Below, in pieces: positions 1 to 64,000 of a DNA stretch of 64,000 nt. The notes below the pieces were generated by a model. That model did not search any database. It saw nothing but the letters and a program-made list of their open reading frames with translations, and was not told where the DNA came from. Source of the DNA: Bacteroidales bacterium (GTDB taxonomy: Bacteria; Bacteroidota; Bacteroidia; Bacteroidales; WCHB1-69); contig JAILCI010000040.1 in NCBI GenBank assembly GCA_024686335.1, positions 6,585 through 70,584 on the forward strand. The letters run 5' to 3'. The position numbers and the translations under genes were made by a program. Within the stretch, counting starts at the first letter, position 1. Each line of letters opens with the position of its first letter.

Positions 1-2200
1 TGACAGTTTTTTTCTGCATAGAGTCAATGACCTGTTTTCGGTAGTCAGAGAGTTCCCGTTGTATCTGCTTTGTCTGTTCACGCAATAGTTTTGTGTCTCG
101 CTCATTAAGTTCTGAAGAAGAGATCAGGTTCTCCGCCTCTTGAAAGAGTTTTTGAATCTGTTTCCTAAATCCTTCAAAAGAAGATGAGACCTCTTTGGAA
201 ACTGGCGTGAAATTATTGCCCACATGCTCGCAACAGGGATCATTGATACGCTTAAGGCAGTATAGCATCTGTTCTAGCGAGCTGTTGGAGAGAAAATACC
301 AAGTGTTTTTCTCCATAGCGAGGACAGGGTCTATCTTGCGAAGACCGATAATCTCGCGTCGTCGTTGACGCTTCAGCTGTTTGCGAGCTGTCTCGATCTC
401 ATGTACTGCCTGACGCAGTGGTCCGTACTCTTCATGTAGAAAAGCCTCAGTTACTTTTTGGAAACAGTTGATGGAAAATTGCAGCTGGTTAACGGTACTA
501 TATCTAACCTGCATCTTTAACAGTTCCCAGCGCTCTGACAGGTTCTGCGTACGATTCAATTGTTTGAAAAGGAGATCAGACTCATCAACCCTATGACTCT
601 CCTTAAACTTCGCTTGGCTGCGAAAGAGCAGGAAAACAGCAATGGCGATGGCAATGACCATACCCACAAAGGAGCTGAAGAATATGGCTGTTGTGATGAG
701 ATAGCACATGATAAAAGCTGCTCCTGCGGTGATGAACCAACCACCTATGACACTCAACACGCCCGTGATGCGGAAGACAGCACTCTCACGGCTCCAAGCC
801 CTATCGGCCAGACTCGAGCCCATGGCCACCATAAAGGTGACATAGGTAGTAGAGAGTGGCAATTTCATACTTGTGCCGACGGCCACGAGGAGACCCGCAA
901 CTACCAGATTGACAGCTGCGCGGATCAGGTCGAAAGCCGCCCCTTCGGGAAGCACTGCGTCATTGGCGTTGAAACGGGTATCTATCCATCGGCCCACACG
1001 TTTGGGAATGACATTCGCTATCGCAGTTGCAGTCTTCTGTGTGGTACGAACTACCACACGAGCCACGACACTGGAGCCGAACATCTCATCTCCCTCATCC
1101 TGACGAGACAGGTCTACAGAGGTCTTCACCACATTCTGAGCTTTTTTTGAAAAGACTAGTGACAGAACCATCACCATACCTGCAATCACCAGAAATATTG
1201 TGGGCGTATGGGCTGACTCCATCAATGAGACCATCATAAAATCTGAAGCATCAGTCGCACCGCTAGCCGCGAAGTCGGTATATGAGTCGAGAGCTGTCAG
1301 AGGCACACCCACAAAGTTAACGAGATCGTTACCCGCAAAAGCCATGGCAAGCGCAAAAGTGCCTAAAAGAACAACAAACCGCAGCACTGGCAATTTCAAG
1401 GCACTCAAGGCCGTCATAATAGTTGAAAAGAGCACGAAACCTCCTCCCAATATCAGCCAAGTATACTCATTGATAAACTCCTTCAGTTCAGGCGTCATAA
1501 TCGTAGATCCCTTCAATCCATTAATCAGCAGAAACCAGACAATACATGTGACGGCGATACCAGCGAAGATTCCAATCTTCAGCGACGAGCCCAACAGACT
1601 TCCCATATTGCCCTTAGCATCCGTAGTTTTCCCATTAACACGATAGGTAAAGGTAAATACCAATCGGGCAATCCATTGTACGACTATTCCTATCACAAAA
1701 GCAATCGCCACACTGAGGAATATACCAAGTATCACACTAAGTGCCTTCTCGGTATTAAGGAGGTCACCCAACGAGAGAGCCATTCCGTTAGCGTCGGTAG
1801 CACCGCTGATTATCTTGATTACTGCAATGCCAAATGCTCCACCCAAGAGTTCGAACACCATGCTGACAGTAGTGGATGTTGGCATCCCGAGTGTATTGAA
1901 GATGTCCAACAGGATAATATCTGTCACCATTACGGCCAGAAAGACACACATCACATCATAAAATGAGAAATATACCGGCATCATAATGCCATGTCGCGCC
2001 ACATCCATCATACCATTGCTCAACGATGCTCCGACGAAGATGCCTATTGCTGCTATCAAGACAATCGTCCTATAACTCGCCACTTTAGCGCCGATAGCAG
2101 AGTTAAGAAAATTGACCGCATCATTGCTAACCCCAACTACGAGGTCAAAAACAGCCAGAAGGATCAGCAATATTACAATTCCAACAAATAACGCATTCAT
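1..2200 (-). CDS. PiT-family inorganic phosphate transporter (long Bacteroidetes form with a C-terminal soluble helical, PhoU-like extension); the 3' end runs off the window
   Basis: My translation of the minus strand from the ATG at 2200..2198 gives MNALFVGIVILLILLAVFDLVVGVSNDAVNFLNSAIGAK.... This carries the PiT-type xSNDxxN motif and many hydrophobic helices. The frame stays open to position 1. It is absent from the track because no stop lies in the window; plus-strand ORFs 560-2191 are its antisense shadows. Confidence 0.8.
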   Translation of the reverse strand, partial: MNALFVGIVILLILLAVFDLVVGVSNDAVNFLNSAIGAKVASYRTIVLIAAIGIFVGASLSNGMMDVARHGIMMPVYFSFYDVMCVFLAVMVTDIILLDIFNTLGMPTSTTVSMVFELLGGAFGIAVIKIISGATDANGMALSLGDLLNTEKALSVILGIFLSVAIAFVIGIVVQWIARLVFTFTYRVNGKTTDAKGNMGSLLGSSLKIGIFAGIAVTCIVWFLLINGLKGSTIMTPELKEFINEYTWLILGGGFVLFSTIMTALSALKLPVLRFVVLLGTFALAMAFAGNDLVNFVGVPLTALDSYTDFAASGATDASDFMMVSLMESAHTPTIFLVIAGMVMVLSLVFSKKAQNVVKTSVDLSRQDEGDEMFGSSVVARVVVRTTQKTATAIANVIPKRVGRWIDTRFNANDAVLPEGAAFDLIRAAVNLVVAGLLVAVGTSMKLPLSTTYVTFMVAMGSSLADRAWSRESAVFRITGVLSVIGGWFITAGAAFIMCYLITTAIFFSSFVGMVIAIAIAVFLLFRSQAKFKESHRVDESDLLFKQLNRTQNLSERWELLKMQVRYSTVNQLQFSINCFQKVTEAFLHEEYGPLRQAVHEIETARKQLKRQRRREIIGLRKIDPVLAMEKNTWYFLSNSSLEQMLYCLKRINDPCCEHVGNNFTPVSKEVSSSFEGFRKQIQKLFQEAENLISSSELNERDTKLLREQTKQIQRELSDYRKQVIDSMQKKTV

Positions 2201-2313
2201 TCTTAAATCTTATAGAATATCATAACAAATAGCCAACAATAATCTCATGATTGGCGCGCAAAACTACAGAAAAGCCGACTAGGAAGAAGCCCTTCACTGT
2301 AGATTTAATCGAA

Positions 2314-2346
2314 TTGTAATCGGTTGGTGACCGAAATGTAATTCAT
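2314..2346. promoter_or_regulatory. Speculative Pho-box-like element: three 11-nt phases, TTGTAATCGGT / TGGTGACCGAA / ATGTAATTCAT
   Basis: Two TGTAAT hexamers lie exactly 22 nt apart, with GGTGAC in the intervening phase. The element sits in the divergent PiT / porin-pst intergenic region. The 11-nt phasing recalls PhoB boxes, but no Bacteroidetes consensus is known to me. Confidence 0.15.
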
Positions 2347-2389
2347 CAAACGATAACGGCACTGAAACAGCTTTGAAATAGCTGCAAGG

Positions 2390-2397
2390 TATTTTTG
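2390..2397 (+). promoter_or_regulatory. Candidate Bacteroidetes -7 promoter box (TAnnTTTG) for the porin-pstSCAB operon
   Basis: TATTTTTG lies 28 nt upstream of the porin ATG. A TTTG at 2372-2375 is closer than the usual -33 spacing. Confidence 0.3.
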
Positions 2398-2424
2398 CCG
2401 CATCAAATTTTAAGAAAAAAAGCT

Positions 2425-3387
2425 ATGAGAAAATTGATTGTAATGGTTCTATTGATTTGCAGCGGAATGATTGCGTTTGCTCAGAACGAAAATGAAGAAA
2501 AACAAGGTAAGGCCATCATTAATGTGTTTGGCAATTTTCACACTGAAATCGGAAACGGATGGGATGATCGCGGTTTCGAGTTGGACCGCAGCTATCTGGG
2601 CTACCAATACAAGTTCAACAACGGGCTCTCCATCAAAGGTGTGATGGACATTGGAAAATCAAGCGACGTTTCCGACTACCACCGCATCGCATATATAAAG
2701 AATGCTATGATCTCCTGGAAGAAAGGCAAATTCACACTCAATGGAGGTTTGATATCCACCACTCAATTCAACTTCCAAGAGAAGGCTTGGGGATATAGGT
2801 ATATCATGAAATCTTTCCAAGACAAATATAAATTCGGCAGCAGCGCCGACCTGGGTTTATCAGCCGCCTATAAATTCTGCGACTGGGCTTCAATGGATGC
2901 CATCATTGTCAATGGTGAAGGCTACAAGAAAATCCAGCTGAAGAGCGGTCTTAACTACGGTTTAGGCGTCACTTTTACACCTGTAAAAGGCTTTAACATC
3001 CGTCTGTATGGCGGTATCAACGAGGGCACAGAAGAGGATCAAAAGGCCAAATGGAACGGTGCTGCTTTTATTGGCTACAAGAACGACTACCTTTCGGTCG
3101 GTGCAGAATACAACTACATGAGAAACGACGGTTATAACCCAGGCACTTTCAAGCATGGCTACTCCGTCTTTGCTGCGGGTAAAGTGTCAAAACGGGTAGA
3201 CATCCTCGCACGCGTTGACGATCTCTACACCAGCTCTGAAAATGGCGAGTTGGACTGGATTATTGGCACGCAAGTCAAGCTGGGAAAATATGTCAAGATA
3301 GCTCCCAACTTCAGAATGAGCATACCAAAGGCCGACGGAGAGCCCTATCGCTACTCAGCATATATCAGTTGTTATTTCGGATTATAA
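2425..3387 (+). CDS. Outer-membrane beta-barrel porin, probably phosphate-selective, first gene of the pst operon
   Basis: The signal peptide is MRKLIVMVLLICSGMIAFAQ. The sequence shows an alternating amphipathic beta-strand pattern with many Gly/Tyr/Asn residues. It sits 23 nt upstream of pstS. The start was moved to the internal ATG at 2425. Confidence 0.55.
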   Translation: MRKLIVMVLLICSGMIAFAQNENEEKQGKAIINVFGNFHTEIGNGWDDRGFELDRSYLGYQYKFNNGLSIKGVMDIGKSSDVSDYHRIAYIKNAMISWKKGKFTLNGGLISTTQFNFQEKAWGYRYIMKSFQDKYKFGSSADLGLSAAYKFCDWASMDAIIVNGEGYKKIQLKSGLNYGLGVTFTPVKGFNIRLYGGINEGTEEDQKAKWNGAAFIGYKNDYLSVGAEYNYMRNDGYNPGTFKHGYSVFAAGKVSKRVDILARVDDLYTSSENGELDWIIGTQVKLGKYVKIAPNFRMSIPKADGEPYRYSAYISCYFGL

Positions 3388-3410
3388 ACATTTACCAAAT
3401 TTTATAAAAG

Positions 3411-4469
3411 ATGAAAAAAATGATTTTAATGATGGTATTAGCCATCGCCGCAGTGATGATGTCCTGTGGCAGCAAAAGCAACGGGCAGAGAGAAGCCCAA
3501 GAGTTATCAGGCGCAGGCGCCACTTTCCCACAGCCTTTCTACAATGCTGTATTTGAGAAATTTGCAGAAGTACATGGAGACATTGTGGCCTACGGTGGTG
3601 TCGGCTCCGGAAGTGGTGTCCGCAACCTGAGCGACAAAATCGTCGACTTCGCAGGTAGTGATGCCTTTCTAAGCGACAAAGAGATGAGCGAGATGGATGC
3701 TGTCATCCACGTACCCACCTGTATGGGAGCCGTCGTGTTGGCTTACAACCTTGACGGTGTGGAAGAGTTGAACCTCTCCGGCGAATTAATTGCAGACATC
3801 TTCGCAGGCAATATAACAAAATGGAATGATCCACGCATAGTAGCTATGAACCCTGACGTTCAGCTGCCCGATGCAACTGTCATTCCCGTTTACCGTTCCG
3901 ACGGTTCCGGCACAACGTATGTCTTCACCGACTATCTGTCAAAAGTCAGCGAGTCATGGGCTTCCAACTATGGTGCTGGTAAGTCCATCAGTTTCCCGGT
4001 TGGTCAGGCCGGCAAAGGCAACCCTGGTGTGGCTAGCATCATCGCTGAGACGAAGAACGCCATCGGCTATGTGGGTTCAGAGTATGCTTTTGCTCAGAAT
4101 ATTCCGTATGCAAGCGTCCAGAATCAGAATGGCGAGCTTGTAAAACCGACAGCAGAGTCCATCTCAGCATCGGCATCAGGTTCCATTCCAGACGACACGC
4201 GCACTTCCATCACCAACTCCGACGCGTCTGGCGCCTACCCTATCAGCTGTTTCACATGGCTCATCATCTACAAAGAGCAGAACTATGCCAAACGCACCAA
4301 AGAGCAGGCCATTGCGACCATCGACTTGCTCCAATACGTACTCTCTCCTGAAGCCCAAAAACTGGCATCTGAAGTACACTACGCTCCCCTGCCAAAGAAG
4401 GCTGTGGATTTGAGCTTGCAAAACTTAAAGGCTGTAACCTTTGACGGAGAACCTCTTTCACAGAAATAG
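3411..4469 (+). CDS. pstS: Phosphate ABC transporter substrate-binding lipoprotein PstS
   Basis: There is a lipoprotein signal (..VMMSC). The GAGATFPQPFY and YRSDGSGTT motifs are typical of PstS. It is followed by pstCAB. Confidence 0.9.
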   Translation: MKKMILMMVLAIAAVMMSCGSKSNGQREAQELSGAGATFPQPFYNAVFEKFAEVHGDIVAYGGVGSGSGVRNLSDKIVDFAGSDAFLSDKEMSEMDAVIHVPTCMGAVVLAYNLDGVEELNLSGELIADIFAGNITKWNDPRIVAMNPDVQLPDATVIPVYRSDGSGTTYVFTDYLSKVSESWASNYGAGKSISFPVGQAGKGNPGVASIIAETKNAIGYVGSEYAFAQNIPYASVQNQNGELVKPTAESISASASGSIPDDTRTSITNSDASGAYPISCFTWLIIYKEQNYAKRTKEQAIATIDLLQYVLSPEAQKLASEVHYAPLPKKAVDLSLQNLKAVTFDGEPLSQK

Positions 4470-4477
4470 AAATTCAG

Positions 4478-5335
4478 ATGAAAGAAAAAGTATATAACAT
4501 ATTACTTTATGTGACGGCTGCCGTCATCCCCATCCTGTGCGGAGGCATCTTCTATGCCCTCTGCACAGATGCGTATGGGGCATTCCAGCATTTCGGATTC
4601 TTCCAGTTTATCACCTCGACAGATTGGAACTCCACACCTGGACACGAGCAGTACGGAGCTCTTCCTTTCATCACCGGCACGCTGATGACCACCATATTGG
4701 CTTTGATTTTCTGCATCCCCTTCTCACTGCCCGTAGCCATGTTTGTGGGCGAATATTTCAAGGGGACTGTAGTGGCCTCTATCTTGAGCACCATCACCGA
4801 TCTTTTAGCTGGCATTCCTTCTGTCATCTATGGTCTTTGGGGATTCTTCACGCTTAGGCCACTGCTGATGGCAATGAATATTTCGCCACAGGGATCAGGA
4901 GTGCTGACTGCATCGCTTGTGCTAGCCATCATGATAGTGCCCTATGCGGCATCATTGAGCGCCGAGTTCATCAAGATGGTACCAGACGACCTGAAGGAGG
5001 GTGCTTACAGCTTGGGGGCCACCAGAGCAGAGGTGATACGCAGAATCATCTTCCCGGTTGCCGGATCCGGTATCTTTTCCTCCTACATACTGGCTCTGGG
5101 ACGTGCAGTTTGTGAAACAATGACAGTGACGATGTTGATTGGCAACACCAACAACATTCCGACATCCGTCACAGCGACAGGCAACTCTATGGCCTCCATC
5201 ATTGCCAACCAGTTTGGCGAGGCTGACGGGCTCAAACTCTCATCACTGATAGCCATTGGACTGATATTATTTCTGATAACGGCTGTCATCAACGTCATCG
5301 GAAAAATCATGATTAAAAAAGCCAGAATCTCTTAA
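4478..5335 (+). CDS. pstC: Phosphate ABC transporter permease PstC
   Basis: It is a multi-TM protein with an EAA-like loop (EGAYSLGATRAEVIRRIIFP) and lies between pstS and pstA. Confidence 0.9.
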   Translation: MKEKVYNILLYVTAAVIPILCGGIFYALCTDAYGAFQHFGFFQFITSTDWNSTPGHEQYGALPFITGTLMTTILALIFCIPFSLPVAMFVGEYFKGTVVASILSTITDLLAGIPSVIYGLWGFFTLRPLLMAMNISPQGSGVLTASLVLAIMIVPYAASLSAEFIKMVPDDLKEGAYSLGATRAEVIRRIIFPVAGSGIFSSYILALGRAVCETMTVTMLIGNTNNIPTSVTATGNSMASIIANQFGEADGLKLSSLIAIGLILFLITAVINVIGKIMIKKARIS

Positions 5336-5347
5336 CGACACAGCACT

Positions 5348-6205
5348 ATGAATATAAAAACACGTATTGCAAAAGATCGCATTCAATTATGGACGGTATG
5401 TTTCTTTGCTGCATTGACAGCTGTCCCTTTGTTAGCCATCATAGGTGAGGTTGTCATCAAAGGGTTTGGACAGATCTCATGGTCATTCCTCACCGAGCCC
5501 ACTCCTACAGCCTACAAAGCCATGAAAGCCGTCCAGGCAGGAGAGCCCATTCCCGGCGGTATTGCCAACGGCATCGTGGGCACACTGATAATGGTAGGTA
5601 TGGCAGCCATTGTGGCTATTCCTGTCGGCATCCTCTGTGGAGCCTTCTTAGCAGAAAACAGTAAAAAACGCAGTGCTGTCATCATAAGCTTTCTAACAGA
5701 CCTGCTGCAAGGTACGCCCTCTATCATCATCGGCATCATCACCTACATCTGGGTAGTGGTTCCCATGAAAGGCTATTCAGCCATAGCGGGCAGTGGGGCG
5801 CTTTTCATCATGATGCTGCCACTGATTATCCGTTCCACAGAAGAGACGTTGAAGATTCTGCCTACATCCTTACAGGAGGCGGGTCTGGCATTAGGTGCCA
5901 ACAGGGCCAGCGTAATGCTAAGGATTCAACTCCCAGCTGCTTTCGGAGGTATCTTCAAGGGCGTCCTACTCTCTATTTCGAGAGTAACTGGAGAGACCGC
6001 CCCACTCCTTTTCACCGCATTAGGATGCTCCTTTATACGGTGGTCTATCAATAAGCCCATCTCGGCAGTTCCGCTGCTTATCTGGGAATTCTTCAACGAT
6101 CCCCATCTGCAGGATCTCATCTGGGGCGCTTCGTTCTTCCTGCTGCTTTTCGTCTTGACATTAAATTTAACAGCTAAATATATCGCAAAAAAATGGAATC
6201 AGTAA
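5348..6205 (+). CDS. pstA: Phosphate ABC transporter permease PstA
   Basis: It is a multi-TM protein with the loop EAGLALGANRASVMLRIQLP. It overlaps the pstB start by 13 nt. Confidence 0.9.
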   Translation: MNIKTRIAKDRIQLWTVCFFAALTAVPLLAIIGEVVIKGFGQISWSFLTEPTPTAYKAMKAVQAGEPIPGGIANGIVGTLIMVGMAAIVAIPVGILCGAFLAENSKKRSAVIISFLTDLLQGTPSIIIGIITYIWVVVPMKGYSAIAGSGALFIMMLPLIIRSTEETLKILPTSLQEAGLALGANRASVMLRIQLPAAFGGIFKGVLLSISRVTGETAPLLFTALGCSFIRWSINKPISAVPLLIWEFFNDPHLQDLIWGASFFLLLFVLTLNLTAKYIAKKWNQ

Positions 6206-6960
6206 AACCTATCCTTGAATTCAAAAACACCTGTGTTTCGTACACCAAGCAGACCATGGCAGTAAAATATGTCTCGGCCGCCATAGAGCGGAACACCATC
6301 ACCTCCATTATGGGGCCCTCCGGTTGCGGCAAGAGCACATTGCTTAGAAGTGTCAACCTAATGCACAACCTCTATTCAAACATCCGAGTAGACGGCGAAA
6401 TTCTCTTGAATGGCGAAAACATCCTGGATATGGAGCCTATAGATGTACGCCGCCGCGTGGGAATGGTCTTCCAGCGTCCAGTGCCATTTCCCACGATGAG
6501 CATCGCAGACAATGTGATGGCGGGCTATCTGCTCAACAACATTCACATTTCCAAGAGTGAAAAAGCAAAGACTGTGGAGCAATGCCTACGCAGTGTAGCC
6601 ATGTGGGACGAGGTGAAAGATGTATTGAACAAGAAAGGTACATTTCTCTCCGGCGGACAGCAACAGCGTCTCTGCATCGCACGTGCATTGGCAATGAAAC
6701 CAGACGTTCTGCTTATGGACGAGCCCACCTCCGCACTAGACCCGATAGCCACCAACCATATAGAGCAGCTACTGTTAGAGTTACAAAAGGAGGTTACTAT
6801 CCTGATCGTTACACACAACATGGGACAGGCTGAGCGTATCTCTTCTCATGCCATGTTCATGTATCTCGGAGAGCTTGTGGAATATGGAGATACCAAGAAA
6901 CTGTTTTCTCAGCCCGCTGACGAGCGAACTAAGGCATATCTCAAAGGAAAAATAGGATAA
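6193..6960 (+). CDS. pstB: Phosphate ABC transporter ATP-binding protein PstB
   Basis: It has Walker A GPSGCGKST, the ABC signature LSGGQQQR and Walker B LLMDEPTSALD. Confidence 0.95.
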   Translation: MESVKPILEFKNTCVSYTKQTMAVKYVSAAIERNTITSIMGPSGCGKSTLLRSVNLMHNLYSNIRVDGEILLNGENILDMEPIDVRRRVGMVFQRPVPFPTMSIADNVMAGYLLNNIHISKSEKAKTVEQCLRSVAMWDEVKDVLNKKGTFLSGGQQQRLCIARALAMKPDVLLMDEPTSALDPIATNHIEQLLLELQKEVTILIVTHNMGQAERISSHAMFMYLGELVEYGDTKKLFSQPADERTKAYLKGKIG

Positions 6961-6981
6961 TACATTAAAAACAAATAAGTT

Positions 6982-7176
6982 ATGGATATCGAAACAGGAA
7001 AGAAAATCCAAAATATTGTATATTGGGTAAGACTAGGTCTTTTTCTCACAATAGTTGTACTGATTATCAGTTGGGTAGGAATCGAATATTGTCGGGAGAG
7101 GGCAGAAAAAAAAGCACTTCAATCGGAAATTGAAGTGCCTTCAGTGTCCCCTCAAGGAGTATTCCACATACAGTAA
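6982..7176 (+). CDS. Small single-pass membrane protein, hypothetical
   Basis: The 64-aa ORF has one hydrophobic helix (LGLFLTIVVLIISWVGI) and lies 21 nt after pstB. No recognisable family. Confidence 0.25.
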   Translation: MDIETGKKIQNIVYWVRLGLFLTIVVLIISWVGIEYCRERAEKKALQSEIEVPSVSPQGVFHIQ

Positions 7177-7319
7177 AGTTTTTGAAACACACGGCTTTCC
7201 GTGTCCCGTTCATAGAAGAGAACACGAAATCGGTTACAGTTTTGTTTGAGGCATGTTTCCTTGTTATGCTATCTGTTTCACTTTCCTCAATGTGTTGACG
7301 CTCGTGCCCGTGAGTTTGC

Positions 7320-7781
7320 TCACGTTGGCCAGACTGTATCCTTTCCTCTAATTTCGGGAGAACCGGCAATGGTATTATACGACCATACATTTAATAAATA
7401 CCCGTCGTTGTGCAGGACAGCAAAACGGAGCGGAACCCATGTGGATACCATAGCAACACTTTCGTGGTCAATAACTATCTCCTCGGCAAACTGATCCGGC
7501 ATTTCAAGAATATCGGAGAAATAATCAAAAGTGTATTTACTTTCATCGTATTTCCACCACTCAATGTCTTCTGTTTCATCAACCTGTAATTTCCATCCCT
7601 CCTTTTCTCTGAATTGTTTTCCCTGTTCTCCATTCCAGCTTTCTGTGAGAAGAAGCTCCTTGTAATCCTTTTTTGCAGCAGTTTTTATTTCGCATTCCGA
7701 CTTGCATCCAGCGTAAAGACGCCCACAGAATGTTTCACCGTTTAGGGTGATTGGTTTTGAAAATAAGATTAGTCTAATCAT
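7320..7781 (-). CDS. Hypothetical protein (ORFan, AT-rich islet)
   Basis: The 153-aa ORF has an acidic, Trp-rich middle (EDIEWWKYDESKYTFDYFSD). No recognisable motif. The C-terminal about 20 aa may be read-through. Confidence 0.4.
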   Translation of the reverse strand: MIRLILFSKPITLNGETFCGRLYAGCKSECEIKTAAKKDYKELLLTESWNGEQGKQFREKEGWKLQVDETEDIEWWKYDESKYTFDYFSDILEMPDQFAEEIVIDHESVAMVSTWVPLRFAVLHNDGYLLNVWSYNTIAGSPEIRGKDTVWPT

Positions 7782-7848
7782 AATTTTTAGATTTTTTTGT
7801 ATAGATATATATCGTTCTCGTTTTGTTTTGTTCCAGTTTTTTATGTTT

Positions 7849-8139
7849 CTACAATTGTATCTCCAATATGCACGAACATATCAGACCTTTTATGATGTCT
7901 TCGTAATTCATCATATTGTCCGCTATGTTTTTATCGGCGATAATTTCCAGAATGAAATCTCTCAAACCATCGACACCCCCATTTTCCTGAACGTTTGAAA
8001 AGAATTTGTCAGGGTAATACAAGGTGCCATACTTTTCAATAACCTTCGCTACCGCCATATCTATTACGGAATATAACTGTGGATAATTCTTTTCCATCAG
8101 GAAAGAATCCAAATCCAGTATTTCATACATTTTTTTCAT
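7849..8139 (-). CDS. Hypothetical small protein (ORFan, AT-rich islet)
   Basis: The 96-aa ORF is co-directional with 7320-7781. No recognisable motif. Confidence 0.4.
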   Translation of the reverse strand: MKKMYEILDLDSFLMEKNYPQLYSVIDMAVAKVIEKYGTLYYPDKFFSNVQENGGVDGLRDFILEIIADKNIADNMMNYEDIIKGLICSCILEIQL

Positions 8140-8218
8140 TTTTAAGCATTTTTATACAATATTTATGGTCATCTGGGACGGAAACACATAAATATCTTAT
8201 AAAAGAAACTGATTAGCA

Positions 8219-8617
8219 ATGAAAAACAGAATTGTGATTTTTAACCAACCGATAGAAATGCCAGGCGACAATATGGAAAAGATAAAAACCTTCGGATTGT
8301 TACTGCCGAAAGTGGAATGTGAAACACCAGAGACTATTTCAAGGTTTATAAGGGAATATATCTTTGTTATTGCCGTAATATTTAAGCATAACGCCACATT
8401 TCTCAATGGACGTAACTTTTTGGAAAATGGGGCGAAATTCGTAATCTACGACAAAAAATGGAAACAATATGCCAAAATGGTGAAGGAAACAAATGTGCAA
8501 TTTGCCTTTTTTGATGGGAAAGTGCAGATTCAAGACGATGACCACGTAAAACTACTTCTAACGTCAAAAGACAAATGGGAAGAAATGAAGGGGATGAATG
8601 ACATTTCTTGGCAATAA
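8219..8617 (+). CDS. Hypothetical protein (ORFan, AT-rich islet)
   Basis: The 132-aa ORF is divergent from 7849-8139 and is followed by a hairpin terminator. Confidence 0.4.
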   Translation: MKNRIVIFNQPIEMPGDNMEKIKTFGLLLPKVECETPETISRFIREYIFVIAVIFKHNATFLNGRNFLENGAKFVIYDKKWKQYAKMVKETNVQFAFFDGKVQIQDDDHVKLLLTSKDKWEEMKGMNDISWQ

Positions 8618-8701
8618 GAAAAGTGGATGTCCAAAATCCTACCATACCCATCAAGGGTATTGGATACCCTAAATGACCATTCCGAAGTGATTTTTTAATA
8701 G

Positions 8702-8722
8702 AATGCTGGTTTTCAGCATTTT
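8702..8722 (+). terminator. Putative rho-independent terminator
   Basis: AATGCTG-gtttt-CAGCATT is followed by TT(T)G, about 85 nt after the stop at 8617. Confidence 0.4.
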
Positions 8723-8940
8723 GCAGTCTACAATACCCTATTAGCATAATGGATGATATGAAATCGGGGACTGCCGATCCGACTTAAATTCAACAGAGGC
8801 TCAGTTTGTTATATTTACTTCAGGGGTCCTGAGGGACCTCTACAAAGTCTGGGACCAGCAGGCAATACAATAATAGATTTTGACCTTACATAGGTGTGAT
8901 ACTGGTCCTATCCCCTGTGTGAGGTCTCTATTATTAAATT

Positions 8941-9390
8941 ATGGAATATAGAATTACTAATTATTTCAGCGGCAGGATGAACATCTCATCCAATTACTAC
9001 AATGAAAAGCCCACAGGGAACGAGATAGCACAAATCCGTTTCAACGAGATGACAGTCTCCAACGATATGTTGTCGTCGTTCATCTCCAACGGGTATTGTT
9101 ATTGTCCTACGGACAGGAAACAGGTACATCGTGGATGCAAACAATATGACCCTCGTGGATTTCCGTAAAGCAAACCAATATTATAACGGCAGCAAGGGCT
9201 GTGAGCTGCACAACACCAACAGAGTTTATTCCCTGCCCGACGAGTATAAAGATACCATGACCAAGATTTACGGTAAATGGGTAGGTTGAAGTTCGGCAGG
9301 AAACAGATCCTTCAGCTGCTTGACTCCGTTATGAAAGCGGACTTGACGAAGGAGCTCAATGAGGTAAGGCACTCCGTTTATACATGTTAA
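8941..9390 (+). pseudogene. Decayed gene of unknown family, spread over three reading frames
   Basis: Frame 1 reads MEYRITNYFSG...NGYCYCPT. The text then continues plausibly in a second frame (NRYIVDANNMTLVDFRKANQYYNGSKGCELHNTNRVYSLPDEYKDTMTKIYGKWVG*). It continues again in a third frame (KFGRKQILQLLDSVMKADLTKELNEVRHSVYTC*). These are my own translations. Confidence 0.35.
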
Positions 9391-9449
9391 CTCCTTTCCG
9401 AGTCAACTTTTTTCAGGACAAGACACACCTTACAAAAACTGCAAGTTAT

Positions 9450-10037
9450 ATGAAAATATCCTCCATCGCCCTGTTCTGCGGATCCGCATCGGGCAAAAAT
9501 CCCCAATACGCCCAGTTGGCGAGTCGTTTCGGACAAATGTGTGCTGAAAAGGGACTCACCCTCTATTATGGTGGCGGTAGTATCGGTCTGATGGGCGAAG
9601 CGGCCACGGCTGCCATGAACAATGGCGGAACGGTGATTGGCGTGGCCCCCGACTTTTTCAAAAAGGGGCAGGTATTGGCTGACAACATCACCGAGATAAT
9701 CTATGTGAAGACCATGAGCGAGCGTAAGCAGTTGTTGGAAAAACGTGCAGACGCATTCGTGGTGCTGCCTGGCGGCTATGGCACCATGGATGAACTATTT
9801 GAGATCATCACCAACGCCCAGTTGGGCATGCACAGCAAGCCCGTGGCATTGTTCAACCCCAACGGCTTCTACGATCTGCTCATCGCCTAGCTACAGCGTT
9901 TCTGCGACGAAGGATTCCTCCGTTTGTTCCATCATGAGCTGCTCATCAACGCCTCTACCCTGGAAGATCTCTTCACCGGCCTGGACAACTACAAAAACAG
10001 CAACGGCCACAATTGGTTAGATAAGGTGAGGCACTGA
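9450..10037 (+). pseudogene. LOG family protein (TIGR00730-type, cytokinin riboside 5'-monophosphate phosphoribohydrolase-like) interrupted by an in-frame TAG at 9888-9890
   Basis: It carries the family motifs GGGSIGLMG and PGGYGTMDELFE. After the TAG the same frame continues as LQRFCDEGFLRLFHHELLINASTLEDLFTGLDNY..., the expected LOG C-terminus, up to the TGA at 10035-10037. The total is 195 codons, which is typical for the family. Confidence 0.75.
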
Positions 10038-10039
10038 AG

Positions 10040-10400
10040 GGAGATGTGATTTGTGAGGTGCGGTTGGCGAGATTCGATCTCCTTCCCCTTTCTTCTTCCT
10101 CACATAGCCCCACACTGCGCTGCGGACTCGTACCGAGCCCTGCACTATGATATCGCTTTCGTGATTCCCCCACACTGCACTGCGCTTGTGGGGTTAATTG
10201 CGCTTCGCGCGTCTTGCCTCTTCGAGGCTGCTCAAGGAAGATTTTTTCCATATATGTCATCATTATACTCATTATTCACTATTCGCTCATTCCGTTTCGG
10301 GGCGCGCGGCTCGCTCCACTCCGTTACGCGGCTCGCCGCCCCTCTACTCCACTCGCCACTTCCGCTCTTGGCTCAAAACATCGTGCCGGGTCCCTGTTAG
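10040..10400. repeat. GC-rich intergenic block with palindromes and short direct repeats
   Basis: CCCCACACTGC occurs at about 10108 and again at about 10168. The second copy forms the hairpin CCCCACA-12 nt-TGTGGGG (10168-10193). GGCTCGC/CCACTC motifs recur between 10300 and 10370. Confidence 0.5.
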
Positions 10401-11326
10401 TGAACTATGGAGAGGCGGAATCCGAAGTCGCTGAAGCGGTAGGCAGGGTTGATGTTGAAGCGGCGAGGCACTCGGCAGTGCCTGGCGCTACCGCTCCAGC
10501 TGCCACCGCGAAGCACACGGAGCGAGCCCGACGACGGACCCTCGGGGTTGGTTTGCGCCCCGCTGCTGTAACTCCCGTACCAGTCCGAGCACCATTCCCA
10601 CACATTGCCGGTCATGTCGTACAAGCCCAAAGCGTTGGGGCTCTTCCCCTTCACGGGATGCGTGCCGCTGCCGCCGTTCCCGTCATACCATGCCACCTCT
10701 CCAATGCTGTTGCCGCCCGCATACTTGTAGCCGCTCTTCTTGTTGCCGCCACGAGCAGCGTACTCCCACTGAGCCTCCGTCGGCAACGAGAACTTCCAGC
10801 CAGACGGAAGCTGGCTCGACACCATGCTGTTCAGCTTGCTGCAGAACTGCACCGCTTCCTCCCAGCTCACATAATACATCGGATACGAGGAGCCTTCGCC
10901 ACGCAACGACCAACTGCTGTTGACCTTGTCCCGCTGCTGGCTTACGGTGCTCCCCATCACCGCCTTCCACAACGCCTGCGTCACCTCCGTCTCCCCTATC
11001 CAGTAGTCGGACAAGGTCACGCTGTGTGCGGGGTTCTCGTCGCTATAGCAGTCGTCTCCCTGTTCGGAAGTGCAGCCCATGGTGAAGGTGCCGCCCTGGA
11101 CATAAACCATCTTGAAGGTCACGCCACTCACCGTGAACGTCAGGTTGGAATCGATGGCGTGGTTGCCGTCTTCGTCAATGGAGCGAGGTTCCTCCACCCG
11201 CAACGGGGGTTTCACCTCTTTGGTTATATTGAAACTCATACGCGGGGAGGTTGCCTCAGATTGCGAGTAGCCAGCAAGGCTGCAAATGATCAACAAAAAC
11301 AATGTCAGGGTAACAAATTTCTTCAT
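10397..11326 (-). CDS. Formylglycine-generating-enzyme (SUMF1/EgtB/PvdO) family lipoprotein
   Basis: The lipoprotein signal is MKKFVTLTLFLLIICSLAGYS. FGE-sulfatase-type motifs are NPAHSVTLSDYWIGETEVTQALW, GLYDMTGNVWEWCSDWY and RVLRGGSW. The ATG at 11326 is preferred over the GTG at 11341. Confidence 0.8.
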   Translation of the reverse strand: MKKFVTLTLFLLIICSLAGYSQSEATSPRMSFNITKEVKPPLRVEEPRSIDEDGNHAIDSNLTFTVSGVTFKMVYVQGGTFTMGCTSEQGDDCYSDENPAHSVTLSDYWIGETEVTQALWKAVMGSTVSQQRDKVNSSWSLRGEGSSYPMYYVSWEEAVQFCSKLNSMVSSQLPSGWKFSLPTEAQWEYAARGGNKKSGYKYAGGNSIGEVAWYDGNGGSGTHPVKGKSPNALGLYDMTGNVWEWCSDWYGSYSSGAQTNPEGPSSGSLRVLRGGSWSGSARHCRVPRRFNINPAYRFSDFGFRLSIVH

Positions 11327-11328
11327 AA

Positions 11329-11502
11329 TTATAAAAGCCACTTGATTTGATAATCAATATGTAATTGTCCGCTCCGGTTCTCACTTGTCCCGTCCAACAT
11401 ACTGTAGTATTTCTCGTAAAAGAAATACAGCACGGCTTCCTCCTCGTTGGCGAGGAGTCTTTCCAGGAGGTCGGCATCAGATATGTGCGGGTCTTTGATC
11501 AT
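11329..11502 (-). pseudogene. Truncated N-terminal fragment of a sigma-70/ECF-type sigma factor
   Basis: My translation gives MIKDPHISDADLLERLLANEEEAVLYFFYEKYYSMLD.... This resembles region-2 N-termini of Bacteroidetes ECF sigmas. It then diverges and stops after 57 aa, abutting the FGE gene start. It is below the track's size cutoff. Confidence 0.3.
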
Positions 11503-11980
11503 TATCGTTTCATGAATTCAGCATATTATATGTCTGCAAACCATCCTGTCATCCTTGGCCTTTCCTCGGTTTGCGCTGCAATAATAGCAATTTTCCTTAG
11601 TAAATCGTTCACTTACGCAAAAAAATCCCCGCACACCTACGGCGTGCGACCGTTCGCGCGCTGGCATTCGTTTTCTACCGAGCCCTTCAGCCCTAATGGG
11701 CTGAATCGTGGCGGGAAATTCAAACCTCTTCAACAAGCTAATACGCCCACTTAGTTTCTTAATTTCTTAGTTTCTTAACTCCCCATAAGGCCTGTAGCCA
11801 ATTGCTTCCAGCCATTATGTGCTAAAAGCAGAGCGGTTTCGCGTCCCAACACCCCATTTTTTCTCAAAATCAAATCCAGAAATTAACAATTATATATATT
11901 ATTTTTATCAGGTTTCCTGATATAGAAATTCAGTTTCATAATATATCTTGTAATTCTATGTTAAACAATCAGTTATAAAG

Positions 11981-12036
11981 AAAGTGTGTCCGTTCATTCT
12001 TCGGTTATGTAACGGTCACAGTTTCGGACACACTTT
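11981..12036. repeat. Perfect 12-bp inverted repeat (AAAGTGTGTCCG ... CGGACACACTTT) with a 32-nt spacer
   Basis: Read directly from the sequence. T/A runs flank both arms. It could be a bidirectional terminator or a small structured RNA. Confidence 0.5.
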
Positions 12037-12260
12037 TGGGCACAGAATTATCAAGGTGGATGTTTGGAAAGTCTGTCTGGAACAGCAGCAAGTAATGGGA
12101 AAGGAAATAGGGCTGTTACATTCCAAATTGTTGAAAGCCATTGTAAAGCAGTAGGTTCCAGTCTTATCCTAAATGAAAATGGAGCCGTTTCAAACAGCTC
12201 TCCCACAGAATGCATGACACAAAAAAAGCACCCCGAACTTGTGGTTTGGAGTGCCTGATG

Positions 12261-12333
12261 TGTCCCCTCAGGGACTCGAACCCTGGACCCATTGATTAAG
12301 AGTCAATTGCTCTACCAACTGAGCTAAGGAGAC
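12261..12333 (-). tRNA. tRNA-Lys (anticodon CTT)
   Basis: The reverse complement is GTCTCCTTAGCTCAGTTGGTAGAGCAATTGACTCTTAATCAATGGGTCCAGGGTTCGAGTCCCTGAGGGGACA. It has a 7-bp acceptor stem and the D-loop AGCTCAGTTGGTAGAGC. The anticodon stem is ATTGA/TCAAT with loop CTCTTAA. The T-arm is CAGGG-TTCGAGT-CCCTG. CCA is not encoded. Confidence 0.95.
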
Positions 12334-12404
12334 ATCTCTTAATCGCGTTGATTAACGGAGCGCAAAAGTATATTTTTTTTTTATCTTTGCAAAAAAAATT
12401 TCGT

Positions 12405-12944
12405 ATGAAAATTTATACCAAGACCGGAGATAAAGGTACCACCTCATTAGTCGATGGATCAAGAGTTTACAAGGATGATGCTCTATTGGAAGCCTACGGT
12501 ACTATCGACGAATTGAACGCTCAAATCGGCGTTGTCATCGCTCAGAATTCGGAGGAATTTCTCACTAAGGTGCAAAATATGCTTTTTGTAACGGGCAGTT
12601 TGTTGGCCACGCCACCAGAGAAGTGGGAGACCTTTTTCAAGGATGTGAAGTTGGATGAATTTACCAGCGAGATCGAAGCAGAAATTGACCGCATGCAGAC
12701 TGAACTCCCTAAGATGACAGGATTCATTTTACCTCAGGGAAACATGCTCATTGCAACCACTCATGTGTGCCGTACTGTATGCCGTAGAGCAGAGAGAAAC
12801 ATAGTAAAACTCATGCGTCAGGATGAGCGTTACGGGACCGTTCAAAAAATGATAAATCGACTCTCCGATTATCTGTTTATTTTGGCAAGAAATTACCATA
12901 AAAAATTCGGAATCGACGAAACTAATTGGAAATCAATAAAATAA
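12405..12944 (+). CDS. ATP:cob(I)alamin adenosyltransferase, PduO/MMAB type
   Basis: The N-terminus MKIYTKTGDKGTTSL and the motif AYGTIDELNAQIG are family hallmarks. The start was moved to the ATG at 12405. Confidence 0.85.
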   Translation: MKIYTKTGDKGTTSLVDGSRVYKDDALLEAYGTIDELNAQIGVVIAQNSEEFLTKVQNMLFVTGSLLATPPEKWETFFKDVKLDEFTSEIEAEIDRMQTELPKMTGFILPQGNMLIATTHVCRTVCRRAERNIVKLMRQDERYGTVQKMINRLSDYLFILARNYHKKFGIDETNWKSIK

Positions 12945-13028
12945 AATTTATTAAAAAATTACCATTTTTCTAAAATTTGTAGTATTTTTGCCGCCTCAAA
13001 AAATAAACATAAAAAAACAAAACGAATT

Positions 13029-13250
13029 ATGTATTGGACGTTAGAATTAGCTACAAAATTGGAGGATGCTCCTTGGCCAGCAACTCGTGATGAGCTTCTG
13101 GATTACGCCATCCGTTCTGGCGCACCTATGGAGGTGATTGAGAACTTGCAAGAGATCGATGATGAGGGTGAGACCTACGACTCCATCATGGATTTATGGC
13201 CTGACTATCCTACGAAAGATGACTTCTTCTTCAATGAGGATGAGTACTAA
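13029..13250 (+). CDS. DUF2795 domain protein
   Basis: The 73-aa acidic protein has the WPATRDELLDYA...GAPMEVIENLQ pattern typical of DUF2795. Confidence 0.65.
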   Translation: MYWTLELATKLEDAPWPATRDELLDYAIRSGAPMEVIENLQEIDDEGETYDSIMDLWPDYPTKDDFFFNEDEY

Positions 13251-13296
13251 ACGACAAATTCAACAACAAAATAAAACTGCTGTTTAACGGCTTTTA

Positions 13297-13323
13297 GACG
13301 CGCTAACATGGCGCGTTTTTTTA
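13297..13323. terminator. Rho-independent terminator, possibly bidirectional, between convergent genes
   Basis: ACGCGC-taacatg-GCGCGT is followed by a run of seven T. It lies between the stops at 13250 (+) and 13337 (-). Confidence 0.7.
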
Positions 13324-13336
13324 TGTCCGAATCCGA

Positions 13337-15334
13337 CTATAAGATCACTACTGCACCACCACCGGGAGCCAATTCGAGTTTCAACTTGCCATCAGCAGGC
13401 ACGTCAACGCTCTTCTTCTTATAGTCGCTACCCTTCCGATGGGCATTAGCGCCATCGACAAAAAGTGTAGCTTTGCCACTAGTAATGCCAAGTCCACTAA
13501 GGTCAACAGTGATGGTTCGGCTATCCCAATCGGTGATAGCTCCAATGTACCACTTGTTGCCATTACGACGGGCGGTGACGATATATTTGCCGACTTCACC
13601 GTCCAAGACACGGGTCTCATCCCAGACCGTGGGCACCTTGGCGATGAACTCCGTACACTCCGGCTCACTCAGATAGGCAGTCGGGGCGTCGCATAACATG
13701 GCAAATGGAGACTCAAAGATGACATATTCTGCCAGCTGACGACAGCGCGTGCCCTGACTCATCGGTTCACTCCAGAGCGGCTGATAACAACCCTTTGCAG
13801 CATTGCTCATCGCTCCCTGCGTAAAGTCCAGCGGACCTGCCAGCATTCTGATGAAGGGAATAGTGACCTCATACTTGACCATATCGACACTTGTGGGAGC
13901 CCACTTGCACTGCTCGAGGCCAAAGACACCCTCATAGTTCAACACGTTAGGATAGGTACGACTCAAACCCGTCGGCTTGTAGGCACCATGAAAGTCAATA
14001 AAGAGATGGTACTTGGCTGCAGTGGCTGCCATCCGTTCGTAGAAGTTGACAACAATCTGGTCGTCACGGTCCATAAAGTCGACCTTAAAGCCTTTAACGC
14101 CCATCTCTGAGTAGTGTTTGCACACCTTCTCCATATCTTTATCGATTGCGGCATAACCGGCCCAAAGGACGATTCCTACGCCCTTAGACTTCGCATAGTT
14201 CACTAACATTGGCAGATCGATCTCAGGCACCACCTGGAAGAGGTCGGCCTTTTTATTCACTGACCAACCCTCATCAAGGATAACATATTCCATGCCGCTC
14301 TTGGCAGCAAAATCAATATAGTATTTGTATGTGTCGTTATTAATTCCAGCCTCAAAATCAACACCCCAAATATTCCAGTTATTCCACCAGTCCCAAGCCA
14401 CCTTACCTGGCTTAATCCATGATATATCAGCAAGTTGTGACGGAGTAGCTAGCAGATAGACAAGATCATTGTTGGCCAGTTCCTTATCATTGCGAGAGAT
14501 GGCAATCACACGCCACGGATAGGTCCGCGTACCAGCAGTCTTGGCGATATACTCCTCGCGCTCTTTAACAAGATATTGCAAATTATTATGACCGCCCTGT
14601 TCCCATTTCTTAGGCACCGGAGCGAAGAAACCCATCACAGAGTTACCTTCCGTATGTTTGATATACATTCCGGGATAGTCGCGCAGATCCGACTCGGTGA
14701 TCACCACCTTGCGACCTTCGGGAAGTTCAACGAGCACTGGCATGAAAGCCAAGCGGTTATCGTTCATCTCCTTCAAGGGAATCTCCGTATAGGTGTTCTC
14801 AAATGAGGTGCAGAACTGTCTGGAAAAATCACCATTCTCAGTAGCTTTCTCTACCACATAGGGAATATAAGCATTCACATCTTGCGGAAAGTTGAACTCG
14901 GCCGTCTCGCTACGCACCTCTACAGAATCAGGGAAAGTAGTCTCGAAACGATAGGCAACACCACTATCGTAAACGCGGAACTTGACCTGGAAGTTGTTCT
15001 TGAAGACCAAGGCCAACTCGCTATAGTTGTCGGCGATAGTAGACTTCTTATATAGCGGCGTTGTCACCTGCTGACGGATGCTGTTGCGCGTGCCTTTTCT
15101 GAATGTCTTGGATGGATTTAAGCCAAGGACTCCCTGTTCTCCCAGGTCGAGCGAAATAGAGCTATTATCGATTACCTTACCATAATCATCATCGACAGTA
15201 TAGGTAATCGCATCACCACCCACCTGAACCGTCACTTTCAGGCGATGGTCGGGCGAGTATGCGAAAAAGGTTGTCTGGGCATTAACGGTCACAATAGCGA
15301 CCAGAAGCGATAAACAGGCGATAAGTTTCTTCAT
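13337..15334 (-). CDS. Glycoside hydrolase family 97 alpha-glucosidase (SusB-like)
   Basis: The signal peptide is MKKLIACLSLLVAIVTVNAQ. The conserved GH97 core is GVKGFKVDFMDRDDQ...FHGAYKPTGLSRTYPNVLNYEGVFGLE. Confidence 0.85.
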   Translation of the reverse strand: MKKLIACLSLLVAIVTVNAQTTFFAYSPDHRLKVTVQVGGDAITYTVDDDYGKVIDNSSISLDLGEQGVLGLNPSKTFRKGTRNSIRQQVTTPLYKKSTIADNYSELALVFKNNFQVKFRVYDSGVAYRFETTFPDSVEVRSETAEFNFPQDVNAYIPYVVEKATENGDFSRQFCTSFENTYTEIPLKEMNDNRLAFMPVLVELPEGRKVVITESDLRDYPGMYIKHTEGNSVMGFFAPVPKKWEQGGHNNLQYLVKEREEYIAKTAGTRTYPWRVIAISRNDKELANNDLVYLLATPSQLADISWIKPGKVAWDWWNNWNIWGVDFEAGINNDTYKYYIDFAAKSGMEYVILDEGWSVNKKADLFQVVPEIDLPMLVNYAKSKGVGIVLWAGYAAIDKDMEKVCKHYSEMGVKGFKVDFMDRDDQIVVNFYERMAATAAKYHLFIDFHGAYKPTGLSRTYPNVLNYEGVFGLEQCKWAPTSVDMVKYEVTIPFIRMLAGPLDFTQGAMSNAAKGCYQPLWSEPMSQGTRCRQLAEYVIFESPFAMLCDAPTAYLSEPECTEFIAKVPTVWDETRVLDGEVGKYIVTARRNGNKWYIGAITDWDSRTITVDLSGLGITSGKATLFVDGANAHRKGSDYKKKSVDVPADGKLKLELAPGGGAVVIL

Positions 15335-15385
15335 AATTTTGAATTTGCAAAGCGCAAAAATAAACAAAATTATGAAGAAAACTCA

Positions 15386-16171
15386 CTATTCAGGAAGTTC
15401 GGGTAATTTTGGGACATCTCCTTCGGCAGAAGAATCTTCTTCCTGTTGTTTCTGTTCTCCTTCCTGCTGCTGCGGTTCTTCCTCTTGGTGCGCAGCTCCT
15501 TCATCTTCAGGATGATTATTAAAGTGTTCCTTCATGGGTTTGAAAGAGGCGACAACCAGCACAGCAACAAACAGGGCGAAGATAGCTAACAAGATGTATA
15601 GCAGAATATTGCGTAAACGGTTGGGATCGCGCACCTTCTGAACGGGCATCAGTTCTGGCTCATAATTCTCCACAACATCGTATGTACTGAGGTCTCCATC
15701 ATCGTAAAAAGTATCCGAATAGAACACTGTCAGTCCTTCAGGTTGACCGTTTTTGGTAGACGGAAGCACTTCTATAGTCACAGGATCGAGTTGCATCTTC
15801 TTGCCGCCCACCGTAATCTGATTTGCCGGGATAGTCAACATACCAATCGTATCTGCGGAGAGATAGAAGATGTGCTCACGGCGAGTCTTGGAATAGCGTT
15901 TGCCGTTTTCCACCTTCATGGAACTGCTCGTATTGGAGCCTTGGCCACTCACCATAAAGGGACCGAAGTCAGGGTCGTTGATATCGGCCTTTGCATTTGT
16001 GATGACCGTATAAGTAAAAAGTTCGCCCTTGGCCACCTGTTTAGGAGCACGGACCTCGCAGGTCGGTTTGAACGATTTGTTCTGTGTCTGCGCTGCCAGC
16101 GGCATCACGAACCATACCATCAGCAGACTCAGGCAGGCAATAAGATAAGATTTGCGAACATTCATCTTCAT
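15386..16171 (-). CDS. BatD-like protein with a C-terminal TM helix and an acidic/Gln-rich cytoplasmic tail
   Basis: It has a signal peptide and a BatD-type N-terminal beta domain (VRAPKQVAKGELFTYTVI). The TM helix is ILLYILLAIFALFVAVLVVA and the tail is HQEEEPQQQEGEQKQQEEDSS. Its start overlaps the upstream stop as TAATG. Confidence 0.55.
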   Translation of the reverse strand: MKMNVRKSYLIACLSLLMVWFVMPLAAQTQNKSFKPTCEVRAPKQVAKGELFTYTVITNAKADINDPDFGPFMVSGQGSNTSSSMKVENGKRYSKTRREHIFYLSADTIGMLTIPANQITVGGKKMQLDPVTIEVLPSTKNGQPEGLTVFYSDTFYDDGDLSTYDVVENYEPELMPVQKVRDPNRLRNILLYILLAIFALFVAVLVVASFKPMKEHFNNHPEDEGAAHQEEEPQQQEGEQKQQEEDSSAEGDVPKLPELPE

Positions 16172-17538
16172 TAGATTTTATAGGTTTTGGCTTTATTATT
16201 TTTTGATTTCTGACTGTCTTCAGAAGGACGAGCAGGACCAGGGGTTACTTCTATGTTATAATCCTGAGAGGTGATAATCTTATGGGAACCTGTGTCATAA
16301 TCATAGTAATAATAGGAAGCACTTGGGATATAATATGTTCCTTCAGAATGTGGAATAATAGTGAACTGGAAAGTCTTTGTACCCGTTATATAATCACCTT
16401 TAGCAGTGATATTATTAACAACCTTAGGATATGTCACATCGCAATCGTCTGGGAAGGTGATATCCAGATCATCAGCACTGATTTGATGGAGGTTGCCGCT
16501 GCCTGAGATAGTTACCGAGTATACCAAGCGCTCATTGGGATGACATTCGGTACGGCTCAGATTTGAAGTCATGGTAAAGCCACCCACTACTTCTGTCTTA
16601 TTTGGATTTCCGCCAGGCAAAGCTTTCACCTTAACTGTAAGGTCGTTGGAGGAAAGGGAGATCTCTTTTCTACGATAGGAAGATATATTGCCCCAGAAAG
16701 GATCTTTTACGACTGCAGGAACGCGGATAGAGAGGTTGACATTCAACTTGGGGATAGTCAACTTGCCTGTTTTGGTCGGATAGAAGGCTGCCTGATCAAA
16801 GACAAAAACAGTGTAATTCTTGCCATTGATCGTCTCAGTTTTACGTTCTTGGCGAGGGAGATCAAGAGAACCTATCCAAAAATCTTCTGAATAATCGTTC
16901 GAGGCGCGTTCAACACTATAGCCAGAGATGTCATCTTTGACATAAAGTCTGTAGGTCACCACAATGCCCTCACCTTGGAAAGCCTCCAGTTTCGAAGAGG
17001 TTGCTTTAATAAAAATATCGTTCTTGCCGATTTTGTCCTCTACTTGAACCTTTTCTTTTTCAGATGGTTGTTCTTGTGGTTGTCCCCACTGTGGAAAATC
17101 AAAAGATGGAAACATGTCGTCCCATGCCGAGCGACTCTCATCCTGATAATTGGCAGATTTGGAAACGGTTACGGTCACCGAGTTAGTCGCCACGATCTTA
17201 CCGTCGATAGACAATGACACGCCAGGGATGGTAAAGGTTCCTTCCTTATGTCCTGACAAGTAGTAAGTATAGGTATATGTGGTGTTTTGTTCCACATGAC
17301 CATTCATCATGGAGATGGATGTGCTAGTGCCCATGCTCGGACCGCTCACCAGTTCGAACTTGCCGAAATCGGTGGAGACGATTTCACCTTGGTGATTCAC
17401 GGAGACTGTATATTGGAAAGGTTTGTCCAAAGGTACCTGAGAGGGAGCCTTGGCAAAACAGGTGTCTTGGGCCATAGCGGTCGCAGCTGTAAGCATTACA
17501 CAGATAACCAACGAAATAACTTGTTTTAGATTTCTCAT
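16171..17538 (-). CDS. BatD-like exported protein (no membrane anchor)
   Basis: It has a signal peptide and repeated BatD-type beta-sandwich segments (AKAPSQVPLDKPFQYTVSV; GEGIVVTYRLYV). Confidence 0.55.
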   Translation of the reverse strand: MRNLKQVISLVICVMLTAATAMAQDTCFAKAPSQVPLDKPFQYTVSVNHQGEIVSTDFGKFELVSGPSMGTSTSISMMNGHVEQNTTYTYTYYLSGHKEGTFTIPGVSLSIDGKIVATNSVTVTVSKSANYQDESRSAWDDMFPSFDFPQWGQPQEQPSEKEKVQVEDKIGKNDIFIKATSSKLEAFQGEGIVVTYRLYVKDDISGYSVERASNDYSEDFWIGSLDLPRQERKTETINGKNYTVFVFDQAAFYPTKTGKLTIPKLNVNLSIRVPAVVKDPFWGNISSYRRKEISLSSNDLTVKVKALPGGNPNKTEVVGGFTMTSNLSRTECHPNERLVYSVTISGSGNLHQISADDLDITFPDDCDVTYPKVVNNITAKGDYITGTKTFQFTIIPHSEGTYYIPSASYYYYDYDTGSHKIITSQDYNIEVTPGPARPSEDSQKSKNNKAKTYKI

Positions 17539-17597
17539 AGTAGAATATTTTTAAACAAAAGCGATTGTGTAACGAAAAAGCTCTGCTTTTATTGTGT

Positions 17598-18233
17598 TTA
17601 TTTTCTCCCAAAATCTGCAGGAATCTCGCCCCAGACAGGCGTATTCCATTTATATATTGGGGTGCAATAGGTATTTGTGCGAAGCCAATATTCAGCACGA
17701 TTTAAGAGATCAAAAATAGCAGCATTTTCCTCCGTGGGAAGGATAATAGATTTATGTTTCTTGGCGCGCACCCACGCCATAGCTGTCACGCTATCGGAAT
17801 AGATAGGGATTTGGAGATTTCTCTGTTTCAGCAAGGCCAGGCCATGCACCAAAGCCAAAAACTCGCCAATATTATTACTGGCGCCCGGAAAGGGCCCTTT
17901 GTGAAACCAAACCTCCTTGGTGCGAGTATGCACACCTCTATATTCCATAACCTTGGTTACAGTATTCCAAGCAGCGTCCACTGAGAGGCTTTCCAAGATA
18001 GGCTCGCCAGCATTAGCTGCATTCTGCGGTGCCATCTTATTCTGTGCCGGATTTTTCTTGTAATACAACTCATATCCATCATTAAAAGCCTGTTGCGCGT
18101 CAGTCAGTGATTCGAAAGATTTATATCGTGCTCCATCATAGTGGAAAACCTCCTTTTTACACGCTTCCCAGCTCTCATATATTCCTGGATTCTCCCCCGC
18201 CCACACCACATAAAATTTTTGTTTTTTATTCAT
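17598..18233 (-). CDS. rnhA: Ribonuclease HI with an N-terminal RNA/DNA hybrid-binding (viroplasmin-like) domain
   Basis: The N-terminal domain reads FYVVWAGENPGIYESWEACKKEV..YKSF. The RNase H core follows with DAAW, NNIGEFLAL and IYSDS acidic motifs. Confidence 0.8.
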   Translation of the reverse strand: MNKKQKFYVVWAGENPGIYESWEACKKEVFHYDGARYKSFESLTDAQQAFNDGYELYYKKNPAQNKMAPQNAANAGEPILESLSVDAAWNTVTKVMEYRGVHTRTKEVWFHKGPFPGASNNIGEFLALVHGLALLKQRNLQIPIYSDSVTAMAWVRAKKHKSIILPTEENAAIFDLLNRAEYWLRTNTYCTPIYKWNTPVWGEIPADFGRK

Positions 18234-18291
18234 AAATTTTGTATTATTGCCCGATTAAAAATTAAAAGGCAAAAATAAGTTAAATATCAAG

Positions 18292-18819
18292 ATGATTCGC
18301 AAAGTCTATAAAAAAAATATTTGGAAAGCCTTCTTATTAGTAATGCTTGTAACAAGCTGTGTGATGGTGGTTTCGTGTAACAAAACTGGTTCACTTGGCA
18401 AAAAATCCGACACCGTGGTCACCCATCAATTCCCTAATACCAACTGGGCATTTGAAGAGCGGGTTTTAGACTTCGGATTTGACAATTTGGACTCTACTGC
18501 TAGTTACGAAATCAGTTTTGTCTTAAATTACGATAAGAAAAATGTGACTATGGATGAGGTCCCAATTGCTGTCACTTTGCAATCGCCAGACGGGATGGAG
18601 ACATTTGTCACTAACACTCTTCGTCTGAAAGAGGATAACCCTGAATTCATGAAAGAAGTCAATGGCATGACCGAGTTATCATTTGTAGCATTCCCTAAGA
18701 AGAACTTAAATCACAAAGGTAAATACCACATTAAAATCTATAGAAAAGCTAGTAATGCCGACAACTACGGATTCAACTCCTTAACACTCCATATTTCTAA
18801 AGTTAAAAACACACAATAA
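18292..18819 (+). CDS. Small lipoprotein, possibly GldH family
   Basis: The lipobox is LVTSCVMVVSC. The size and beta-rich pattern resemble GldH-type lipoproteins. The assignment is weak. Confidence 0.3.
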   Translation: MIRKVYKKNIWKAFLLVMLVTSCVMVVSCNKTGSLGKKSDTVVTHQFPNTNWAFEERVLDFGFDNLDSTASYEISFVLNYDKKNVTMDEVPIAVTLQSPDGMETFVTNTLRLKEDNPEFMKEVNGMTELSFVAFPKKNLNHKGKYHIKIYRKASNADNYGFNSLTLHISKVKNTQ

Positions 18820-18878
18820 ACAAAACGGGTTCTCCGTTAATATTATTTTAACAACAACAATCAAAACACCCATATACA

Positions 18879-19655
18879 ATGAAGCAATTAAAAAATAAAG
18901 TACTACTCGTCGATGAAAGCGAAAATCTATTGTATGTGATAAAGGACTACCTCGAACTCTCTGGTTATGTGGTGTATGATTTTATGGATGAAAAGTTGGC
19001 TGAGAAATCTCTCGGAAGCCAATCTTACAGTATCTGTATTATCGACATCATGTCCAAGGGGAAAGAGGATTTCTCATTGCTACAAGAGATTCGTAAGAAC
19101 AACGACCAACTGCCGGTAATCATTCTAACTGCCAACACTTCCAAAGAGGACAGAATCAAAGCGTTTAAATACGGTTGTGACGACTACATCACCAAGCCTT
19201 TCTCCATCGAAGAACTGGAGTTAAGGATGAGAGCTATTTTAAGAAGATGTTCTGTGAACCCTGAAAAGGTCGCTGCTCTTTACGAGGACAAAATCTATCA
19301 CATGGGCAACTTCGAGTTCAACTATTCCAGCATGCAACTTATACACCCTAAGTGCACGCGTACCTTAACCCGTAAAGAGGCACGTCTGCTGCAGCTGTTA
19401 TTGGAACACAAGAACAAACTCATTCCAAGAGAAATCATTCTCAAGGAGGTATGGGGCGACGAAGACCACTCCGTCAGCAGAAGTATGGACGTTTTCCTCA
19501 CAAAGTTACGTTCATATCTGCAGATAGATGACGAGGACTACGTTATGCCTAAGGAAAACGGCAAACGAAAAACCGTTTACAAAAAAGGATATGAGCCCCT
19601 GGTGGAAATCGTCAACTTCCATGGTGCCGGCTACATGCTGAAAGTCAAAGAATAA
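18879..19655 (+). CDS. OmpR-family response regulator (receiver plus winged helix) with an insertion in the DNA-binding domain
   Basis: The receiver has LLVDES, the acceptor Asp in CIIDIM, and DDYITKPF. The wHTH reads LTRKEARLLQLLL...VWG. About 20 extra residues lie between LTKLRSYLQ and GAGYML. No adjacent kinase. Confidence 0.8.
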   Translation: MKQLKNKVLLVDESENLLYVIKDYLELSGYVVYDFMDEKLAEKSLGSQSYSICIIDIMSKGKEDFSLLQEIRKNNDQLPVIILTANTSKEDRIKAFKYGCDDYITKPFSIEELELRMRAILRRCSVNPEKVAALYEDKIYHMGNFEFNYSSMQLIHPKCTRTLTRKEARLLQLLLEHKNKLIPREIILKEVWGDEDHSVSRSMDVFLTKLRSYLQIDDEDYVMPKENGKRKTVYKKGYEPLVEIVNFHGAGYMLKVKE

Positions 19656-19659
19656 CAAT

Positions 19660-20535
19660 ATGATGATAGACAAACTTTTTGACAATGTTGCTGCAAAGGG
19701 ACATGTCTGTATCGGCTTGGATACTGATTACAGCTATTTACCTGCAGCAATGGCTACCCGTTATCCGGACGTCACGGACGGTCTGTTTGAATTCAACAAA
19801 GCCATCATTGATGAAACCATCGACGTTGCAGCCTGCTACAAGGTCCAGATTGCCTATTACGAGTCTTTCGGTTTAAAAGGACTTATGGCGTATCAGCGCA
19901 CCTTGTCGTACCTGCGCAAACGCGGAGCGATCATCATTGCTGACATCAAACGAGGTGACATTGCCAAGACAGCCGAGATGTATGCCAAGGCTCACTTCAC
20001 GGGCGATTTTGAAGCAGATTTCATCACCCTCAGTCCTTATATGGGCCTAGACAGTCTATCTCCATACCTGCCTTACTTGAAAGATCAAGGTAAGGGCGTT
20101 TTCGTGCTAATCCGCACTTCCAATGAGGGTGCGAAGGACATTGAATACCTTCCTACGGGCAATGGTCGTCGCGTATATCATGAAGTTGGAGAGAAGCTCA
20201 ACACTATGGGCAAAGAGTTCCTGGGCAGCTGCGGTTACTCCAGCATCGGCGGTGTGATGGGTTGCACCCACGCCGACGAGGCCGCTGAGATCCGCTCCAT
20301 GCTGGACACCACCTTCTTCTTGATTCCGGGTTATGGCGCTCAGGGAGGCAAGGCAGAAGACATTGCCAAGTACCTTAACAAAGGCAATGGCGGAGTAGTC
20401 AACTCCTCCCGCGGCATCCTGCTAGCCTATCGCAAGCAAGAACACGGAGAAGATGATATCGCCGCTTGCGCCCGCGCTGAGGCCATACGCATGCGTGACG
20501 ACATCCTGAATGCCGTCCACCAATGCGCTCACTAA
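19660..20535 (+). CDS. pyrF: Orotidine 5'-phosphate decarboxylase, type 2
   Basis: It has the motifs GLDTDYSYLP and IIADIKRGDI. It lies next to pyrK and pyrD. Confidence 0.9.
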   Translation: MMIDKLFDNVAAKGHVCIGLDTDYSYLPAAMATRYPDVTDGLFEFNKAIIDETIDVAACYKVQIAYYESFGLKGLMAYQRTLSYLRKRGAIIIADIKRGDIAKTAEMYAKAHFTGDFEADFITLSPYMGLDSLSPYLPYLKDQGKGVFVLIRTSNEGAKDIEYLPTGNGRRVYHEVGEKLNTMGKEFLGSCGYSSIGGVMGCTHADEAAEIRSMLDTTFFLIPGYGAQGGKAEDIAKYLNKGNGGVVNSSRGILLAYRKQEHGEDDIAACARAEAIRMRDDILNAVHQCAH

Positions 20536-21302
20536 CACGTTACATCATCAAACAACATATTGTGAAGTATTTTGAATCTACCGTAGAATCTAACATCCAA
20601 ATAACGGATGACATATATGTAATGACTGTCCTGCGTCATGAGGCCAAAGCCTCGGCAGGACAGTTTTTTATGCTTAAATGCTGGGACAAGGAACTCACAT
20701 TGATGCGCCCCATCAGTGTCTATCAGGCTTCAGAGGAGCATCTGCTCTTCATGTATCGCCTCGTAGGTGAGGGAACCCGAAAACTAGCAGCACTAAAGAA
20801 TGGTGACTCAATCTCCCTTTTGGGTGCTCTAGGTAACGGTTATCCACTGGATCAGATCCATGGCCGCATTGCTGTCGTAGGCGGAGGCGTGGGCATTCCC
20901 CCACTCTCCCTGACCACTAAAATGCTTCAAGCTCAAGGGGAAACCGTGGATGCCTATCTTGGCTACCGCGACGAAATCTTCGCCGTTGAAGCCTTTGAAC
21001 CCTACTGCCGCGACATCTTCATCTCCTCAGAGAAGGGACCTGAAGGGTATCGTGGATTCATCACCGACTTGCTGAAAGCTGAGCAGTACGATGCTGTGCT
21101 GACCTGTGGTCCTGAAGTGATGATGCGCAAAGTGGCTCAAATTTGCTCCGAGAAGAATGTCACCTGCTGGTGCTCTATGGAGCATCGCATGGCCTGTGGC
21201 ATTGGCGCGTGTCTGGGCTGTAGCATCCCAACCACCGAAGGCATGCGCAGAGTCTGTAAAGATGGTCCTGTATTCCTAGCTTCTCATCTCTTTCAAAAAT
21301 AG
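20523..21302 (+). CDS. pyrK: Dihydroorotate dehydrogenase electron-transfer subunit
   Basis: It has an FAD/NAD-binding fold and the C-terminal 2Fe-2S motif CGIGACLGC...C. It overlaps the pyrF stop. Confidence 0.85.
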   Translation: MRSLTRYIIKQHIVKYFESTVESNIQITDDIYVMTVLRHEAKASAGQFFMLKCWDKELTLMRPISVYQASEEHLLFMYRLVGEGTRKLAALKNGDSISLLGALGNGYPLDQIHGRIAVVGGGVGIPPLSLTTKMLQAQGETVDAYLGYRDEIFAVEAFEPYCRDIFISSEKGPEGYRGFITDLLKAEQYDAVLTCGPEVMMRKVAQICSEKNVTCWCSMEHRMACGIGACLGCSIPTTEGMRRVCKDGPVFLASHLFQK

Positions 21303-21307
21303 CAATT

Positions 21308-22210
21308 ATGACAAACCTACATACAACCATCCACGACATTGACTTCAAGAACCCGATTATCGCCGCCTCCGGCACTTTCGGATTCGGTGAGGAATATAAC
21401 GAGCTATTCGATGTCAGCTGTCTGGGCGGAATCAGTTCCAAAGGTCTGACATTAAGGCCTAAAGACGGTAACATGGGCATCCGCGTCTATGAGACACCTT
21501 CCGGCATGATGAACAGCGTCGGCTTGCAGAATCCGGGCGTAGACGCTTTCATAGAGCATTATATACCCGTAATGCGACAATGGGACACAGTCTTGATCGC
21601 CAACATGGGCGGACACAGCATGGATGACTATCTGGAAGGCGCCTCAAAGCTGTCCGCTGCCGACATTGACATTCTTGAACTTAACATCTCTTGTCCAAAC
21701 GTAAAGAGCGGAGGCATGGCATTTGGCATCAAAGCTGAAGTTGCCGCAGAGGTTGTCAAGGCAGTTCGCAAGGTCTGCACAAAACCTCTGATGGTCAAGC
21801 TCTCGCCCAACGCAGAAAACATCGTAGAGATGGCCCAGGCATGCGAAGCTGCCGGTGCCGACTCCCTGTCACTCGTCAACACTTTCCAGGCGATGGCCAT
21901 AGACGTCCATCGTCGCAAGGCAATCTTTGAGAATGTATATGCCGGACTTTCAGGCGCTGCCATCCGGCCGATTGCGCTGAGAATGGTACATTCCGTTGCC
22001 AAGAAGGTACACATCCCTGTCATAGGACTCGGAGGCATCACCACCGCGGAAGACGTGCTAGCCTTCATGATGGCAGGTGCCACCGCCGTCCAAATCGGCA
22101 CCGTCAACTTCACAACCCCCGATGCCGGACGACAAATCGTAAACGACCTCGCAAGAGTATGTGAACAAGAACACATCGACAATATACAAGATATAGTTGG
22201 AATCTTGTAA
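21308..22210 (+). CDS. pyrD: Dihydroorotate dehydrogenase 1B catalytic subunit
   Basis: The motifs are ASGTFGFG, NISCPNVK and GLGGI. Confidence 0.9.
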   Translation: MTNLHTTIHDIDFKNPIIAASGTFGFGEEYNELFDVSCLGGISSKGLTLRPKDGNMGIRVYETPSGMMNSVGLQNPGVDAFIEHYIPVMRQWDTVLIANMGGHSMDDYLEGASKLSAADIDILELNISCPNVKSGGMAFGIKAEVAAEVVKAVRKVCTKPLMVKLSPNAENIVEMAQACEAAGADSLSLVNTFQAMAIDVHRRKAIFENVYAGLSGAAIRPIALRMVHSVAKKVHIPVIGLGGITTAEDVLAFMMAGATAVQIGTVNFTTPDAGRQIVNDLARVCEQEHIDNIQDIVGIL

Positions 22211-22244
22211 CATCAACTTTATTATTGACTAAATATTTCTGATT

Positions 22245-22727
22245 ATGAAGACGATAGAACTGACCTCAAAAGTGATTGAATACCAACGTGAAGAGTTGCC
22301 AGAAGATTTGGCAGATCTGTTAGCTCAGGCTCAGGTAGCCGCTAAAAAAGCATACTCACCCTACTCTCGTTTCCAAGTGGGCGCAGCCATTCTCCTGAAC
22401 AATGGAGTAGTCGTCACTGGCAGCAATCAGGAAAATGCTGTCTATCCATGCGGATTGTGTGCTGAACGCACGACAGCCTTCTCCGCATCTGCACAATATC
22501 CGGAGGTTCCTTTCTCCAAAATCGCCATCACGGCCATCAACCCAGACGAACCACTTAGTATTCCGGTATCGCCCTGTGGTAGCTGTCGACAAGTTCTCTT
22601 TGAATATGAACAGAAATTCAACCAGCCGATAGAAGTTATCCTCTCAGGCCAGACTGGTCCCATTTATGTCTTTCATTGCGTAGGAGATCTACTGCCCTAC
22701 ACATTTCACGCGGGCTTCTTGCCGTAA
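22245..22727 (+). CDS. cdd: Cytidine deaminase
   Basis: The zinc-binding motifs are CAER and PCGSCRQ. Confidence 0.85.
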   Translation: MKTIELTSKVIEYQREELPEDLADLLAQAQVAAKKAYSPYSRFQVGAAILLNNGVVVTGSNQENAVYPCGLCAERTTAFSASAQYPEVPFSKIAITAINPDEPLSIPVSPCGSCRQVLFEYEQKFNQPIEVILSGQTGPIYVFHCVGDLLPYTFHAGFLP

Positions 22728-22728
22728 C

Positions 22729-24465
22729 CTAAGATTTCTTCAACTGATCCTTGGCATTCAGGTTCTTCATGAAACCAGATTCAATGAAGGAGAACCTGCG
22801 CAGAGTGTTTTGGGAAAATACCATGAAAACAATCACCAAAATGGTAATCAAGATGATCACCCACTTGGTATAACTGAAGAACTTCACCAAGACTGAAAAG
22901 ACAAAATATCCTGCAATAATAAATCGGAAGATGGTCCAAACCGTGATGACAATCACATTACCTTTATTTTCTTGAACCAATTCGGCATATAGTTCACGTG
23001 TTTTATGACTGTTGTAGACAATTCCATACAGAAATGGTGTAATCAACAGTAAGACACCCGCAGCAAAGAGCATATTAAACAACCAATGAGGCATCTTTTG
23101 CAGGACACCAATCTCATTTACCCAAGGCACAAGATAATTGAATATCAAAAACAAAAGGGCAAAACTGATCACAGAGAATATTAAAACTCGAGATAAAGTA
23201 CTAGTGATAATACTCTTCCAGTCTTTTTTACCATCTGAACTACCCATAAGGGAATATTCGTCAAGACGTGCCTTTACAGTCGGATTCATCTTTCGATCCA
23301 TAAACTCATATACAGGTTTTCCTGCTCGAATCCAATAAGGTGTAGTGAAGGTCGTAATAACCGAAGAGGCGATGATGACTGGATAAATATAGGAAGGCAT
23401 AACTCCTTGAGCCACACCGACTGATGCGATAATGAAGGCAAATTCACCAACTTGTGATAAAGTGAAACCTGTCCTGACAGAATCCTCAAGGTTAGCGCCC
23501 GCTATCACTGCAGAGAACGTAGATACTAGGGCCTTGATAATCAGTGTGATGAGAACTAATGAGAGAACCAACTTCCAGTATTGTTGCAAAACCGCAGGAT
23601 CTATCATCATACCGACAGAAACGAAGAAGATGGCACTGAACAGGTCCTTGATGCTCTTTGTCAGTTCCTCTATCCGATGGCTTTCGACAGTTTCTGAAAG
23701 AATTGAGCCAATGACAAATGCGCCAAGAGCGGAGGAAAAACCTACTTTGTTGGCAATCACCACCATACCAAAGCATAGACCTATAGAAATGATAAGCAGG
23801 TTCTCATCATTGATATATTTCTTAGCAGTTCTAAAAAATGTAGGGATGAGATAGATGCCGACCACAAACCAGAGAATCAGGAAGAAGACAAGCTTCACAA
23901 TACTCATCACCATCTCCTTACCTGGCAAGGAATTCTTACTAGCTGCAACAGTGGACATCAAGACCATCATCACCACGGCAACTATGTCTTGGATAATCAA
24001 AACCACCATGGTCAAATCGACAAATGACTCATTTTTGTAGTTCATATCATCAAAAGCCTTGATAATGATAGCCGTAGAAGACATGGAGAGCATACCTCCC
24101 AGGAAGATACTCTGCATAATGTCCCAATGCATTATCAAACCTAGCAAGACGCCCACACCCATCATTCCGAGGATGCCGACAATAGCAGTTACAAAGGCTT
24201 TACTACCTACTGAGAATAGTTTTTTAAAACTGAATTCCAGCCCCAAACCAAACATCATAAAGATGATACCGATTTCAGACCAGACCTCCACATCGGCCAC
24301 ATCAGTAACAGTCGGAAATATGTGCAGATGAGGTCCTACCAAGAAACCAGCCACAAGGTAACCGAGCACCAAGGGTTGCTTCAAAAGTTTGAAAATAATA
24401 GTAACAACGCCAGCTGATATAAGGATCAGGGCAAGGTCGGATACGAGTCGAAGGTTCTCAGACAT
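22729..24465 (-). CDS. Cation:proton antiporter (CPA2/Kef-type) with an extra C-terminal membrane domain
   Basis: The N-terminus is LALILISAGVVTIIFKLLKQPLVLGYLVAGFLVGPH. The 578-aa protein has many TM helices throughout. Confidence 0.8.
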   Translation of the reverse strand: MSENLRLVSDLALILISAGVVTIIFKLLKQPLVLGYLVAGFLVGPHLHIFPTVTDVADVEVWSEIGIIFMMFGLGLEFSFKKLFSVGSKAFVTAIVGILGMMGVGVLLGLIMHWDIMQSIFLGGMLSMSSTAIIIKAFDDMNYKNESFVDLTMVVLIIQDIVAVVMMVLMSTVAASKNSLPGKEMVMSIVKLVFFLILWFVVGIYLIPTFFRTAKKYINDENLLIISIGLCFGMVVIANKVGFSSALGAFVIGSILSETVESHRIEELTKSIKDLFSAIFFVSVGMMIDPAVLQQYWKLVLSLVLITLIIKALVSTFSAVIAGANLEDSVRTGFTLSQVGEFAFIIASVGVAQGVMPSYIYPVIIASSVITTFTTPYWIRAGKPVYEFMDRKMNPTVKARLDEYSLMGSSDGKKDWKSIITSTLSRVLIFSVISFALLFLIFNYLVPWVNEIGVLQKMPHWLFNMLFAAGVLLLITPFLYGIVYNSHKTRELYAELVQENKGNVIVITVWTIFRFIIAGYFVFSVLVKFFSYTKWVIILITILVIVFMVFSQNTLRRFSFIESGFMKNLNAKDQLKKS

Positions 24466-24489
24466 ATTTTTTCTATGAGTTTAAATAAA

Positions 24490-24540
24490 TTATAAGCAAT
24501 TTAACTTATAAAGTGTATTTATAAGCAATTTAACTTATAA
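24490..24540. repeat. Two perfect copies of the 22-bp palindromic unit TTATAAGCAATTTAACTTATAA, 29 nt apart
   Basis: Each copy is itself TTATAAG-8 nt-CTTATAA. The pair lies between the galE stop (24547) and the antiporter start (24465). Confidence 0.8.
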
Positions 24541-24546
24541 ATTCAT

Positions 24547-25581
24547 TTATTTCTTTTCCGAATCGAGATACTGTTCCCATTTCCAGGCACTCTCCATCAT
24601 GTCATGGACATCATATTTGCAATGCCAGTTGAGAAGAGTATTGGCGCGTGAACTATCGCCATAGATAGCAGGGATATCGCCTGCTCGACGACCAGCAACT
24701 GTGTAGTTCAGTTTATGTCCTGTCACCTCCTCAGCTGCAGTGAGCATCTCAAAGACTGAGACGCCATTTCCGCTTCCGAGATTGAAGACTTCGCACTGTT
24801 CGGCGTTGCGATGCTCTAGAAGATAGTCCAGGGCTTTAACATGGGCATCTGCGATATCAGAAACATGAAGATAGTCACGGATACAGGAGCCGTCACGAGT
24901 GTCATAGTCATCACCAAACACTTGCATTGAAGGCTGTTTTCCCGACGCTACGCGCATAACTATAGGCACAAGGTTGTTGGGTTTGTCGGGAGACAATTCG
25001 CCGTTCAGACCGGACATATGCGCACCTACAGGGTTGAAATAGCGAAGGATAAGAGCACTCATGGCAGGATTAGGTACCACCATATTGCGTATCATCTCCT
25101 CCCCTATCTGTTTGGTATGAGCATACGGACAGAAAGCTTGTCCCATAGGAGTTTCTTCACTAACAGGCAACTTTTCAACTTCTCCATATACAGAACATGA
25201 TGATGAGAAGATAAGTCCTTTCACAGCATATTTCTGGCAAGCTTCCAGCACATTTGCCAAAGCTCCGAGGTTATTACGGTAATACATCAACGGTTGCTCA
25301 ACCGACTCACCAACAGCCTTATAGGCCGCAAAATGGACAATCCCCTGAATATCCGCATTCTCTTCAAATATCTTAAAGAAAGAGGGTGCATCACAAATAT
25401 CAACCTTATAATTTTTAACCCTAACGCCAGTAATTTGCTCAACACGGTTCATAGTCTGAGGTGTACTTCTGACATTACTATCTACAGAAATAACTTCATA
25501 ACGGCCGCTCTGTACAAGTTCAATGATGGTATGTGAGCCTATATAGCCACAACCACCGGTAACCATGATTTTCTTCTTCAT
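24547..25581 (-). CDS. galE: UDP-glucose 4-epimerase
   Basis: It has the GGCGYIGSH Rossmann motif and the catalytic YAHTK (YxxxK). Confidence 0.9.
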   Translation of the reverse strand: MKKKIMVTGGCGYIGSHTIIELVQSGRYEVISVDSNVRSTPQTMNRVEQITGVRVKNYKVDICDAPSFFKIFEENADIQGIVHFAAYKAVGESVEQPLMYYRNNLGALANVLEACQKYAVKGLIFSSSCSVYGEVEKLPVSEETPMGQAFCPYAHTKQIGEEMIRNMVVPNPAMSALILRYFNPVGAHMSGLNGELSPDKPNNLVPIVMRVASGKQPSMQVFGDDYDTRDGSCIRDYLHVSDIADAHVKALDYLLEHRNAEQCEVFNLGSGNGVSVFEMLTAAEEVTGHKLNYTVAGRRAGDIPAIYGDSSRANTLLNWHCKYDVHDMMESAWKWEQYLDSEKK

Positions 25582-25599
25582 ACAATAATCAACGTAATA

Positions 25600-26406
25600 T
25601 TAATAATGGATTGTGATTTCACCAATGCATTTGCCACGATTAGCCATTTGACAAATACGAGTTTTCCCGATAATAACAGGCGTCTCGAGTTCCGTATGGG
25701 AATGGCCACCGATAATGATATCTATTTCCGGCACAGCCTTGGCAAGGTCTTTATCCGTGACCTGACCATCGTTAAGACCTAAATGGGATAGACAAATGAT
25801 CATATCGCAATCTTTAGATTGAAGTTTAGTGACAACTCTCTTTGCTTCCGGAATAGGATCGATATAAGTTACCTCTTGGGCAATTTCTGGAGCCACCAGG
25901 GAATTCAGGTTGACGCCAAGACCAAAAATGCCAATTTTCAAACCATCTTTCTGAATGATGGTATACTCCTTCATTGCTCGCTTAAGAGCCTTATTATGAA
26001 ATTGATAATTGCAGCAGAGAACTGGGAACTTAGCCTTGCGGATACGTTTTGCCAACTCTGCAGAGCCATTGTCAAACTCATGGTTCCCGAGAGTGGCTGC
26101 ATCATATCCAAGTTGATTCATCAAAGTGACCTCCATATATCCTTTAAAAAAGTTGAAATAGGGCGTACCTTGGGAGAAGTCTCCGGCATCGAGAAGCAGA
26201 ACCTGGGGATGATGCTGGCGCACCTCGTTAACATAGGCTTCACGGCGAAGGATGCCACCCACATTAGTATCAGCCTTATAGGTGAAGGGTTCGATCTGGC
26301 TATGGGTATCATTGGTGTGAAGGATCACCAGTTCCCGATTTTGGGCATTAAGCGTAAAAAAAACGCCACAAAAAAGCAGTAACAGACTATACGTTATGTA
26401 TCTCAT
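25600..26406 (-). CDS. Exported metallophosphoesterase, 5'-nucleotidase (UshA N-terminal domain) family
   Basis: It has a signal peptide and the motifs HTNDTHS, GDFSQG, GNHEFD and GGHSH. Confidence 0.8.
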   Translation of the reverse strand: MRYITYSLLLLFCGVFFTLNAQNRELVILHTNDTHSQIEPFTYKADTNVGGILRREAYVNEVRQHHPQVLLLDAGDFSQGTPYFNFFKGYMEVTLMNQLGYDAATLGNHEFDNGSAELAKRIRKAKFPVLCCNYQFHNKALKRAMKEYTIIQKDGLKIGIFGLGVNLNSLVAPEIAQEVTYIDPIPEAKRVVTKLQSKDCDMIICLSHLGLNDGQVTDKDLAKAVPEIDIIIGGHSHTELETPVIIGKTRICQMANRGKCIGEITIHY

Positions 26407-26533
26407 AATCTCACTTTAAAGTCTGCAAAAATACACAAAAAAACGGATAGAGAAGGTAAGAAACGGGCACAAAAAAAAGCAGAGCTTGGACTCTGCTTTT
26501 CTCGTCAAAAAATTATTACTATATGGGGTGGGG

Positions 26534-27607
26534 TTATGCGTAGAGTTCCTCGAAGATCTTGCGCAGCTCAGGGCTTTCGCGCAGTTCTTGCAGAGTGAAT
26601 TCAGCATGTCCCTTCGTATAGCCGTTACCCATGATCATGTTCACATCGCTACCGATGCCCTCAGCACCGAGGCTAGCCTTTGTGAAGCTTGTGGCCATGG
26701 AGAAGAAATAAACGACGCCGTCGTCCTTTGTGCAGAGCACAGCGGTCATTTCCTGGTCAGGAACGTTGACACAGTTAATAGTAACGTCGGCCATCTTGCC
26801 GTTTGTAAGTTTTTCAACAAGTTCGTAAACTTGTACAGGTGTCATACCTGCAGCAGACTCAACGACATCGCAGAAACCGAGATCTTTGATACGTTGTGTG
26901 CTCTTCGGGCTATTGGCAATACCGATTACCTTACCGGTAACACCAACACGTTTCTTTGCCTCATAGCAGCAAAGCATACCGCTCTTACCACCTGCACCGA
27001 GGATTACAACGGTCTGGCCGTATTGACACAATTTAGCGGTTTGGGCAGGAGCACCAGCGACATCGAGTGCACTCAAAGCGAGTTTCTCAGGCATGTCGGT
27101 AGGGATCTTTGCATAGATACCGCTCTCGAAAAGAATAGCCTTACCTTTGATGTCGACTTGGTCAACCTCAGGACGAATATCTAAAATCTCATCGATACGC
27201 AAAGGAGTCAATGAAAGACTTACCAGCGTTGCGATACGGTCACCTTCTTTGAGGTCAATTTTGCCCTTCAAAGCGTCACCAATTTTCTCAACGCGGCCAA
27301 GGAGCATACCACCAGAACCAGTACGACGATTACGATGTTTGCCTTGAAGCTCAACATTCAAAAACATCTCTTTCTTCACTTCTTCCATGATGGCTTCATT
27401 GCTTGCGCCCTCACCAGCTTGTTGTTTGGCATAATTATGGATGTCTGTAAAAGATGCAGAGTCAATGTTCAAAGTCTGTACGTCGATCAAGATCTCGTTG
27501 TCGTAGATCTCATCCATATTGTTGTCAATCTTGTTAGCAGGCTGAGGAAGTACGCCTTTTGGTTCAATGACACGATGGGTGCCGTATTTATTGCCTTTCT
27601 TTTGCAT
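26534..27607 (-). CDS. L-erythro-3,5-diaminohexanoate dehydrogenase-like protein (Kdd family)
   Basis: From memory, it resembles Kdd proteins along the whole length. Matching segments are KYGTHRVIEPKGVLPQPA, LNIDSASF, TGSGGML, ATLVSLSLTPLRIDEI and LDVAGAPAQ. Confidence 0.6.
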   Translation of the reverse strand: MQKKGNKYGTHRVIEPKGVLPQPANKIDNNMDEIYDNEILIDVQTLNIDSASFTDIHNYAKQQAGEGASNEAIMEEVKKEMFLNVELQGKHRNRRTGSGGMLLGRVEKIGDALKGKIDLKEGDRIATLVSLSLTPLRIDEILDIRPEVDQVDIKGKAILFESGIYAKIPTDMPEKLALSALDVAGAPAQTAKLCQYGQTVVILGAGGKSGMLCCYEAKKRVGVTGKVIGIANSPKSTQRIKDLGFCDVVESAAGMTPVQVYELVEKLTNGKMADVTINCVNVPDQEMTAVLCTKDDGVVYFFSMATSFTKASLGAEGIGSDVNMIMGNGYTKGHAEFTLQELRESPELRKIFEELYA

Positions 27608-27739
27608 ATTGTTTTGATTTATAATTTGTTAAAACGAATCTTTAGCTTAAAACAAGCAAGTGCAAAAATAGTGATTTTTTGGGAATATTTAATCATTTGA
27701 TGAAAAATAATCCACAACCAATTGTTTATTCAACATATC

Positions 27740-28522
27740 TTATTGTAAATCAGCATTCAAAGAATCCTTACCTATGATAAAATCTGACATCATTCGATAA
27801 ATCTCTCGCCAGCGTTCATCGGGAAGAGCCTCCAAGTGTTTGCGCATCACAGCCAGGTCTCCGCGTCGCGCAGGACCTGTTTGAGCCTCCTTTGGGGATA
27901 GTTCATAGAGCTTGTGGACAGTCTGCTCCATGAGGGGCAAGATAAGTTCTATGTCCAAATCATGCTGACGCAGTATATCATCAGCGACCTGACACATAGC
28001 ATTAGAGAAGTTACAGGCAAAAACAGAAGCCAGATGAGCATAGAAGCGTTGTCCACTATCCATTGGACGCACGATATCAGAAAGCTCGGATGCTAACTTC
28101 ATCAGCATATCAGCCTGATCGTCTGCGGCACCCGTCTCAACACAAAGCGGCACCTTAAGGGCGGACATGTCTGCAGTCTTGGAAAAGGTCTGCAACGGAT
28201 AAAGGACGCCAAAGTAATCCGCATACGGGGCAAAAATCTCTTGCGGGATTGAACCAGCGGTATGCACGGCCAAAGGCATTTTAAATGGTATCTGCGACAA
28301 TACTTTCGGCAGTGCATCATCACTCAATGCGAAAATGAAGATACGGCAGTTCGGATCTAGTTTCGAGAGATCATCCAAAGCCTCAGCACCACAGAGATCC
28401 GCAACTACTTGCGCATGATCCAAGTGTCGACTATAGACCTGTCTCACTGGGAAATCAGAGCTACCACGCAGGCGACCTGCAATCCAGGTGGCCACATTAC
28501 CGGAACCGAGCAGACAGACCAT
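27740..28522 (-). CDS. Rossmann-like / DUF2520 domain protein
   Basis: It has an N-terminal LGSGNVA dinucleotide-binding loop and a C-terminal helical domain. Confidence 0.55.
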   Translation of the reverse strand: MVCLLGSGNVATWIAGRLRGSSDFPVRQVYSRHLDHAQVVADLCGAEALDDLSKLDPNCRIFIFALSDDALPKVLSQIPFKMPLAVHTAGSIPQEIFAPYADYFGVLYPLQTFSKTADMSALKVPLCVETGAADDQADMLMKLASELSDIVRPMDSGQRFYAHLASVFACNFSNAMCQVADDILRQHDLDIELILPLMEQTVHKLYELSPKEAQTGPARRGDLAVMRKHLEALPDERWREIYRMMSDFIIGKDSLNADLQ

Positions 28523-30186
28523 TAGTATTTGAATCTGCTACCTCCGACGAACTCACGCAGGATAGAGGTACCCGGAATGTCCTTTTCAGAGATGGAATGG
28601 AAGAATGAGAGGAACTTCAGCAGACGGCTTGCCTCAGCATATTCGGGGACCGTCTCAGGAACCTCACGAAGAATTGGGATGGCATAGTTTTTAAGGACGC
28701 CCAGCTCGAAGATGAGCGAGGTGTTGATCATCACATCAGCGTTCTCCTGGTAGGGGAAAATATTCTTTTCCTCGCCACGACGTACACTACTCCATCTTCT
28801 CAGTGTGTCTAACGCAGAATATCCACGGTAGTTGTAGTCACGCACAATACGGCGTATCAGTCGGTTATCAGTTGTGGGGATTGGATTCTGACGGTCAATG
28901 GAAATGGAGGTCAGAGCGGAGACAAAAACCTTGAATTTGAGTTCGTCAGGCACCTGCTCCGTCAATTTTGGGTTAAGGCAGTGGATACCCTCCACGACCA
29001 TAATAGAGTTCTCTTCCAACTGGAGCGTCTTGCCAGTCCAGACTTTGCTGCCTTTTGTAAAGTCAAAGGTCGGAATCTCGACGCGCTCGCCAGCGACAAG
29101 TCTCCTCAATGTGTCATTGAATAGAGGAAGATCAATAGCCTCCAGTGCTTCAAAATCCTTCTGGCCATTATCATCCAGTGGAGTTTCGTCACGCTCCACG
29201 AAGAAATCGTCTACAGAGATCTGCACAGGTTTGTAGCCGAGTACTGCCAGCTGGACAGATAGGCGACGACACGTCGTCGTCTTTCCGGAACTGGAAGGAC
29301 CGCATATCAGAACCATCTTGACACCCTTTTTCTGATGAACTCTATCGGCAACCATAGAGATCCACTTTTCCTGGAAAGCCTCGGCAACGAGAATCGTATC
29401 CACAACCTTACCTTCTCGAATCAAGCGGTTCATGTCACTGACGGTAGACACTCCCATATATTCAGACCAACCCTTTGACATCTTATATTGAGCGAACAAT
29501 TTGGGATTGCGATGCGTCTTCGGGATCACCTTGACATTCTTGGCTGAAGGTATTTTCAGAAGAATACCATCCTCATAAAGTTCAAGACCGAAAAGCGTGA
29601 GATAGCCCGTGGAGGGAACCATGAAGCCGTAATAGTAATTGATAGTTTTGTCAAGCCTATATACTGACGTGAAAATCCTGTTTCTCTCTTTGAGCAACTC
29701 GTACTTATCCTCAAGACCAAGATTCTGGAATGCCTCAATAGCATCATCGGTCAGCATCTCAACGCGTTCAAAGGGAATATTTTTCCTGACGATTTGCTTC
29801 ATGTGGTGGAGCATACGGTGTACAAGTTCCTCAGTAAGAGGTTCGTCCATATTCTCCAGTGTACAGAAACGACCTCCGGAAATGGAGTGTTTGATACGCA
29901 GTTTCACCTTCAATGGGAAGAGGTCATGAACCGCTTTACAAAGCAACAAGAATAGTGAGCGAATATAGAATCCTCGGCCATGGGGAGAATAGTAGTCGAA
30001 GAAATCGACAATGGCCGGTTTGTGAATCTGGTAACTCAGATCCCGAACTTTATTATTGACTAATGCACCCAGATACGGCAGTTCCGGCTGCATCTGATGC
30101 TCAATCATAAAATCGTACAGTTTCTGCCCGAACGGAGCGTAAACCAGTGTGTTAGTATTCTTGCAATATATTGGTACAGTATCCAT
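28522..30186 (-). CDS. Nucleoside (uridine/cytidine-type) kinase with an N-terminal extension
   Basis: The P-loop is GPSSSGKTT. A uridine-kinase-like core follows (VDDFF...EGIH). Total length is 554 aa. Confidence 0.65.
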   Translation of the reverse strand: MDTVPIYCKNTNTLVYAPFGQKLYDFMIEHQMQPELPYLGALVNNKVRDLSYQIHKPAIVDFFDYYSPHGRGFYIRSLFLLLCKAVHDLFPLKVKLRIKHSISGGRFCTLENMDEPLTEELVHRMLHHMKQIVRKNIPFERVEMLTDDAIEAFQNLGLEDKYELLKERNRIFTSVYRLDKTINYYYGFMVPSTGYLTLFGLELYEDGILLKIPSAKNVKVIPKTHRNPKLFAQYKMSKGWSEYMGVSTVSDMNRLIREGKVVDTILVAEAFQEKWISMVADRVHQKKGVKMVLICGPSSSGKTTTCRRLSVQLAVLGYKPVQISVDDFFVERDETPLDDNGQKDFEALEAIDLPLFNDTLRRLVAGERVEIPTFDFTKGSKVWTGKTLQLEENSIMVVEGIHCLNPKLTEQVPDELKFKVFVSALTSISIDRQNPIPTTDNRLIRRIVRDYNYRGYSALDTLRRWSSVRRGEEKNIFPYQENADVMINTSLIFELGVLKNYAIPILREVPETVPEYAEASRLLKFLSFFHSISEKDIPGTSILREFVGGSRFKY

Positions 30187-30200
30187 TTTTCAATTATCAA

Positions 30201-31835
30201 TTACATTTTTACTCTTTTGAACATTCTATTCCAACGGACCTTGCCCTTCTCTCCAAAAGATTTGTATTTATCCACAGAGAGCCATACCATAGAGGGATGA
30301 CCTACCACATGATCCTCAGGCACAAAGCCCCAGAAACGGGAATCTGCCGAGTTATGGCGGTTGTCACCCATCATAAAGTAGTAGTCCATCTTGAAAGTAT
30401 ACTGTTTAACCTCTTTGCCATTGATAATTATTTTCCCATCTTTTACTTCCAAAGTATTGCCTTCATATTGACGGATAATCTGCTCATATAGAACAATATT
30501 TTTTGTGTTTAGATTCACTGTCATGCCTTTGGCAGGAACGGTGACAGGACCAAAGAAGTCTTTGTTCCACGGATAATCAGGGGAATGCGGGAAAATGGCA
30601 GGATCATACTGACCGAGAGAGTCTTGATAAACCTCCACATTAAAGCCCATCTTGCGAATCTTATCACATTGCTCTTTATTCAGACGATAAAGAACAGTGT
30701 ATTGATCTACTCTCTGAGCATCTTCCTCATTGATATTCAGCTCCTTGCGTTTCTTTTGAGAGAGCTGCATGCCATTAGGATGGAATACGAAATAGGCGAA
30801 CTGCATACGTTTTGGGTTCTCGGCGGCCTTGCCGTTGATATAGACCTGCTTATCCACAATTTTGAGTTCGTCACCTGCCACGGCGATACAACGTTTCACA
30901 TAGTTCTCGCGTTTATCGACGGGACGGTCGATGACGTGATACTCTTTCCATACGGCCTCGCGTCCTTTGCCCGGATAGTAGGCGCCGGCATATTTGGTCT
31001 GGAAATAATGGATCATATCGGGACTATAGCGGCCCATCACATCACGTTTCTCTTCTACAGAGGCATTGGGGTTAAGCATGGCTTCAAACTCACGGACGAT
31101 AGCATAATAGCTCTCCGCCTTGCGCTCCACGACAACCGTATCCCCATCAGGGTAGTTGAAGACGACCACGTCATTATTTTTGATTGAGCGCAGTGCCTTG
31201 GTACGCATATATGGAAGTTTGATGATTTTACTATAGGAATTGACACTCTGGGTCTTAGGCAAAGTGTTATGGATAAAGGGAATTGCCACAGGGGTATTGG
31301 GTATACGGACACCATAGGAGAGTTTGGAGACGGTCAAGAAATCGCCCACCATCAAGGAACTTTCCATGGATGAAGTCGGAATGGTATAGAGCTCGAACCA
31401 GCAAAGACGAATAATATAAGCGAGAGCGACAGCAAAGATGAGGGCATCGCCCCAGGAACGGGCGCTGCTCTTTTTCCACTCAGGAAGTTTGGCAATGTAC
31501 TCTTCTTTCTTTGAAAAGCCAAGATACGGCAGATAAGCGAAGAAGAACAGCGTGCCGAGAATCAACGCACCATAGCCATTCTTGTTGAAATGATGGATAG
31601 TCTCCCAAACTATGTAGAAGAACATGAAAATATTGAGAAAGGGAACGAGGAATAAGAGCATCCACCACCATTTCTTATGGATAACATCATGTATCCAGAG
31701 CCATACATTATAGAAGGGTATCAAGGATTTCCAAGGAGCCAGTCCTGCTTTACGGAAGATACCCCACAGACCCACATGGGTACAGATTAGGAAGATGATA
31801 CAAATAATGCAAAGGGCTGTTTTTGAGATAAACAT
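30201..31835 (-). CDS. lepB: Signal peptidase I with an N-terminal multi-TM extension
   Basis: The catalytic Ser box is PTSSMESSL, the Lys box is KRCIAVAGD, and GDNRHNSADSRFWGFVP is present. Confidence 0.9.
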   Translation of the reverse strand: MFISKTALCIICIIFLICTHVGLWGIFRKAGLAPWKSLIPFYNVWLWIHDVIHKKWWWMLLFLVPFLNIFMFFYIVWETIHHFNKNGYGALILGTLFFFAYLPYLGFSKKEEYIAKLPEWKKSSARSWGDALIFAVALAYIIRLCWFELYTIPTSSMESSLMVGDFLTVSKLSYGVRIPNTPVAIPFIHNTLPKTQSVNSYSKIIKLPYMRTKALRSIKNNDVVVFNYPDGDTVVVERKAESYYAIVREFEAMLNPNASVEEKRDVMGRYSPDMIHYFQTKYAGAYYPGKGREAVWKEYHVIDRPVDKRENYVKRCIAVAGDELKIVDKQVYINGKAAENPKRMQFAYFVFHPNGMQLSQKKRKELNINEEDAQRVDQYTVLYRLNKEQCDKIRKMGFNVEVYQDSLGQYDPAIFPHSPDYPWNKDFFGPVTVPAKGMTVNLNTKNIVLYEQIIRQYEGNTLEVKDGKIIINGKEVKQYTFKMDYYFMMGDNRHNSADSRFWGFVPEDHVVGHPSMVWLSVDKYKSFGEKGKVRWNRMFKRVKM

Positions 31836-31864
31836 AAGTTTTCTTTTTAGATGATATAATATTG

Positions 31865-32605
31865 TTAATCAAGGGTTTCTGAAAAAGAACAGATAGTCTT
31901 GGGGTGTCGCACGAGCCAGATGGCTGTGCGGATGGCACCGGCAGCGAATCCTTGGCGGCCGTGTGCGTTATGGATTATGGTGATCTCATCTTCGGGTGAG
32001 GACCAGCGTATCTGATGTATACCTGCGACCTCGCCGACGCGATGAGCGACCACCGGAATCTCATTTGGAGCGACTGATTCGCCTTGCGTCAGACGCCACT
32101 CGTCATAGGTAGGATGATTACCGATAATGCCTTGTGCCAAGGTAATAGCTGTGCCGCTGGGCGCATCCTTCTTGGCTGTATGGTGAGTCTCGTCAATCTG
32201 GACTCCATACTGACTATAGCGACTCATTTCAGCGGCCAGCCACTGGTTCATGCGGTTGAAGAGATAGACACCTATGCTGAAGTTCGTTCCGTATACCAGC
32301 GAGGCATCGTTTGCTTTCGCCTTGGCAACGACCTCGTCGAAACGGTCATACCAACCGGTAGTGCCGACCACAATGGGAACGTGGCACTCGAATGCTCGCA
32401 TCATATTAGAGACGGCCACCGATGGCATGGAAAAATCGATAGCGACATCGGCAGTGCGGAAGGAATCCCTCTGTGATGACCACTCCTCCTCATTGTCGAT
32501 GATGGCTACAATCTCATGTCCAGCAGCACGCAGTTGCTGTTCAATTTGATGTCCCATCTTGCCATACCCTAATATTGCGAAACGTATTTCTTTTTTATTC
32601 TTCAT
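31865..32605 (-). CDS. dapB: 4-hydroxy-tetrahydrodipicolinate reductase
   Basis: It carries the signature ETHHTAKKDAPSGTA. Confidence 0.9.
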   Translation of the reverse strand: MKNKKEIRFAILGYGKMGHQIEQQLRAAGHEIVAIIDNEEEWSSQRDSFRTADVAIDFSMPSVAVSNMMRAFECHVPIVVGTTGWYDRFDEVVAKAKANDASLVYGTNFSIGVYLFNRMNQWLAAEMSRYSQYGVQIDETHHTAKKDAPSGTAITLAQGIIGNHPTYDEWRLTQGESVAPNEIPVVAHRVGEVAGIHQIRWSSPEDEITIIHNAHGRQGFAAGAIRTAIWLVRHPKTICSFSETLD

Positions 32606-32617
32606 TACAAGTTCTTT

Positions 32618-33190
32618 TTAAAAGTGAAACTGGAGATTGAGACCAAAGGCATAATTCCGATTGGTATAGTTTTGTAGAAGAGTCGGTTGCCAGTAGAGAC
32701 TTAAATCATCAGACACGTCGAAATAGTACAGATGAGCATCCACCATAGCATCGATAAAATTCAAGACATAGAGGATTGCCGTCACACCGATAGAGATCTC
32801 CAAGTTTCGTCGCTGGTCATTCTTCATTTGAAGAAGGTTTTCGTCTGAATATTCGGCCAAGGATGGATTTTGTAATGTTATCAAGCCATCGCGACGATAG
32901 ATATATTCATTGCGATAGACGTTCATCTTATGGGCAGAGCGCCATACAAAATAGCCGCTAGCGCCTATAGCGCCGTACACAATAGGAAGTTTCCAATACT
33001 TCTTGTTGTAGATTTGCCCTCCGCCAGGAATAATAGAGCAGAGCATAGCTTTCGTGGGCGTATGGCGGACAACTTTGGCAGAATCAGTTTTGGAAACGCG
33101 GGATGTAGTGGTATCGATCAGCTCCTGCCCTTGAAGGGAAAGCATAAACAGGCAGCAGAGAATCGACAATATCCAGCATCGTAGTTTCAT
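32618..33190 (-). CDS. DUF5683 family protein
   Basis: It has a signal peptide and the PGGGQIYNKKYWKLPIVY motif. Its position next to parB is typical in Bacteroidetes. Confidence 0.5.
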   Translation of the reverse strand: MKLRCWILSILCCLFMLSLQGQELIDTTTSRVSKTDSAKVVRHTPTKAMLCSIIPGGGQIYNKKYWKLPIVYGAIGASGYFVWRSAHKMNVYRNEYIYRRDGLITLQNPSLAEYSDENLLQMKNDQRRNLEISIGVTAILYVLNFIDAMVDAHLYYFDVSDDLSLYWQPTLLQNYTNRNYAFGLNLQFHF

Positions 33191-33217
33191 ATCCGAACAA
33201 ACGTGATATACCGTCGA

Positions 33218-34093
33218 TTATTGCAGTAGATCAATAATTTTCTTCAGCTCTTCATCAGAAGAAAATGGAATAGTGATAGAGCCTTTACCCGTGATATCCT
33301 TTTTAATTTTCACCTTTGTCTTCAGTTTCTTACCGAAAGCTGTCTGGAAAGCGCGGACCTCGTCAGAGAGGGTGATCTTAACCTTTGGTTTGGCGGGTTC
33401 CATTTCATTGCGCAGCTTTTTAACGACCGTTTCTGTCTGACGGACAGAAAGTTTCTCATCCACAATCTGCTTGATAACTTTCTGTTGGAGTTTCTCGTCC
33501 TCGAGGGCAACCAGCGGAAGTGCATGTCCCATAGATATCTGGCCGTCGCGCACAGCAATTTGTGCTGGTGTAGAAAGACGTAAGAGTCGCAAATAGTTGG
33601 AGATGGTGCTACGGTCTTTGCCGACCTTATCGCTCAGTTCTTCCTGTTTGAGGTTACACTCCTCAATGAGCATCTGGTAGCTCATAGCGACCTCAATAGG
33701 ATTCAGGTCTGAACGTTGGATATTCTCCACAAGAGCCATCTGAACAGACTGCATATCGTCAACGGTACGAACATAGGCAGGGATCTCGGTAAGACCGGCC
33801 AACTTGGCAGCGCGCAGACGACGTTCACCGGAAATCAGCTGATATCGGCCGCCTTCGATGGGTCTGACAGTCACAGGTTGTATCAAGCCATAAGTCTTGA
33901 TAGACTGTGCCAAGCCTTCCAAAGATTCCTCGTCAAAATGAGTACGTGGCTGGAAGGGGTTAACATCGATGGAGTCTATTTTCAGGTAGCTGCTGCCACC
34001 TGACGGGACGGCTACGGGCTGGTTTTTGGTAATGGTGACATTTCCCAAAATAGCCTCCAAGCCTCTGCCTTTTGGTTTTTCTGTTTTGTTCAT
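33218..34093 (-). CDS. parB: Chromosome partitioning protein ParB
   Basis: The ParB box is LISGERRLRAAKLAGL. An HTH follows (STISNYLRLLRL). Confidence 0.9.
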   Translation of the reverse strand: MNKTEKPKGRGLEAILGNVTITKNQPVAVPSGGSSYLKIDSIDVNPFQPRTHFDEESLEGLAQSIKTYGLIQPVTVRPIEGGRYQLISGERRLRAAKLAGLTEIPAYVRTVDDMQSVQMALVENIQRSDLNPIEVAMSYQMLIEECNLKQEELSDKVGKDRSTISNYLRLLRLSTPAQIAVRDGQISMGHALPLVALEDEKLQQKVIKQIVDEKLSVRQTETVVKKLRNEMEPAKPKVKITLSDEVRAFQTAFGKKLKTKVKIKKDITGKGSITIPFSSDEELKKIIDLLQ

Positions 34094-34103
34094 ACTGATG
34101 GTC

Positions 34104-34877
34104 TTAAATGGTATATCCGTTTTTGTTTAGGAATTCGGTTGCGAGGTTCAGGTAATTCTTGAAGCCCGTGGACTTGACATCATAGAGGACGATAGGTTTG
34201 CCATAACTCGGGGCCTCACTCAGGCGCACGTTACGCGAGATGATGGTATCAAACACAAGGTCTTTGCAATGGAGACGCACGTCATCCACGACGGCATTAG
34301 AAGACTTGATGCGGGCCGTGTACATGGTCAGCAAGATGCCCTCGATAGACAATGACGGGTTCATATTAGTCTGGACGATGCGGATAGTGTTCAACAGTTT
34401 TCCCAGTCCCTCCAAAGCGAAATACTCGCATTGGACAGGAATCAAAACCGAGTCTGCTGCCACCAAGGCATTGAGGGTGATGAGACCCAATGACGGAGCG
34501 CAGTCGATGAAGATGAAGTCGTAATCGTTCTTCAGGTCATAGATTGCGTCCTTCATACGGTATTCGCGGCGCTCGTAGGAGATCATCTCCAGTTCAGCGC
34601 CCACGAGATCCATCGTGGCTGGCAACAGGTGCAGATGTTGTATCTCGGTTGGTTGGATAGCTTCAACCGCCAGTCTATTGTTGACGATACAGTCATAGAT
34701 GGAGATAGTATCCTCGTTGCTCTCGAAGCCGAGACCACTGGAGGCGTTGGCCTGCGGGTCCGCGTCTATCAGGAGCACCTTCATGTCAAGGGCAGCCACG
34801 CATGCAGCCAGATTGACCGCCGTGGTTGTCTTGCCTACTCCACCCTTCTGATTAGCGATGGCGACAATCTTACCCAT
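34104..34877 (-). CDS. parA: Chromosome partitioning ATPase ParA/Soj
   Basis: It has the deviant Walker A NQKGGVGKTTT. Confidence 0.9.
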   Translation of the reverse strand: MGKIVAIANQKGGVGKTTTAVNLAACVAALDMKVLLIDADPQANASSGLGFESNEDTISIYDCIVNNRLAVEAIQPTEIQHLHLLPATMDLVGAELEMISYERREYRMKDAIYDLKNDYDFIFIDCAPSLGLITLNALVAADSVLIPVQCEYFALEGLGKLLNTIRIVQTNMNPSLSIEGILLTMYTARIKSSNAVVDDVRLHCKDLVFDTIISRNVRLSEAPSYGKPIVLYDVKSTGFKNYLNLATEFLNKNGYTI

Positions 34878-35218
34878 TACAGCGTGAAGTCAAGATTGGT
34901 GTAATCCTCGTTCTCATCACGCTCACTGAGTTTCTCCTCAGATTCGAAGTTGTTAACTTCCTCAGGAATCTTGCCAGTGGTGATGAAATCAACCATGCCA
35001 TTCAGAGCATTCTGGAATTTTTCAAAGTCCTCCTTATACAAGAAGACCTTGTGCTTCTCGTAGAAGAAAGTGCCCGTAACATCATTGAACTTACGCTTAC
35101 TTTCCGTAATCGTTAAATACATTTCACCCGTCTTCGTACTCTTCACGTCGAAGAAATACGTTCTTTTACCTGCCTTTACAGCGCGAGATAAAACTTCATT
35201 CTTGTCTTGGTTTTCCAT
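34877..35218 (-). CDS. PUR-alpha-like nucleic-acid-binding protein (DUF3276)
   Basis: The motif KRTYFFDVKSTKTGEMYLTITESKR and a second repeat are present. The stop overlaps the parA start. Confidence 0.6.
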   Translation of the reverse strand: MENQDKNEVLSRAVKAGKRTYFFDVKSTKTGEMYLTITESKRKFNDVTGTFFYEKHKVFLYKEDFEKFQNALNGMVDFITTGKIPEEVNNFESEEKLSERDENEDYTNLDFTL

Positions 35219-35277
35219 TTTTTTGTGTTTTTATTCATCAACTCAATGATGGGGCTCATCATTTTCGTCAAAAATTG

Positions 35278-37209
35278 TTATTTGGACTTTTTCTGTTGTT
35301 GTTTTTGGAGTTGTGCCTGCTGTTTCTGCAGTTCTTCCATCTTCAATTCCCACTTAGATTTTTTCACCGGTTTCTGCATGTTAGCTTTGAGTTGCTGGTG
35401 CAGTTTGTCATCGTTAATAGCCATACGGAATATCCACATCTGCAAGAATGTGAAGATGTTGAAGAGCAGATAGTAGTATGTCAAAGCGGAGGCAAAGCTG
35501 TTGAACATGAAGAAGAACATGAGCGGCATCATGTACATCATAATGTTCATCATACGTTGCTGGTCCTTATTGCCTTGTGTAGGATTCATCAGCTTGTTGT
35601 TCAGCCAAGTATAGACGATGGTTGCCACGGTCATCAAGATTGTAAAGAGACTCAAGTGATCGCCGAGCAGAGGAATATTATGGCCGAAGTTCCAGATAGA
35701 GTCATATGTAGATAAGTCCTCAGCCCATAGGAAGGGTTGTTGACGCAACTCATAGGATGCCGGGAAGAAACGGTACATGGCGATCAAGATAGGCATCTGG
35801 AGCAGCATGGGCAGGCATCCGCCTGCTGGCTTCACGCCCGCGCTTCGATAGAGGGCCATCGTAGCCTGCTGTTTCTTCATCATGTCCTCCTCTTTGGGAT
35901 ATCGAGCATTAATTGCCTCAATCTCAGGCTTCAGCACACGCATCTTGGCAGACGACATATAGGTCTTGTAACTGACTGGGAGCAGAACGATCTTCAGTGC
36001 AATCGTCAGCAAGAGAATAATGATACCATAGCTTATACCATAAACCTCCAACCAGTTGAAGACTGGAATGATGAGGAATCGGTTAATCCAGTGCAAAAGG
36101 AAGAAACCCCAGCCCAGAGGCACCTGACGTTCCAGATTCATCTTATAGCCTTTCAGCAGACGGTATTGGTTCGGGCCCACATACATCGACATGTTGAAAG
36201 AACCTTTGTTGAGGTCCGATATCTGGAAATCGAGATCTGCCTTACAGTATTTCAAGACATCTTTCTCATCTTTTTCAGGATTGGTAGCGGAGAGTGTACC
36301 TGAATCGAAAGACTGGTCACCATCAACAATCAAGGTTGCCGTGAAGAACTGTTGCTTGACAGAAACCCACTTCAGGGGAGATGTAAACTCTTTAGAACCA
36401 CCCTTGCGTTCATCGATATTGTCCACCTCATTGGTATTATCCATGTAGTAGACCGAGGTCAGCATCTTCTCATTCTCGTAGTTTTTCTCTACATTCTTGG
36501 GTTCAGCCTTCCATTCCAATGTGTAGTTATGCTTCGTCGGATAGAGATAGGGCTCCATATTGACAAAACGTATGGAATAGGAGAACATATACTCATCAGG
36601 TGAGAACGTATAGAGATACTCGATGTAGGAATTGACATTCAGAGTCTGACATTGCAGAGAGTCACCTTGATTGTTCGGATAAATACGTAGGGAAAGAGTA
36701 TTATGCTCTTTATCAACCACGAGACTATCGGAATCAAGATCAGAAAGGAAAATACAGTCACGAGTGGCTATTTCCGTCTGATCACGAAGCATCAGCTTGA
36801 TATTAATGTCGTTGGAACCATCTTCAAACATCTCCATCAGGACCTTAGCAGAGTCCTTAGGCGTATAGCGATAGACATCTTTGAGGCATACCTTACGAAG
36901 GCAACCACCTTTTTTGGAAAAATAGTACCAAGCCTTGTTAGTCTCCACCACATAATCGTCCATGTTGGCGAGTTGAGGTGTTGAGAAATGCTGATTGGCC
37001 GGTTCAGCCTCAGCCTGATTGTTCAATGAGTCCTGAGCAGTCAGTGAGAGTGCCTGAGCGATAGAATCCTCCTCCTGTCGAGCCATCTCCTCAAGAGCCT
37101 GTTGCTCTTGTTCCTGCATTACCTTCCTAGCTTTGTTGGACTGATAAAAGCTAAATCCTAAGAACAAGCCAAATATCAGCAACAATCCAATAACCGTATT
37201 TCTATCCAT
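35278..37209 (-). CDS. yidC: Membrane protein insertase YidC
   Basis: The long Bacteroidetes form has a large periplasmic domain and the conserved C-terminal TM core (CLPMLLQMPILIAMYRFF). The start was moved to MDRNTVIG at 37209. Confidence 0.9.
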   Translation of the reverse strand: MDRNTVIGLLLIFGLFLGFSFYQSNKARKVMQEQEQQALEEMARQEEDSIAQALSLTAQDSLNNQAEAEPANQHFSTPQLANMDDYVVETNKAWYYFSKKGGCLRKVCLKDVYRYTPKDSAKVLMEMFEDGSNDINIKLMLRDQTEIATRDCIFLSDLDSDSLVVDKEHNTLSLRIYPNNQGDSLQCQTLNVNSYIEYLYTFSPDEYMFSYSIRFVNMEPYLYPTKHNYTLEWKAEPKNVEKNYENEKMLTSVYYMDNTNEVDNIDERKGGSKEFTSPLKWVSVKQQFFTATLIVDGDQSFDSGTLSATNPEKDEKDVLKYCKADLDFQISDLNKGSFNMSMYVGPNQYRLLKGYKMNLERQVPLGWGFFLLHWINRFLIIPVFNWLEVYGISYGIIILLLTIALKIVLLPVSYKTYMSSAKMRVLKPEIEAINARYPKEEDMMKKQQATMALYRSAGVKPAGGCLPMLLQMPILIAMYRFFPASYELRQQPFLWAEDLSTYDSIWNFGHNIPLLGDHLSLFTILMTVATIVYTWLNNKLMNPTQGNKDQQRMMNIMMYMMPLMFFFMFNSFASALTYYYLLFNIFTFLQMWIFRMAINDDKLHQQLKANMQKPVKKSKWELKMEELQKQQAQLQKQQQKKSK

Positions 37210-37327
37210 ACTAATAAATAAAATTGGCTGCAAAAATACAAAAAAATAACTATATTTAGTATATAAAATCAGCAACTTTCATTTTGACACATATATATCT
37301 CAAAATGAAAAAATTAGAAATACGGAA

Positions 37328-37349
37328 CAAACTGCATCCTCGCAGTTTG
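37328..37349 (-). terminator. Possible terminator hairpin downstream of the histidine kinase gene
   Basis: The hairpin is CAAACTGC-6 nt-GCAGTTTG. CGCAGTTTGAG recurs 35 nt away (37376-37386). The downstream U-tract is weak. Confidence 0.3.
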
Positions 37350-37406
37350 AGCAAAGAAAGAAACCAATTGCGTTCCGCAGTTTGAGAAACTTCGAAAATG
37401 GGTTAT

Positions 37407-38942
37407 TTACTTCTTCAAGGGTAAGGAAATCATGAAGGTACTGCCCTTACCTTCAACACTTTGGACCTCAATTTTCCCTTTGTGCAAGGTAACGATTTTC
37501 TTCACATAACCAAGCCCAAGGCCATAACCTTTCACATTGTGTACGTTACCACTTGGCACTCGATAGAAATTATTGAATATTTCTGACAATGATTTCTTGG
37601 GAATACCAATGCCCTTGTCAGTGACTGAAAAGCGGAAATACTTATCATTTGACAAGGTATTTATGAGGATTTCCGGTTTGTTTTCAGAGTACTTTATAGC
37701 ATTCTCCACAAGGTTAACTAGTACATTAGTTAAATGCTCTTTGTCTCCGAATATCTTATAGTTATCTGCATTTAAAGCTAAGTTTAAAGTGCCGTTATTA
37801 CTATTTACTAACAGGGCTACACTATCCACCACCTTGCGAATCAGTTCATGCATGTCAATCAGTTCAACATTCATCTTGACCTGGCCTTTTTTAAGTTGAG
37901 CAATCTGAAGGATATTCGTAACCATAGACCTCAGTCGTTCGTTCTCGTCGTGGATGATGTTTACATAAGTGGTTTGCAATTCCGGGTCTTTCTTGGTCGC
38001 CTCATCGCCCATTGCTTCACATGCCAGAGAGATAGTCGAAATAGGTGTTTTAAACTCATGGGTCATATTATCGACAAACTCATTGGTGACTTCAGACACC
38101 TTCTTTTGACGGTATAACGTGTAAAGGGAGACAAAGGAGATAGTTGAAACAAGAAATACAAGACATAGAATCATGATCACGATGGTGCTCATACGCTGCA
38201 AATAGATACCTCTCTCCGCTGGGAAAAAGAGGATAATATAGTGTGGAGAGCTGACCTTTTCATTGTACTTCAAACGGAAAACATAGTCACTCTGAAGCAT
38301 TTTCTCTTTAGGAATAGAGGTTGGTTCTATAACGAACTCTGTCGTAAAAGCATTATAAAGGGCGAAATCAAAACGAGCTCCTATTGTCTCCTCAGCCAAT
38401 GCTTCTTTTATCAAGTTTTTCAAGAAAATAGGATTCAGAATATCCTTGGTTGTACTATCTAACTGAACCATATTGACATCTATCTTCTCCAAAAAACTAT
38501 CCGGAACTCCATCCTTCGTTTGTGGAGACCAGGGATCTTTATAAAGGGGGAAAAGCACTCGGAATGAGTCACTGAAGTAAGTAGTGTCGCTCGAGACAAT
38601 TCTGACATTATCCTCCTTGACATAAATCTCGGACATGATAACGCCTATAGGCTGATTATTAGTACTATCCATCAAGAATTTACGGGAATGCTGAACAGAA
38701 ACCACATCGGTGGTATCTACCGCCTCCGTAGCAGTGCTGTCACTCATCGACATTATCGTGTCGTTCTTCAAAATGGCATCTATTTGATCAACAACATCGT
38801 TTCCTGCTGTCAGCACTTCATTAATAAAGATACTACGTTGAACCTTCTCAGCCTCCGTGTATAGTTTAAAAATGGAGAGGATAAGAAAGAATGTAGTGAA
38901 AATCACTACCAGGAACAACGAAACTAGCAATTTCTTTTTCAT
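37407..38942 (-). CDS. Sensor histidine kinase (two TM helices, periplasmic loop, HisKA plus HATPase_c)
   Basis: The H-box is HEFKTPIS, the N-box is LVENAIKY, and the G-boxes are DKGIGI and GYGLGL. No adjacent response regulator. Confidence 0.85.
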   Translation of the reverse strand: MKKKLLVSLFLVVIFTTFFLILSIFKLYTEAEKVQRSIFINEVLTAGNDVVDQIDAILKNDTIMSMSDSTATEAVDTTDVVSVQHSRKFLMDSTNNQPIGVIMSEIYVKEDNVRIVSSDTTYFSDSFRVLFPLYKDPWSPQTKDGVPDSFLEKIDVNMVQLDSTTKDILNPIFLKNLIKEALAEETIGARFDFALYNAFTTEFVIEPTSIPKEKMLQSDYVFRLKYNEKVSSPHYIILFFPAERGIYLQRMSTIVIMILCLVFLVSTISFVSLYTLYRQKKVSEVTNEFVDNMTHEFKTPISTISLACEAMGDEATKKDPELQTTYVNIIHDENERLRSMVTNILQIAQLKKGQVKMNVELIDMHELIRKVVDSVALLVNSNNGTLNLALNADNYKIFGDKEHLTNVLVNLVENAIKYSENKPEILINTLSNDKYFRFSVTDKGIGIPKKSLSEIFNNFYRVPSGNVHNVKGYGLGLGYVKKIVTLHKGKIEVQSVEGKGSTFMISLPLKK

Positions 38943-38955
38943 AACACTGAATTCA

Positions 38956-39966
38956 TCAAATCGTCATTAAAAAATGGACAGTTGAGTCCAGGGGGAAATC
39001 TTTATCAGAAAAAACCGTTCCGAACGGTTTGCCATCATCACACGCACCAGCTTGACTAACAACACAATAAACCTCATCTCGATGTAGGTTCAGCCATTCT
39101 TGCGCCTCGTCAACATCCTGATAAAAAGCATAATGTATAACGCCAGTAGGGGCAATTTCTTGTATCTGCTCTACGAACAAAAAAGTCCCAGCATCCATAT
39201 AGAACTGCTTATTCATCAAACGAATGGACTTCTGATACTCCAAATGGTTGAGGAACTGATGGTGTTGTGCCAACGATTGTGTTTGAGTTCCTAATGTACG
39301 CAAAAATGGCACAAAATCGTAATTTCTAGGCACAAATACGGTGTGGACGGCGGCGCGGCTACGACCAAAGAAAAGACTGATGTCCTTAGACAGCGACACC
39401 AGTTCCTGCTCAGATTCATGACCCGTCAATATCGCCACAGAAGCCTGACGAGGACGTAGCAGATGCGGGATTTGTTGCAGATAACGCTCCCAAATTGCAT
39501 GACTATCCTCCATATCATTGACAATAATCGCGTCACATTTCGGAAGTTTATCCACGACAGAGATACGATGTTTCAACATCGGTTCAACCTCCTCCAATTC
39601 TTGAATAAGAAACGACATCAGCAATTCGTCCTTCGGATGCAATTTAAGGGCACAGGTGCCACCCATAATCAGAACACAAAGCATATCAACGAAAGCCGAC
39701 ATGGGCATCATTCCATCGGGCACCAGACCGATTGTCTTACCTGAAAGAACATCACTACTACTGCTAAATCTTGACTTTAGATAATCAACGTCAAGTATCT
39801 CTTTTATAATTTGATAAGAATATTTAATAAACTCAGGAGTAAACCATGGATTTAGTTGATATTGACGTTGGATGACAGCTTCTTTGTCAGAGAAATAATC
39901 ATCCTCCCTCATCTTAAATCCGAGGTTGGCGAAGGGAAAAATATCGGAGTTAACAGAAGGATACAT
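38956..39966 (-). CDS. Acyl-CoA reductase (LuxC)-like protein
   Basis: The size and the NPWFT motif resemble the LuxC-like family common in Bacteroidetes. The assignment is from memory only. Confidence 0.4.
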   Translation of the reverse strand: MYPSVNSDIFPFANLGFKMREDDYFSDKEAVIQRQYQLNPWFTPEFIKYSYQIIKEILDVDYLKSRFSSSSDVLSGKTIGLVPDGMMPMSAFVDMLCVLIMGGTCALKLHPKDELLMSFLIQELEEVEPMLKHRISVVDKLPKCDAIIVNDMEDSHAIWERYLQQIPHLLRPRQASVAILTGHESEQELVSLSKDISLFFGRSRAAVHTVFVPRNYDFVPFLRTLGTQTQSLAQHHQFLNHLEYQKSIRLMNKQFYMDAGTFLFVEQIQEIAPTGVIHYAFYQDVDEAQEWLNLHRDEVYCVVSQAGACDDGKPFGTVFSDKDFPLDSTVHFLMTI

Positions 39967-41420
39967 TAACGCACCTCCTCACAGACCTCGCTCATGATAG
40001 CAGCTATATCTTCTGCAGGGAACTGGCGGATAATACCCTCTTTTTGCATATCATCCACTATGCGTCGGGTTTCGGAGATATCGTGCATGGCAATATCAAA
40101 CACCTCTTGCCATGTACGCTCCTTACGAGCCACTCCTTGACGGATAGCCTGCATAGCCACGTCGGCAGCCACAGTGGGGAACATCTCGGTATCCATCATT
40201 GTCGGCATAATACGCTCGGGATTGATGCCCTGACGTTCAGCATAGTCAGCGATAGAGTGCGCTGCACAGATCGCCATTTCATCGGTAATCTTGCGAGCGG
40301 AGACAAGCAAGGTTCCTTTCAGAATGGCTGGGAAGCACATAGAGTTGTTGACCTGATTTGGGAAGTCGCCACGGCCAGTTGCCACAATATGGGCGCCTGC
40401 CTCTTTAGCCTCGTACGGATAGATCTCCGGAACAGGGTTGGAGCAGCAGAAGACAATAGACTTCTCAGCCATCAGAGAGATCCACTCTTTCTTGATGGTA
40501 TCAGGACCCGGTTTGGAGAGAGCCACGAGCACGTCAGCATCTTTGAAAGCCTCCTCTATAGATTCAATACGCTGAGGATTAGTGCTTTGACAGAGTTCCC
40601 ACTTACGATAGTAGCGAGTATCCTTCTGGCAATCCTCACGACCCTCATGGAGCGTGCCCTTGCTATCGAAAATGATGATCTTGGACGGGTCAGCACCATC
40701 GGTTATGAGCAGACGGGCAATGCTGGTATTGGCAGCGCCCGCGCCATAGAGAACAATCTTGATATCAGAAATCTTCTTTCCTGCCAATTTAAGAGCATTG
40801 ATGATGCCGGCGAGGGTCACGCAAGCGGTGCCTTGCGCGTCATCGTGCCATACGGGAATGTCACAAGCCTCACGGAGAACGTCCAACACCTTGTAGCAGT
40901 TGGGTTGTGAGATGTCTTCCAAGTTGACAGCACCGAAGCTGTGCTGTGCCATCTTGACGAACTCGATAATCTTCTCGGGTTGGTGTTTGCCCTCCTCATC
41001 GCGACTGTCGATACAGAGCGGGACGGCATCTACACCACCTAAGTATTTCATCAACATAGCTTTACCTTCCATAACGCCCAGACCTCCCGGAGGGGTACAG
41101 TCGCCATCACCCAAGACGCGAGTACTGTCGCTGACCACAGCCACCATCTGAGCACGATTGCTCAACTGGAAAGAGGTGTCGTTGTCATCACGGATAGTTG
41201 TGGAGACAGCTGATACGCCCGGTGTATACCAGACATTGAACCAGTTGAAACCATACACTGGCGCCTTAGGCAGCGTCTGCATCTTGCCACCGTAGAACTG
41301 GTGAGCCTTCAGTGAGAGTCTCTTATAAAACAAAGTCTTGGCTTTTGCCTTTTGCGCTTCGGTAAAATCTTTTGGAAATAGGGCGTCCAAATCGTCCATG
41401 GAAAGAATCTGATCTGTCAT
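39966..41420 (-). CDS. NAD(P)-dependent malic enzyme
   Basis: It has VVSDSTRVLGDGD, GVMEGKAMLMK, LEDISQPNC and WHDDAQGTA, plus the GAGAA dinucleotide loop. Confidence 0.85.
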   Translation of the reverse strand: MTDQILSMDDLDALFPKDFTEAQKAKAKTLFYKRLSLKAHQFYGGKMQTLPKAPVYGFNWFNVWYTPGVSAVSTTIRDDNDTSFQLSNRAQMVAVVSDSTRVLGDGDCTPPGGLGVMEGKAMLMKYLGGVDAVPLCIDSRDEEGKHQPEKIIEFVKMAQHSFGAVNLEDISQPNCYKVLDVLREACDIPVWHDDAQGTACVTLAGIINALKLAGKKISDIKIVLYGAGAANTSIARLLITDGADPSKIIIFDSKGTLHEGREDCQKDTRYYRKWELCQSTNPQRIESIEEAFKDADVLVALSKPGPDTIKKEWISLMAEKSIVFCCSNPVPEIYPYEAKEAGAHIVATGRGDFPNQVNNSMCFPAILKGTLLVSARKITDEMAICAAHSIADYAERQGINPERIMPTMMDTEMFPTVAADVAMQAIRQGVARKERTWQEVFDIAMHDISETRRIVDDMQKEGIIRQFPAEDIAAIMSEVCEEVR

Positions 41421-41451
41421 ATTTTAAAAAATTAGGTCGCAAAAATACGAT

Positions 41452-42648
41452 TTATTTCGGTGTATAATCACATATTTTCTCACAAACCACCAAGATCTTC
41501 TCATTTTTACCTATTGTGGTGCCATAGAGAAAGATATCGCCTCCGTCACGCACGCCAAGGCGATGGTGCAAGTCGTCGGCCGAGAGAGGAAAATTGCGCA
41601 CCGCCACATTCGCCCTACCCCACTCTTTAGAGACCTCGCGAATCTCACGCTTGTTGAAAGGCATCGTCTTAATGACCTTAAGAATACGCCCAGGAAAATC
41701 AGCGACACACTCTTCGGAGGTGTATAAATGGGTACTCGAGCCTAACTTTTGAACTGGATAGCGGCAAGACAACGACTTATAAGCCCCAGCTTTCATAATT
41801 GCAACGTTAGGCTCGTAGAGATATGCGCTGACCTTCTCTGCCCAAGTCGGGATAGATTGTGCCTCCTCCTCTTGCGAGAAGGTAAAAACTTCGCTATCTG
41901 AACCGTTTAGATTAGCAGCCGTAATCATCAGTGGATGAGATATTTTATCCAGAATAAAAAGAAGTTCCTTGCACTCATTTCCGACAGCCACCACCTGCAC
42001 GCAAGTTGTCTCCGGCAGCTGACGCAAAGCCTCACGAAGGTCCAACATTGGCGACAGTTTCACCATGATGCCTTTACGGGCTTTTTCATTCAGCAACGAC
42101 TTGTTTTCGATGATGTTAGGCACACACTGCGACAGGTCCACAACCCGCTGGCCATGCTCATCACGACGGGAGGGATCGACATATAGCCAGTCAACCTGCT
42201 CCAGATGAGTCAGGGCCTGTTCCATCGTTTCAGTCACAATTGTCACATTCTTGACACCCATCACATCCATGTTGTGAGCCACAATTTGGGCCAAGGATTC
42301 ATCAGGTTCCACGTAATAGCCGCTTTTGAATCGGCGAGCAAGATGCATGGTGTCAACTCCGAAACCTCCGCTGAGGTCGGCAAAGGTGTCACCATCAATC
42401 AACGAAGTTTTGTATTGTGCCGTGACTGTCGAAGAGCACTGTTCCATATTGACAGTGGGTGGATATAGCACCCGCTCACAAGCGTAAAAATCAGAAAGTT
42501 TCTCTTGTGCCTTCTGACGTCCTTTGATCTGCTGCAAAGCGAAGTGAAGATCCACACCTTCAGGAACGGGCTGCAGGGCAAGGCGCGCCACATCGTCTGA
42601 TGAATGCGCCATCACAAATTGCCAAGTCCGTTCGTCGAGAGTCATCAC
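41452..42648 (-). CDS. Class I SAM-dependent methyltransferase with a C-terminal THUMP-like domain
   Basis: The SAM motif I is FADLSGGFGVD. It has a 4-nt overlap with the mfd stop. Confidence 0.55.
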   Translation of the reverse strand: MMTLDERTWQFVMAHSSDDVARLALQPVPEGVDLHFALQQIKGRQKAQEKLSDFYACERVLYPPTVNMEQCSSTVTAQYKTSLIDGDTFADLSGGFGVDTMHLARRFKSGYYVEPDESLAQIVAHNMDVMGVKNVTIVTETMEQALTHLEQVDWLYVDPSRRDEHGQRVVDLSQCVPNIIENKSLLNEKARKGIMVKLSPMLDLREALRQLPETTCVQVVAVGNECKELLFILDKISHPLMITAANLNGSDSEVFTFSQEEEAQSIPTWAEKVSAYLYEPNVAIMKAGAYKSLSCRYPVQKLGSSTHLYTSEECVADFPGRILKVIKTMPFNKREIREVSKEWGRANVAVRNFPLSADDLHHRLGVRDGGDIFLYGTTIGKNEKILVVCEKICDYTPK

Positions 42649-45600
42649 GCGTTATTTTTGATGTAATTATTGAGTTTCTCCAGCCAGTGTAGGGCCGCTT
42701 TGACAGTCGGGATGTTATGCACCACGAAAACCAACCTGTGGTTAATCTCCTTGAGCTGAATAAGCGGATGGTTATGCTGCATGAAGGCAAGGACAAGTCC
42801 AAACTCATCAGACTGGAAATAGTTAGAGTTGGATTGACCGGCAAAATGGCCCAAGAAGGTCTTATTTTTCAGCACCACCTTCTCGAAATGGAGATCAGAA
42901 GCCAGCATACGCAACGGAACCGTCAGCATTAGCTCCTCGGTCTTGGCTGGCATTGGTCCGAAGATATCCACAACCTTTTTACGGAATTCATCTAGCTTTT
43001 CAAGATCCTGGATAGCCTCCAACTCTTTATACAAGCTCATGCGTTCAGAGACGCTAACAACGTAATCGGTGGGGAACATTGCTTCAATATCGGTTTCCAA
43101 CAGGCACTCGCGACGGAGAATTGCAGTATTGTCGGCAGGCTTATCTTCGCCCAAGTCTTCGTAATCCTCATCTCGCATCTCCTGAATGGCCTCATTGAGA
43201 ATCTTCTGATACATCTCGTAGCCCATTTCGTTGATGAAACCGCTTTGGTCAGCTCCAAGGATATCGCCAGCGCCACGGATATCGAGGTCGCGGAGGGCAA
43301 TCTGGATTCCACTGCCGATATCGGAGAACTCCTCGATAGCTTGGAGACGCTTCCTGGCGTTGCTGTTGAGAAACTCGTAGGGTTGGGTGAAGAGATAGCA
43401 GTAGGCTTTCTGATTGTTACGGCCTACCCTACCACGTAATTGGTGAAGCACGTTGAGGGCAAAGTTTTGGGCATCATTGACAATCATCGTATTGGCATTG
43501 ACGATGTCAAGGCCAGACTCGACGATGGTGGTGGATATGAGGATATCGTAACGACCCTCGATAAAATCGGTCATAATCTTCTCCAGTTCATCACCTTCCA
43601 TCTGGCCGTGGCCTACTGCGACACGCGCAGAAGGGCACAGGCGTTGCACGAGACCGGCCAATTGCGGCAAGTCCTGAATCTTGTTATGCACAAAGAAGAC
43701 CTGACCATGACGGTCCAACTCAAACTGAATAGCTTCCCGAAGGATATCCTCGTCAAAGACATGCACTTCGGTCTGGATTGGTTGACGGTTTGGCGGGGGC
43801 GTCGAGATGACTGAGATATCACGAGCGCCGATCAGAGAGAACTGCAGCGTACGCGGGATAGGCGTTGCCGACATGGTAAGGGTATCCACCGAGACGCGCA
43901 ACTCGCGCAGTTTCTCTTTGGCACCCACGCCAAACTTCTGCTCTTCATCGATAATAAGAAGACCTAAATCCTTAAAAATCACATCTTTGCTTAAAAGACG
44001 ATGAGTACCTATCAGTATATCTATCTTCCCTTCGGAGAGTTCCTTAAGGGTTGCTTTTATCTGCTTGGCCGTCTTGAAACGGTTCACATACTCCACGCGG
44101 CAAGGCATGTTAGCGAGACGGTCGCGGAAGGTGTTATAATGCTGTAGAGCCAACACAGTTGTCGGAACGAGGACTGCCACTTGCTTGCTGTCGCACACTG
44201 CCTTGAAGGCTGCGCGGATGGCAATCTCCGTCTTACCAAAACCCACATCACCGCATATCAGACGGTCCATTGGGCTGGTATTCTCCATATCCTTCTTAAC
44301 ATCGTCCAGCGTTTTGATCTGATCAGGAGTGTCCTCATAGATGAAGGAGGCCTCCAACTCTGTCTGCATATAGTTGTCGGGCGAGAAAGCGAAACCTTTT
44401 CGGGCCTTACGGGCAGAATAGAGCTTGATAAGGTCGATAGCCAACGCCTTGACTCTCTTTTTGGTACGCTCCTTGAGGCGCTCCCATGTTCCGGAGCCCA
44501 ACCGGTGCAACTTGGGAGGCGTACCTTCCTTGCCAACATACTTGCTGATCTTATGCAATGAATGAATGCTGACATAGAGAATATCTCCGCCATCATATGT
44601 CAATTTGATGACCTCCTGCTCTTTTCCATTAATCTCTGTCTTTTCCAGACCTTGATAAACACCGACACCGAAGTTGATATGTACCACATAATCACCAGGT
44701 TGCAAGTCATAAATCTCTTTCAGAGTAATGGACTCGCTCTTCTTGTAGCGATCACGAAGCACTACCCTCTCCTGTTTCTCCAGAAACTGGTGGTCAGTGT
44801 AGACTGCTACCTTACGAGCCTCGTCGCGAAAGCCCTCATGAATCTGGTAGCTCAACGGAGTGTATAGATGACGAAGGTCATACTCCGTGACATTCTGACG
44901 GTTGAACTTCTCCAGAAGGTCTTCCATAATCCGCTGGAGACGCTCCAACTGGGAAGCACTCTCTGAGAGAAAGACACTCTCGATACCCTGCTCATAGTTC
45001 TGCGTCCACTCGAGGAAGAGGTAGTCGAAACTGCGACTGAAATTATTCTGGGGTTTTATATCAAAATGCAATGCTAAATCTGTCACAGTCTTTGCAGGTG
45101 CATTGACAATACAGTGAGCATACTGCTTCCAAGTTTTCTCAAATAAAGGCTTATTGATGAAAAGCTCCTCAACAGGCAGTGTGAGAGGCGCATCAGGGTC
45201 TGTAGTCTTCGGGCGGGACTCCAATTCCTCACGAACATTCTTGCATAGAGCAGCAATCTGAGTCGCAATATCCTGAGGACTCGTCATCCAAAGCACTGTC
45301 GAGTCCGGCAGAAACTCAAAGAGGGAGACACGCTGCTCTTCGACGGCCATATTGCCGATATTGGGCATGATGTGAACCACCTCCTCATCTCTGATGGAGA
45401 GCTGAGTTTCAGGATTGAAATAGCGGATAGACTCTATCCTATCACCCTCTAATTCAATACGATACGGATACTCCTCCGAATAGGAGAAGATATCGAAAAT
45501 GCGACCACGCCACGCAAACTGGCCAGGCTCCACAACAAAATCCTCCTGCTGGTATTCGAGATCATAAAGATAATGTAAGAAATCATCCACGGGAATCTCC

Positions 45601-46097
45601 TGATCCTTTACTATTTTGAAGGTATTGTCGACAACATACTGCTGATTAACAATACGTTCCGCCAATGCTTCAGGGTACGTGATGACAACTTGCTGACCAT
45701 CACAATGGTGCGACAGCTTATTGATGAGCTCCGCACGCAACTTCACGTTAGCGTTATTGAGTTCATCGGACGTATGGGCACGCTTAAAGGAAGAGGGCAG
45801 ATAATGGACACGCTTGGAAGGCAAAGGTAGATCCTTGTCATCCAGGAGTTTCTCGATATCGTTATAGAGATATGCCGCCTCCTCCTTGGAAGCTGCGATG
45901 AAAAGATGAGGACGTGGAATCTTCTGGACGGCCAATGCCGCGAGAAGCGGATACGAGGATCCGACAAGTCCATCCATAGCAATAGCAGGGCGCGAGGAGT
46001 TGTCCTCGAGCCTTGACTTCAACTGAGCTGCCTCTTTTGCAAAGAGTTGCAACCGTAATTTGTCAACCGTCATCATAGAGGCGGCAAAAATACTCAA
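42645..46097 (-). CDS. mfd: Transcription-repair coupling factor
   Basis: The 1150-aa protein has a CarD-like domain, Walker A GDVGFGKTE, IIDEEQKFGV, TATPIPRT-like SATPIPRTL and QLRGRVGR. Confidence 0.95.
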   Translation of the reverse strand: MSIFAASMMTVDKLRLQLFAKEAAQLKSRLEDNSSRPAIAMDGLVGSSYPLLAALAVQKIPRPHLFIAASKEEAAYLYNDIEKLLDDKDLPLPSKRVHYLPSSFKRAHTSDELNNANVKLRAELINKLSHHCDGQQVVITYPEALAERIVNQQYVVDNTFKIVKDQEIPVDDFLHYLYDLEYQQEDFVVEPGQFAWRGRIFDIFSYSEEYPYRIELEGDRIESIRYFNPETQLSIRDEEVVHIMPNIGNMAVEEQRVSLFEFLPDSTVLWMTSPQDIATQIAALCKNVREELESRPKTTDPDAPLTLPVEELFINKPLFEKTWKQYAHCIVNAPAKTVTDLALHFDIKPQNNFSRSFDYLFLEWTQNYEQGIESVFLSESASQLERLQRIMEDLLEKFNRQNVTEYDLRHLYTPLSYQIHEGFRDEARKVAVYTDHQFLEKQERVVLRDRYKKSESITLKEIYDLQPGDYVVHINFGVGVYQGLEKTEINGKEQEVIKLTYDGGDILYVSIHSLHKISKYVGKEGTPPKLHRLGSGTWERLKERTKKRVKALAIDLIKLYSARKARKGFAFSPDNYMQTELEASFIYEDTPDQIKTLDDVKKDMENTSPMDRLICGDVGFGKTEIAIRAAFKAVCDSKQVAVLVPTTVLALQHYNTFRDRLANMPCRVEYVNRFKTAKQIKATLKELSEGKIDILIGTHRLLSKDVIFKDLGLLIIDEEQKFGVGAKEKLRELRVSVDTLTMSATPIPRTLQFSLIGARDISVISTPPPNRQPIQTEVHVFDEDILREAIQFELDRHGQVFFVHNKIQDLPQLAGLVQRLCPSARVAVGHGQMEGDELEKIMTDFIEGRYDILISTTIVESGLDIVNANTMIVNDAQNFALNVLHQLRGRVGRNNQKAYCYLFTQPYEFLNSNARKRLQAIEEFSDIGSGIQIALRDLDIRGAGDILGADQSGFINEMGYEMYQKILNEAIQEMRDEDYEDLGEDKPADNTAILRRECLLETDIEAMFPTDYVVSVSERMSLYKELEAIQDLEKLDEFRKKVVDIFGPMPAKTEELMLTVPLRMLASDLHFEKVVLKNKTFLGHFAGQSNSNYFQSDEFGLVLAFMQHNHPLIQLKEINHRLVFVVHNIPTVKAALHWLEKLNNYIKNNA

Positions 46098-46142
46098 TTT
46101 ATGGTCACATTCCGTTTATTGAAGATAAAAAAGCTTTTGTAG

Positions 46143-46263
46143 GGTCGATGCGTGCATCGACCATTAATAAGGAATTAATTTTTGTATTACTACCCCGCCC
46201 TACGGGCACCCCTTCTAAAATAGAAGGGGAATAAACTCCCTTGTGGCACGTTCGTGCCAAGGG
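46143..46263. repeat. Cluster of three GC-rich hairpins in an intergenic region
   Basis: The hairpins are GGTCGATGC-gt-GCATCGACC (46143-46162), CCCCTTCT-aaaat-AGAAGGGG (46209-46229) and CCCT..TGGCAC-gttc-GTGCCA.AGGG (46238-46263). Confidence 0.6.
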
Positions 46264-46349
46264 TAAATAAGGGGTAAAAGTATCTTGACACAAAATAATG
46301 GCGATGAGACGCTGTACGGCTACTTGTTGAGAAACTTTAGAAAACAGAC

Positions 46350-46388
46350 TGTGAAAAAGAAAGAGGGCGTTCCCACTGAACGCCCTCT
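46350..46388 (-). terminator. Rho-independent terminator of the lipoprotein gene 46416-46835
   Basis: AGAGGGCGTT-7 nt-AACGCCCTCT forms a 10-bp stem. On the minus strand it is followed by TTCTTTTTC. Confidence 0.7.
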
Positions 46389-46415
46389 ATTGCCTATTCT
46401 GATTAGAAAGTACTG

Positions 46416-46835
46416 TTATTTCTTTTGTTTGAAAGTAAGCGTGATATGGTCACTTCCGAACATCTCGGCATCTTCAGCATCCAATTCTATGGTCGTTGTG
46501 ATGGTTTTATTGTCTTTGTGGTAGGTGAAAGGCTGCTCGCCGTCGAACATACCATTTTCGCCGTCGAAAGTGTAGGTGCCGTCTTCATTTACCACTTCGC
46601 CGGGCATTGTTTGACCCATTACCGTTACGGTGGAGTTAACGGTCATACTGTAATTGATCTCGTCTTTGAAGTTGAGGGTCATGTCTACAGAAACGCTGCC
46701 CTCAGTACCTTCAATGGTGGAGGTATTAGAATAATTTGCCTGCCAGGTGGTGCCAGCCAGGTCGACATCCTTGCTGCAGCTTGTGAGAAGCATTACTAAG
46801 CAAGCTGCCAGTGTGAAGAAAATGTTTCTTTTCAT
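46416..46835 (-). CDS. Small lipoprotein (lipocalin-like size and pattern), hypothetical
   Basis: The lipobox is LLTSC. The 139-aa protein is beta-rich. Confidence 0.55.
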   Translation of the reverse strand: MKRNIFFTLAACLVMLLTSCSKDVDLAGTTWQANYSNTSTIEGTEGSVSVDMTLNFKDEINYSMTVNSTVTVMGQTMPGEVVNEDGTYTFDGENGMFDGEQPFTYHKDNKTITTTIELDAEDAEMFGSDHITLTFKQKK

Positions 46836-46947
46836 TTTTACTGTGTTTTAATTGCTTTAAATTGGGTTAATTGTTTTTTTATTAATATAATTCATTATTT
46901 AATCAAGTTTCTTTATCGCTGCCCTGAAAGGCGGGGCAGTAAGATAG

Positions 46948-49413
46948 CTATTGTCCCATGCCCATACCGCCACCAGCACCGCCGCCTTGGGCTTGTGCTT
47001 GGGAAGCCTCCAGTTCCATCTTGCCGAACTTGAAGGTGATACCGCCACGGATGCTACGACCCATCCAGCTGTTCCAGTTGCTGCTGTTGACAGAGTAATA
47101 GGGATTGTTGATCTCCGAACCCATAATATTCCAGTTGAAGATATCGGAGACACTGAGGTGGATAGAGATACGGCGTTTCCAGAACTCGGCACGCAGACCA
47201 GCATCAATACTGTAGCGCGGCTTGGTAGTGGTGAACATATCGACACTCTTGGAACGATAATTGGCAGATGCATTGATCTCCAAGAAATTCCATAATTTTG
47301 CCCAAAAGTTCAGACGGAAGCTGTAGCCCAAATTGTCTACAGTACGTGGCGTCACCTCATCGCGGAAGATAAATGAACTCTTGGAGTAGTAGACATTAGC
47401 ATAGAAACGGATATTCATGAAGGCCTTGAGACGGTACATCACATTGAACTCAGCACCGGTATTGAGCGACTTGCCAGCATTGACCGGCATGCTAAAGGAA
47501 ACAATTCGGTTAAAGAAGGGACTGTAGATAACATCCGACTGGCTGCTAATCTCGTTCTTGCTGTTTTTAAAATAGGCATTGATACCGACATTGCCGAACT
47601 TGTTGATATACTTTGTCCATCCAGCCTCTATAGAGTTGGTGAAAGTCTGCAGCAAATCGGGGTTGCCTCTGCTAAATCCATCCTCGCCATATTCAATATA
47701 TGTTGTCAACTGGTCGCCACTAGGATTAGAAACCCGGCGTGTGTAGCTGAGCTTGAAATTGTGCATGTTTTTGGTACGGTAACTCAAGTGAAGAGAGGGA
47801 TAGAGGCCAAAATAGCCCTTGTGTACATCGTCGGCGGGAGAGTTCTTAATCAACAAGTTGTAAAGTTCATATTCAGCACGCAGGCCGCCCTTGAGAGTAA
47901 AATTGCCAAAACGGTGCTGCAGTGTTGCATAAGCATCAAAGCTACCGTCACGGCTCAGAGCGTCTTGCGAGCGAATGGCATCCATGACATACTCATTGGT
48001 TGAAAATACCAACGTATCGAGTCTAGTAAAATCTTTTCCAGGATCATATGAACCCGAAACGCCCAACTCGATTTCACCATTTTTATGATAGGGAATCGTG
48101 TAGTCCAGAGAGGCAGAGAGACCTAACGAATTATATTTACTGTTTGATTTTTTATCTTTATCCAAGTAATCCAAATAGGTGTAATCTCTTACCGTTGATT
48201 GGTTACTATTCCGTCCCCAGGTCCAGAAGCTGACATCGGCGCTGATTTTGTGGCCCATGCTGTTGAATTTATGCTCATACCACATGCCGCCATATCCACC
48301 TCCGCCAAAACTGTTGCTCAGACTTGTCTCAGTAAAAGAACGATCACTCGGGTTTATAAGTTCAAAATAATAATTGTTAGCATTGCTGCTAGAATTACCG
48401 AAACCCGGATAGGTTCCAGCCCAGAAATAGAGACTGTTAGCGGTATCTGGAGTATAAGAACCATTAATGTAGAGACCGAAATCATGAGATTTAGAAAGAT
48501 AGCTACTAGTACTACGAGTATAAGTAGATATATCTCCCGAATCGGTAAACATGGTAGCAGAAGACTCACCATTGCCCTTGCTCACGCGGTAAGAGTAGTT
48601 GAGATAAGTACTGATGGAGAATTTCTCATTAGCATAGACGTATGAGATGAAGGGAGTGATGTCAGGAGTAGAAGAACCGCGCACGCCGAAGCTTAAGAAG
48701 CTGTTCTTCTTGATCTTGGAAGCGGTTACGATGTTGATGATGCCGCCACTGCCCTGGGCGCTGTAACGTGCCGACGGGTTGGTAATGACCTCAATCTTCT
48801 CGATGGTACCGGCAGGCATCTGCTGGATGAAGTTCTTGAGAGCATCGGCGTTCATATTGGAGGGTTTGTCGTTGATCCAAATCTCCACGGAGGAGACGCC
48901 GCGCAGGGTCACATTGCCCTCCACGTCCACCTCCACGCCAGGAGCATTCTGCAGAGCATCGGCCGCAGAGCCCGACTGTACAGTAGGATCTTCGGATACG
49001 TTGTAGAGTGTCTTCTCACCATCGATGAGGTAGACAGGCTTCTCGCCCACGATCTGCACCTCGTCAAGGTCGGTACTCGTCTTCTTCATCGGAATATCGC
49101 CCAAATTGACCTTCCTCTGCTCTCCACCGATAGTCACGGGCATACGAACCGTCTCGTAGCCAAGCAAGACAGCCGCCAGCACATACTCGCCGGCCGGGAT
49201 GCTGGAGATCTGGAAACCGCCTTGAGCATCTGACACGGCCTGACCCACCATCTTAGCAGTGGAGTCTGGGGTTTGCAAGACCACCGTGGCAAACATAACC
49301 TTCTCTTTGTTAAGGGTGTCTACCATCGTTCCGGTGACGGTGTAACGACTTTGGGCTGACATGAAGGATATCAGTCCAAGTAACAATACTAAAAGAAACA
49401 ATCTCTTCGTCAT
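46948..49413 (-). CDS. TonB-dependent-receptor-like outer-membrane beta-barrel protein with an N-terminal CarboxypepD_reg domain
   Basis: It has a signal peptide and a CarboxypepD_reg segment (VTGTMVD...DAQGGFQISSIPAGEYVL). The plug region reads DALQNAPGVEVD..VTLRG. A long beta-barrel follows, then a Gly-rich tail after ..ITFKFGK. Confidence 0.8.
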   Translation of the reverse strand: MTKRLFLLVLLLGLISFMSAQSRYTVTGTMVDTLNKEKVMFATVVLQTPDSTAKMVGQAVSDAQGGFQISSIPAGEYVLAAVLLGYETVRMPVTIGGEQRKVNLGDIPMKKTSTDLDEVQIVGEKPVYLIDGEKTLYNVSEDPTVQSGSAADALQNAPGVEVDVEGNVTLRGVSSVEIWINDKPSNMNADALKNFIQQMPAGTIEKIEVITNPSARYSAQGSGGIINIVTASKIKKNSFLSFGVRGSSTPDITPFISYVYANEKFSISTYLNYSYRVSKGNGESSATMFTDSGDISTYTRSTSSYLSKSHDFGLYINGSYTPDTANSLYFWAGTYPGFGNSSSNANNYYFELINPSDRSFTETSLSNSFGGGGYGGMWYEHKFNSMGHKISADVSFWTWGRNSNQSTVRDYTYLDYLDKDKKSNSKYNSLGLSASLDYTIPYHKNGEIELGVSGSYDPGKDFTRLDTLVFSTNEYVMDAIRSQDALSRDGSFDAYATLQHRFGNFTLKGGLRAEYELYNLLIKNSPADDVHKGYFGLYPSLHLSYRTKNMHNFKLSYTRRVSNPSGDQLTTYIEYGEDGFSRGNPDLLQTFTNSIEAGWTKYINKFGNVGINAYFKNSKNEISSQSDVIYSPFFNRIVSFSMPVNAGKSLNTGAEFNVMYRLKAFMNIRFYANVYYSKSSFIFRDEVTPRTVDNLGYSFRLNFWAKLWNFLEINASANYRSKSVDMFTTTKPRYSIDAGLRAEFWKRRISIHLSVSDIFNWNIMGSEINNPYYSVNSSNWNSWMGRSIRGGITFKFGKMELEASQAQAQGGGAGGGMGMGQ

Positions 49414-49586
49414 ATGTTTGATTTTTTATTATTTTTCAAAATGTAAGAAATTCATTAACAACACATTACCAACAAAAGTTCGGCTCATTTAAGGACCTAT
49501 ATAAAGAGGACGCAAAAATAGAAAAAAGTGCCAAAGAATTCACACAAAATGTAAATTCTGGACTATTAAATATTTCAAAGGACACT

Positions 49587-50675
49587 CTATCTAAGAATCT
49601 CCTGGACCGCCCCTAGTTTTGGGACAATCAGGTCGAAGCCGGACTCTTCACTGGCTTTGCGTTCGTTTTCGAGAGGCTCGTCCCAAGAGTGACGGGCCAG
49701 AGCATATTTAGAGTGGTGAACCGTGATGACCTGACGGGCGTGAAGGTCTTGTGCCTCCTTGCCCAACTCATCAGGCATCGTGTGGATGAGATTCCAGTGT
49801 TCATTGTACTGGCCATTCTCAAGAACAGCCAAGTCTATATCGGGAAATTTTTCTCCAATAGTCTTAAAATGAGGCCCATAACCACCATCACAGCCCAAGA
49901 AGAGACGACCAAATGGCGAGTCGAGCAAGAAAGAGGCCCAGAGGGTATTGTTTCTTCGCAAAGCACGACCAGAGAAGTGTTGAGACGGCAAGCAATGCCA
50001 TTTCCAACCCTCTTCCATTAAGAGCTCCTCGTCCCAGTCCAGTTCTGTAACCTTGCTCATATCCATGCCCCAGCGTTCCAAGTGTGCTCCAACACCCAAC
50101 GGACAGACTACGCGTTGCACACGGTCCTTCAGACGAAGGAATGTCTTATGGTCAAGATGATCGTAATGGTCGTGAGTGATAAGCAGACAGTCGATGATAT
50201 CCGGCATATCCTCCGGTTGGTACACATCGGTGCCAACAAAAGGCCTATTCACAAAGGCGAAGGGAGCAGCCACACAAAAGACAGGATCCACGAGGATTGT
50301 TTTGCCATGGAGTGAAAGAAGATATGATGAATGTCCAAACCAGATGTAATAGTTATGGTCTGGAGAGAGATGTTTCAGATCTTCATGGGCCATTGTCAAT
50401 GGTTGCGATGGCACGAGGGCTTTTTTCTTGCCAAAAAGCAGATGACGGATTAACTTCATCGATTGGTGAAATGAGATTCTCAGCTCCACATCGTTAAGGT
50501 TTCGGAAACAGCCCTTTCGGTAATTGGGCGACTTGCGAATGCGTTCCAGCCGTTTGCCTTTAGGGTGCCTGCCAAACTGCGGAAGATGTACAATGATTGG
50601 CGCGACAATCGCAAACACGACCATCAACACAATCAGTAACGCAATCAAAATTATGGTTATAGATCCAATAATCAT
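49587..50675 (-). CDS. Membrane-anchored MBL-fold metallo-hydrolase (NAPE-PLD-like)
   Basis: It has an N-terminal TM helix and an HxHxDH motif within LITHDHYDHLD. Confidence 0.75.
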   Translation of the reverse strand: MIIGSITIILIALLIVLMVVFAIVAPIIVHLPQFGRHPKGKRLERIRKSPNYRKGCFRNLNDVELRISFHQSMKLIRHLLFGKKKALVPSQPLTMAHEDLKHLSPDHNYYIWFGHSSYLLSLHGKTILVDPVFCVAAPFAFVNRPFVGTDVYQPEDMPDIIDCLLITHDHYDHLDHKTFLRLKDRVQRVVCPLGVGAHLERWGMDMSKVTELDWDEELLMEEGWKWHCLPSQHFSGRALRRNNTLWASFLLDSPFGRLFLGCDGGYGPHFKTIGEKFPDIDLAVLENGQYNEHWNLIHTMPDELGKEAQDLHARQVITVHHSKYALARHSWDEPLENERKASEESGFDLIVPKLGAVQEILR

Positions 50676-50791
50676 ATCAAATAATCATATTAAAACCATC
50701 CCTTCAACTCCTTCAAAAGTACTAATAGAAACGGAAAACTATGATTATTATTGTTTAAGAAAAAAGATTTTCATGCAATATAAAAAAGTGG

Positions 50792-52135
50792 TTATGCAAA
50801 ACCGTATTTCTTTCGATATTTGAGCAGCAGCGACAGGGAGAGCAGAAGAGCCATTCCTTCAGCAAAGATAATGGCAAACCAGATGCCATTAACCCCAAAG
50901 ATAGCAGGCAGAAGAAGAACTGCTAGGGTCTCGCAAATAAGTGTACGACTTGTGGCGATAACGGCTGACACCACACCGTTGTTAAGGGCTGTAAAGAAAG
51001 AGGAAGCATACATATTATATCCCGTCAGCAAAAAGGAGATACTGTATATACGCATAGCACGAATGGTCAGATTTAGGAGCTCTTCATCGTAGCTGACAAA
51101 GATAGCAGACAGAGGACGGGCCAACAACTCGGCGATTAGGAATAGTGAGATACCGAAGATAGTAATGAGGATATGGCTTTTGCCAAAAAGATTCTTAAGC
51201 TCATTCTTGTTGTCGGCACCATAATGGAAACTTACAATTGGAGCGGAGCCCATACTGTAACCGATGAAAATGGCCACGAAGATAAACGAGAGATACATGA
51301 TGACGCCGTAGGCAGCCACTCCATCTTCTCCGATGTATCTGATCAGCTGATAGTTATACAACATAGTAACCACTGTCGCCGAGATATTGGAGAAGAACTC
51401 GCTGATGCCGTTAAAACAGGACTGCTTCAAGGCCCAGCCGTCCCATTCGGGGCGGACGAGTTGCAACAGAGAACTGTTGGGGGACATGAAATAAATGAGT
51501 GGTATCAAACCGCCGACCATCTGCGAGATAGCGGTAGCCCAGGCTGCTCCCTTTAGTCCAAAGCCGAAGACGGCAATGAGCAGATAATCCAGCAGCATGT
51601 TCAGGAGTCCAGAAATGATCGTAACCAGCAGACCGAGACGCGGGCGCTCGGCGGTGACCAACAGAGATTGGAACATCATCTGCAGGATAAAGAATGGAAG
51701 AGCAACTAAGAGTATGCGGCCATAGATGACACAATCGTCCACCAGTGCCTCAGTGGCGCCCAGCCAGACGGTAATCTTGGGAAGAAGGAGTCCTCCCGCA
51801 ATGGCAAAGCAGAGACCTATCACTGCACCTGAGCAGACCAGTAAAGAGAAGACCTTCTGAGCCTTTTCCTGCCGTCCTTCACCTAACAGCTTACCTATCA
51901 ATGCGCTACCGCCCGAACCTAACATAAAGCCTATAATGGCCAAAAACATCAGAAAGGGGAAGATGAAGTTAAGCGCGGCAAATGGCATTTTACCTGCAAA
52001 ATTGGATACAAATATGCCGTCCACCACGCTATAGATAGATGTAAAAATCATCATCACCATAGATGGAATAGTGAAACGCAGTAGTTTTCCGAAGGTAAAA
52101 TGGTCAGAAAGTTGTATTGACGAACTCATATCCAA
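50792..52135 (-). CDS. MATE family efflux transporter
   Basis: The 447-aa protein has about 12 TM helices and a typical MATE N-terminus (LLRFTIPSMVMMIFTSIYSVVDGIFVS). Confidence 0.85.
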   Translation of the reverse strand: MDMSSSIQLSDHFTFGKLLRFTIPSMVMMIFTSIYSVVDGIFVSNFAGKMPFAALNFIFPFLMFLAIIGFMLGSGGSALIGKLLGEGRQEKAQKVFSLLVCSGAVIGLCFAIAGGLLLPKITVWLGATEALVDDCVIYGRILLVALPFFILQMMFQSLLVTAERPRLGLLVTIISGLLNMLLDYLLIAVFGFGLKGAAWATAISQMVGGLIPLIYFMSPNSSLLQLVRPEWDGWALKQSCFNGISEFFSNISATVVTMLYNYQLIRYIGEDGVAAYGVIMYLSFIFVAIFIGYSMGSAPIVSFHYGADNKNELKNLFGKSHILITIFGISLFLIAELLARPLSAIFVSYDEELLNLTIRAMRIYSISFLLTGYNMYASSFFTALNNGVVSAVIATSRTLICETLAVLLLPAIFGVNGIWFAIIFAEGMALLLSLSLLLKYRKKYGFA

Positions 52136-52460
52136 TTATCAAAACCCCACTAAATAAAATGAAAAACAAGAATATCAACCGCTTTTCATTGGGGCGGCAA
52201 AAATAGTAAAATTATATCAGTATTCTCCCTGAGAGGAACGCAGTGGTTAATTGAAAATTGAAAATTAAGAGAGCGGAGTCACTTTGTAGAGATGCGCTAT
52301 AGCACGTCTCCGATTTTAGATAATAGTTAATAATTAATAGATAATAGTTACATCCGTGAGTCCCATTAGGGACGAACAAATCCGTTTGTTTTTTTTATTA
52401 ACAAGCGGATTTGCTCATGGCTAACGCCCCTCGCGGTGACAAATTAGCATATTGAGAATG

Positions 52461-52510
52461 AACGCAAAGAAAGCAAAGAATGTAAACGCAAAGACGCAAT
52501 GGACGCAAAG
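52461..52510. repeat. Degenerate 9-10-nt repeats (ACGCAAAG-like, 5 copies)
   Basis: The copies aacgcaaag / aaagcaaag / aaacgcaaag / acgcaatgg / acgcaaagg were read directly. Confidence 0.6.
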
Positions 52511-52524
52511 GCAGACTACCAGTC

Positions 52525-52604
52525 CAACAATTCAACAACTCAAAAACTCAACAATTCAACAACTCAACAGTTCAACAACTCAACAGTTCAACAGTTCAAC
52601 AAAA
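52525..52604. repeat. Tandem octanucleotide array, 10 units of CAACAAYT/CAACAGTT
   Basis: The units are CAACAATT CAACAACT CAAAAACT CAACAATT CAACAACT CAACAGTT CAACAACT CAACAGTT CAACAGTT CAACAAAA. The array ends 6 nt before a -7 promoter box. Confidence 0.85.
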
Positions 52605-52610
52605 AAAATG

Positions 52611-52618
52611 TACTTTTG
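52611..52618 (+). promoter_or_regulatory. Candidate Bacteroidetes -7 promoter box (TACTTTTG = TAnnTTTG)
   Basis: It lies 24 nt upstream of the ATG at 52642 and immediately downstream of the octamer array and an A8 run. Confidence 0.4.
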
Positions 52619-52641
52619 CCAATTATTTAAGCAATTAGGAA

Positions 52642-54228
52642 ATGACCAGGGCACGGGCTCGTAACATCATCACACGCATTGTCGCCATCCTGTTTGGGTG
52701 TACGGCAGCGTTCATTGTGGTCATCAATCTTCTCAAATCCAAATTTACGGGCGTACTGCTCTATTTTCACAAGCTAGAGACACAGCTCCCCCACCCCGTG
52801 CTGATGCTGATGGGAGTCGTTTTCATTGTCGGTTTGTATCTTTTGCTACGCCAAATTGGCGATAGGGAAAAAAGACGTCTTTCGGAACGCAGCACACTAC
52901 TTATCGCGGGTGGAATCTTCTTCGTTTTGCAGATGTTTTTCATCTACAACTACTGCTTTGAGAGTGGCTGGGATGTACAGATGGTGTTGGGGGCCGCACG
53001 AGAGATAGCACATGGCAACAGGGTTGTCGAAACGGGCTGGTATTTCAGCATGTATCCCAACAATCTGTTTATCACACAGATATTTGCCTTTATTCTGTGG
53101 ATCACTATTCCTTTGCACCTCGGCGCGCTCGACTATCTGGCCATCGTGACGGTACAGAGCATGCTCTGCGTGCTGACAGCCTGGATGCTGTATCAGATCA
53201 TCGTTGGGCAGACAAAGAAGCGTTGGCTCGCATGGTTCGGTTTGGCACTATATCTGTTACTCGTCGGCATCTCGCCCTGGACCTCCATTCCCTACTCTGA
53301 CGCTTGGGCTTTGTTTTTTCCCACGGCAGTTCTTTGGGTAGTGACCACCTCCGCATTTAAAGAGAAACCCTTCCTGCGTTGGTTCATAGCAGCAGCGTTA
53401 GCTTACATCGGTTACAAGATCAAGCCGCAGACCATCTTCGTGTTCGTCAGTGCTGTAGGTGTGGACATCATCAACATTCTGTTGGAGAAGGAAAGAAAGC
53501 CTTTGGGTAAGAGTTTCTGGCGGGGCAGTCCGCTCGGCGCCTGCGTGGGTTTAGTGTCAGCTTTTGTCTTCGCGTTAATTATCACGGCGACAGCGCCCAT
53601 TCGGCACAATTCTGACAGCAGGTTTGGCATTCCACATTACCTGATGATGGGCGTCAACCATATCAGTTTGGGCGGTTACTGCGACGATGACGTCATCTTC
53701 TCGCACCAGTACAAGACACCTCGCGAGCGCAACAAGGCAAATCTGCAGGAGACCGCACGACGCCTCCGATGGATGGGTCCTTCGGGATTCGGCTATCTTG
53801 CCTGCGAGAAGACACTCATCAACCATTTCGACGGCACCTTCAACTGGGGCAAGGAGGGCGAGTTCCTCAAGATTGTCTACCCAGAGCGCAACGGACATCT
53901 CTCGCCATTCCTGCGAAATCTGTATTACAACTTGACCATTCATGGAAAATACTATCCCTACTGGTGCACCGGCGCCACCGCCATCTGGCTCGGCGTACTG
54001 TTCTTGATGCTGTTTGCAGCTTTTGGCAAACAGGACCGTTTCAGCATCATCCTGATGCTTAGCATTTTATGCATAACGCTCTTTGAGACAATTTTCGAGG
54101 CACGGTCGAGGTATTTGTATGGGTATGTTCCATTGTATTTTTTGCTGGCGTTACAAGGGATCGGGAAGATAGAGATGGCAATCCAAAAGCTCAGGCAAAA
54201 AAAGCTGCATCATGCAAGCATGTTGTAG
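52642..54228 (+). CDS. Large polytopic membrane protein, possibly a GT-C-type (ArnT/PMT-like) glycosyltransferase
   Basis: The 528-aa protein has about 11-13 hydrophobic helices and one larger soluble loop near residues 330-430. The assignment is by topology only. Confidence 0.35.
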   Translation: MTRARARNIITRIVAILFGCTAAFIVVINLLKSKFTGVLLYFHKLETQLPHPVLMLMGVVFIVGLYLLLRQIGDREKRRLSERSTLLIAGGIFFVLQMFFIYNYCFESGWDVQMVLGAAREIAHGNRVVETGWYFSMYPNNLFITQIFAFILWITIPLHLGALDYLAIVTVQSMLCVLTAWMLYQIIVGQTKKRWLAWFGLALYLLLVGISPWTSIPYSDAWALFFPTAVLWVVTTSAFKEKPFLRWFIAAALAYIGYKIKPQTIFVFVSAVGVDIINILLEKERKPLGKSFWRGSPLGACVGLVSAFVFALIITATAPIRHNSDSRFGIPHYLMMGVNHISLGGYCDDDVIFSHQYKTPRERNKANLQETARRLRWMGPSGFGYLACEKTLINHFDGTFNWGKEGEFLKIVYPERNGHLSPFLRNLYYNLTIHGKYYPYWCTGATAIWLGVLFLMLFAAFGKQDRFSIILMLSILCITLFETIFEARSRYLYGYVPLYFLLALQGIGKIEMAIQKLRQKKLHHASML

Positions 54229-54431
54229 AAGGGCCCTTTTGGGTGGTATTGGTGGAAATGGGAATCAAACTGGAAGGTGTCTCTGGGAAGGAGAAGCAAA
54301 ACCAACAACAATCAACTGTAACAAATATAAATCATTAACTTTTTTTACATAATATAGAAGTGTCATTTTCATCTAACTTTTTGTTATTTTTGCAACAAAA
54401 TATATTAACCATCAAACCACTCGACTTTTTT

Positions 54432-56123
54432 ATGAGCTGCAAATCCAAACACATCTTATGGATTTTTTTGCTGACCCTATTTACAGCATGCAACAAAGTC
54501 AATTTCTCACATTTTAACGAAGGTGACCTTTATGTAACCAAGTACGAAAGCAAAGAGAGAGTTCTCACTATAGACAACGTTGATAAGAAAACCATCACAG
54601 GACGACTTTATACGTGCAATTCACTAATGGCCGTGCCACAATCATACACTGTTATAAAAAAGGGATCCAAAGTGGTGTTTTCAACAGGTGATTCGAAACA
54701 CAAAATTAATATTACGCTAAAGCGTGAAAATGACGACATCCATTGCACCCTCAAAGATCAAAACAAAACGCTGATTTTCTATCCTGCGCTTCCCGAAGAC
54801 ACCATCTCATATCGAAAGCAATATTTAAAACCTATATTCTCTGTCAAGGACACTAATATCATGTATGCCAGCGCCGATGGCTATTGGACCAGTTATCCTG
54901 ACGAGGACAAAAAGTTCAAAGAGATCTACATAAAGCGACTCCCACAGCTTGCCTCTATGAGTGAGCAAAAAATGCATTTGGATCTCTATGAACCTAAGAA
55001 TAACAATACCAAAAGGCCGCTGATTATATTGATTCATGGTGGAGCATTCTACAATGGGGATAAAAAGGATGAGACATATATTAAATGGAGTCAACATTTT
55101 GCCTCCATGGGTTATGTGGCTGCTTCCGTAAATTACAGAATGGGATTTCTCATTCAAAGAGAGTCCATAGACAAAGCCGGCTACCGTGCCGTTCAAGATG
55201 TCAATGCTGCCATTCGCTATCTAGTGCATCATGCTAAGGAATATCGTATCGACCCTGACAGAATCTTCACCTGGGGCACGAGTGCCGGTGGCATCACAGC
55301 ATTGAATGTAGCATTCATGCGCGACGACAACAGACCGCAAAGCGTTAAAGAAGAAGGTGTCATCGCCAAACTCATCCCGGAATGCAGAGACAATTTCCGC
55401 ATCAGGGCAGTTGCCAACATGTGGGGTGCTATTCATGACACAGCCATATTAGCCAATAGCAACACAGCTGTCATATCCTTCCATGGCGATGCCGATCCCA
55501 TTGTCCCTTATGGCTATGGCATCCCATTTAAAAAGATGTTCGACAACAAAGAATTATTAAACATTGATTTCTCCGGTCTCATACCCGAGACATCCGAGTC
55601 CCCAGACTTCTTAGACAAAAGCATTAAAAACTTAAAAGAAGGTTTTAATATTATAACGAAAAAGACCAAGGATGGCATTTCTAAATATATCATCCAACCG
55701 ATCTGGGACAATTTAGTGTCACCGATGTACGGTTCAAGTTGCATACACCAATATCTTGATAATCATGGCATCCGCAACAAACTATTCACGGTGCCTAAGG
55801 CAGGACACAGTCTCCATGTGGACAAGCACCGGAAAATCGTCCCCTATTTCTACACTATACAGGACTCCGTGGCGGAATTCTTCTACCACGAACTATATGA
55901 ACATCCTGTCGTCCTGCAGCAAGACAGCAAAGACCCTACCCTCTTCACCATTGACGACAGTGATGTGGACGAGGCGCACTGGCATGTGGAGGGAGGCATC
56001 ATTCTCGAGTCCTCTAGCGACAAGACTCGCGTGCTCCTCTTCGCCGACCAAAAGAAGAAATCCGTACGCGTTTCGGGTAAATACAACGACGGCTCCGAAT
56101 TCTCAAAGACTCTAAAATTCTGA
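54432..56123 (+). CDS. Lipoprotein alpha/beta hydrolase (carboxylesterase/lipase type)
   Basis: The lipobox is LLTLFTAC, the oxyanion motif is HGGAF and the nucleophile elbow is GTSAGG. The start was moved from the track's upstream start to the internal Met, MSCKSKHILW. That coordinate is taken from the track frame and may be off by 1 nt. Confidence 0.75.
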   Translation: MSCKSKHILWIFLLTLFTACNKVNFSHFNEGDLYVTKYESKERVLTIDNVDKKTITGRLYTCNSLMAVPQSYTVIKKGSKVVFSTGDSKHKINITLKRENDDIHCTLKDQNKTLIFYPALPEDTISYRKQYLKPIFSVKDTNIMYASADGYWTSYPDEDKKFKEIYIKRLPQLASMSEQKMHLDLYEPKNNNTKRPLIILIHGGAFYNGDKKDETYIKWSQHFASMGYVAASVNYRMGFLIQRESIDKAGYRAVQDVNAAIRYLVHHAKEYRIDPDRIFTWGTSAGGITALNVAFMRDDNRPQSVKEEGVIAKLIPECRDNFRIRAVANMWGAIHDTAILANSNTAVISFHGDADPIVPYGYGIPFKKMFDNKELLNIDFSGLIPETSESPDFLDKSIKNLKEGFNIITKKTKDGISKYIIQPIWDNLVSPMYGSSCIHQYLDNHGIRNKLFTVPKAGHSLHVDKHRKIVPYFYTIQDSVAEFFYHELYEHPVVLQQDSKDPTLFTIDDSDVDEAHWHVEGGIILESSSDKTRVLLFADQKKKSVRVSGKYNDGSEFSKTLKF

Positions 56124-56235
56124 TCTCTATGAAGAAATACGACATCGCTTTCAAGTCCGAGAAAGGACGTAAAAAAGAGAGCTACGAGCAGAATGGCGTC
56201 TGGACGGATATGAACAGGCTTGGTCTATAGAGTCC

Positions 56236-56529
56236 TTGACCGAAGAGATAAATGCTGAAAAAAAGAGTATCCCTCGGAGTATTCTGCTTCGAAAAATAGA
56301 AGAAATATTGACGAATAGCATCTATACAAAAGGAAAAGAAGAATCTTTAGCGGCACTCATCAAGTTATGCCGAGAGAAAGGACTCTTTTTATCTCATGAA
56401 AAAACGTCTGAAATCCTGAATAGCGTCATAGCACGTTACCGCGCACTCGCGCTCGACGACCCTAGCAAAGCAGCAGTGGAACGGATGGCTATCCAACTGC
56501 AATACTATGCAGCCGACACACCGAAATAG
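56236..56529 (+). CDS. Hypothetical small protein (TTG start), convergent with the TPR gene
   Basis: The 97-aa helical ORF has no recognisable motif. A 33-aa ATG ORF (56129-56230) just upstream in another frame may be part of the same, disrupted gene. Confidence 0.3.
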   Translation: MTEEINAEKKSIPRSILLRKIEEILTNSIYTKGKEESLAALIKLCREKGLFLSHEKTSEILNSVIARYRALALDDPSKAAVERMAIQLQYYAADTPK

Positions 56530-56534
56530 GAACG

Positions 56535-58595
56535 TCAATTCCCCTGTTTTTTATCTTCCATCTTCTTCTTAACGATCTCCACACTCTCTTTCAAGAACTT
56601 AACGTCGGGATGCTCCTCACCGTATGATACCTTTAGTATGTCCAGTGCTTTCTGAAAATACTCTAAAGCCTTTTGGTATTCTCCCTGATGATAACAGACA
56701 TTACCGATGTTGTTATAACCAGTTGCCACATTGGGGTGATTATCGCCATTTACGGATTTCCATATATCCAATGACTGCTGATAGTATTTCAATGCCTGCT
56801 CGTAATCCCCTTGGATTTTGTACACTCCGCCGATATTGTTGTAATTGGTAGCCACATCGGGATGATTCTCGCCATAGATCGACTTATAGATGACCAACTC
56901 TTTCTGGAAATAGTCCAAAGCCTGAAGATATTCACCCTGCAGATAGCATACCAGACCAATATTATTATAGCTAGTAGCTACATCGGGGTGGTTCTCTCCA
57001 TAAACGGACTTGCTGATTGAGAGGGTTTTCTGATAACAACTCATAGCTTGGGCAAACTCACCCTGAGAATAGTAAACCAGACCGATATTGTTGTAAAGTG
57101 TCGCCACTTCGGGATGCTCTTCGCCATATACTGACTTTCTGATATTCAGCGCCTTTTGATAGTATTCCATGGCTTGATCATATTCCCCTTGCGAGTAGTG
57201 CACCAATCCGATATTATTGTAACATATTGCCACATCGGGATGGTTTTCACCATACAAAGACCTACTGATATTCAAAGCACTCTGAAATTGTTCCAAAGCT
57301 TGTGAATATTCCCCTCGACTATAAAGAACGCCTCCAATATTATTGTGACTTGTTGCAACGTTAGGGTCAATCTCTCCGAATACAGACTTGCTAATTTCCA
57401 AGGATTTTTGATAATATTCCATAGCTTGGGTATACTCGCCCTGAGTTTTATACACAAAACCAATATTATTGTAGCATGTTGCCACATTTGGATGATTATC
57501 GCCATATAACGATTTCATAATCGTCAAAGATTTCTGATAAAAAGCCTTAGAATGTTCATACTCTCCTTGATTTTGGTAAACCCCAGCCAAATTGTTGTAT
57601 GCAGTTGCAACGGCTGGATGGGTCTCACCATTTTGCTTTATTGACTGACGCAGAGCCCGCTGATAAAAAGCAACGGCCTTACCCATATCGGCCATATAAT
57701 CATCAATAAAACTTCCAGCATCCAGTTGCCACTCCACATTGGTCGTGTCCAAACCTGCACGCAACTCCAGATAATAAGCTGCTGAATCATTCTGGAACTG
57801 TGCGGAATATTTCTCGAAATAGCTGTAGCATCGACGTGCGAGTTCCTCTTTATCAACGACATACATCTGCTCTGCCTTCTGCAGTCGTTCTCGCTGTTCT
57901 TGTAAAATTTGAGACTTCTGCTGATGTTCTAACACCTGGGCACGCAAATCTCCTCTTGAGCGGAGCAGAGAGTCTGCTTTCAACAACTCGCCATTCTCAA
58001 TAAAGAAAGAGACTTGGCGATAGAACTCGTCCAGCAGATCGTAGTCGAGACCAGCATAACGCTTGGCCATATCAGCAATGAGTCTCTCGTTATTCTCCTG
58101 TTCAGCATAGAGTGCTTGTAAAGCCTGGTGATAGGCATCTTCCGTCAACTTGTGGTTTTCAAGAAGCGAGTCTATCTCCCTTTCCCTTTGCTGAAGCTGG
58201 GCTTGCAGGTTTCTCCGCAGTTTCCGTTCAGATGCCAACTGGTCTGCGAGCTGCTTCTCCGGTGTTTCCATCGTAATCACCAATGGGGTTGCGGTACACG
58301 AATACTGTTTCTTCAACATATCAGGATCTGAGAGCACATAACCCTGTTTAAGCACATTATTAAGATAGAATTTACCTGCCGGAACTGTCAGTTTGAAATC
58401 GCCATTTGCATCACCCACGGTGGAGTGACCGCCAGATAATTGAATAGCCGCGCTGGGGATACGCTTGCCAGGAACCAATTGTCCTTTACTGTCAATTCTC
58501 CCCTTGGTCTTCACATAGCCTTTCTGGGTAGTCTGCGCAATGCCAAAGGTGGCAAAGAGCAGGATCAAAATAACACATATGTTCCATTTTTTCAT
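56535..58595 (-). CDS. Exported CarboxypepD_reg-like / coiled-coil / TPR (kinesin-light-chain-type, about 8 repeats) protein, paralog 1
   Basis: The signal peptide is MKKWNICVILILLFATFGIAQ. The beta-sandwich segment reads GYVKTKGRIDS...GDANGDFKLTVPAGKFYL. A long Gln/Glu/Arg-rich heptad region follows. After that come repeated 42-aa units of the form HPxVAxxYNNIGxVYxxQGEYxxAxxYYQKxLxI. Confidence 0.85.
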   Translation of the reverse strand: MKKWNICVILILLFATFGIAQTTQKGYVKTKGRIDSKGQLVPGKRIPSAAIQLSGGHSTVGDANGDFKLTVPAGKFYLNNVLKQGYVLSDPDMLKKQYSCTATPLVITMETPEKQLADQLASERKLRRNLQAQLQQREREIDSLLENHKLTEDAYHQALQALYAEQENNERLIADMAKRYAGLDYDLLDEFYRQVSFFIENGELLKADSLLRSRGDLRAQVLEHQQKSQILQEQRERLQKAEQMYVVDKEELARRCYSYFEKYSAQFQNDSAAYYLELRAGLDTTNVEWQLDAGSFIDDYMADMGKAVAFYQRALRQSIKQNGETHPAVATAYNNLAGVYQNQGEYEHSKAFYQKSLTIMKSLYGDNHPNVATCYNNIGFVYKTQGEYTQAMEYYQKSLEISKSVFGEIDPNVATSHNNIGGVLYSRGEYSQALEQFQSALNISRSLYGENHPDVAICYNNIGLVHYSQGEYDQAMEYYQKALNIRKSVYGEEHPEVATLYNNIGLVYYSQGEFAQAMSCYQKTLSISKSVYGENHPDVATSYNNIGLVCYLQGEYLQALDYFQKELVIYKSIYGENHPDVATNYNNIGGVYKIQGDYEQALKYYQQSLDIWKSVNGDNHPNVATGYNNIGNVCYHQGEYQKALEYFQKALDILKVSYGEEHPDVKFLKESVEIVKKKMEDKKQGN
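56570..57610 (-). repeat. About 8 tandem 126-bp coding repeats (TPR units) inside paralog 1
   Basis: GCCACATYGGGRTGRTT... recurs at about 56723, 56850, 56976, 57102 and so on. Confidence 0.8.
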
Positions 58596-58639
58596 AACAT
58601 CTGGTTTTTTAAGGACTACGGACTATCCAACTAAAGATT

Positions 58640-60565
58640 TTATTTTTCTTTTTCCAATTTACGCTTAACCATCTCGACATATCCGCTCACCTCTTGCGTA
58701 ATAGCATGATCATCCCCGTAAAGAGTTTTGCAAATGGATAGCGATTTTTGGAAACACTCCAAAGACTTCGCAAAATCTTTCAATGAAGCATAAGCTGTAC
58801 CAAGATTATTGTAATCCTCCACAACGTCTGGATGATTGTCACCAAAAATTGATTTTCTGATGGTTAACGACTTCAGGAAACACTCCTTTGCACGTTCACT
58901 CTCTCCCTGGTAAAAATGGATATAACCCATGTTGTTATAACTCACTGCAATATTGGGATGTTTTTCACCATAAAAAGACTTCCAAATGGCCAAGGCCTTC
59001 TGATAATAGTCCATCGCCGTGCTGAAATCCTGGGCGGAATAGTAAGCAAATCCGAGGTTGTTATAACTTTCAGCGACAGCGGGATGACTCTCGCCAAAGA
59101 CTGATTTTCTAATCGCTAGTGCCTTCTGATAGCATTCTGTCGCATGGGTCAAATCCGACAAGTAGAAATAAGAACCACCCATATTGTTATAGCATTCTGC
59201 CACCGTTGGATGATTCTCTCCATAGACTAACTTTCGGATTTCCAAAGATTTCTGATAATTCTCCATCGCCTTGGTATATTCACCCATACGTTCATACACA
59301 TAGCCTATATTGATATAACTAGTTGCCACGTCAGGATGATTTTCCTCAAGGAGTTTTTGCTTGATGCCCAATGACTTCAGATGATAATTCAATGCCTGGG
59401 AATAATCCCCTTTTGATGCGTAGAGCGTGCCCAAATTGTTGTAACCAGCAGCCACAGCAGGATGGTTCTCGCCATATTCGGACTCGCTGACACTCAAGGC
59501 TTTCTGATAATTATCCAAGGCTTGATCATACTCTCCTTGGTGGTCATACACATAGCCAAGAGTATTATAACATACGGACAATTTAGAGATGTCTTTATCT
59601 TTTTGTGCTGATGTCAGACGCAAAGCACGCTGTAGATAGACCTTTGCTTTTTCGTAATCAGCCAAATACTCATCGATGTAATCCCCAGCCTCGAGTTGCC
59701 AATCCACATTCGTTGTATCCAGTTCTGCTCGCAACTCCAAGTAATAGGCTGCAGAGTCGTTCATAAACTGAGCAGAGAATTTCTCAAAATAACTATAACA
59801 ACGGCGGGCAAGTTCCTCGTTGTCGGCAGCAAAGACCGTCTCAGCCTGATGCAATTGTTCACGCTGCTCTTGTAAAGCCTGACCCTTGCGCTGTTGTTCC
59901 AGCACCTGTTGACGCACATCTCCTCTTGTACGCAATAGCGAATCAGCCTTTACCAACTCCCCATTCTCGATGCAGAAGGAAACCTGGCGGTAGAATTCGT
60001 CCAACAGGTCGTAATCTATCTCCGTATATCGCTTCGCCATCTCTGAAATCAGCATCTCATTATTTTCTTGTTCAGCATAGAGTTTTTGCAAAGCCAGTCG
60101 ATATTCCTCTTCATTTAGCTTATTAATTTCTTTGAGGGAATCTATCTCCTGTTCCTTTTGCATCAGTTGGCGCTGCAATTGGCGACGTAGCTTTCGTTCT
60201 GCAGCCAATTGATCGTCTGCCTGCTGTTCCCGAGTTTCCATTGAAATCACAAGTGGGTTAGCGGAACATACATACTGTTTCTTCAGCACTTCCGGGTCGG
60301 TAAGTACATAACCTTGCTTCTGAACGTTACTCAGAACAAACTTCTTGTCGGGTACAGTCAGTGTGAAGTTACCATTAGCATCAGCCACAGTAGAGCGACC
60401 TCCAGTGAGTTGGATGGCTGCACCGGCGAGACGCTTGCCAGGTATCAATTGTCCCTGACTGTTCATCCTCCCCTTGGTCTTCACATAACCCTTCTGGGTA
60501 GGCTGGGCGACGGCAAGTATCACTGAAAACACAACTAATATGGTAGTGGCTATAAAGCGTTTCAT
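58640..60565 (-). CDS. Exported CarboxypepD_reg-like / coiled-coil / TPR protein, paralog 2
   Basis: It has the same architecture as paralog 1, and the N-terminal about 300 aa are closely similar (GYVKTKGRMNSQGQLIPGKRL..., LDEFYRQVSF.IENGEL.KADSLLR.RGD). It has about 7 TPR units. Confidence 0.85.
   Translation of the reverse strand: MKRFIATTILVVFSVILAVAQPTQKGYVKTKGRMNSQGQLIPGKRLAGAAIQLTGGRSTVADANGNFTLTVPDKKFVLSNVQKQGYVLTDPEVLKKQYVCSANPLVISMETREQQADDQLAAERKLRRQLQRQLMQKEQEIDSLKEINKLNEEEYRLALQKLYAEQENNEMLISEMAKRYTEIDYDLLDEFYRQVSFCIENGELVKADSLLRTRGDVRQQVLEQQRKGQALQEQREQLHQAETVFAADNEELARRCYSYFEKFSAQFMNDSAAYYLELRAELDTTNVDWQLEAGDYIDEYLADYEKAKVYLQRALRLTSAQKDKDISKLSVCYNTLGYVYDHQGEYDQALDNYQKALSVSESEYGENHPAVAAGYNNLGTLYASKGDYSQALNYHLKSLGIKQKLLEENHPDVATSYINIGYVYERMGEYTKAMENYQKSLEIRKLVYGENHPTVAECYNNMGGSYFYLSDLTHATECYQKALAIRKSVFGESHPAVAESYNNLGFAYYSAQDFSTAMDYYQKALAIWKSFYGEKHPNIAVSYNNMGYIHFYQGESERAKECFLKSLTIRKSIFGDNHPDVVEDYNNLGTAYASLKDFAKSLECFQKSLSICKTLYGDDHAITQEVSGYVEMVKRKLEKEK
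58690..59615 (-). repeat. About 7 tandem 126-bp coding repeats (TPR units) inside paralog 2
   Basis: It shows the same periodic HP(D/A/N)VA..YNN.G motif at the DNA and protein levels. Confidence 0.75.
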
Positions 60566-60603
60566 AACTACAGATAAAATATTGATAATTCTTTTACGAT
60601 AAA

Positions 60604-61743
60604 TTACTGCTTAAAGATACAATAGCTATCCCCACATGGCATATATACGCTATCCTCATGCAGAGGAATAGAAGCGGAAAGCGGATAGGTCTTCCGCTGA
60701 GATTCCAACGGAACAGACAGTTTTACCAGTCCCGTTTCATCTGAGCGCACTGTTTTCCCATCTACGACAACATCTATATCTGAAAGAAAAGTCTCAGTCT
60801 GCGGATCATAAAGTCGAAAACGAATATCTCCGTATGTAGCAGGATCACGGGCAACATCAACTATTGTGTTCTTGGTTAAAATCAACGTTGTATCGGTAGG
60901 CAGAAAATCGCGACAGGTAACAGTAATCCGCACGGGGTGGTTCAAATATTTTGAGGGGATATTATGAAAAAGCACCTCCTCTTCCATTGCACGGAGTGTG
61001 TCCGTTTCCGTCTTGTTGTCAAGCGCCAAAGAGACCACGGCATCACGCAATACGGGCAAATTCTCATTATGAACCGAAATCTCGTTTACACGCAGAGAAA
61101 TATCCACAGGCTGGCTTTTTTGCCACACTGCAATCAAAGCTGCCAAGACTGCCACGCAGCCGACCGTCCATGCGACAGTCTTGCGGATAAGCAGACGACG
61201 ATGACGTTTCCATATTGTGTCAAACTCCACATCCAGCAATTTGGATATGAGCTGCACATAGGCTCGCTCACGGTTCATCAAAGGCAAGCGATAGATATTT
61301 TCATGTATATTAGCTCCAAGAATCTCCGGCAAGCCTAATGTTTTGACAACAGGGTTGAAGCATTCCGTGTCGGGGTTTCCGCTATTGGGTTCTCCATCCA
61401 CAATGAAAAAGTGGATATTCTGCGTTCGCCCAATCTGATGGAAAAAGGAGATCTCTCGCCCCACCCACTCCGACTTTGCGGAATGAGGTGAACAAATCAC
61501 AATAAGGTGCTGGGAAGCAAGCAGACGGTCTTGCAGTTCACGAGACAAACCTCCGGGCTGGATATCGGTAGGCGCAAAGAAAATAGGATTGATAGGAGTC
61601 CTCTCCCACCCTCGCTCGCTACACAACGTGGCTGGCATCCGGTAATGCTCCAGTTTCTTCTGCAACCGCTTACCCCACTTGATATCATGGGAGTTATAGC
61701 TGATAAAAGCAAAATATTTGTACTGCTGTTCCATAAGTCTCAT
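60604..61743 (-). CDS. TIR domain - single TM helix - beta-rich ectodomain protein
   Basis: The N-terminal YFAFISYNSHD strand motif is present. SEWVGREISFF places W93-x3-E97 in the position of the TIR catalytic Glu. The TM helix is TVAWTVGCVAVLAALIAVW (about residues 189-207). About 170 aa follow with Ig/CarboxypepD_reg-like strands (VVVDGKTVRSDETGLVKLSVP). The start overlaps the upstream stop as ATGA. Confidence 0.85.
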   Translation of the reverse strand: MRLMEQQYKYFAFISYNSHDIKWGKRLQKKLEHYRMPATLCSERGWERTPINPIFFAPTDIQPGGLSRELQDRLLASQHLIVICSPHSAKSEWVGREISFFHQIGRTQNIHFFIVDGEPNSGNPDTECFNPVVKTLGLPEILGANIHENIYRLPLMNRERAYVQLISKLLDVEFDTIWKRHRRLLIRKTVAWTVGCVAVLAALIAVWQKSQPVDISLRVNEISVHNENLPVLRDAVVSLALDNKTETDTLRAMEEEVLFHNIPSKYLNHPVRITVTCRDFLPTDTTLILTKNTIVDVARDPATYGDIRFRLYDPQTETFLSDIDVVVDGKTVRSDETGLVKLSVPLESQRKTYPLSASIPLHEDSVYMPCGDSYCIFKQ

Positions 61744-62039
61744 TTCTTCTTTCGAGATATTTCAAAACCATTCTTGACGATGAACTTCAACGTCTCAATG
61801 CTAGTATTGCGATCGAAGATTTTCTCCTCTTCAGACAACTGTTCGTATGGGACAAGGCAAGGATGCTTTTTTTCAACGTCATTGCGCTCAGGACCATAGG
61901 TCCAACCTTGAGCAAATCGTGTCGCCGACCAGACTTCATGCACATTCTCTGCCATCAGCTCGGCTAATTCCATCAATTCATCAGACAGTTTCACTTGAGA
62001 AGTGTCTACAGGACTAGGAGTATATCGATTTTCATTCAT
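61740..62039 (-). CDS. Stand-alone RyR (ryanodine-receptor repeat, PF02026-type) domain protein
   Basis: LAELMAENVHEVWSATRFAQGWTYGPERNDVEKKHPCLVPYEQLSEEEKIFDRNTS matches the RyR-domain consensus (HExWa...GW.yG....k.hP.lvpy.eLse.ek..dr). Its 99-aa size matches the small bacterial RyR proteins known from Bacteroides. Confidence 0.85.
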   Translation of the reverse strand: MNENRYTPSPVDTSQVKLSDELMELAELMAENVHEVWSATRFAQGWTYGPERNDVEKKHPCLVPYEQLSEEEKIFDRNTSIETLKFIVKNGFEISRKKK

Positions 62040-62052
62040 CTTACTGAGGATT

Positions 62053-64000
62053 TTATTTCAATGTCATGCGCATTAACCACGGAATATATTTAACTATCTC
62101 GAAATCGAACTGTTGTAAATCGGGAGAGAGATCATTGAAAGGTCTTATTGCATGATGAACATATAACTTCTTATTAGCACTTAATTCTTTTTCAAATTGA
62201 GAATTACAATATAAATCCTCAGACGACTTCGGTTTCCGGAATCCCATGAGCAGTTTCTCCACGTTCCAACGATTATGCTCCACACGACCTAATATCTCTA
62301 TCTCCTTATCCGTAAAAGGATTTTGAAGGATGGATGTACCGTTCGCATCCGAGTCACGCATGGCCTGCAGAGTGTCCAATTTACAGACAATACTGGAAAC
62401 ACAATAGAGATTCGACCACTTTTTAGCGACTGGTAGATTCAACCAATATTTGTTTGCTGCAGACCAAAGATCCTTTTCAGGAATTCCCTCAAGTTCTTTT
62501 GGGCTTTTATAACGGAAAGTGTTATAATCTGCTGTTTCGTAAAGATAATTCAACAATTTAGCCTGATCTATGATTGTCTCGTCCAAGCTATAGGCCATAT
62601 CATCCATGCCAAATGGATAGATATTTGCATATCGATGACCCCGTTTTGCCACATGCAATTTACCTTCATCCACTTTAGCATAGTCATATTCCTTGTCATC
62701 AGCTTTCCTGAGATTGGTAACGAAATCATCGGCCCGATTTTGACGGATAAAGAGCGGTACTGCATTATCGTACACCTCATCAGGCATATTCATCCCCAAA
62801 ATGAAATTTTGCCGCTGGTCAGACATGGCGATAAATACGGAAAGATACTGGTTATCAGTATCTTCAGCCCATTCCTTAATCATGTTCTGGATGTTGGAAT
62901 CGAAGGCATCACCTTTTACAAACTCAAATTCAACGTCCAAAAAATCATTATTGGGTAGATCTTTTGAAACAAGTTTGTCAATTTTCTTCGGCAGGTATTC
63001 AGCATTCTCTCCTGACATATCGGAGAAAAAGTATGGCTGAACCTCAAAGAAATGTCGATTTCGGGTGGTAAAAACCAGCAATTGCTCATCTGCATGTTTG
63101 TCAATAAAGGTTATGCGCGTCCGCAAGGAATTGTCTCTATCAAAGTTCGGGAAATGGAGCAGATGAGCGGCTTCTACTGCTAAGGAAGTAGAGAAATTCG
63201 AAAGGCCAAAAAAGACCAAGTGTACCCTTTTAGTATCTTCATAGACGATTCCATCACCATACACAGAAGGATATGGGATCGCCTCTTTCGGACTGTTTTT
63301 CTCTTTGTAGGAACGACGTACGAGCACCTGGTTGGCCCAATCATCATAGAAATTGTAGGGTACAAATTCAATCCCCAGGCGACAGATCTGCGAGAAAATC
63401 TCTGTTGTTTTAAATGATGAATAGGTATCGAAATCCTCAAAAACGCAAGTTATTCGTCTTGGCTTCGTCTCTGAAGCAGTCTCAGTCAGATATGCATATA
63501 TACTATCCACACTCTCCACGTTAGCAGCATCATGTTCAGGGCGGGTACGGTTACCGACAACGAATATCTCCTTGGCTGCTTCGAGATGAATACTCTTGTA
63601 ACAATCCTTCATGGTGCGATGCCCGTAGGTTATGAAAATCTGGTCCATCTTACCGTGAGCCACAGAACGGAGCAATTTCTCGTTTACGACCTTAGCATCA
63701 AGAGCAGTGAGCAAGAGCACATCCGCTTTCGGATCTTTGGCAAACAATTCCGAAATAATGGAGGGCACCATGTCATCGTAGCCCATGATTATAAAGTGAC
63801 CGCTTTTGAGATATTGAAGCAAACCATTCCGATGAGCCTCCACCCGACGATTGATTGTGTTTGTGATAATACCTATGATAATACCATTAAAGATAATGAG
63901 ACCGAAGAGGTATGAAATTCCGCTTGCTATCAGCAGCCAGCCATGGGTTCCTTCGGCAAGATAGATACAACTATACGCACTGGAATCTATAAGCAGAAAT
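62053..64000 (-). CDS. Membrane protein with two Rossmann-like (RCK/TrkA-N-like) segments and a C-terminal RyR-like module; the 5' end is outside the window
   Basis: The frame is open upstream of the track's GTG at 63843, all the way to the window edge. My translation there is FLLIDSSAYSCIYLAEGTHGWLLIASGISYLFGLIIFNGIIIGIITNTINRRVEAHRNG, which contains a TM helix. The Rossmann-like segments are HFIIMGYDDMVPSIISEL and VHLVFFGLSNFSTSLAVEAAHLL. The C-terminus reads LGRVEHNRWNVEKLLMGF...HHAIRPFNDLSPDLQQFDFEIV. Confidence 0.7.
   Translation of the reverse strand, partial: FLLIDSSAYSCIYLAEGTHGWLLIASGISYLFGLIIFNGIIIGIITNTINRRVEAHRNGLLQYLKSGHFIIMGYDDMVPSIISELFAKDPKADVLLLTALDAKVVNEKLLRSVAHGKMDQIFITYGHRTMKDCYKSIHLEAAKEIFVVGNRTRPEHDAANVESVDSIYAYLTETASETKPRRITCVFEDFDTYSSFKTTEIFSQICRLGIEFVPYNFYDDWANQVLVRRSYKEKNSPKEAIPYPSVYGDGIVYEDTKRVHLVFFGLSNFSTSLAVEAAHLLHFPNFDRDNSLRTRITFIDKHADEQLLVFTTRNRHFFEVQPYFFSDMSGENAEYLPKKIDKLVSKDLPNNDFLDVEFEFVKGDAFDSNIQNMIKEWAEDTDNQYLSVFIAMSDQRQNFILGMNMPDEVYDNAVPLFIRQNRADDFVTNLRKADDKEYDYAKVDEGKLHVAKRGHRYANIYPFGMDDMAYSLDETIIDQAKLLNYLYETADYNTFRYKSPKELEGIPEKDLWSAANKYWLNLPVAKKWSNLYCVSSIVCKLDTLQAMRDSDANGTSILQNPFTDKEIEILGRVEHNRWNVEKLLMGFRKPKSSEDLYCNSQFEKELSANKKLYVHHAIRPFNDLSPDLQQFDFEIVKYIPWLMRMTLK

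Follow-up and report, generated by a model that had tools for sequence, protein, structure and literature searches.

Among the closest described counterparts of the locus reported here are TIR signalling systems of the Thoeris kind, among which types II, V and X have membrane or ion-channel effectors, type X (reported in December 2025) combining a TIR protein with the ion-channel effector ThsK (10.64898/2025.12.03.692087). RyR domains have been tied to TIR signals from the phage side: according to a bioRxiv preprint of May 2026, phages encode RyR-domain proteins that function as cADPR glycosidases or sponges, 6 of the 8 phage RyDEP homologs tested bind TIR signals (two with a measured nanomolar Kd), and RyDEP residues H75, W78, H100 and D117 contact or cleave 2'/3'cADPR (PMC13232231), which makes outdated the statement in a sequence-only reading of this DNA that no link between TIR and RyR was known. 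In animals, the R12 domain binds adenine nucleotides, including ATP and ADP, at equivalent Trp residues (PMC12627627). Our literature search found no paper on a host operon pairing TIR with RyR-domain proteins, and the available parts of the Thoeris survey and its supplementary text did not mention RyR (10.64898/2025.12.03.692087). Given that RyR domains can bind TIR-made cyclic ADP-ribose signals, a TIR operon with RyR partners, as described below, probably represents a bacterial TIR signalling system that has not been described before.

In the window (the whole 64,000-nucleotide stretch analysed, from a rumen Bacteroidales), five minus-strand genes, A to E, are packed tightly at 56535-64000; direct reading of the sequence gives gaps of 13 nt between A and B, 38 nt between C and D and 44 nt between D and E, while B and C overlap by ATGA; all open reading frames and spacings were found as previously claimed. 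Gene A (62053 to beyond 64000) is an open frame to the window edge encoding the 648 C-terminal residues of 713, and its missing 5' part was supplied by a contig, L001, identical to the window over 8000 of 8000 nt compared (full-length A, L001:2739-4877). It is followed by B (61740..62039; 99 aa), C (60604..61743; 379 aa, or 376 aa in the public annotation, which begins at Met4), D (58640..60565; 641 aa) and E (56535..58595; 686 aa), the last in the operon. The promoter had been placed, as probable, outside the window; TAnnTTTG boxes on the L001 coding strand occur only at 60 and 90 nt upstream of the ATG of A and nowhere in the 7.7-kb cluster, an absence that is weakly informative because ~2.7 boxes would be expected there by chance. 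The very short gaps and the position of these promoter-like boxes only upstream of A speak for a single operon. We regard as evenly balanced the joint proposal that A to E form one operon and that this operon specifies a Thoeris-like TIR signalling system, built of two modules and coupled to the envelope.

The gene arrangement is conserved well beyond chance. We surveyed neighbours within 10 kb in 80 species-level Bacteroidales loci with an A homolog, whose relatedness means that the following counts are not phylogenetically independent: a RyR gene was present in 48 loci (at most 700 nt from A in 38), at least one TIR gene in 45, and neither in 19. The TIR genes, 78 overall (77 confirmed by Pfam TIR_2) and of at least four architectures (TIR-TM, TIR-WD40, SIR2-TIR and short TIR), made up 76 of 806 same-strand genes near A versus 2 of 375 opposite-strand genes (Fisher p = 4e-11), and 65 of them shared an unbroken co-directional run with A. 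The order A-B-C-D recurs where A is only 57-70% identical and is found in rearranged versions at 47-55% identity; orders read in individual lineages were A-B-C-D (P0178; 24 contigs read, 103 index blocks), A-...-RyR-TerB-C-TPR (P0235) and A'-C-D (P0233). Flanking contexts of the cluster differ among loci, and RyR domains also occur in natural fusions, namely of A with B (A+RyR; P0101), RyR+TPR_12 and peptidase-like+RyR. Gene order, strand bias and the A+B fusion thus bear out the linkage of TIR and RyR genes that had been proposed. In the loci examined starting from the TIR gene, C was never without a D-like TPR partner, and A or B was usually, not always, present (B, C and D occur without A in L091, and C with D also without both A and B). 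Other neighbours of A homologs include CHAT, trypsin, SIR2 and PrsW, which are typical of conflict systems. Housekeeping genes flank the window locus and its counterparts in the P0178 lineage, so that the context is not a defence island; likewise, no PADLOC model matched A or B and the PADLOC ThsB models matched C weakly (~16 bits), which does not support the suggestion of a defence system.

Gene A is predicted to encode a signal-gated, channel-type effector resembling GsuK, MthK and BK. Its hydrophobic segments (residues 24-42 and 92-110) would correspond to TM1 and TM2 of an AF2 model (pLDDT 88.6, pTM 0.83) laid out as TM1, re-entrant helix, TM2, RCK1, RCK2 and a divergent C-terminal RyR module, for which the best Foldseek matches were GsuK (4gx1, 4gx0 and 4gx2; E 4e-8), the CASTOR gating ring, Slo1 and MthK. 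The model is co-linear with GsuK from TM1 through RCK2 (Foldseek E 4e-8 to 1e-5), a similarity to tandem-RCK channels that supports the earlier view of A as a channel-like membrane effector, although A shares only 9-16% sequence identity with GsuK, MthK, BK, Slo1, CASTOR and DMI1, carries a C-terminal RyR module present in none of them, and, unlike tandem-RCK channels, has neither a TVGYG filter nor a GxGxxG motif. As the canonical K+ selectivity filter is absent, a conducting pore is suggested by topology and fold only, and the absence of the GxGxxG dinucleotide motif from the RCK folds (which read IMGYDDM and FFGLSNF there) makes it doubtful that the Rossmann-like segments read NAD+. In Pfam, this copy of A had no match above threshold, RCK and TrkA included; some family members exceed the Slo-like_RCK cutoff (29.2 bits; cutoff 24), and the RCK and RyR-like calls for A rest on structure prediction and family-level evidence.

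The RyR-like module of A (62056..62589; residues 536-713; 178 aa, helical, a divergent RyR repeat) contains the motif VEH640NRW643 ... H680 ... D697 (~62104-62277), in which H640, W643, H680 and D697 align with RyDEP H75, W78, H100 and D117. Among 84 homologs, the first three never vary and D697 is conserved in at least 90%; the A6 set of 48 A C-termini shows no variation at any of the four, and the His/Trp/His/Asp set is retained even in a cytosolic paralog at 25% identity. Pfam RyR matches 16 of 48 A-family C-termini (best E 8.6e-5) but not that of A itself, and neither hhalign with the module (P 0.013, probability 3%) nor Foldseek with a model of the C-terminal fragment (top matches the RyR1/RyR2 repeat domains 4ETT, 4ETU and 4ETV; E 0.6-2, TM 0.36-0.39) reached significance. 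Gene B, by comparison, is the stand-alone RyR-domain protein it had been taken for (Pfam RyR PF02026, 125 bits; cutoff 27.4), with PDB matches to 3NRT/6UAG, a 'putative ryanodine receptor' of Bacteroides thetaiotaomicron (E 1e-33), and also to RyR R12 domains. Its residues H34, W37, H59 and D76, invariant in B homologs (36 sequences), align with the same four RyDEP residues at the same spacing, so that B shares with RyDEP its Pfam family, pocket and catalytic residues and similar size, though only 28% identity. The ligands of RyDEP are TIR products, but RyDEP is viral and acts against the TIR system of its host, whereas B is chromosomal, conserved in a TIR-gene operon and either next to a channel-like protein or fused with one, which implies a host-side role. 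B is thus predicted to bind or cleave a TIR-made ADPR-type signal, as a receptor subunit, a buffer or an off-switch. Together with the conserved gene order and the A+B fusion, these exact RyDEP residues argue for functional coupling of the TIR protein to the RyR proteins. As to the suggestion that the RyR and Rossmann-like modules read the TIR product or NAD+, its RyR part is strengthened by these residues and its Rossmann part is weakened by the missing GxGxxG.

RyR repeats bind ATP and ADP too, and the ligand could therefore be something other than a TIR product. It is possible, though unlikely, that the cluster serves ion homeostasis or envelope stress without any TIR-made messenger, with B and the RyR module of A sensing ATP/ADP as energy state, A acting as an RCK-regulated cation channel, C being only an NADase or scaffold, and co-location reflecting a shared envelope-stress regulon. 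Such a role would fit the nucleotide binding of R12 domains, the regulation of GsuK-type channels by ADP and NAD+ (from PDB titles), the housekeeping flanks, the lack of PADLOC matches for A and B, and the 19 A loci that lack both TIR and RyR genes in their surroundings; however, it leaves unexplained why at least four TIR architectures repeatedly enter the co-directional run of A and why A has neighbours typical of conflict systems, and the conserved RyDEP catalytic dyad (His, Asp) goes beyond the adenine-stacking Trp. We consider it improbable that B is instead a host quencher (sponge or glycosidase) guarding against its own TIR, as ring nucleases do in type III CRISPR, with A not the receptor and the real effector being TIR-driven NAD+ depletion or lying elsewhere. 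The activities of the phage proteins, the catalytic His and Asp kept in B, and the locus with B, C and D but no A all agree with quenching, but the same pocket residues are conserved family-wide at the C-terminus of A, and the RyR gene is close to A in 38 loci and fused to it in one. On B, quenching is compatible with the signalling system that we favour; the two differ only on A.

In that signalling system, C is the predicted sensor and signal generator. It exceeds the cutoffs of both Pfam TIR_2 (36.2 bits; cutoff 28) and ThsB_TIR (27.3 bits; cutoff 21.2), and it has the TIR-TM-ectodomain architecture first read from the sequence: an N-terminal, cytoplasmic TIR domain (~61249-61743; Glu97 codon 61453-61455), a TM helix (61123-61179; residues 189-207) preceded by RHRRLLIRK, and an extracytoplasmic domain of ~170 aa (60607-61122). 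Toll-like receptors are organised in the same way, with one TM helix joining an extracytoplasmic part to a cytoplasmic TIR, but the ectodomain of C has no leucine-rich repeats (LRR) and no Pfam match, and the TIR of C retains the catalytic Glu, which makes it probably an enzyme. It is very improbable that this TIR is a non-enzymatic interaction module, comparable to animal TLR adaptors, that recruits A, B or others at the membrane with no small molecule involved: the TLR-like topology and the closest PDB sequence match, the TLR2 TIR domain (weak; E 0.09), point that way, but E97 and the SxWVxxE motif are invariant in 43 homologs, the E97 position is nearly invariant in the 78 TIRs neighbouring A homologs, and the partners carry a nucleotide pocket. 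The bacterial TIRs characterised to date are, to our knowledge, enzymes that process NAD+. Coincidental adjacency of unrelated neighbours, to which the loci with C and D but no A and B, and those with A but no TIR gene, might point, is effectively refuted by the recurring gene order and TIR strand bias across A loci, along with the fusion proteins and differing flanking contexts.

D and E share 59% identity over 620 aa, score 302 and 444 bits, respectively, against TPR_12, and begin with hydrophobic, signal-peptide-like segments (residues 4-22 and 5-23). In D, which would be either exported or anchored, a small beta-rich domain comes after this N-terminus, then a long helical stretch rich in charge, then KLC-type TPR_12/TPR_10 repeats. 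They are thus paralogs with signal-peptide-like N-termini and TPR repeats, as had been described, whereas the CarboxypepD_reg domain also assigned to them remained below the cutoff of 32 bits (16-17.5 bits in D). A D-like gene adjoins C in every C locus examined, and most related loci have a single one, so E is a lineage-specific duplication. The predicted topology (the TM helix of C and the N-termini of D and E) is consistent with the envelope-side layer proposed earlier for the C ectodomain and exported D and E. In two loci (L036 and L040), B and C are separated by an inserted gene for a TonB_C protein.

The analysis shows in what order the genes lie, what domains they encode, which residues are conserved and that the genes recur together. 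What triggers the system, what the enzyme makes, whether a ligand binds, whether A acts as a channel and any role in defence are matters of inference, for which we propose the following. The first module, sensor and signal maker, would consist of C, as a TLR-like single-pass TIR protein, with D and E acting with its periplasmic domain; an extracytoplasmic cue would cluster or activate the TIR domains, which would then turn NAD+ into an ADPR-derived nucleotide (for example, a cADPR isomer). The second module, the receiver, would comprise channel-like A, with its tandem-RCK gating region and RyR pocket, and B, a free RyR protein with the same pocket, and the signal would bind both. Binding to A might change ion flux, leading to membrane depolarisation and growth arrest or to an adaptive ion response, while B might either complete the receptor, as the natural A+B fusion would suggest, or sequester or hydrolyse the signal, thereby setting a threshold or switching the system off.

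Beyond RyDEP, the channels and Toll-like receptors, the locus can be set against three described systems. Parts found beside A homologs (TIR, SIR2-TIR, CHAT, trypsin-FHA, kinase, WD40, TPR and FGE-sulfatase (FGS) domains) resemble the repertoire of Aravind-type NTP-dependent or apoptosis-like conflict systems (Kaur et al. 2020, PMC7159879), but the vWA-MoxR, STAND or GTPase core of those systems was not seen in A loci, and RyR, TerB and PrsW have no mention in that paper. With animal ryanodine receptors, B shares 40-60% identity to their RyR repeats over ~90 aa (E ~1e-20 per repeat), and, as there, the repeat forms part of, or is the partner of, a protein resembling an ion channel; the animal link between cADPR and RyR (direct binding of cADPR by the repeats being itself unproven) is matched here by genetic linkage of the repeat to TIR, a family that makes cADPR isomers. 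However, A and B each have a single repeat rather than four, and the membrane and RCK parts of A show no relationship to the RyR channel core other than a generic pore-loop topology. In Thoeris (types I-XI), a TIR protein is likewise in an operon with a nucleotide-sensor protein that has a membrane or ion-channel output, and the same logic, in which TIR makes an ADPR-type signal that an effector reads, may apply here. Whereas Thoeris has two genes and senses through SLOG, Macro, DUF2270, DUF6650 or SLATT domains, this locus has five genes outside a defence-island context, a RyR repeat as the candidate sensor, and a transmembrane TIR protein with an ectodomain that is always paired with exported TPR proteins.

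The five genes of the cluster lie on the minus strand as gene E (56535-58595), gene D (58640-60565), gene C (60604-61743), gene B (61740-62039) and gene A (62053 to the window edge), the ORFs falling where the sequence-only reading had placed them. Direct reading of the junctions returned the spacing that it had reported (a 13-nt gap, an ATGA overlap, and gaps of 38 and 44 nt). The frame of A is open to base 63999 and holds 648 residues within the window; an ORF lister had closed it at a GTG, as an ORF of 596 aa (62053-63843), which was set aside because the frame runs without a stop up to the window edge. A public metagenome contig, L001, is identical to this region (8000 of 8000 bases) and places the start of A 65 codons past the window edge, giving a complete protein of 713 aa. 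In the public annotation, gene C starts at the second ATG, for a product of 376 aa. On the coding strand of L001, Bacteroidetes-type TAnnTTTG boxes occur at just two places, 60 and 90 nt ahead of the ATG of A, and the reported lack of a box in the internal gaps extends to the whole 7.7-kb cluster; since about 2.7 boxes would be expected there by chance, this absence is weak evidence, and the distribution of boxes is consistent with a single operon. A scan for sigma-70 promoters and terminators tells nothing useful in Bacteroidales. Directly downstream of E and convergent with it lies an ORF of 97 aa (56236-56529, plus strand), which has no significant Pfam match, is absent from the public gene calls of the identical contig and is probably not a real gene.

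From the observed anatomy, residue conservation and genomic linkage of this cluster, we infer an enzyme product, its binding, channel gating, a trigger and a possible role in defence, on a basis that is computational throughout. The best-supported interpretation, to which we give roughly even confidence, is a signalling system resembling Thoeris, the TIR-based anti-phage systems, in which C, aided by D and E outside, would sense a cue and turn NAD+ into an ADPR-type nucleotide, and A and B would read that nucleotide through their RyR pockets. A would be the output, a channel-type effector. B would be a subunit of the receptor, or else would buffer the signal or switch it off, much as the ring nucleases of type III CRISPR do.

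Sequence searches of Pfam, NCBIfam and the PDB gave no significant match for the candidate output, A, and PADLOC gave none. The AlphaFold2 model of A (84 homologs; pLDDT 88.6, pTM 0.83) was most similar in the PDB to the tandem-RCK channel GsuK, including its ADP- and NAD-bound forms (Foldseek E values of 4e-8 to 3e-7, probability 1.00, 500-565 aligned columns, with low TM scores of 0.3-0.5 that may reflect domain orientation in a multi-domain protein), followed by the CASTOR/DMI1 gating rings, BK/Slo1 channels and MthK, and some distant members of the A family score above the Pfam Slo-like_RCK threshold. At the N-terminus, the model has transmembrane helices at residues 24-42 and 86-122, the second of them kinked, with two short helices (62-79) and a loop (80-85) in between, a predicted pore-loop channel layout that is followed by a tandem RCK fold, as in RCK-gated P-loop cation channels. 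No TVGYG-like K+ selectivity filter is present between the transmembrane helices; the loop reads A-E-G-T-H-G-W, with a family consensus of G-x-V-H-G-W. The two Rossmann-like segments recognized from sequence hold up as folds, namely the two RCK domains, and do not hold up as canonical NAD+-binding sites: both glycine-rich motifs are degenerate, with GxGxxG kept in neither, so such binding was set aside. The family is large and unannotated, with 2425 clusters at 50% identity (593 at an E value of 1e-30 or better), most of them labelled 'hypothetical'.

A protein of this build could also be a channel for ion homeostasis or energy sensing whose RyR modules read ATP or ADP. ADP among the ligands of the GsuK structures would suit that role, as would the animal R12 domain, in which ATP or ADP is bound at the equivalent tryptophans (PMC12627627); the recurrent TIR neighbours of A, described below, speak for signalling instead, and we consider the energy-sensing alternative unlikely.

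In the signalling interpretation, the sensing role of the RyR modules is proposed by analogy with RyDEP, a phage RyR-domain defence-evasion protein described in a May 2026 preprint that covers viral proteins only (PMC13232231). Six of the eight phage RyR homologs tested there bind the RyDEP signals without cleavage, with nanomolar affinity in the two measured, and conserved residues do not predict cleavage versus sequestration (PMC13232231). The RyDEP pocket, whose residues bind or cleave 2'/3'cADPR, combines a catalytic dyad (H75 and D117) with W78, which stacks on the adenine, and H100, which contacts the phosphates, and its authors describe these residues as conserved across PF02026 (PMC13232231).

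B, proposed from sequence as an RyR-domain protein, matched PF02026 at 125 bits (cutoff 27.4), and in the PDB it matched the crystallized 'putative ryanodine receptor' of Bacteroides thetaiotaomicron (3NRT/6UAG, E about 1e-33) as well as animal RyR repeat domains, including R12; it also matched DUF7701. Aligned with RyDEP (the DyoEdafos gp78 sequence), residues H34, W37, H59 and D76 of B occupy the columns of H75, W78, H100 and D117 with identical spacing (3, 22 and 17), and none of the four varies among 36 B-type sequences, RyDEP included. By these residues B appears to be a RyDEP-type RyR protein, for which binding or cleavage of 2'cADPR or 3'cADPR is a prediction. A prophage origin, as might be imagined from the phage source of RyDEP, was rejected because many species keep B in an operon on the chromosome, and because the phage collection held a single match to it with more than 60% coverage, an unannotated 12-kb faecal contig.

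The RyR-like module that the sequence-only reading saw at the C-terminus of A found support at the level of the family and fell short of significance for this copy alone, which has no PF02026 match. When 48 orthologous C-termini were scanned singly, PF02026 was by far the commonest family (16 of 48, best E 8.6e-5), with DUF7701 second. A model of the fragment spanning residues 536-713 (pLDDT 83.7) had RyR1/RyR2 tandem-repeat domains as its top PDB matches, at non-significant scores (E 0.6-2, TM 0.36-0.39), and Foldseek against a viral library found nothing for the same fragment. Alignment of the C-terminus with the B family by hhalign was likewise non-significant (P 0.013, probability 3%), with the motifs in register. 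Residues H640, W643, H680 and D697 of A align with the columns of RyDEP H75, W78, H100 and D117; all four are invariant in the 48-sequence set, and among 84 homologs the first three never vary, and conservation of D697 is 90% or more. The same His/Trp/His/Asp pocket is retained in a 25%-identical cytosolic paralog. We treat the tail of A as a divergent RyR module, with support at the level of the family and short of proof for this copy.

These data also bear on a different division of labour, in which B would be a purely self-protective quencher and A no receptor at all. The phage homologs that bind without cleaving offer a precedent for quenching; the pocket conserved throughout the A family points the other way, and we think this reading improbable, somewhat more so than energy sensing.

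As a separate observation, short paralogs of A (about 480-520 aa; loci L025, L030, L043 and L067) lack the membrane part and the first RCK domain and keep the second RCK domain and the RyR-like tail, His/Trp/His/Asp residues included. Each is the first gene of a co-directional array that goes on with trypsin-FHA, a protein kinase, a CHAT protease and a 490-aa protein of unknown kind (for example, L030: 1534-3009, 2997-4373, 4373-5578 and 5574-7958).

Turning to the presumed signal maker, the assignment of C as a TIR protein was borne out (TIR_2 at 36.2 bits, cutoff 28; ThsB_TIR at 27.3 bits, cutoff 21.2), and Glu97, within an SxWVxxE motif, is invariant in 43 homologs. Hydropathy gives a single transmembrane helix (residues 189-207) with a run of basic residues just before it, and the ectodomain has no Pfam match. 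D and E, 59% identical paralogs, matched TPR_12/TPR_10 (302 and 444 bits) and have signal-peptide-like N-termini, in agreement with their description as exported TPR proteins; the CarboxypepD_reg domains also attributed to their N-termini did not hold (16-17.6 bits, against cutoffs of about 32). Given the basic run beside the helix of C and the N-termini of D and E, C is predicted to keep its TIR domain in the cytoplasm and to have a further domain outside, and D and E are predicted to be extracytoplasmic. A TIR domain acting as scaffold only would be compatible with this topology; beside an invariant Glu97, we find that idea hard to credit.

A profile of A recovered 80 loci in species-representative genomes, all of them phylogenetically related rumen or gut Bacteroidales MAGs. 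An RyR gene was present at 48 (less than 700 nt from A at 38), and one or more TIR genes lay within 10 kb at 45; 19 loci had neither. The TIR genes totalled 78, of which Pfam TIR_2 confirms 77 and 65 stand in an unbroken co-directional run with A, and they made up 76 of the 806 same-strand genes versus 2 of the 375 on the opposite strand (odds ratio 19, Fisher p = 4e-11, for loci that are phylogenetically related). The synteny of TIR and RyR genes, which the sequence-only reading had proposed to check across Bacteroidales, is conserved: the order A-B-C-D is kept where A is 57-70% identical, and where A is 47-55% identical rearranged forms appear (A-D-C; A-D...C-B; A-B-TonB_C-C-D; and D-C about 7 kb upstream). 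The TIR partners comprise TIR-TM-ectodomain, TIR-WD40, SIR2-TIR and short TIR proteins, and further recurrent neighbours include CHAT, trypsin-FHA, protein kinase, PrsW and M48 proteases and TerB, families that are usual parts of conflict and cell-death systems; PADLOC, run on ten recurrent neighbour families, returned matches at the level of the TIR domain only. Fusion proteins tie the parts together (A with RyR in P0101, RyR with TPR_12, and a peptidase-like domain with RyR). Chance adjacency is, in the face of such strand bias and fusions, next to negligible as an explanation.

Viewed from homologs of C, the arrangements were A-B-C-D between housekeeping genes (P0178; 24 contigs read, 103 index blocks), A-x-(peptidase-like RyR)-TerB-C-TPR... 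adjoining RhuM, NUDIX and SLFN_AlbA_2 genes upstream (P0235), a distant A homolog followed by C-D (P0233), C-D-B without A (P0173) and D-D-C without A or B (P0220). Thus, C and D are the constant pair, and A and B a frequent, non-obligatory partner module. Several loci carry additional genes. In a recurrent pair directly after A (L063:12156-13641, L064:12177-13626, L088:6590-8105 and similar), an unknown 185-aa protein that neither Pfam nor PADLOC matched is followed by a protein of about 315 aa with a weakly Peptidase_C39-like N-terminus and a C-terminal RyR domain; at L045:14906-16270 the RyR domain is fused instead to TPR_12 repeats. Two divergent loci have a TonB_C-domain protein (Pfam E 9e-21) between B and C (L036:12491-13300 and L040:12491-13342), an insertion that fits an envelope-spanning role of the sensor module, and there the D-like protein is encoded in two pieces, a short N-terminal gene and a TPR gene of 1031 aa.

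On an informal look, the cluster is flanked by housekeeping genes rather than set in a defence island. Downstream are an esterase gene and a membrane-protein gene; upstream of A, on L001, are a truncated FGE-sulfatase fragment and then divergent amidase and metallophosphatase genes. The fragment (L001:2261-2587, plus strand, beyond window base 64000 and about 150 nt upstream of the start of A) covers only the C-terminal half of the domain (Pfam E 2e-22, profile positions 158-254 of 255). Because a complete FGE-sulfatase domain forms the C-terminus of the long A-family members P0492, P0494 and P0487 (1185-1346 aa), it may be left over from a related system component. Among related MAGs, the position of the cluster relative to the same flanking genes varies (window 52642-56123 compared with L003, L009 and L011): in L009 it sits between the esterase and CHIM_prot membrane-protein genes, and in the window these two are adjacent, with the cluster on the other side of the esterase. 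This shifting position points to a movable cassette, although we saw no mobility genes.

A bolder version of the signalling interpretation, which we advance tentatively and think rather more apt to be wrong than right, holds that the locus unites in one bacterial system the whole of a pathway whose parts are scattered in animals. A transmembrane TIR receptor resembling TLRs, with the exported TPR proteins as co-receptors, would sense an extracytoplasmic cue and make a cyclic ADP-ribose isomer, RyR repeats would be the dedicated receptors gating an ion channel, phage RyDEP proteins would be stolen copies, and the whole would represent a prokaryotic ancestor of the cADPR-RyR link, with the RyR repeat as the cADPR site. 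In animals the link between cADPR and the ryanodine receptor is disputed. If true, these proposals would extend RyR repeats from phage counter-defence to host-side receptors or regulators of TIR-made nucleotides, explain the source of the phage RyDEP proteins and give a function to the large unannotated A family. They would also provide a TIR protein from bacteria whose membrane topology resembles that of a receptor and whose partners are periplasmic, widening the reach of TIR signalling from intracellular to envelope sensing, and a simple bacterial model (a 99-aa protein and a 713-aa channel) for a direct test of whether RyR repeats bind cADPR isomers and relay this to a channel.

Neither a host TIR-RyR operon nor an RCK-RyR protein is described in the literature searched, and RyR is absent from the survey of conflict systems by Kaur et al. 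A Thoeris survey of December 2025 presents 29 putative effector types, with types V-XI validated, among them the type X 'ion channel' effector ThsK, whose signal is not known; RyR is not mentioned in the accessible text and four supplementary files (10.64898/2025.12.03.692087). What the A-B-C-D(E) cluster has in common with Thoeris is a TIR gene in an operon with a candidate signal-sensing effector (gaps of 44 nt or less, conserved synteny). It differs in that PADLOC v2, whose 2023 database is older than Thoeris types V-XI, does not recognize it as ThsA/ThsB: neither A nor B was matched, and C drew weak ThsB matches (15.8 bits, E 0.0016). The TIR sequences of type X look unrelated to that of C beyond the fold. 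TIR signalling systems are a known kind, to which this cluster adds three new features in presumed roles: RyR repeats as a putative host-side signal-reading domain; a tandem-RCK channel-like protein, as modelled, for output; and a predicted signal maker that is a TLR-like transmembrane TIR protein with exported TPR partners.

Follow-up and report, generated by a model that had tools for sequence, protein, structure and literature searches.

A rumen Bacteroidales operon linking a membrane-spanning TIR protein to secreted TPR proteins, a RyR-domain protein and a channel-like protein suggests an undescribed outside-in NAD-signalling pathway

The best-characterised bacterial defence TIR proteins, e.g. 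ThsB of Thoeris, are soluble, and to our knowledge the bacterial TIR signalling described to date relies on soluble TIR proteins that sense infection from within the cell. Links between TIR and TPR proteins are said to have been predicted by Aravind and colleagues. BcTir and BcTpr of Bacillus cereus are described in an abstract as a two-gene TIR-TPR system (bioRxiv 10.1101/2023.05.26.542521). Within Thoeris, types V-VII have membrane effectors and type X combines a TIR protein with an ion-channel effector, as set out in the text and supplement of one preprint, and RyR is absent from the 29 effector types given there (bioRxiv 10.64898/2025.12.03.692087). RyR-domain proteins appear instead on the phage side, in two preprints of 2026: RyDEP is a glycosidase that acts on the cADPR isomers made by Thoeris TIR proteins (PMC13232231), and RyR Tad is an anti-Thoeris sponge (bioRxiv 10.64898/2026.06.04.730250). 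These phage proteins bind or hydrolyse 2'cADPR and 3'cADPR via H, W, H and D residues (PMC13232231; 10.64898/2026.06.04.730250).

The window analysed here, i.e. the whole 64,000-nucleotide stretch of DNA from a Bacteroidales bacterium, carries an operon in which these elements are combined differently. Its order is a 2TM/tandem-RCK-RyR channel-like protein, a small RyR protein, a TIR-TM-ectodomain protein, and two secreted CarbopepD_reg-like/coiled-coil/TPR proteins. The start codon of the TIR gene (ATG at 61743) and the stop codon of the RyR gene before it overlap (ATGA), and the two genes are translationally coupled in the window; the other gaps are 13-44 bp. The features of the operon are as follows.

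56535..58595, minus strand: secreted partner 2, 686 aa, a paralogue of partner 1 (59% overall identity)
58640..60565, minus strand: secreted partner 1, 641 aa, with a predicted signal peptide (AVA↓Q), a CarbopepD_reg-like domain, a coiled coil and a KLC-type TPR array
60604..61743, minus strand: TIR-TM-ectodomain protein, an ORF of 379 aa
60610..60828, minus strand: ectodomain beta-sandwich 2, residues 306-378, CarbopepD_reg-like (hhalign, conservation)
60853..61110, minus strand: ectodomain beta-sandwich 1, residues 212-297 (AF2 pLDDT about 85-95, Foldseek)
61117..61224, minus strand: juxtamembrane helix (EFDxIWxRHxR) running into the TM helix (conservation, AF2, charge count)
61123-61179, minus strand: TM core, residues 189-207, a single hydrophobic helix preceded by KRHRRLLIRK
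61234..61716, minus strand: predicted cytoplasmic TIR domain, residues 10-170 (Pfam, PDB alignments, AF2, Foldseek)
61453-61455, minus strand: codon of the putative catalytic Glu, E97, with W93 four residues upstream
61740..62039, minus strand: stand-alone RyR-domain protein, 99 aa (Pfam RyR, 125 bits, E 1.4e-36)
62053..64000, minus strand: channel-like protein, cut by the window end, with its frame open to the window edge

The initial annotation of 60604-61743 did not mention the operon around it; its reading of the protein itself held up wherever it could be checked in silico.

As in Thoeris, a TIR gene with a catalytic-type Glu adjoins a membrane effector candidate that carries a putative binding domain of the ADPR-derived-nucleotide type, and in both cases several TIR “sensor” genes may flank one effector. 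Unlike in Thoeris, the TIR protein is predicted to cross the membrane once, with its ectodomain in the periplasm, and it has a secreted TPR partner; a RyR domain is the presumed reader, and the locus has no defence-island setting and only a marginal PADLOC match. Assignment to Thoeris type X was considered and rejected, as the type X TIR has no detectable similarity to the TIR of 60604..61743. The small RyR protein shares PF02026 with RyDEP and RyR Tad, together with the same residue spacing (H-x2-W, H at +25, D at +42); unlike those phage proteins, the proteins here are host-encoded and operonic with a TIR gene and a RyR-ended channel, which implies that host RyR proteins sense or regulate rather than evade. 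BcTir/BcTpr likewise pairs a TIR gene with a TPR gene; its abstract is silent on where the proteins are located, and the TPR proteins here have predicted cleavable signal peptides and the TIR protein is predicted to span the membrane. Literature searches found no description of a TIR-TM-ectodomain/TPR/RyR/channel cassette, which is read here as a candidate variation on Thoeris-like TIR signalling.

The operon suggests an outside-in NAD-signalling pathway, in which a membrane TIR protein would be partnered by secreted proteins encoded next door. The N-terminal module of the partners (CarbopepD_reg-like domain plus coiled coil) would attach to the ectodomain homologous to it, and recognition of a periplasmic cue, such as phage components, injected toxins or an envelope-derived ligand, would fall to the diversified TPR arrays. 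Ligand-driven clustering would gather the TIR domains and so start the cleavage or cyclisation of NAD+, probably yielding a cADPR-type nucleotide. Two RyR domains would read this product: the one at the channel C-terminus and the small RyR protein coupled to the TIR gene. The small protein may complete a Repeat12-like pair on the channel, or it may buffer or hydrolyse the nucleotide. The response would consist of ion flux or depolarisation of the membrane. The probability of this whole chain, from TIR through nucleotide and RyR to channel, is put at roughly 0.5. The narrower proposal of an innate-immune-type pathway, with a TIR-made cADPR-type messenger and RyR (Repeat12-type) domains gating a cation channel, is advanced only tentatively.

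If the chain is true, a membrane-spanning TIR protein with secreted, diversifying TPR co-receptors would couple envelope events to NAD-derived second messengers. If the narrower proposal holds, this would be the first TIR system to sense the periplasm rather than the cytoplasm, and it would provide a prokaryotic counterpart, possibly an antecedent, of cADPR-to-ryanodine-receptor signalling, with parts later seen in animals. An operon of TIR and RyR-channel genes offers a simple, tractable system for asking whether a RyR domain can be a channel-gating receptor of the cADPR family. The pathway may matter for phage-host and interbacterial dynamics in the rumen and gut, since the family is large and common in Bacteroidales there.

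The genomic setting was surveyed in 80 species-representative genomes, with TIR relatives skewed to 57-75% identity by the use of a close-homologue alignment as query. A TPR-partner gene lies less than 300 bp from the TIR gene in 66 of these genomes and less than 8 kb away in 75. Linked genes are on the TIR strand in 76/80 genomes, in shuffled order. A channel-like gene is found within 8 kb at 51 of the 80 loci (30 of the 41 with full flanks), and the small RyR gene at 35, where it is accompanied by the channel in all except two (33/35).

This setting bears on the most serious competing explanation, which keeps the same biochemistry and gives it a physiological role. Periplasmic TPR proteins would report envelope or nutrient state, and a TIR-made nucleotide would tune an RCK channel in a housekeeping pathway from envelope to ion homeostasis. 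The flanks are indeed housekeeping genes in the window and in the P0058 loci (YidC, Mfd, malic enzyme, TonB-dependent receptor, S20, SpoU), with synteny kept within species and no defence-island setting found in either. The family is also very widespread, with 205 species genomes and 3550 proteins matched, commonly from rumen and gut Bacteroidales; PADLOC returns no system, only a marginal ThsB match (E 0.0016), and no match for the channel or RyR protein. Homeostasis is a classic task of RCK channels, and among them GsuK binds NAD and ADP. Against this, partner genes are multiplied to 1-5 per locus and their TPR arrays are divergent. Reciprocal look-ups from channel homologues place RyR and channel genes elsewhere amid TIR-WD40, TIR-STAND and small TIR genes, in arrays typical of conflict systems. 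A relative, P0160, has the TIR-TM module fused to an nSTAND1 NTPase, and RyR-domain anti-Thoeris proteins are carried by phages. On balance a role in immunity or conflict is preferred; housekeeping signalling is considered unlikely.

The two RyR-containing proteins are the proposed readers in the outside-in chain. The small RyR protein is homologous to the “putative ryanodine receptor” of B. thetaiotaomicron (3NRT/6UAG) and to RyR Repeat12, and it also matches phage PHROGs. Its residues H34, W37, H59 and D76 are spaced like H75/W78/H100/D117 of RyDEP; in an alignment of 43 small RyR proteins D76 is conserved throughout, and H34, W37 and H59 are retained in 42. The gene product is accordingly a RyR domain (PF02026) with a predicted H/W/H/D pocket.

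The part of the channel-like protein beyond the window end was taken from P0271, an identical full-length protein of 713 aa. P0271 has two TM helices, a pore-helix-like loop, a tandem RCK gating-ring-like region and a divergent C-terminal RyR domain, and its AF2 model has a pLDDT of 83.2 and a pTM of 0.78. The top Foldseek matches of this model are GsuK (E 5e-8), the CASTOR/DMI1 gating ring, Slo1/BK and MthK, and matches to RCK-gated channels range from E 5e-8 to 4e-5. A weak sequence match is also found at the junction of the MthK inner helix and first RCK strand. The predicted architecture of a 2TM pore followed by tandem RCK domains is therefore shared with these channels in the model, and conduction is putative. 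Unlike them, the protein has an extra C-terminal RyR domain, belongs to no Pfam or NCBIfam family, and lacks both a TVGYG-type filter and the GxGxxG motif in RCK1; searches of PADLOC and PHROGs gave no match either. The K+ selectivity motif (T-V/I-G-Y/F-G) is absent from the pore loop, whose consensus is LLPIYLLIDxNALNxLYxGGxVHGW, and for this reason the protein is filed as channel-like with selectivity unassigned.

The C-terminus of the window-type channel is too divergent to reach the Pfam RyR threshold alone, and its pairwise hhalign comparison with the small RyR proteins is weak (E 0.004, probability 8%). The RyR assignment was obtained by pooling divergent channel subfamilies into one profile. 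This profile of 30 C-termini matches only RyR repeats in the PDB (E 1.9e-10 to 5e-5), and Pfam RyR is matched by 24 of the 30 members. H640, W643, H680 and D697 are invariant in the channel homologue alignment, so that the channel C-terminus too is read as a RyR domain with a predicted H/W/H/D pocket. P0375 is a natural channel-RyR fusion with two RyR repeats in tandem, like eukaryotic RyR Repeat12. Eukaryotic ryanodine receptors and oomycete PKD-RyR channels also attach RyR domains to a cation channel; they are six-TM channels, unrelated in pore and gating architecture to the RCK type found here. Any evolutionary link to the eukaryotic RyR/PKD channels would be limited to the RyR domain.

Conservation and linkage of the RyR genes also bear on a simpler explanation, in which the TIR protein is a self-contained suicide or arrest effector that only depletes NAD+ and makes no messenger, and the RyR and channel genes are separate neighbours. 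Many bacterial TIRs do work through NAD+ depletion, and about a third of the 80 loci have no RyR or channel gene within 8 kb, while the TPR partner is present at almost all of the 80. This explanation is quite improbable in view of the presence of some RyR-domain gene within 8 kb at 53 of the 80 loci, the coupling of the RyR and TIR genes described above, the reciprocal linkage of channel homologues to TIR genes, and the retention of the ligand-contact residues, each in at least 42 of the 43 small RyR proteins and throughout the channel homologue alignment.

The outside-in chain supposes that the TIR domain is an enzyme. The initial annotation had read the N-terminal part as a TIR_2-type domain, and this is borne out by Pfam matches of residues 13-113 to TIR_2 (36.2 bits, cutoff 28) and ThsB_TIR (27.3 bits, cutoff 21.2) and by a TIR fold at residues 10-170 of the AF2 model, for which Foldseek returns the TIR domains of L6, RPPT and TLR15. 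The W93-x3-E97 motif and its Glu codon were found exactly where that annotation had placed them. In the NCBI annotation of the identical protein (P0001, 376 aa), as in most homologues, M4 is the first residue, and E97 becomes E94 when counted from there. A PDB search with the single sequence gave only marginal TLR matches (TLR2, the best, TLR1 and TLR10), with E97 opposite the Glu of TLR2 “SEWCKYEL”, and a family profile was needed for this reason. The profile pairs “AksewVgkEIeyF” with “AASSWCLDELVTI” of AtTIR and “ADSKWCLMELAEI” of L6, and it also matches ROQ1, RPP1, RUN1, SARM1, AbTIR and ThsB. All of 64 close homologues keep E97, as do at least 90% of 64 diverse homologues of 28-67% identity; at position 93 the close homologues have W, and the distant sequences displayed have W, Y or F. 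We take E97 to be the counterpart of SARM1 E642 and L6 E135, the Glu on helix alpha-C (WxxxE). The possibility raised earlier that E97 is not homologous to the catalytic Glu is contradicted by these alignments, which show homology to plant TIRs and to the TLR2 position. The best model from the sequence is that the TIR domain of 60604..61743 is catalytically competent. It is very improbable that the domain is instead a non-catalytic scaffold of the kind found in animal TLR adaptors, which would build a membrane complex together with the TPR proteins: the nearest single-sequence PDB matches are TLR TIR domains, but the Glu and the aromatic residue four positions upstream persist across divergent members, and among the matches of the family profile are plant, SARM1 and bacterial TIRs with enzymatic activity.

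With regard to topology, the AF2 model (mean pLDDT 82.6) shows a continuous helix at residues 174-209 between the TIR fold and two confident beta-sandwiches at 212-297 and 306-378, with a pLDDT of 85-95 over the ectodomain. The initial annotation had used KRHRRLLIRK and the single TM helix to place the TIR domain inside, and the positive-inside rule holds for the prediction across the family: in 64 diverse relatives the K+R count has a median of 6 before the TM helix and 1 after it, the N-side exceeds the C-side in 60, and none has a signal-peptide-like N-terminal segment. Beta-sandwich 2 aligns with the beta domain at the N-terminus of the TPR partners (hhalign probability 96%, E 1.4e-9), and its homology to a domain of signal-peptide proteins is an independent argument for a periplasmic ectodomain. 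The best model is thus a single-pass, N-in protein with the TIR domain predicted to be cytoplasmic and both beta-sandwiches predicted to be periplasmic, in agreement with the earlier placing of the beta-rich part outside. Inverted topology or secretion, with the TIR domain acting on host or competitor NAD+ in the way that some bacterial TIR proteins (TcpB/BtpA-type) act on host cells, is extremely improbable in view of the missing signal peptide, the charge bias, the homology of the C-terminal beta domain and the lack of any export signal in the RyR partner proteins.

The ectodomain had been proposed to resemble CarboxypepD_reg/Ig folds and to merit comparison of an AlphaFold model with known structures. 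Foldseek found tandem Ig/CnaB/transthyretin-like modules, a generic result that includes a TIE protein, Gram-positive pilins, the FimD usher and the carboxypeptidase N regulatory domain; together with the partner homology this points to a possible likeness in fold. Residues 206-379 have no Pfam or NCBIfam match. In the diverse alignment the L229-P230 motif and R299 are conserved in beta-sandwich 1, and G338, P345 and Q349 in beta-sandwich 2. A disulfide between C277 and C370 was dropped, as it is conserved in close homologues and not in the wider family. A search with the ectodomain only returned 5 fragments and was uninformative on other architectures. The analogy with Toll-like receptors that had been drawn stands as one of topology only: both are single-pass with the TIR predicted inside and a ligand-facing ectodomain outside, and TLR2 is the best single-sequence PDB match, but here the TIR is N-terminal (type II), two beta-sandwiches take the place of LRRs, and the TIR retains the catalytic-type Glu and is probably an enzyme. 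The receptor-like, outside-in reading itself is strengthened by the secreted TPR partners, by the RyR proteins, and by relatives in which the same TIR-TM module is fused to other large ectodomains.

The contact between ectodomain and TPR partner is a proposal drawn from gene adjacency, from homology and from one chimera, P0235, which is possibly artefactual. The N-terminal domain of the partners has a weak Pfam match to CarbopepD_reg_2 (E 0.0059). Signal peptides are predicted in 76 of 83 TPR partners. The N-terminal hydrophobic segment was also considered as a membrane anchor or lipoprotein signal, but a Cys lipobox is absent and the residues around the A↓Q cleavage position are conserved, which favours a signal peptidase I site. 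In the window, the N-terminal module of partners 1 and 2 is more alike than the TPR array. The same pattern is observed among paralogous partners, where median identity is 62% for the N-terminal module and 34% for the TPR array, the N-terminal part being the more similar in 22 of 24 pairs.

The TIR gene at 60604..61743 belongs to an operon that was absent from the initial annotation, although the description of the protein itself holds. Five closely packed genes make up this operon, all on one strand and with the TIR gene in third place; their spacings are 13 bp, an ATGA overlap (the ATG at 61743 overlaps the upstream stop codon), 38 bp and 44 bp. The cassette resembles TIR (Thoeris-like) signalling but appears to be a variant not yet described, in which the sensor is transmembrane and a RyR-domain channel is the candidate effector; the literature search found no paper describing it. 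The genes are as follows.

62053 to beyond 64000 (-): gene 1, channel-like protein (full length P0271, 713 aa)
61740..62039 (-): gene 2, RyR-domain protein, 99 aa (Pfam RyR E 1.4e-36)
60604..61743 (-): gene 3, TIR-TM-ectodomain protein, 379 aa
58640..60565 (-): gene 4, partner with signal peptide, CarbopepD_reg-like domain, coiled coil and KLC-type TPR array
56535..58595 (-): gene 5, partner with the same four elements as gene 4

The same five genes are found on a Logan-assembly contig (L007), located by exact match to P0271, the full-length protein that is 100% identical to the window's channel-like product. On that contig, a divergent Amidase_2 gene lies upstream of the cassette across an intergenic gap of ~800 bp.

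The reading frame and the 379-aa product were confirmed; M4 is the start in most homologues and in the NCBI annotation (376 aa). The TIR_2-type N-terminal domain proposed earlier is matched in Pfam over residues 13-113 by both TIR_2 (36.2 bits, cutoff 28) and ThsB_TIR (27.3 bits, cutoff 21.2). W93, E97 and the E97 codon (61453-61455) are all where the initial annotation placed them, and its equation of E97 with the catalytic Glu of TIR NADases is borne out. A profile built from 64 diverse relatives matched AtTIR, L6, ROQ1, RPP1, RUN1, SARM1/TIR-1, AbTIR, ThsB and TcpB in the PDB, and its stretch 'AksewVgkEIeyF' aligned over AtTIR 'AASSWCLDELVTI' and L6 'ADSKWCLMELAEI', which puts E97 at the catalytic position. 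The Glu of TLR2 'SEWCKYEL' is likewise the alignment counterpart of E97. This residue is invariant among 64 close homologues and at least 90% conserved among 64 distant ones (28-67% identity). At position 93 the close homologues have W, and the distant sequences displayed have W, Y or F. The 90% clustered database contains 3550 homologues, every one of Bacteroidales/Prevotella-type origin, and 736 representatives were retrieved at E<=1e-30 from the 50% clustered library.

A single hydrophobic helix (residues 189-207) follows KRHRRLLIRK, as previously described, and the signal for a cytoplasmic TIR domain is kept across relatives. In 64 diverse relatives, the helix starts at a median residue of 190, K/R residues flanking it have medians of 6 on the N-side vs 1 on the C-side (N>C in 60/64), and none has a signal-peptide-like N-terminus. 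The AlphaFold2 model (mean pLDDT 82.6; ectodomain 85-95) comprises a TIR fold (residues 10-170), a continuous conserved juxtamembrane-plus-TM helix (174-209) and two ectodomain beta-sandwiches (212-297 and 306-378). The C-terminal part had been read as beta-rich and CarboxypepD_reg/Ig-like, with a structural comparison suggested; when this was run with Foldseek, the ectodomain was matched as tandem Ig/CnaB/transthyretin-like modules (B. anthracis TIE, Gram-positive pilins, FimD usher, carboxypeptidase N regulatory domain) and the N-terminal part to the TIR domains of L6, RPPT and TLR15. Because topology signals, modelled fold and structural matches agree with it, the original description is correct. 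In relatives, the TIR-TM module is also fused to other large C-terminal regions (WD40 propellers, RHS-like repeats, unknown domains), with a single TM helix in 37/38 of these, nearly always near residue 180. One protein from the representative search, P0160 (820 aa), has an nSTAND1 NTPase at the N-terminus of a full TIR-TM-ectodomain protein.

Homologues of the gene 2 protein include the B. thetaiotaomicron 'putative ryanodine receptor' and RyR Repeat12. Nanomolar affinity for 2'cADPR, 3'cADPR and cADPR has been shown for phage RyR-domain proteins (two 2026 preprints: PMC13232231; bioRxiv 10.64898/2026.06.04.730250), and one of them, RyDEP, hydrolyses the cyclic signals of Thoeris TIRs (PMC13232231). 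The pockets of RyDEP (H75/W78/H100/D117; PMC13232231) and RyR Tad (H129/W132/H154/D171; bioRxiv 10.64898/2026.06.04.730250) share their H/W/H/D residues, at exactly the same spacing, with H34, W37, H59 and D76 of the window's protein. Among small RyR proteins, H34, W37 and H59 are kept in 42/43 aligned sequences and D76 in 43/43. At L047:1217-2161, directly upstream of a TIR-TM-ectodomain gene, a 315-aa protein carries its RyR domain at 222-310 behind an uncharacterised ~220-aa N-terminal extension.

Gene 1 encodes a protein with a pore-helix-like loop between two TM helices; the loop lacks a K+ selectivity filter. Its AF2 model (pLDDT 83.2, pTM 0.78) is closest to RCK-gated channels, namely GsuK (E 5e-8), the CASTOR/DMI1 gating ring, Slo1/BK and MthK. 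The last ~95 residues contain an H-x2-W ... H ... D pattern. Alone, this C-terminus is too divergent for a Pfam match and matches weakly in pairwise hhalign. When 30 C-termini from several channel subfamilies were pooled into one profile, its PDB matches were all RyR repeats (6uhi 1.9e-10; RyR3 Repeat12 3e-6; B. thetaiotaomicron 3nrt 5e-5); individually, 24/30 have a Pfam RyR match, and H640, W643, H680 and D697 are invariant across 61 sequences. A further, divergent family of membrane proteins (~800-835 aa; L037:9314-11818 and ~15 other loci) sits between TIR and RyR genes, with weak TrkA_N and RyR (E 0.008) matches and a C-terminal RyR signature bearing only a 3-residue insertion. An MscS-like mechanosensitive-channel beta-domain protein (L082:3392-4576; family in 9 loci) recurs in the cassette's vicinity, where it immediately precedes a short channel-like ORF.

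A signal peptide with A|Q cleavage context is present in 76/83 partners, and the second ectodomain beta-sandwich of the TIR protein is homologous to their N-terminal beta domain (hhalign probability 96%, E 1.4e-9). The window's two partners are 59% identical overall. Same-locus paralogues keep the N-terminal module (median 62% identity) and diverge in the TPR array (34%; N>C in 22/24 pairs), so a conserved docking module with a variable ligand-binding array would fit these sequences. One database protein, P0235, fuses TIR-protein residues 156-334 to a partner sequence that begins at residue 120; since recombination or an assembly artefact could explain it, it is given little weight.

Linkage was examined in 80 species-representative genomes (rumen and gut Bacteroidales, Prevotella, Muribaculaceae, Alloprevotella; 57-75% identity to the query). 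A partner gene (signal peptide/beta/coiled-coil/TPR) lies within 300 bp of the TIR gene in 66/80 and within 8 kb in 75/80, with 2-5 copies at 29 of the 80 loci. Within 8 kb, a channel-like gene is found in 51/80 (30/41 when only full-flank loci are counted) and a small RyR gene in 35/80, 33 of these 35 with a channel alongside. All linked genes are on the TIR strand in 76/80, gene order differs among loci, and no further gene family was found near the TIR gene with comparable frequency. Reciprocal look-ups from channel homologues showed several architectures of TIR gene linked to the RyR/channel pair, the window's membrane receptor-like TIR being one of them. In L088 and L089, RyR and channel genes occur amid TIR-WD40, TIR-STAND and small TIR genes, which looks like a many-sensors, one-effector layout. 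The array, in another Bacteroidales genome (L088:1-10680; also L089), comprises five TIR genes: two TIR-WD40, one TIR-STAND (NPHP3_N/WHD) and two small TIRs. L090:112-6133 and L091 encode a natural channel-RyR fusion (P0375, 825 aa, two tandem RyR repeats) flanked by three TIR genes, one with a TM helix.

Alongside the observed domain identities, residue conservation, topology signals, operon structure and conserved linkage, we propose a mechanism to which, as a whole, we give about even odds (about 0.5). A periplasmic cue would be bound by the TPR arrays of partners docked on the TIR ectodomain, clustering would activate the TIR domain, its cADPR-type product would be bound by RyR domains, and the channel would open. 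The small RyR protein might either form a Repeat12-like pair with the channel, as its near-obligate co-occurrence with the channel and the tandem RyR of P0375 suggest, or buffer or degrade the signal. A systematic survey of TIR systems recognises 29 types of effector, including an ion channel (type X, signal unknown), and RyR domains are absent from its text and from the portions of its supplementary files examined (bioRxiv 10.64898/2025.12.03.692087); the Thoeris type X TIR and the window's TIR have no detectable sequence similarity.

The biological role is less certain than the mechanism. An immune or conflict role is suggested by the diversified sensors, the TIR-STAND/WD40 neighbours and the RyR counter-proteins of phages. 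A physiological role in envelope-to-ion signalling is a possible alternative, given that housekeeping genes flank the cassette in the window (YidC, histidine kinase, malic enzyme, Mfd, TonB-dependent receptor, MATE) and at the P0058 loci, and that no PADLOC system was matched.

Window positions 35278-52135 are ordinary chromosome, which also encodes a THUMP-like protein and a metallo-beta-lactamase-fold protein beside Mfd/TRCF and the MATE transporter; the stretch showed neither mobile-element nor defence genes. The TonB-dependent receptor (46948-49413, -) has an N-terminal CarbopepD_reg-like domain, a class probably shared with the TIR ectodomain and the TPR partners. A 528-aa ORF (52642-54228, +) has no Pfam match at E<=1e-5, and the identical L007 gene is labelled PF27792 (CHIM_prot) in precomputed annotation. 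A 97-aa ORF without family match (56236-56529, +) converges on the end of the second TPR gene, leaving 6 bp to that gene's stop codon. The MAG RGIG8246 carries two complete channel-RyR-TIR-partner cassettes on different contigs (L013, L017).

Follow-up and report, generated by a model that had tools for sequence, protein, structure and literature searches.

The minus strand of a 64,000-nt stretch of a rumen Bacteroidales genome (hereafter, the window) carries five closely packed genes which encode a channel-like membrane protein (A), a free-standing RyR protein (RyR99), a TIR protein and two TPR proteins. The interpretation favored here, to which an even chance of being correct is assigned, is that this five-gene operon represents a TIR signalling system that resembles Thoeris and employs an effector of a new type. 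In this system, a TIR-made ADPR-type signal would gate the channel-like protein A via its RyR module and the free RyR protein would serve as a buffer, off-switch or partner. A literature search returned no description of such a TIR / RyR / channel-like system, and PADLOC contains no model for A or RyR. The genes of the cassette and the parts of its TIR protein are located as follows:

62053..64000, minus strand: gene A, residues 66-713 and stop codon (translation, AF2, Foldseek)
61740..62039, minus strand: free RyR protein RyR99, 99 aa (Pfam RyR, PDB matches, phage homologues)
60604..61743, minus strand: TIR protein, 379 aa (Pfam TIR_2, ThsB_TIR)
61294..61743, minus strand: TIR domain, residues 1-150
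61453-61455, minus strand: catalytic-type Glu of the TIR domain, E97 (conservation)
61123..61179, minus strand: TM helix of the TIR protein, residues 189-207
58640..60565, minus strand: TPR protein 1, 641 aa (Pfam, N-terminal sequence, position kept in relatives)
56535..58595, minus strand: TPR protein 2, 686 aa, last gene of the cassette (Pfam, ORF map)

Thirteen nucleotides separate gene A from the RyR gene, the RyR and TIR genes overlap by 4 nt, and the two subsequent intervals measure 38 and 44 nt. The stop/start overlap described in an earlier note on this DNA is indeed present, as the RyR stop codon and the TIR start codon share the ATGA that is read in AAATGAGAC. The corresponding genes of close relatives lie approximately 20 nt apart and do not overlap. 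According to the ORF map, the gene that comes after the last TPR gene is convergent, and the flanks of the window consist of housekeeping genes with no defence island.

Residues 6-95 of the 99 residues of RyR99 match the Pfam RyR family (PF02026) with an E value of 1.4e-36 and 125 bits (cutoff 27.4), covering positions 1-90 of the 91 model positions. Matches in the PDB comprise the RyR1-3 repeats and the Bacteroides thetaiotaomicron structure 3NRT (E = 1.7e-33), with E values of 1e-25 to 1e-67 overall. Judged by its sequence, RyR99 is essentially one bare canonical RyR domain, as the earlier note had stated. The same note had held the function of bacterial RyR domains to be not yet established, a view that is now outdated: the TIR products 2'cADPR and 3'cADPR have been shown to be ligands or substrates of phage RyR-domain (PF02026) proteins (2026 preprint, PMC13232231). 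RyDEP acts via H75, W78, H100, and D117, and RyDEP homologues that merely bind, without cleaving, keep the same His/Asp dyad (PMC13232231). RyR99 shares the H-x2-W-x21-H-x16-D pattern with phage RyDEP, and its putative ligand residues H34, W37, H59, and D76 show the identical spacing of 3/22/17, a correspondence that is drawn from spacing and family membership and not from direct alignment. Homologues of RyR99 are present in 148 phage records. Unlike phage RyDEP, however, RyR99 is chromosomal, host-encoded and part of an operon with a TIR gene, and a role as a regulator or partner within the system is therefore more likely than one in anti-defence.

The ORF of A leaves the window, which contains 648 of its codons; residues 1-65 are encoded beyond the end of the window, and the full-length protein of 713 aa was recovered from the public contig (P0001, L001). 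In the AF2 model (pLDDT 83), the predicted protein has a 2TM part that encloses a P-loop-like insert, followed by tandem RCK domains and, at the C-terminus, an RyR-like domain. The parts of A that lie within the window are:

63958..63999, minus strand: part of the re-entrant pore-helix-like segment, residues 66-79 (conservation)
63853..63939, minus strand: inner (second) TM helix, residues 86-114 (AF2 helix, hydropathy, conservation)
63295..63807, minus strand: RCK1, about residues 130-300 (Pfam Slo-like_RCK, Foldseek)
62605..63237, minus strand: RCK2, about residues 320-530 (AF2 secondary structure, Foldseek)
62056..62592, minus strand: C-terminal all-helical domain, residues 535-713 (AF2, Foldseek, hhalign)
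62056..62328, minus strand: divergent RyR module, residues 623-713 (hhalign, Foldseek, Pfam in distant members, conservation)
62275-62277, minus strand: putative ligand codon H640
62266-62268, minus strand: putative ligand codon W643
62155-62157, minus strand: putative ligand codon H680
62104-62106, minus strand: putative ligand codon D697

With the N-terminus included, A shows two hydrophobic TM cores, centred at residues 26-40 and 93-106, and a conserved amphipathic insert between them; at least one TM helix had been predicted before the N-terminus was retrieved. The pore-helix-like segment follows the consensus LPIYLLIDxNALNxLY and leads into the loop AEGTHG (family consensus GGxxHG). In the inner helix (residues 86-114), which runs straight into RCK1, G98 and G104 are invariant. 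A K+ filter ([TS]xG[YFL]G; T-[VI]-G-[YF]-G) was found in none of 61 close relatives and in none of 135 diverse relatives of A, so that the lack of a selectivity filter noted earlier for the window part holds for the complete protein as well as for its family. The pore region is modeled with less certainty (pLDDT 65-80, and below 50 for the linker 111-124), and the membrane part of the family is variable, with two to more than four hydrophobic segments. As a known filter is missing, the pore model is of lower confidence and the membrane part varies, ion conduction by A is only putative.

The best PDB fold match of the A model was GsuK (E = 1.8e-8), followed by CASTOR, DMI1, and Slo1 (Foldseek; E values from 1.8e-8 to 1e-5). 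These matches support the assignment of the “double Rossmann” region, as it had been called, to a tandem RCK gating-ring fold at the level of the predicted structure. Both Gly loops are degenerate: IMGYDDMV in RCK1, where G138 and D140 are invariant, and FFGLSNFS in RCK2, where G330 is invariant. These two strings, EHNRWNVEKLLMGF, HHAIRPFNDLSPDLQQFD and the TM-to-Rossmann junction, all of which had been quoted in the earlier note, are found in A. The Pfam family Slo-like_RCK is matched weakly by window A (E = 0.03), with 39.7 bits by the homologue P0139 and with 25.6 bits by P0211, and it passes its Pfam cutoff in relatives of A. At the sequence level, A did not match any PDB chain. The order of 2TM part, inner helix, RCK1, and RCK2 is shared with the tandem-RCK cation channels (GsuK of Geobacter, CASTOR/POLLUX/DMI1 and Slo1 (BK)); unlike these channels, A has no TVGYG-type filter, carries an additional C-terminal RyR domain and belongs to a family with a varying membrane part. 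ADP and NAD are ligands of the RCK domains in solved structures of GsuK, the closest fold match (PDB entry titles), which speaks for a different and rather unlikely interpretation: A and the small RyR protein might form a physiological, non-immune cation channel with its regulatory subunit, tuned by NAD+/ADPR-type metabolites, and the TIR and TPR proteins would merely modulate local NAD/ADPR or be dispensable frequent neighbours. The absence of a K+ filter from the A family argues against such a channel.

The earlier note had proposed that the upstream protein A ends in a divergent copy of the RyR domain, and this assignment is supported by hhalign, Foldseek and Pfam matches in distant members. 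In the hhalign comparison, residues 16-91 of RyR99 align with residues 625-711 of A at E = 0.001, with a probability of just 16-21%; the RyR profile falls on residues 632-700 of A (hhalign E = 0.001). Against RyR, no signal was obtained for the first half of the C-terminal domain (E = 0.53), and one repeat is recognisable in A. When the C-terminal model (pLDDT 87, AF2) was searched blindly with Foldseek, RyR repeats made up 29 of the 50 best PDB hits, all individually weak (E about 1); the TM-score to 3NRT was 0.55 when normalised to 3NRT (Foldseek, E about 1), and a phage RyR-domain protein ranked second in the viral library BFVD. In five of five distant A members, which had been selected for a canonical-looking RyR motif at the C-terminus, Pfam RyR matches were located at the position of the A module, with 12.7-24 bits (below the gathering cutoff of 27.4 bits) and E values of 4.6e-5 to 3.1e-3 in four members and 0.16 in the fifth. 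The residues H640, W643, H680, and D697 show no variation in 61 sequences and are conserved in 98%, 99%, 97%, and 92% of diverse A representatives, respectively, among which the E-H-x-R-W motif is conserved to 98-100%. The A module retains equivalents of the ADP-ribose-contacting residues H/W/H/D of RyDEP, which would constitute a putative ligand site.

Every one of these RyR tests on A is sub-threshold when taken singly. BLASTP of A against the free RyR protein found nothing, Pfam RyR gave no match at E<=1 in window A or in 60 close relatives, and for window A both the Foldseek E value of about 1 and the hhalign probability stay short of conventional significance. This would be expected if the likeness of the A C-terminus to RyR were convergent or spurious and the adjacency of RyR and TIR genes functionally meaningless. 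Such an explanation is nevertheless considered very improbable, as four independent lines (profile alignment, fold search, Pfam matches in distant members and ligand-residue conservation) agree on fold and register, and the adjacency is recovered from A as well as from RyR anchors and extends to a natural A+RyR fusion (P0105). Equivalents of the catalytic His/Asp dyad of RyDEP are found in both proteins (H34/D76 in RyR99 and H640/D697 in A). This is compatible with another proposal, in which RyR99 and the RyR-like C-terminus of A are RyDEP-type glycosidases that clear cADPR isomers, and the locus serves detoxification, NAD salvage or protection against foreign TIR toxins, with no signal receiver. 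However, the same dyad is retained by binding-only RyDEP homologues (PMC13232231), the locus encodes a TIR protein of its own, and the fusion to a membrane RCK scaffold would be left unexplained, which makes this proposal quite improbable.

Analysis of the genomic context of A in 62 species-level loci identified a TIR gene in 36, an RyR gene in 37, both in 26 and either of them in 47 loci within 8 kb, nearly all of them on the strand of A; the remaining 15 loci exhibited neither. In 28 of the 62 loci, the RyR gene directly adjoins A. The neighbouring TIR proteins display at least six architectures (TIR-TM, TIR-WD40, SIR2-TIR, Macro-TIR, kinase-TIR, and bare TIR). Among four distant A members picked regardless of their context, three have an adjacent TIR gene and the fourth lies on a contig too short to judge. 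Look-ups that started from RyR genes returned A-family genes or, in one case, a TIR gene. Conflict-type genes such as CHAT, SIR2, and AAA_14/DUF4143 are present at other loci. The strong association of A with TIR genes fits the signalling or conflict-system pattern suggested in the earlier note. The physiological channel described above could draw on several A+RyR pairs that are situated amid housekeeping genes, with no TIR gene within 6-8 kb, and on closely related species, which keep the cassette in place. On the other hand, TIR genes beside A are too frequent and their architectures too many for a passive neighbourhood, genes beside A also encode components that are typical of conflict systems (CHAT, SIR2, Macro, trypsin, FGE-sulfatase, WD40, and TPR), and some genomes contain several paralogous loci.

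The TIR protein of the operon matches Pfam TIR_2 (E = 1e-8) and ThsB_TIR (E = 5e-6) and consists of the TIR domain, a TM helix and a C-terminal domain of 172 aa that is predicted to be extracytoplasmic. Its residue E97 is part of the sequence WVGRE, and 98% of 53 TIR domains encoded beside A homologues share this Glu. With this catalytic glutamate retained, the protein is predicted to be an NAD-converting enzyme. TPR protein 1 starts with a signal peptide and also contains a CarboxypepD_reg-like domain, a coiled coil and TPR_12 repeats (Pfam), and TPR protein 2 is a paralogue of identical architecture. The place of the TPR gene after the TIR gene is conserved in relatives.

A TIR domain fused to WD40 or TPR repeats may be an NAD-depleting effector instead of a signal maker. 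Many bacterial TIR proteins fused to repeat sensors are NADase effectors, which the Thoeris survey explicitly leaves out, and fusions to WD40, TPR, kinase, or SIR2 modules are frequent among the TIR partners of A. The flow of information might accordingly be reversed. A and its RyR partner would then respond to, for example, ion leakage, membrane potential or a nucleotide from a phage, and the TIR protein would act as an NAD+-depleting killer and the TPR proteins as scaffolds. Phage RyR domains, however, bind TIR products (PMC13232231), which places RyR downstream of TIR. In addition, pores gated by RCK domains typically serve as output modules, and the TIR and TPR proteins possess candidate sensor parts of their own (ectodomain and repeats). 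A reversed flow is therefore regarded as distinctly unlikely.

In the favored Thoeris-like scheme, the TPR proteins and the TIR ectodomain would sense an event at the level of the envelope, leading to the assembly of the cytoplasmic TIR domains. From NAD+, the assembled domains would produce a signal derived from ADPR (a cADPR isomer or a relative). Binding of this signal to the RyR module that A carries on its RCK gating ring would open a non-K+-selective pore. The resulting collapse of ion gradients would be an output of the abortive-infection or growth-arrest type. The free RyR protein would bind or hydrolyse the same signal and thereby set the threshold or turn the system off. Alternatively, it might pair with the RyR module of A, similar to the paired RyR repeats in animal Repeat12.

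Thoeris anti-phage systems combine ThsB, the TIR protein that makes the signal, with an effector whose own domain binds this signal. A precedent for a channel in the effector role is type X Thoeris, in which TIR is paired with an ion-channel effector (10.64898/2025.12.03.692087). In the operon, as in Thoeris (type X and the TM-Macro proteins of type II), a TIR protein with a catalytic Glu adjoins a membrane protein that contains a domain whose homologues bind TIR-made ADPR signals, and by analogy a lesion of the membrane or of ion gradients is predicted as output. Differences concern the sensor domain, which is RyR (PF02026-like) and not SLOG, Macro or others, the membrane anchor and ectodomain of the TIR protein, and the additional genes for a free RyR and for exported TPR proteins. 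The window locus also lies outside a defence island, and a role of the operon in defence is putative. RyR, PF02026, RCK, and TrkA are not mentioned in the main text of the type X preprint or in four of its supplementary files, one of them covered in part (10.64898/2025.12.03.692087). A Vibrio TM protein of 208 aa (locus L070), taken as the likely type X effector because its gene is located between two ThsB_TIR genes, was compared with the A family and rejected as a homologue (hhalign E = 0.37).

A more far-reaching proposal is put forward tentatively and with considerable doubt, namely that bacteria possess an RyR-domain-gated ion channel opened by TIR-made cyclic ADP-ribose isomers, and that the free host RyR protein is an endogenous buffer or off-switch and a likely source of the phage-captured anti-Thoeris RyDEP proteins. 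If this were true, the operon would provide a prokaryotic version of the long-debated axis in which cADPR activates the ryanodine receptor, and the free RyR protein of the host would be analogous to the ring nucleases of type III CRISPR. By analogy, the operon looks like the bacterial equivalent of what the “cADPR - ryanodine receptor channel” idea proposes for animals. The channel part of A is of the 2TM-RCK type, in contrast to the unrelated giant 6TM scaffold of RyR/IP3R, and A has one recognisable repeat where the animal receptors have tandem pairs. Common to both is an RyR module on the cytosolic side of a protein that is, in A, cation-channel-like, and Repeat12/Repeat34 and 3NRT were the top fold hits of the C-terminal model of A (E about 1).

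On the minus strand of the window, five genes follow one another with very short spacers:

62053 to beyond 64000, minus strand: gene of the membrane protein A, which runs off the window
61740..62039, minus strand: RyR99 gene (99 aa), with its start 13 nt past the stop codon of A
60604..61743, minus strand: TIR gene (379 aa), whose ATG overlaps the stop codon of RyR99 (ATGA)
58640..60565, minus strand: TPR gene, after a 38-nt gap behind the TIR gene
56535..58595, minus strand: TPR gene, after a 44-nt gap behind the preceding TPR gene

The next gene downstream of the second TPR gene is convergent. An identical 713-aa protein A (P0001) is encoded in public data on a contig (L001) that carries the same five genes and supplied the 65 residues missing from the window. 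The flanking genes code for an esterase, a MatE transporter, an MBL-fold protein, a TonB-dependent receptor, Mfd and malic enzyme. As these are housekeeping functions, a prophage or an obvious defence island was ruled out as the setting of the cassette. Scanning the window for sigma-70 promoters and terminators was uninformative for Bacteroidales sequence. The two TPR genes (56535..60565, minus strand) are tandem paralogs, while most close relatives possess a single copy, which points to a recent duplication of a putative sensor.

The 99-aa protein was described in the earlier note as essentially a bare RyR domain, and indeed the Pfam model PF02026 spans it from end to end (E=1.4e-36). RyR99 also matches the solved repeats of RyR1-3 and a Bacteroides thetaiotaomicron protein (3NRT), and 148 phage records contain homologues. 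Phage PF02026 proteins, termed RyDEP, bind the Thoeris TIR products 2'cADPR and 3'cADPR, in one case with hydrolysis, and act on them via H75, W78, H100 and D117 (PMC13232231). The residues H34, W37, H59 and D76 of RyR99 show the identical spacing. The remark that the function of bacterial RyR domains had not been established is therefore outdated by the phage biochemistry; the preprint covers viral proteins only and leaves host operons undiscussed (PMC13232231). That the RyR modules of the cassette are themselves enzymes clearing cADPR is considered quite improbable.

The same note proposed that A ends in a divergent copy of the RyR domain. BLASTP did not match RyR99 to A, and the Pfam RyR model did not match any of 61 A members (the window protein and 60 relatives). 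A profile compiled from 33 RyR neighbours, however, aligned to residues 625-711 of A (hhalign, E=0.001), pairing H34, W37, H59 and D76 of RyR99 with H640, W643, H680 and D697 across a 15-residue insertion. Residues 535-713 were also modelled separately with AlphaFold2 (pLDDT 87), and in a Foldseek comparison of this model with the PDB, RyR repeat structures accounted for 29 of the top 50 matches, including the top four, each with an E-value of only about 1. In a viral library, a phage RyR-domain protein was the second-ranked match of this model. Furthermore, in five A-family members chosen by motif for a more canonical-looking HPDIxPY...YDR, the Pfam RyR model matched at the module position in all five (model positions 19-76), with E-values of 4.6e-5 to 3.1e-3 for four of them and 0.16 for the fifth, all below the 27.4-bit cutoff. 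Of the best 150 family members, 135 are full-length, and every one of these keeps the module. The putative ligand residues H640, W643, H680 and D697 are invariant in 61 close relatives and conserved at 98%, 99%, 97% and 92%, respectively, in a diverse set, in which the Glu and Arg of the motif E-H-x-R-W are invariant. Taken singly, each RyR test on A is sub-threshold. The agreement of profile alignment, fold search, Pfam matches in distant members and residue conservation nevertheless leads to the conclusion that the C-terminal module of A is very probably a divergent RyR domain; a spurious resemblance is highly improbable. Sequence comparison gave no support for reading the preceding half of the C-terminal domain (533-622) as another, degenerate RyR repeat, with hhalign E-values of 0.53 against RyR and of 0.27 against the second half; some Foldseek alignments of residues 535-713 to the tandem Repeat12 span about 200 columns.

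An AlphaFold2 model of A built on 61 homologues (pLDDT 83) predicts the following order of elements:

N-terminal helix, followed by TM1 (residues 20-43)
short helices, including the strongly conserved segment LPIYLLIDxNALNxLY
six-residue loop AEGTHG, followed by TM2 (residues 86-114)
two beta-alpha-beta Rossmann-type domains
all-helical C-terminal domain (residues 535-713)

The best PDB matches of this model are tandem-RCK channels, with GsuK first (Foldseek, E=1.8e-8) and then the gating rings of CASTOR and DMI1, and Slo1, in line with the suggestion that the TM-to-Rossmann junction resembles the inner-helix-to-RCK junction of ligand-gated K+ channels. In sequence, the RCK signal of the window protein is weak (Pfam, E=0.03), and A together with its 60 relatives yielded only weak Slo-like_RCK, NARF and Ion_trans matches; two relatives, P0139 (39.7 bits) and P0211 (25.6 bits), exceed the Pfam cutoff for RCK. 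A search of all PDB sequences with the A-family profile returned no matches at E<=10. Also with the complete N-terminus, A lacks a selectivity-filter motif, as noted before for the part inside the window, and the K+ filter [TS]xG[YFL]G is absent from 61 close and 135 diverse relatives. Of all parts of the model, the pore region, without a recognisable filter, carries the lowest confidence, and within the family the count of hydrophobic segments ahead of the RCK part varies. In its architecture A is thus channel-like, but it cannot be classed as a K+ channel.

When 1.84 billion representative proteins were searched by profile, 2351 clusters at 50% identity fell into the A family (E<=0.001). For the analysis of genomic context, an A-anchored scan with one genome per species gave 62 loci, nearly all of them in Bacteroidales MAGs of rumen or gut and about 12 of them forming a block of close relatives, and every ORF within 8 kb of A was subjected to iterative searches. 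A TIR gene was found at this distance in 36 of the 62 loci and a RyR gene in 37, nearly always on the same strand as A; 26 loci contained both and 47 at least one of the two. In 28 loci a RyR gene of about 100 aa directly adjoins A. The TIR partners exhibit at least six architectures (TIR-TM-ectodomain as in the window, TIR-WD40, SIR2-TIR, Macro-TIR, Transglutaminase-kinase-TIR and bare TIR), and 98% of 53 TIR domains near A retain the glutamate equivalent to the catalytic-type E97 of the window TIR protein. Other recurrent neighbours are CHAT and TPR-CHAT proteins, trypsin-like and PrsW proteases, an AAA ATPase, TonB_C, TerB-like and DUF4301 proteins. Four distant A members were looked up blind to their context: P0211 is followed after 2 nt by a TIR-WD40 gene, P0139 stands in the order TPR, TIR, A, and P0138 in the order TIR-FGE-sulfatase, A, two RyR genes, while the contig of P0253 was too short for a neighbour call. 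Look-ups anchored on small RyR proteins identified two clusters directly after an A-family gene and one directly before a TIR-FGE-sulfatase gene. In addition, a full-length A-family protein and a canonical C-terminal RyR domain are naturally fused in P0105 (825 aa, four contigs), which argues that A and RyR proteins act together physically. Locus counts, look-ups and this fusion establish A and RyR as the core pair, with TIR as the most frequent third partner. That the system is instead a physiological channel gated by metabolites, with RyR as a subunit, is fairly unlikely. Single MAGs with two separate A-RyR-TIR loci (L002/L003 in JAGCFD01 and L004/L008 in JAFZZT01) indicate that the cassette occurs in paralogous copies within one genome.

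TIR domains with a glutamate of the E97 type convert NAD+ to cADPR isomers or related signals (PMC13232231; 10.64898/2025.12.03.692087). In the TIR protein of the window, a TM helix (189-207), with KRHRRLLIRK ahead of it, links a predicted cytoplasmic TIR domain to a 172-aa domain predicted to be extracytoplasmic. Both TPR proteins carry a signal peptide followed by a CarboxypepD_reg-like domain, to which the TIR ectodomain showed no similarity by BLASTP. Because of the ectodomain and the signal peptides, the trigger may be sensed at the periplasm or envelope, which would be unusual among Thoeris-type TIRs. In the proposed mechanism, the TIR/TPR side would sense this trigger, the TIR product would bind the RyR module on the RCK ring of A, and the ligand-bound module would open a pore that is not K+-selective. 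RyR99 would serve as an accessory that buffers or hydrolyses the signal; alternatively, it might dock on A's module in a pairing like that of RyR repeats in Repeat12. The mechanism as a whole is given about an even chance, and a reversed flow, with the TIR protein as an NAD-depleting effector, is regarded as unlikely.

The logic of this system is that of Thoeris. The 29 putative effector types of a Thoeris survey include an ion channel (type X), and RyR, PF02026, RCK and TrkA do not appear in its main text or in the supplementary text searched (10.64898/2025.12.03.692087). At a Vibrio locus with a published type X Thoeris TIR (L070:2740-4468), two ThsB_TIR genes flank the gene of a 208-aa protein that has several TM segments, a K+-filter-like TLTYGGF motif and no Pfam match on record, and that is likely the type X effector. 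This protein and A are unrelated (hhalign E=0.37), and A was therefore not taken for the type X channel effector. Three comparative-genomics papers on TIR/NAD conflict systems from the Aravind group do not mention RyR or RCK, and searches on RyR, TIR, RCK, channels and anti-phage systems retrieved no description of an A-RyR-TIR system, which is thus undescribed within the searchable literature. TIR signalling itself is known; new are the receptor domain, the effector scaffold and the built-in RyR accessory. If the mechanism holds, RyR would be a new receptor domain and the RCK-ring channel-like protein a new effector class in TIR/Thoeris immunity, the first host-encoded regulator of ADPR-type signals would be at hand, and the large bacterial PF02026 family would gain a cellular role. 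Whether RyR repeats sense cADPR isomers has been an open question for animal ryanodine receptors for decades, and the cassette would offer a small, tractable bacterial test of such sensing coupled to ion flux. As the A family is large and has no Pfam model, and neither A nor RyR99 matches a PADLOC or NCBIfam model, its annotation would label thousands of genes in gut and rumen Bacteroidales.

Further RyR fusions occur in these neighbourhoods. In proteins of 310 aa, an N-terminus of anti-sigma-like type is followed by a weakly Peptidase_C39-like stretch and, at the C-terminus, by a RyR domain (E=1.2e-31):

L049:10685-11629, anti-sigma-like/RyR protein
L051:10724-11656, anti-sigma-like/RyR protein
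L058:3900-4832, anti-sigma-like/RyR protein
L058:14844-15773, anti-sigma-like/RyR protein

Each is preceded by a 185-aa protein that appears sigma-70-like by eye and for which Pfam gives only HTH. The surroundings include a PrsW protease gene, with A homologues and several TIR genes adjoining. This suggests that the RyR domain also serves as a sensor for transcriptional output. Also adjoining A homologues are a 455-aa protein with RyR followed by TPR repeats (L035:12906-14273) and a 249-aa fusion of a 150-aa N-terminal module to RyR (L048:6865-7614); in L030 and L038 this module has a gene of its own (157 aa) next to A. FGE-sulfatase domains are recurrent near A and form the C-terminus of some distant A-family proteins of 990-1346 aa (P0253, P0254, P0263, P0224), and TIR-FGE-sulfatase genes adjoin A or small RyR genes (L069:1119-2504; L074-L076 around 6300-7600). 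A 347-aa ORF directly before a RyR gene (L077:4974-6017 and L079:4933-5976) corresponds to the C-terminal half of the A family (profile positions 373-711) and is probably a truncated or decaying copy. In P0170 (578 aa), an integrase N-terminus (Arm-DNA-bind_5 and Phage_int_SAM_5) is joined to the same half, probably reflecting a gene disrupted by a mobile element or a chimera of assembly or gene calling. Finally, a 503-aa DUF4301 protein (E=5e-220) is encoded just upstream of A in L013, L014, L017, L018 and L019, followed in L017 and L018 by a 106-aa TerB-like protein.
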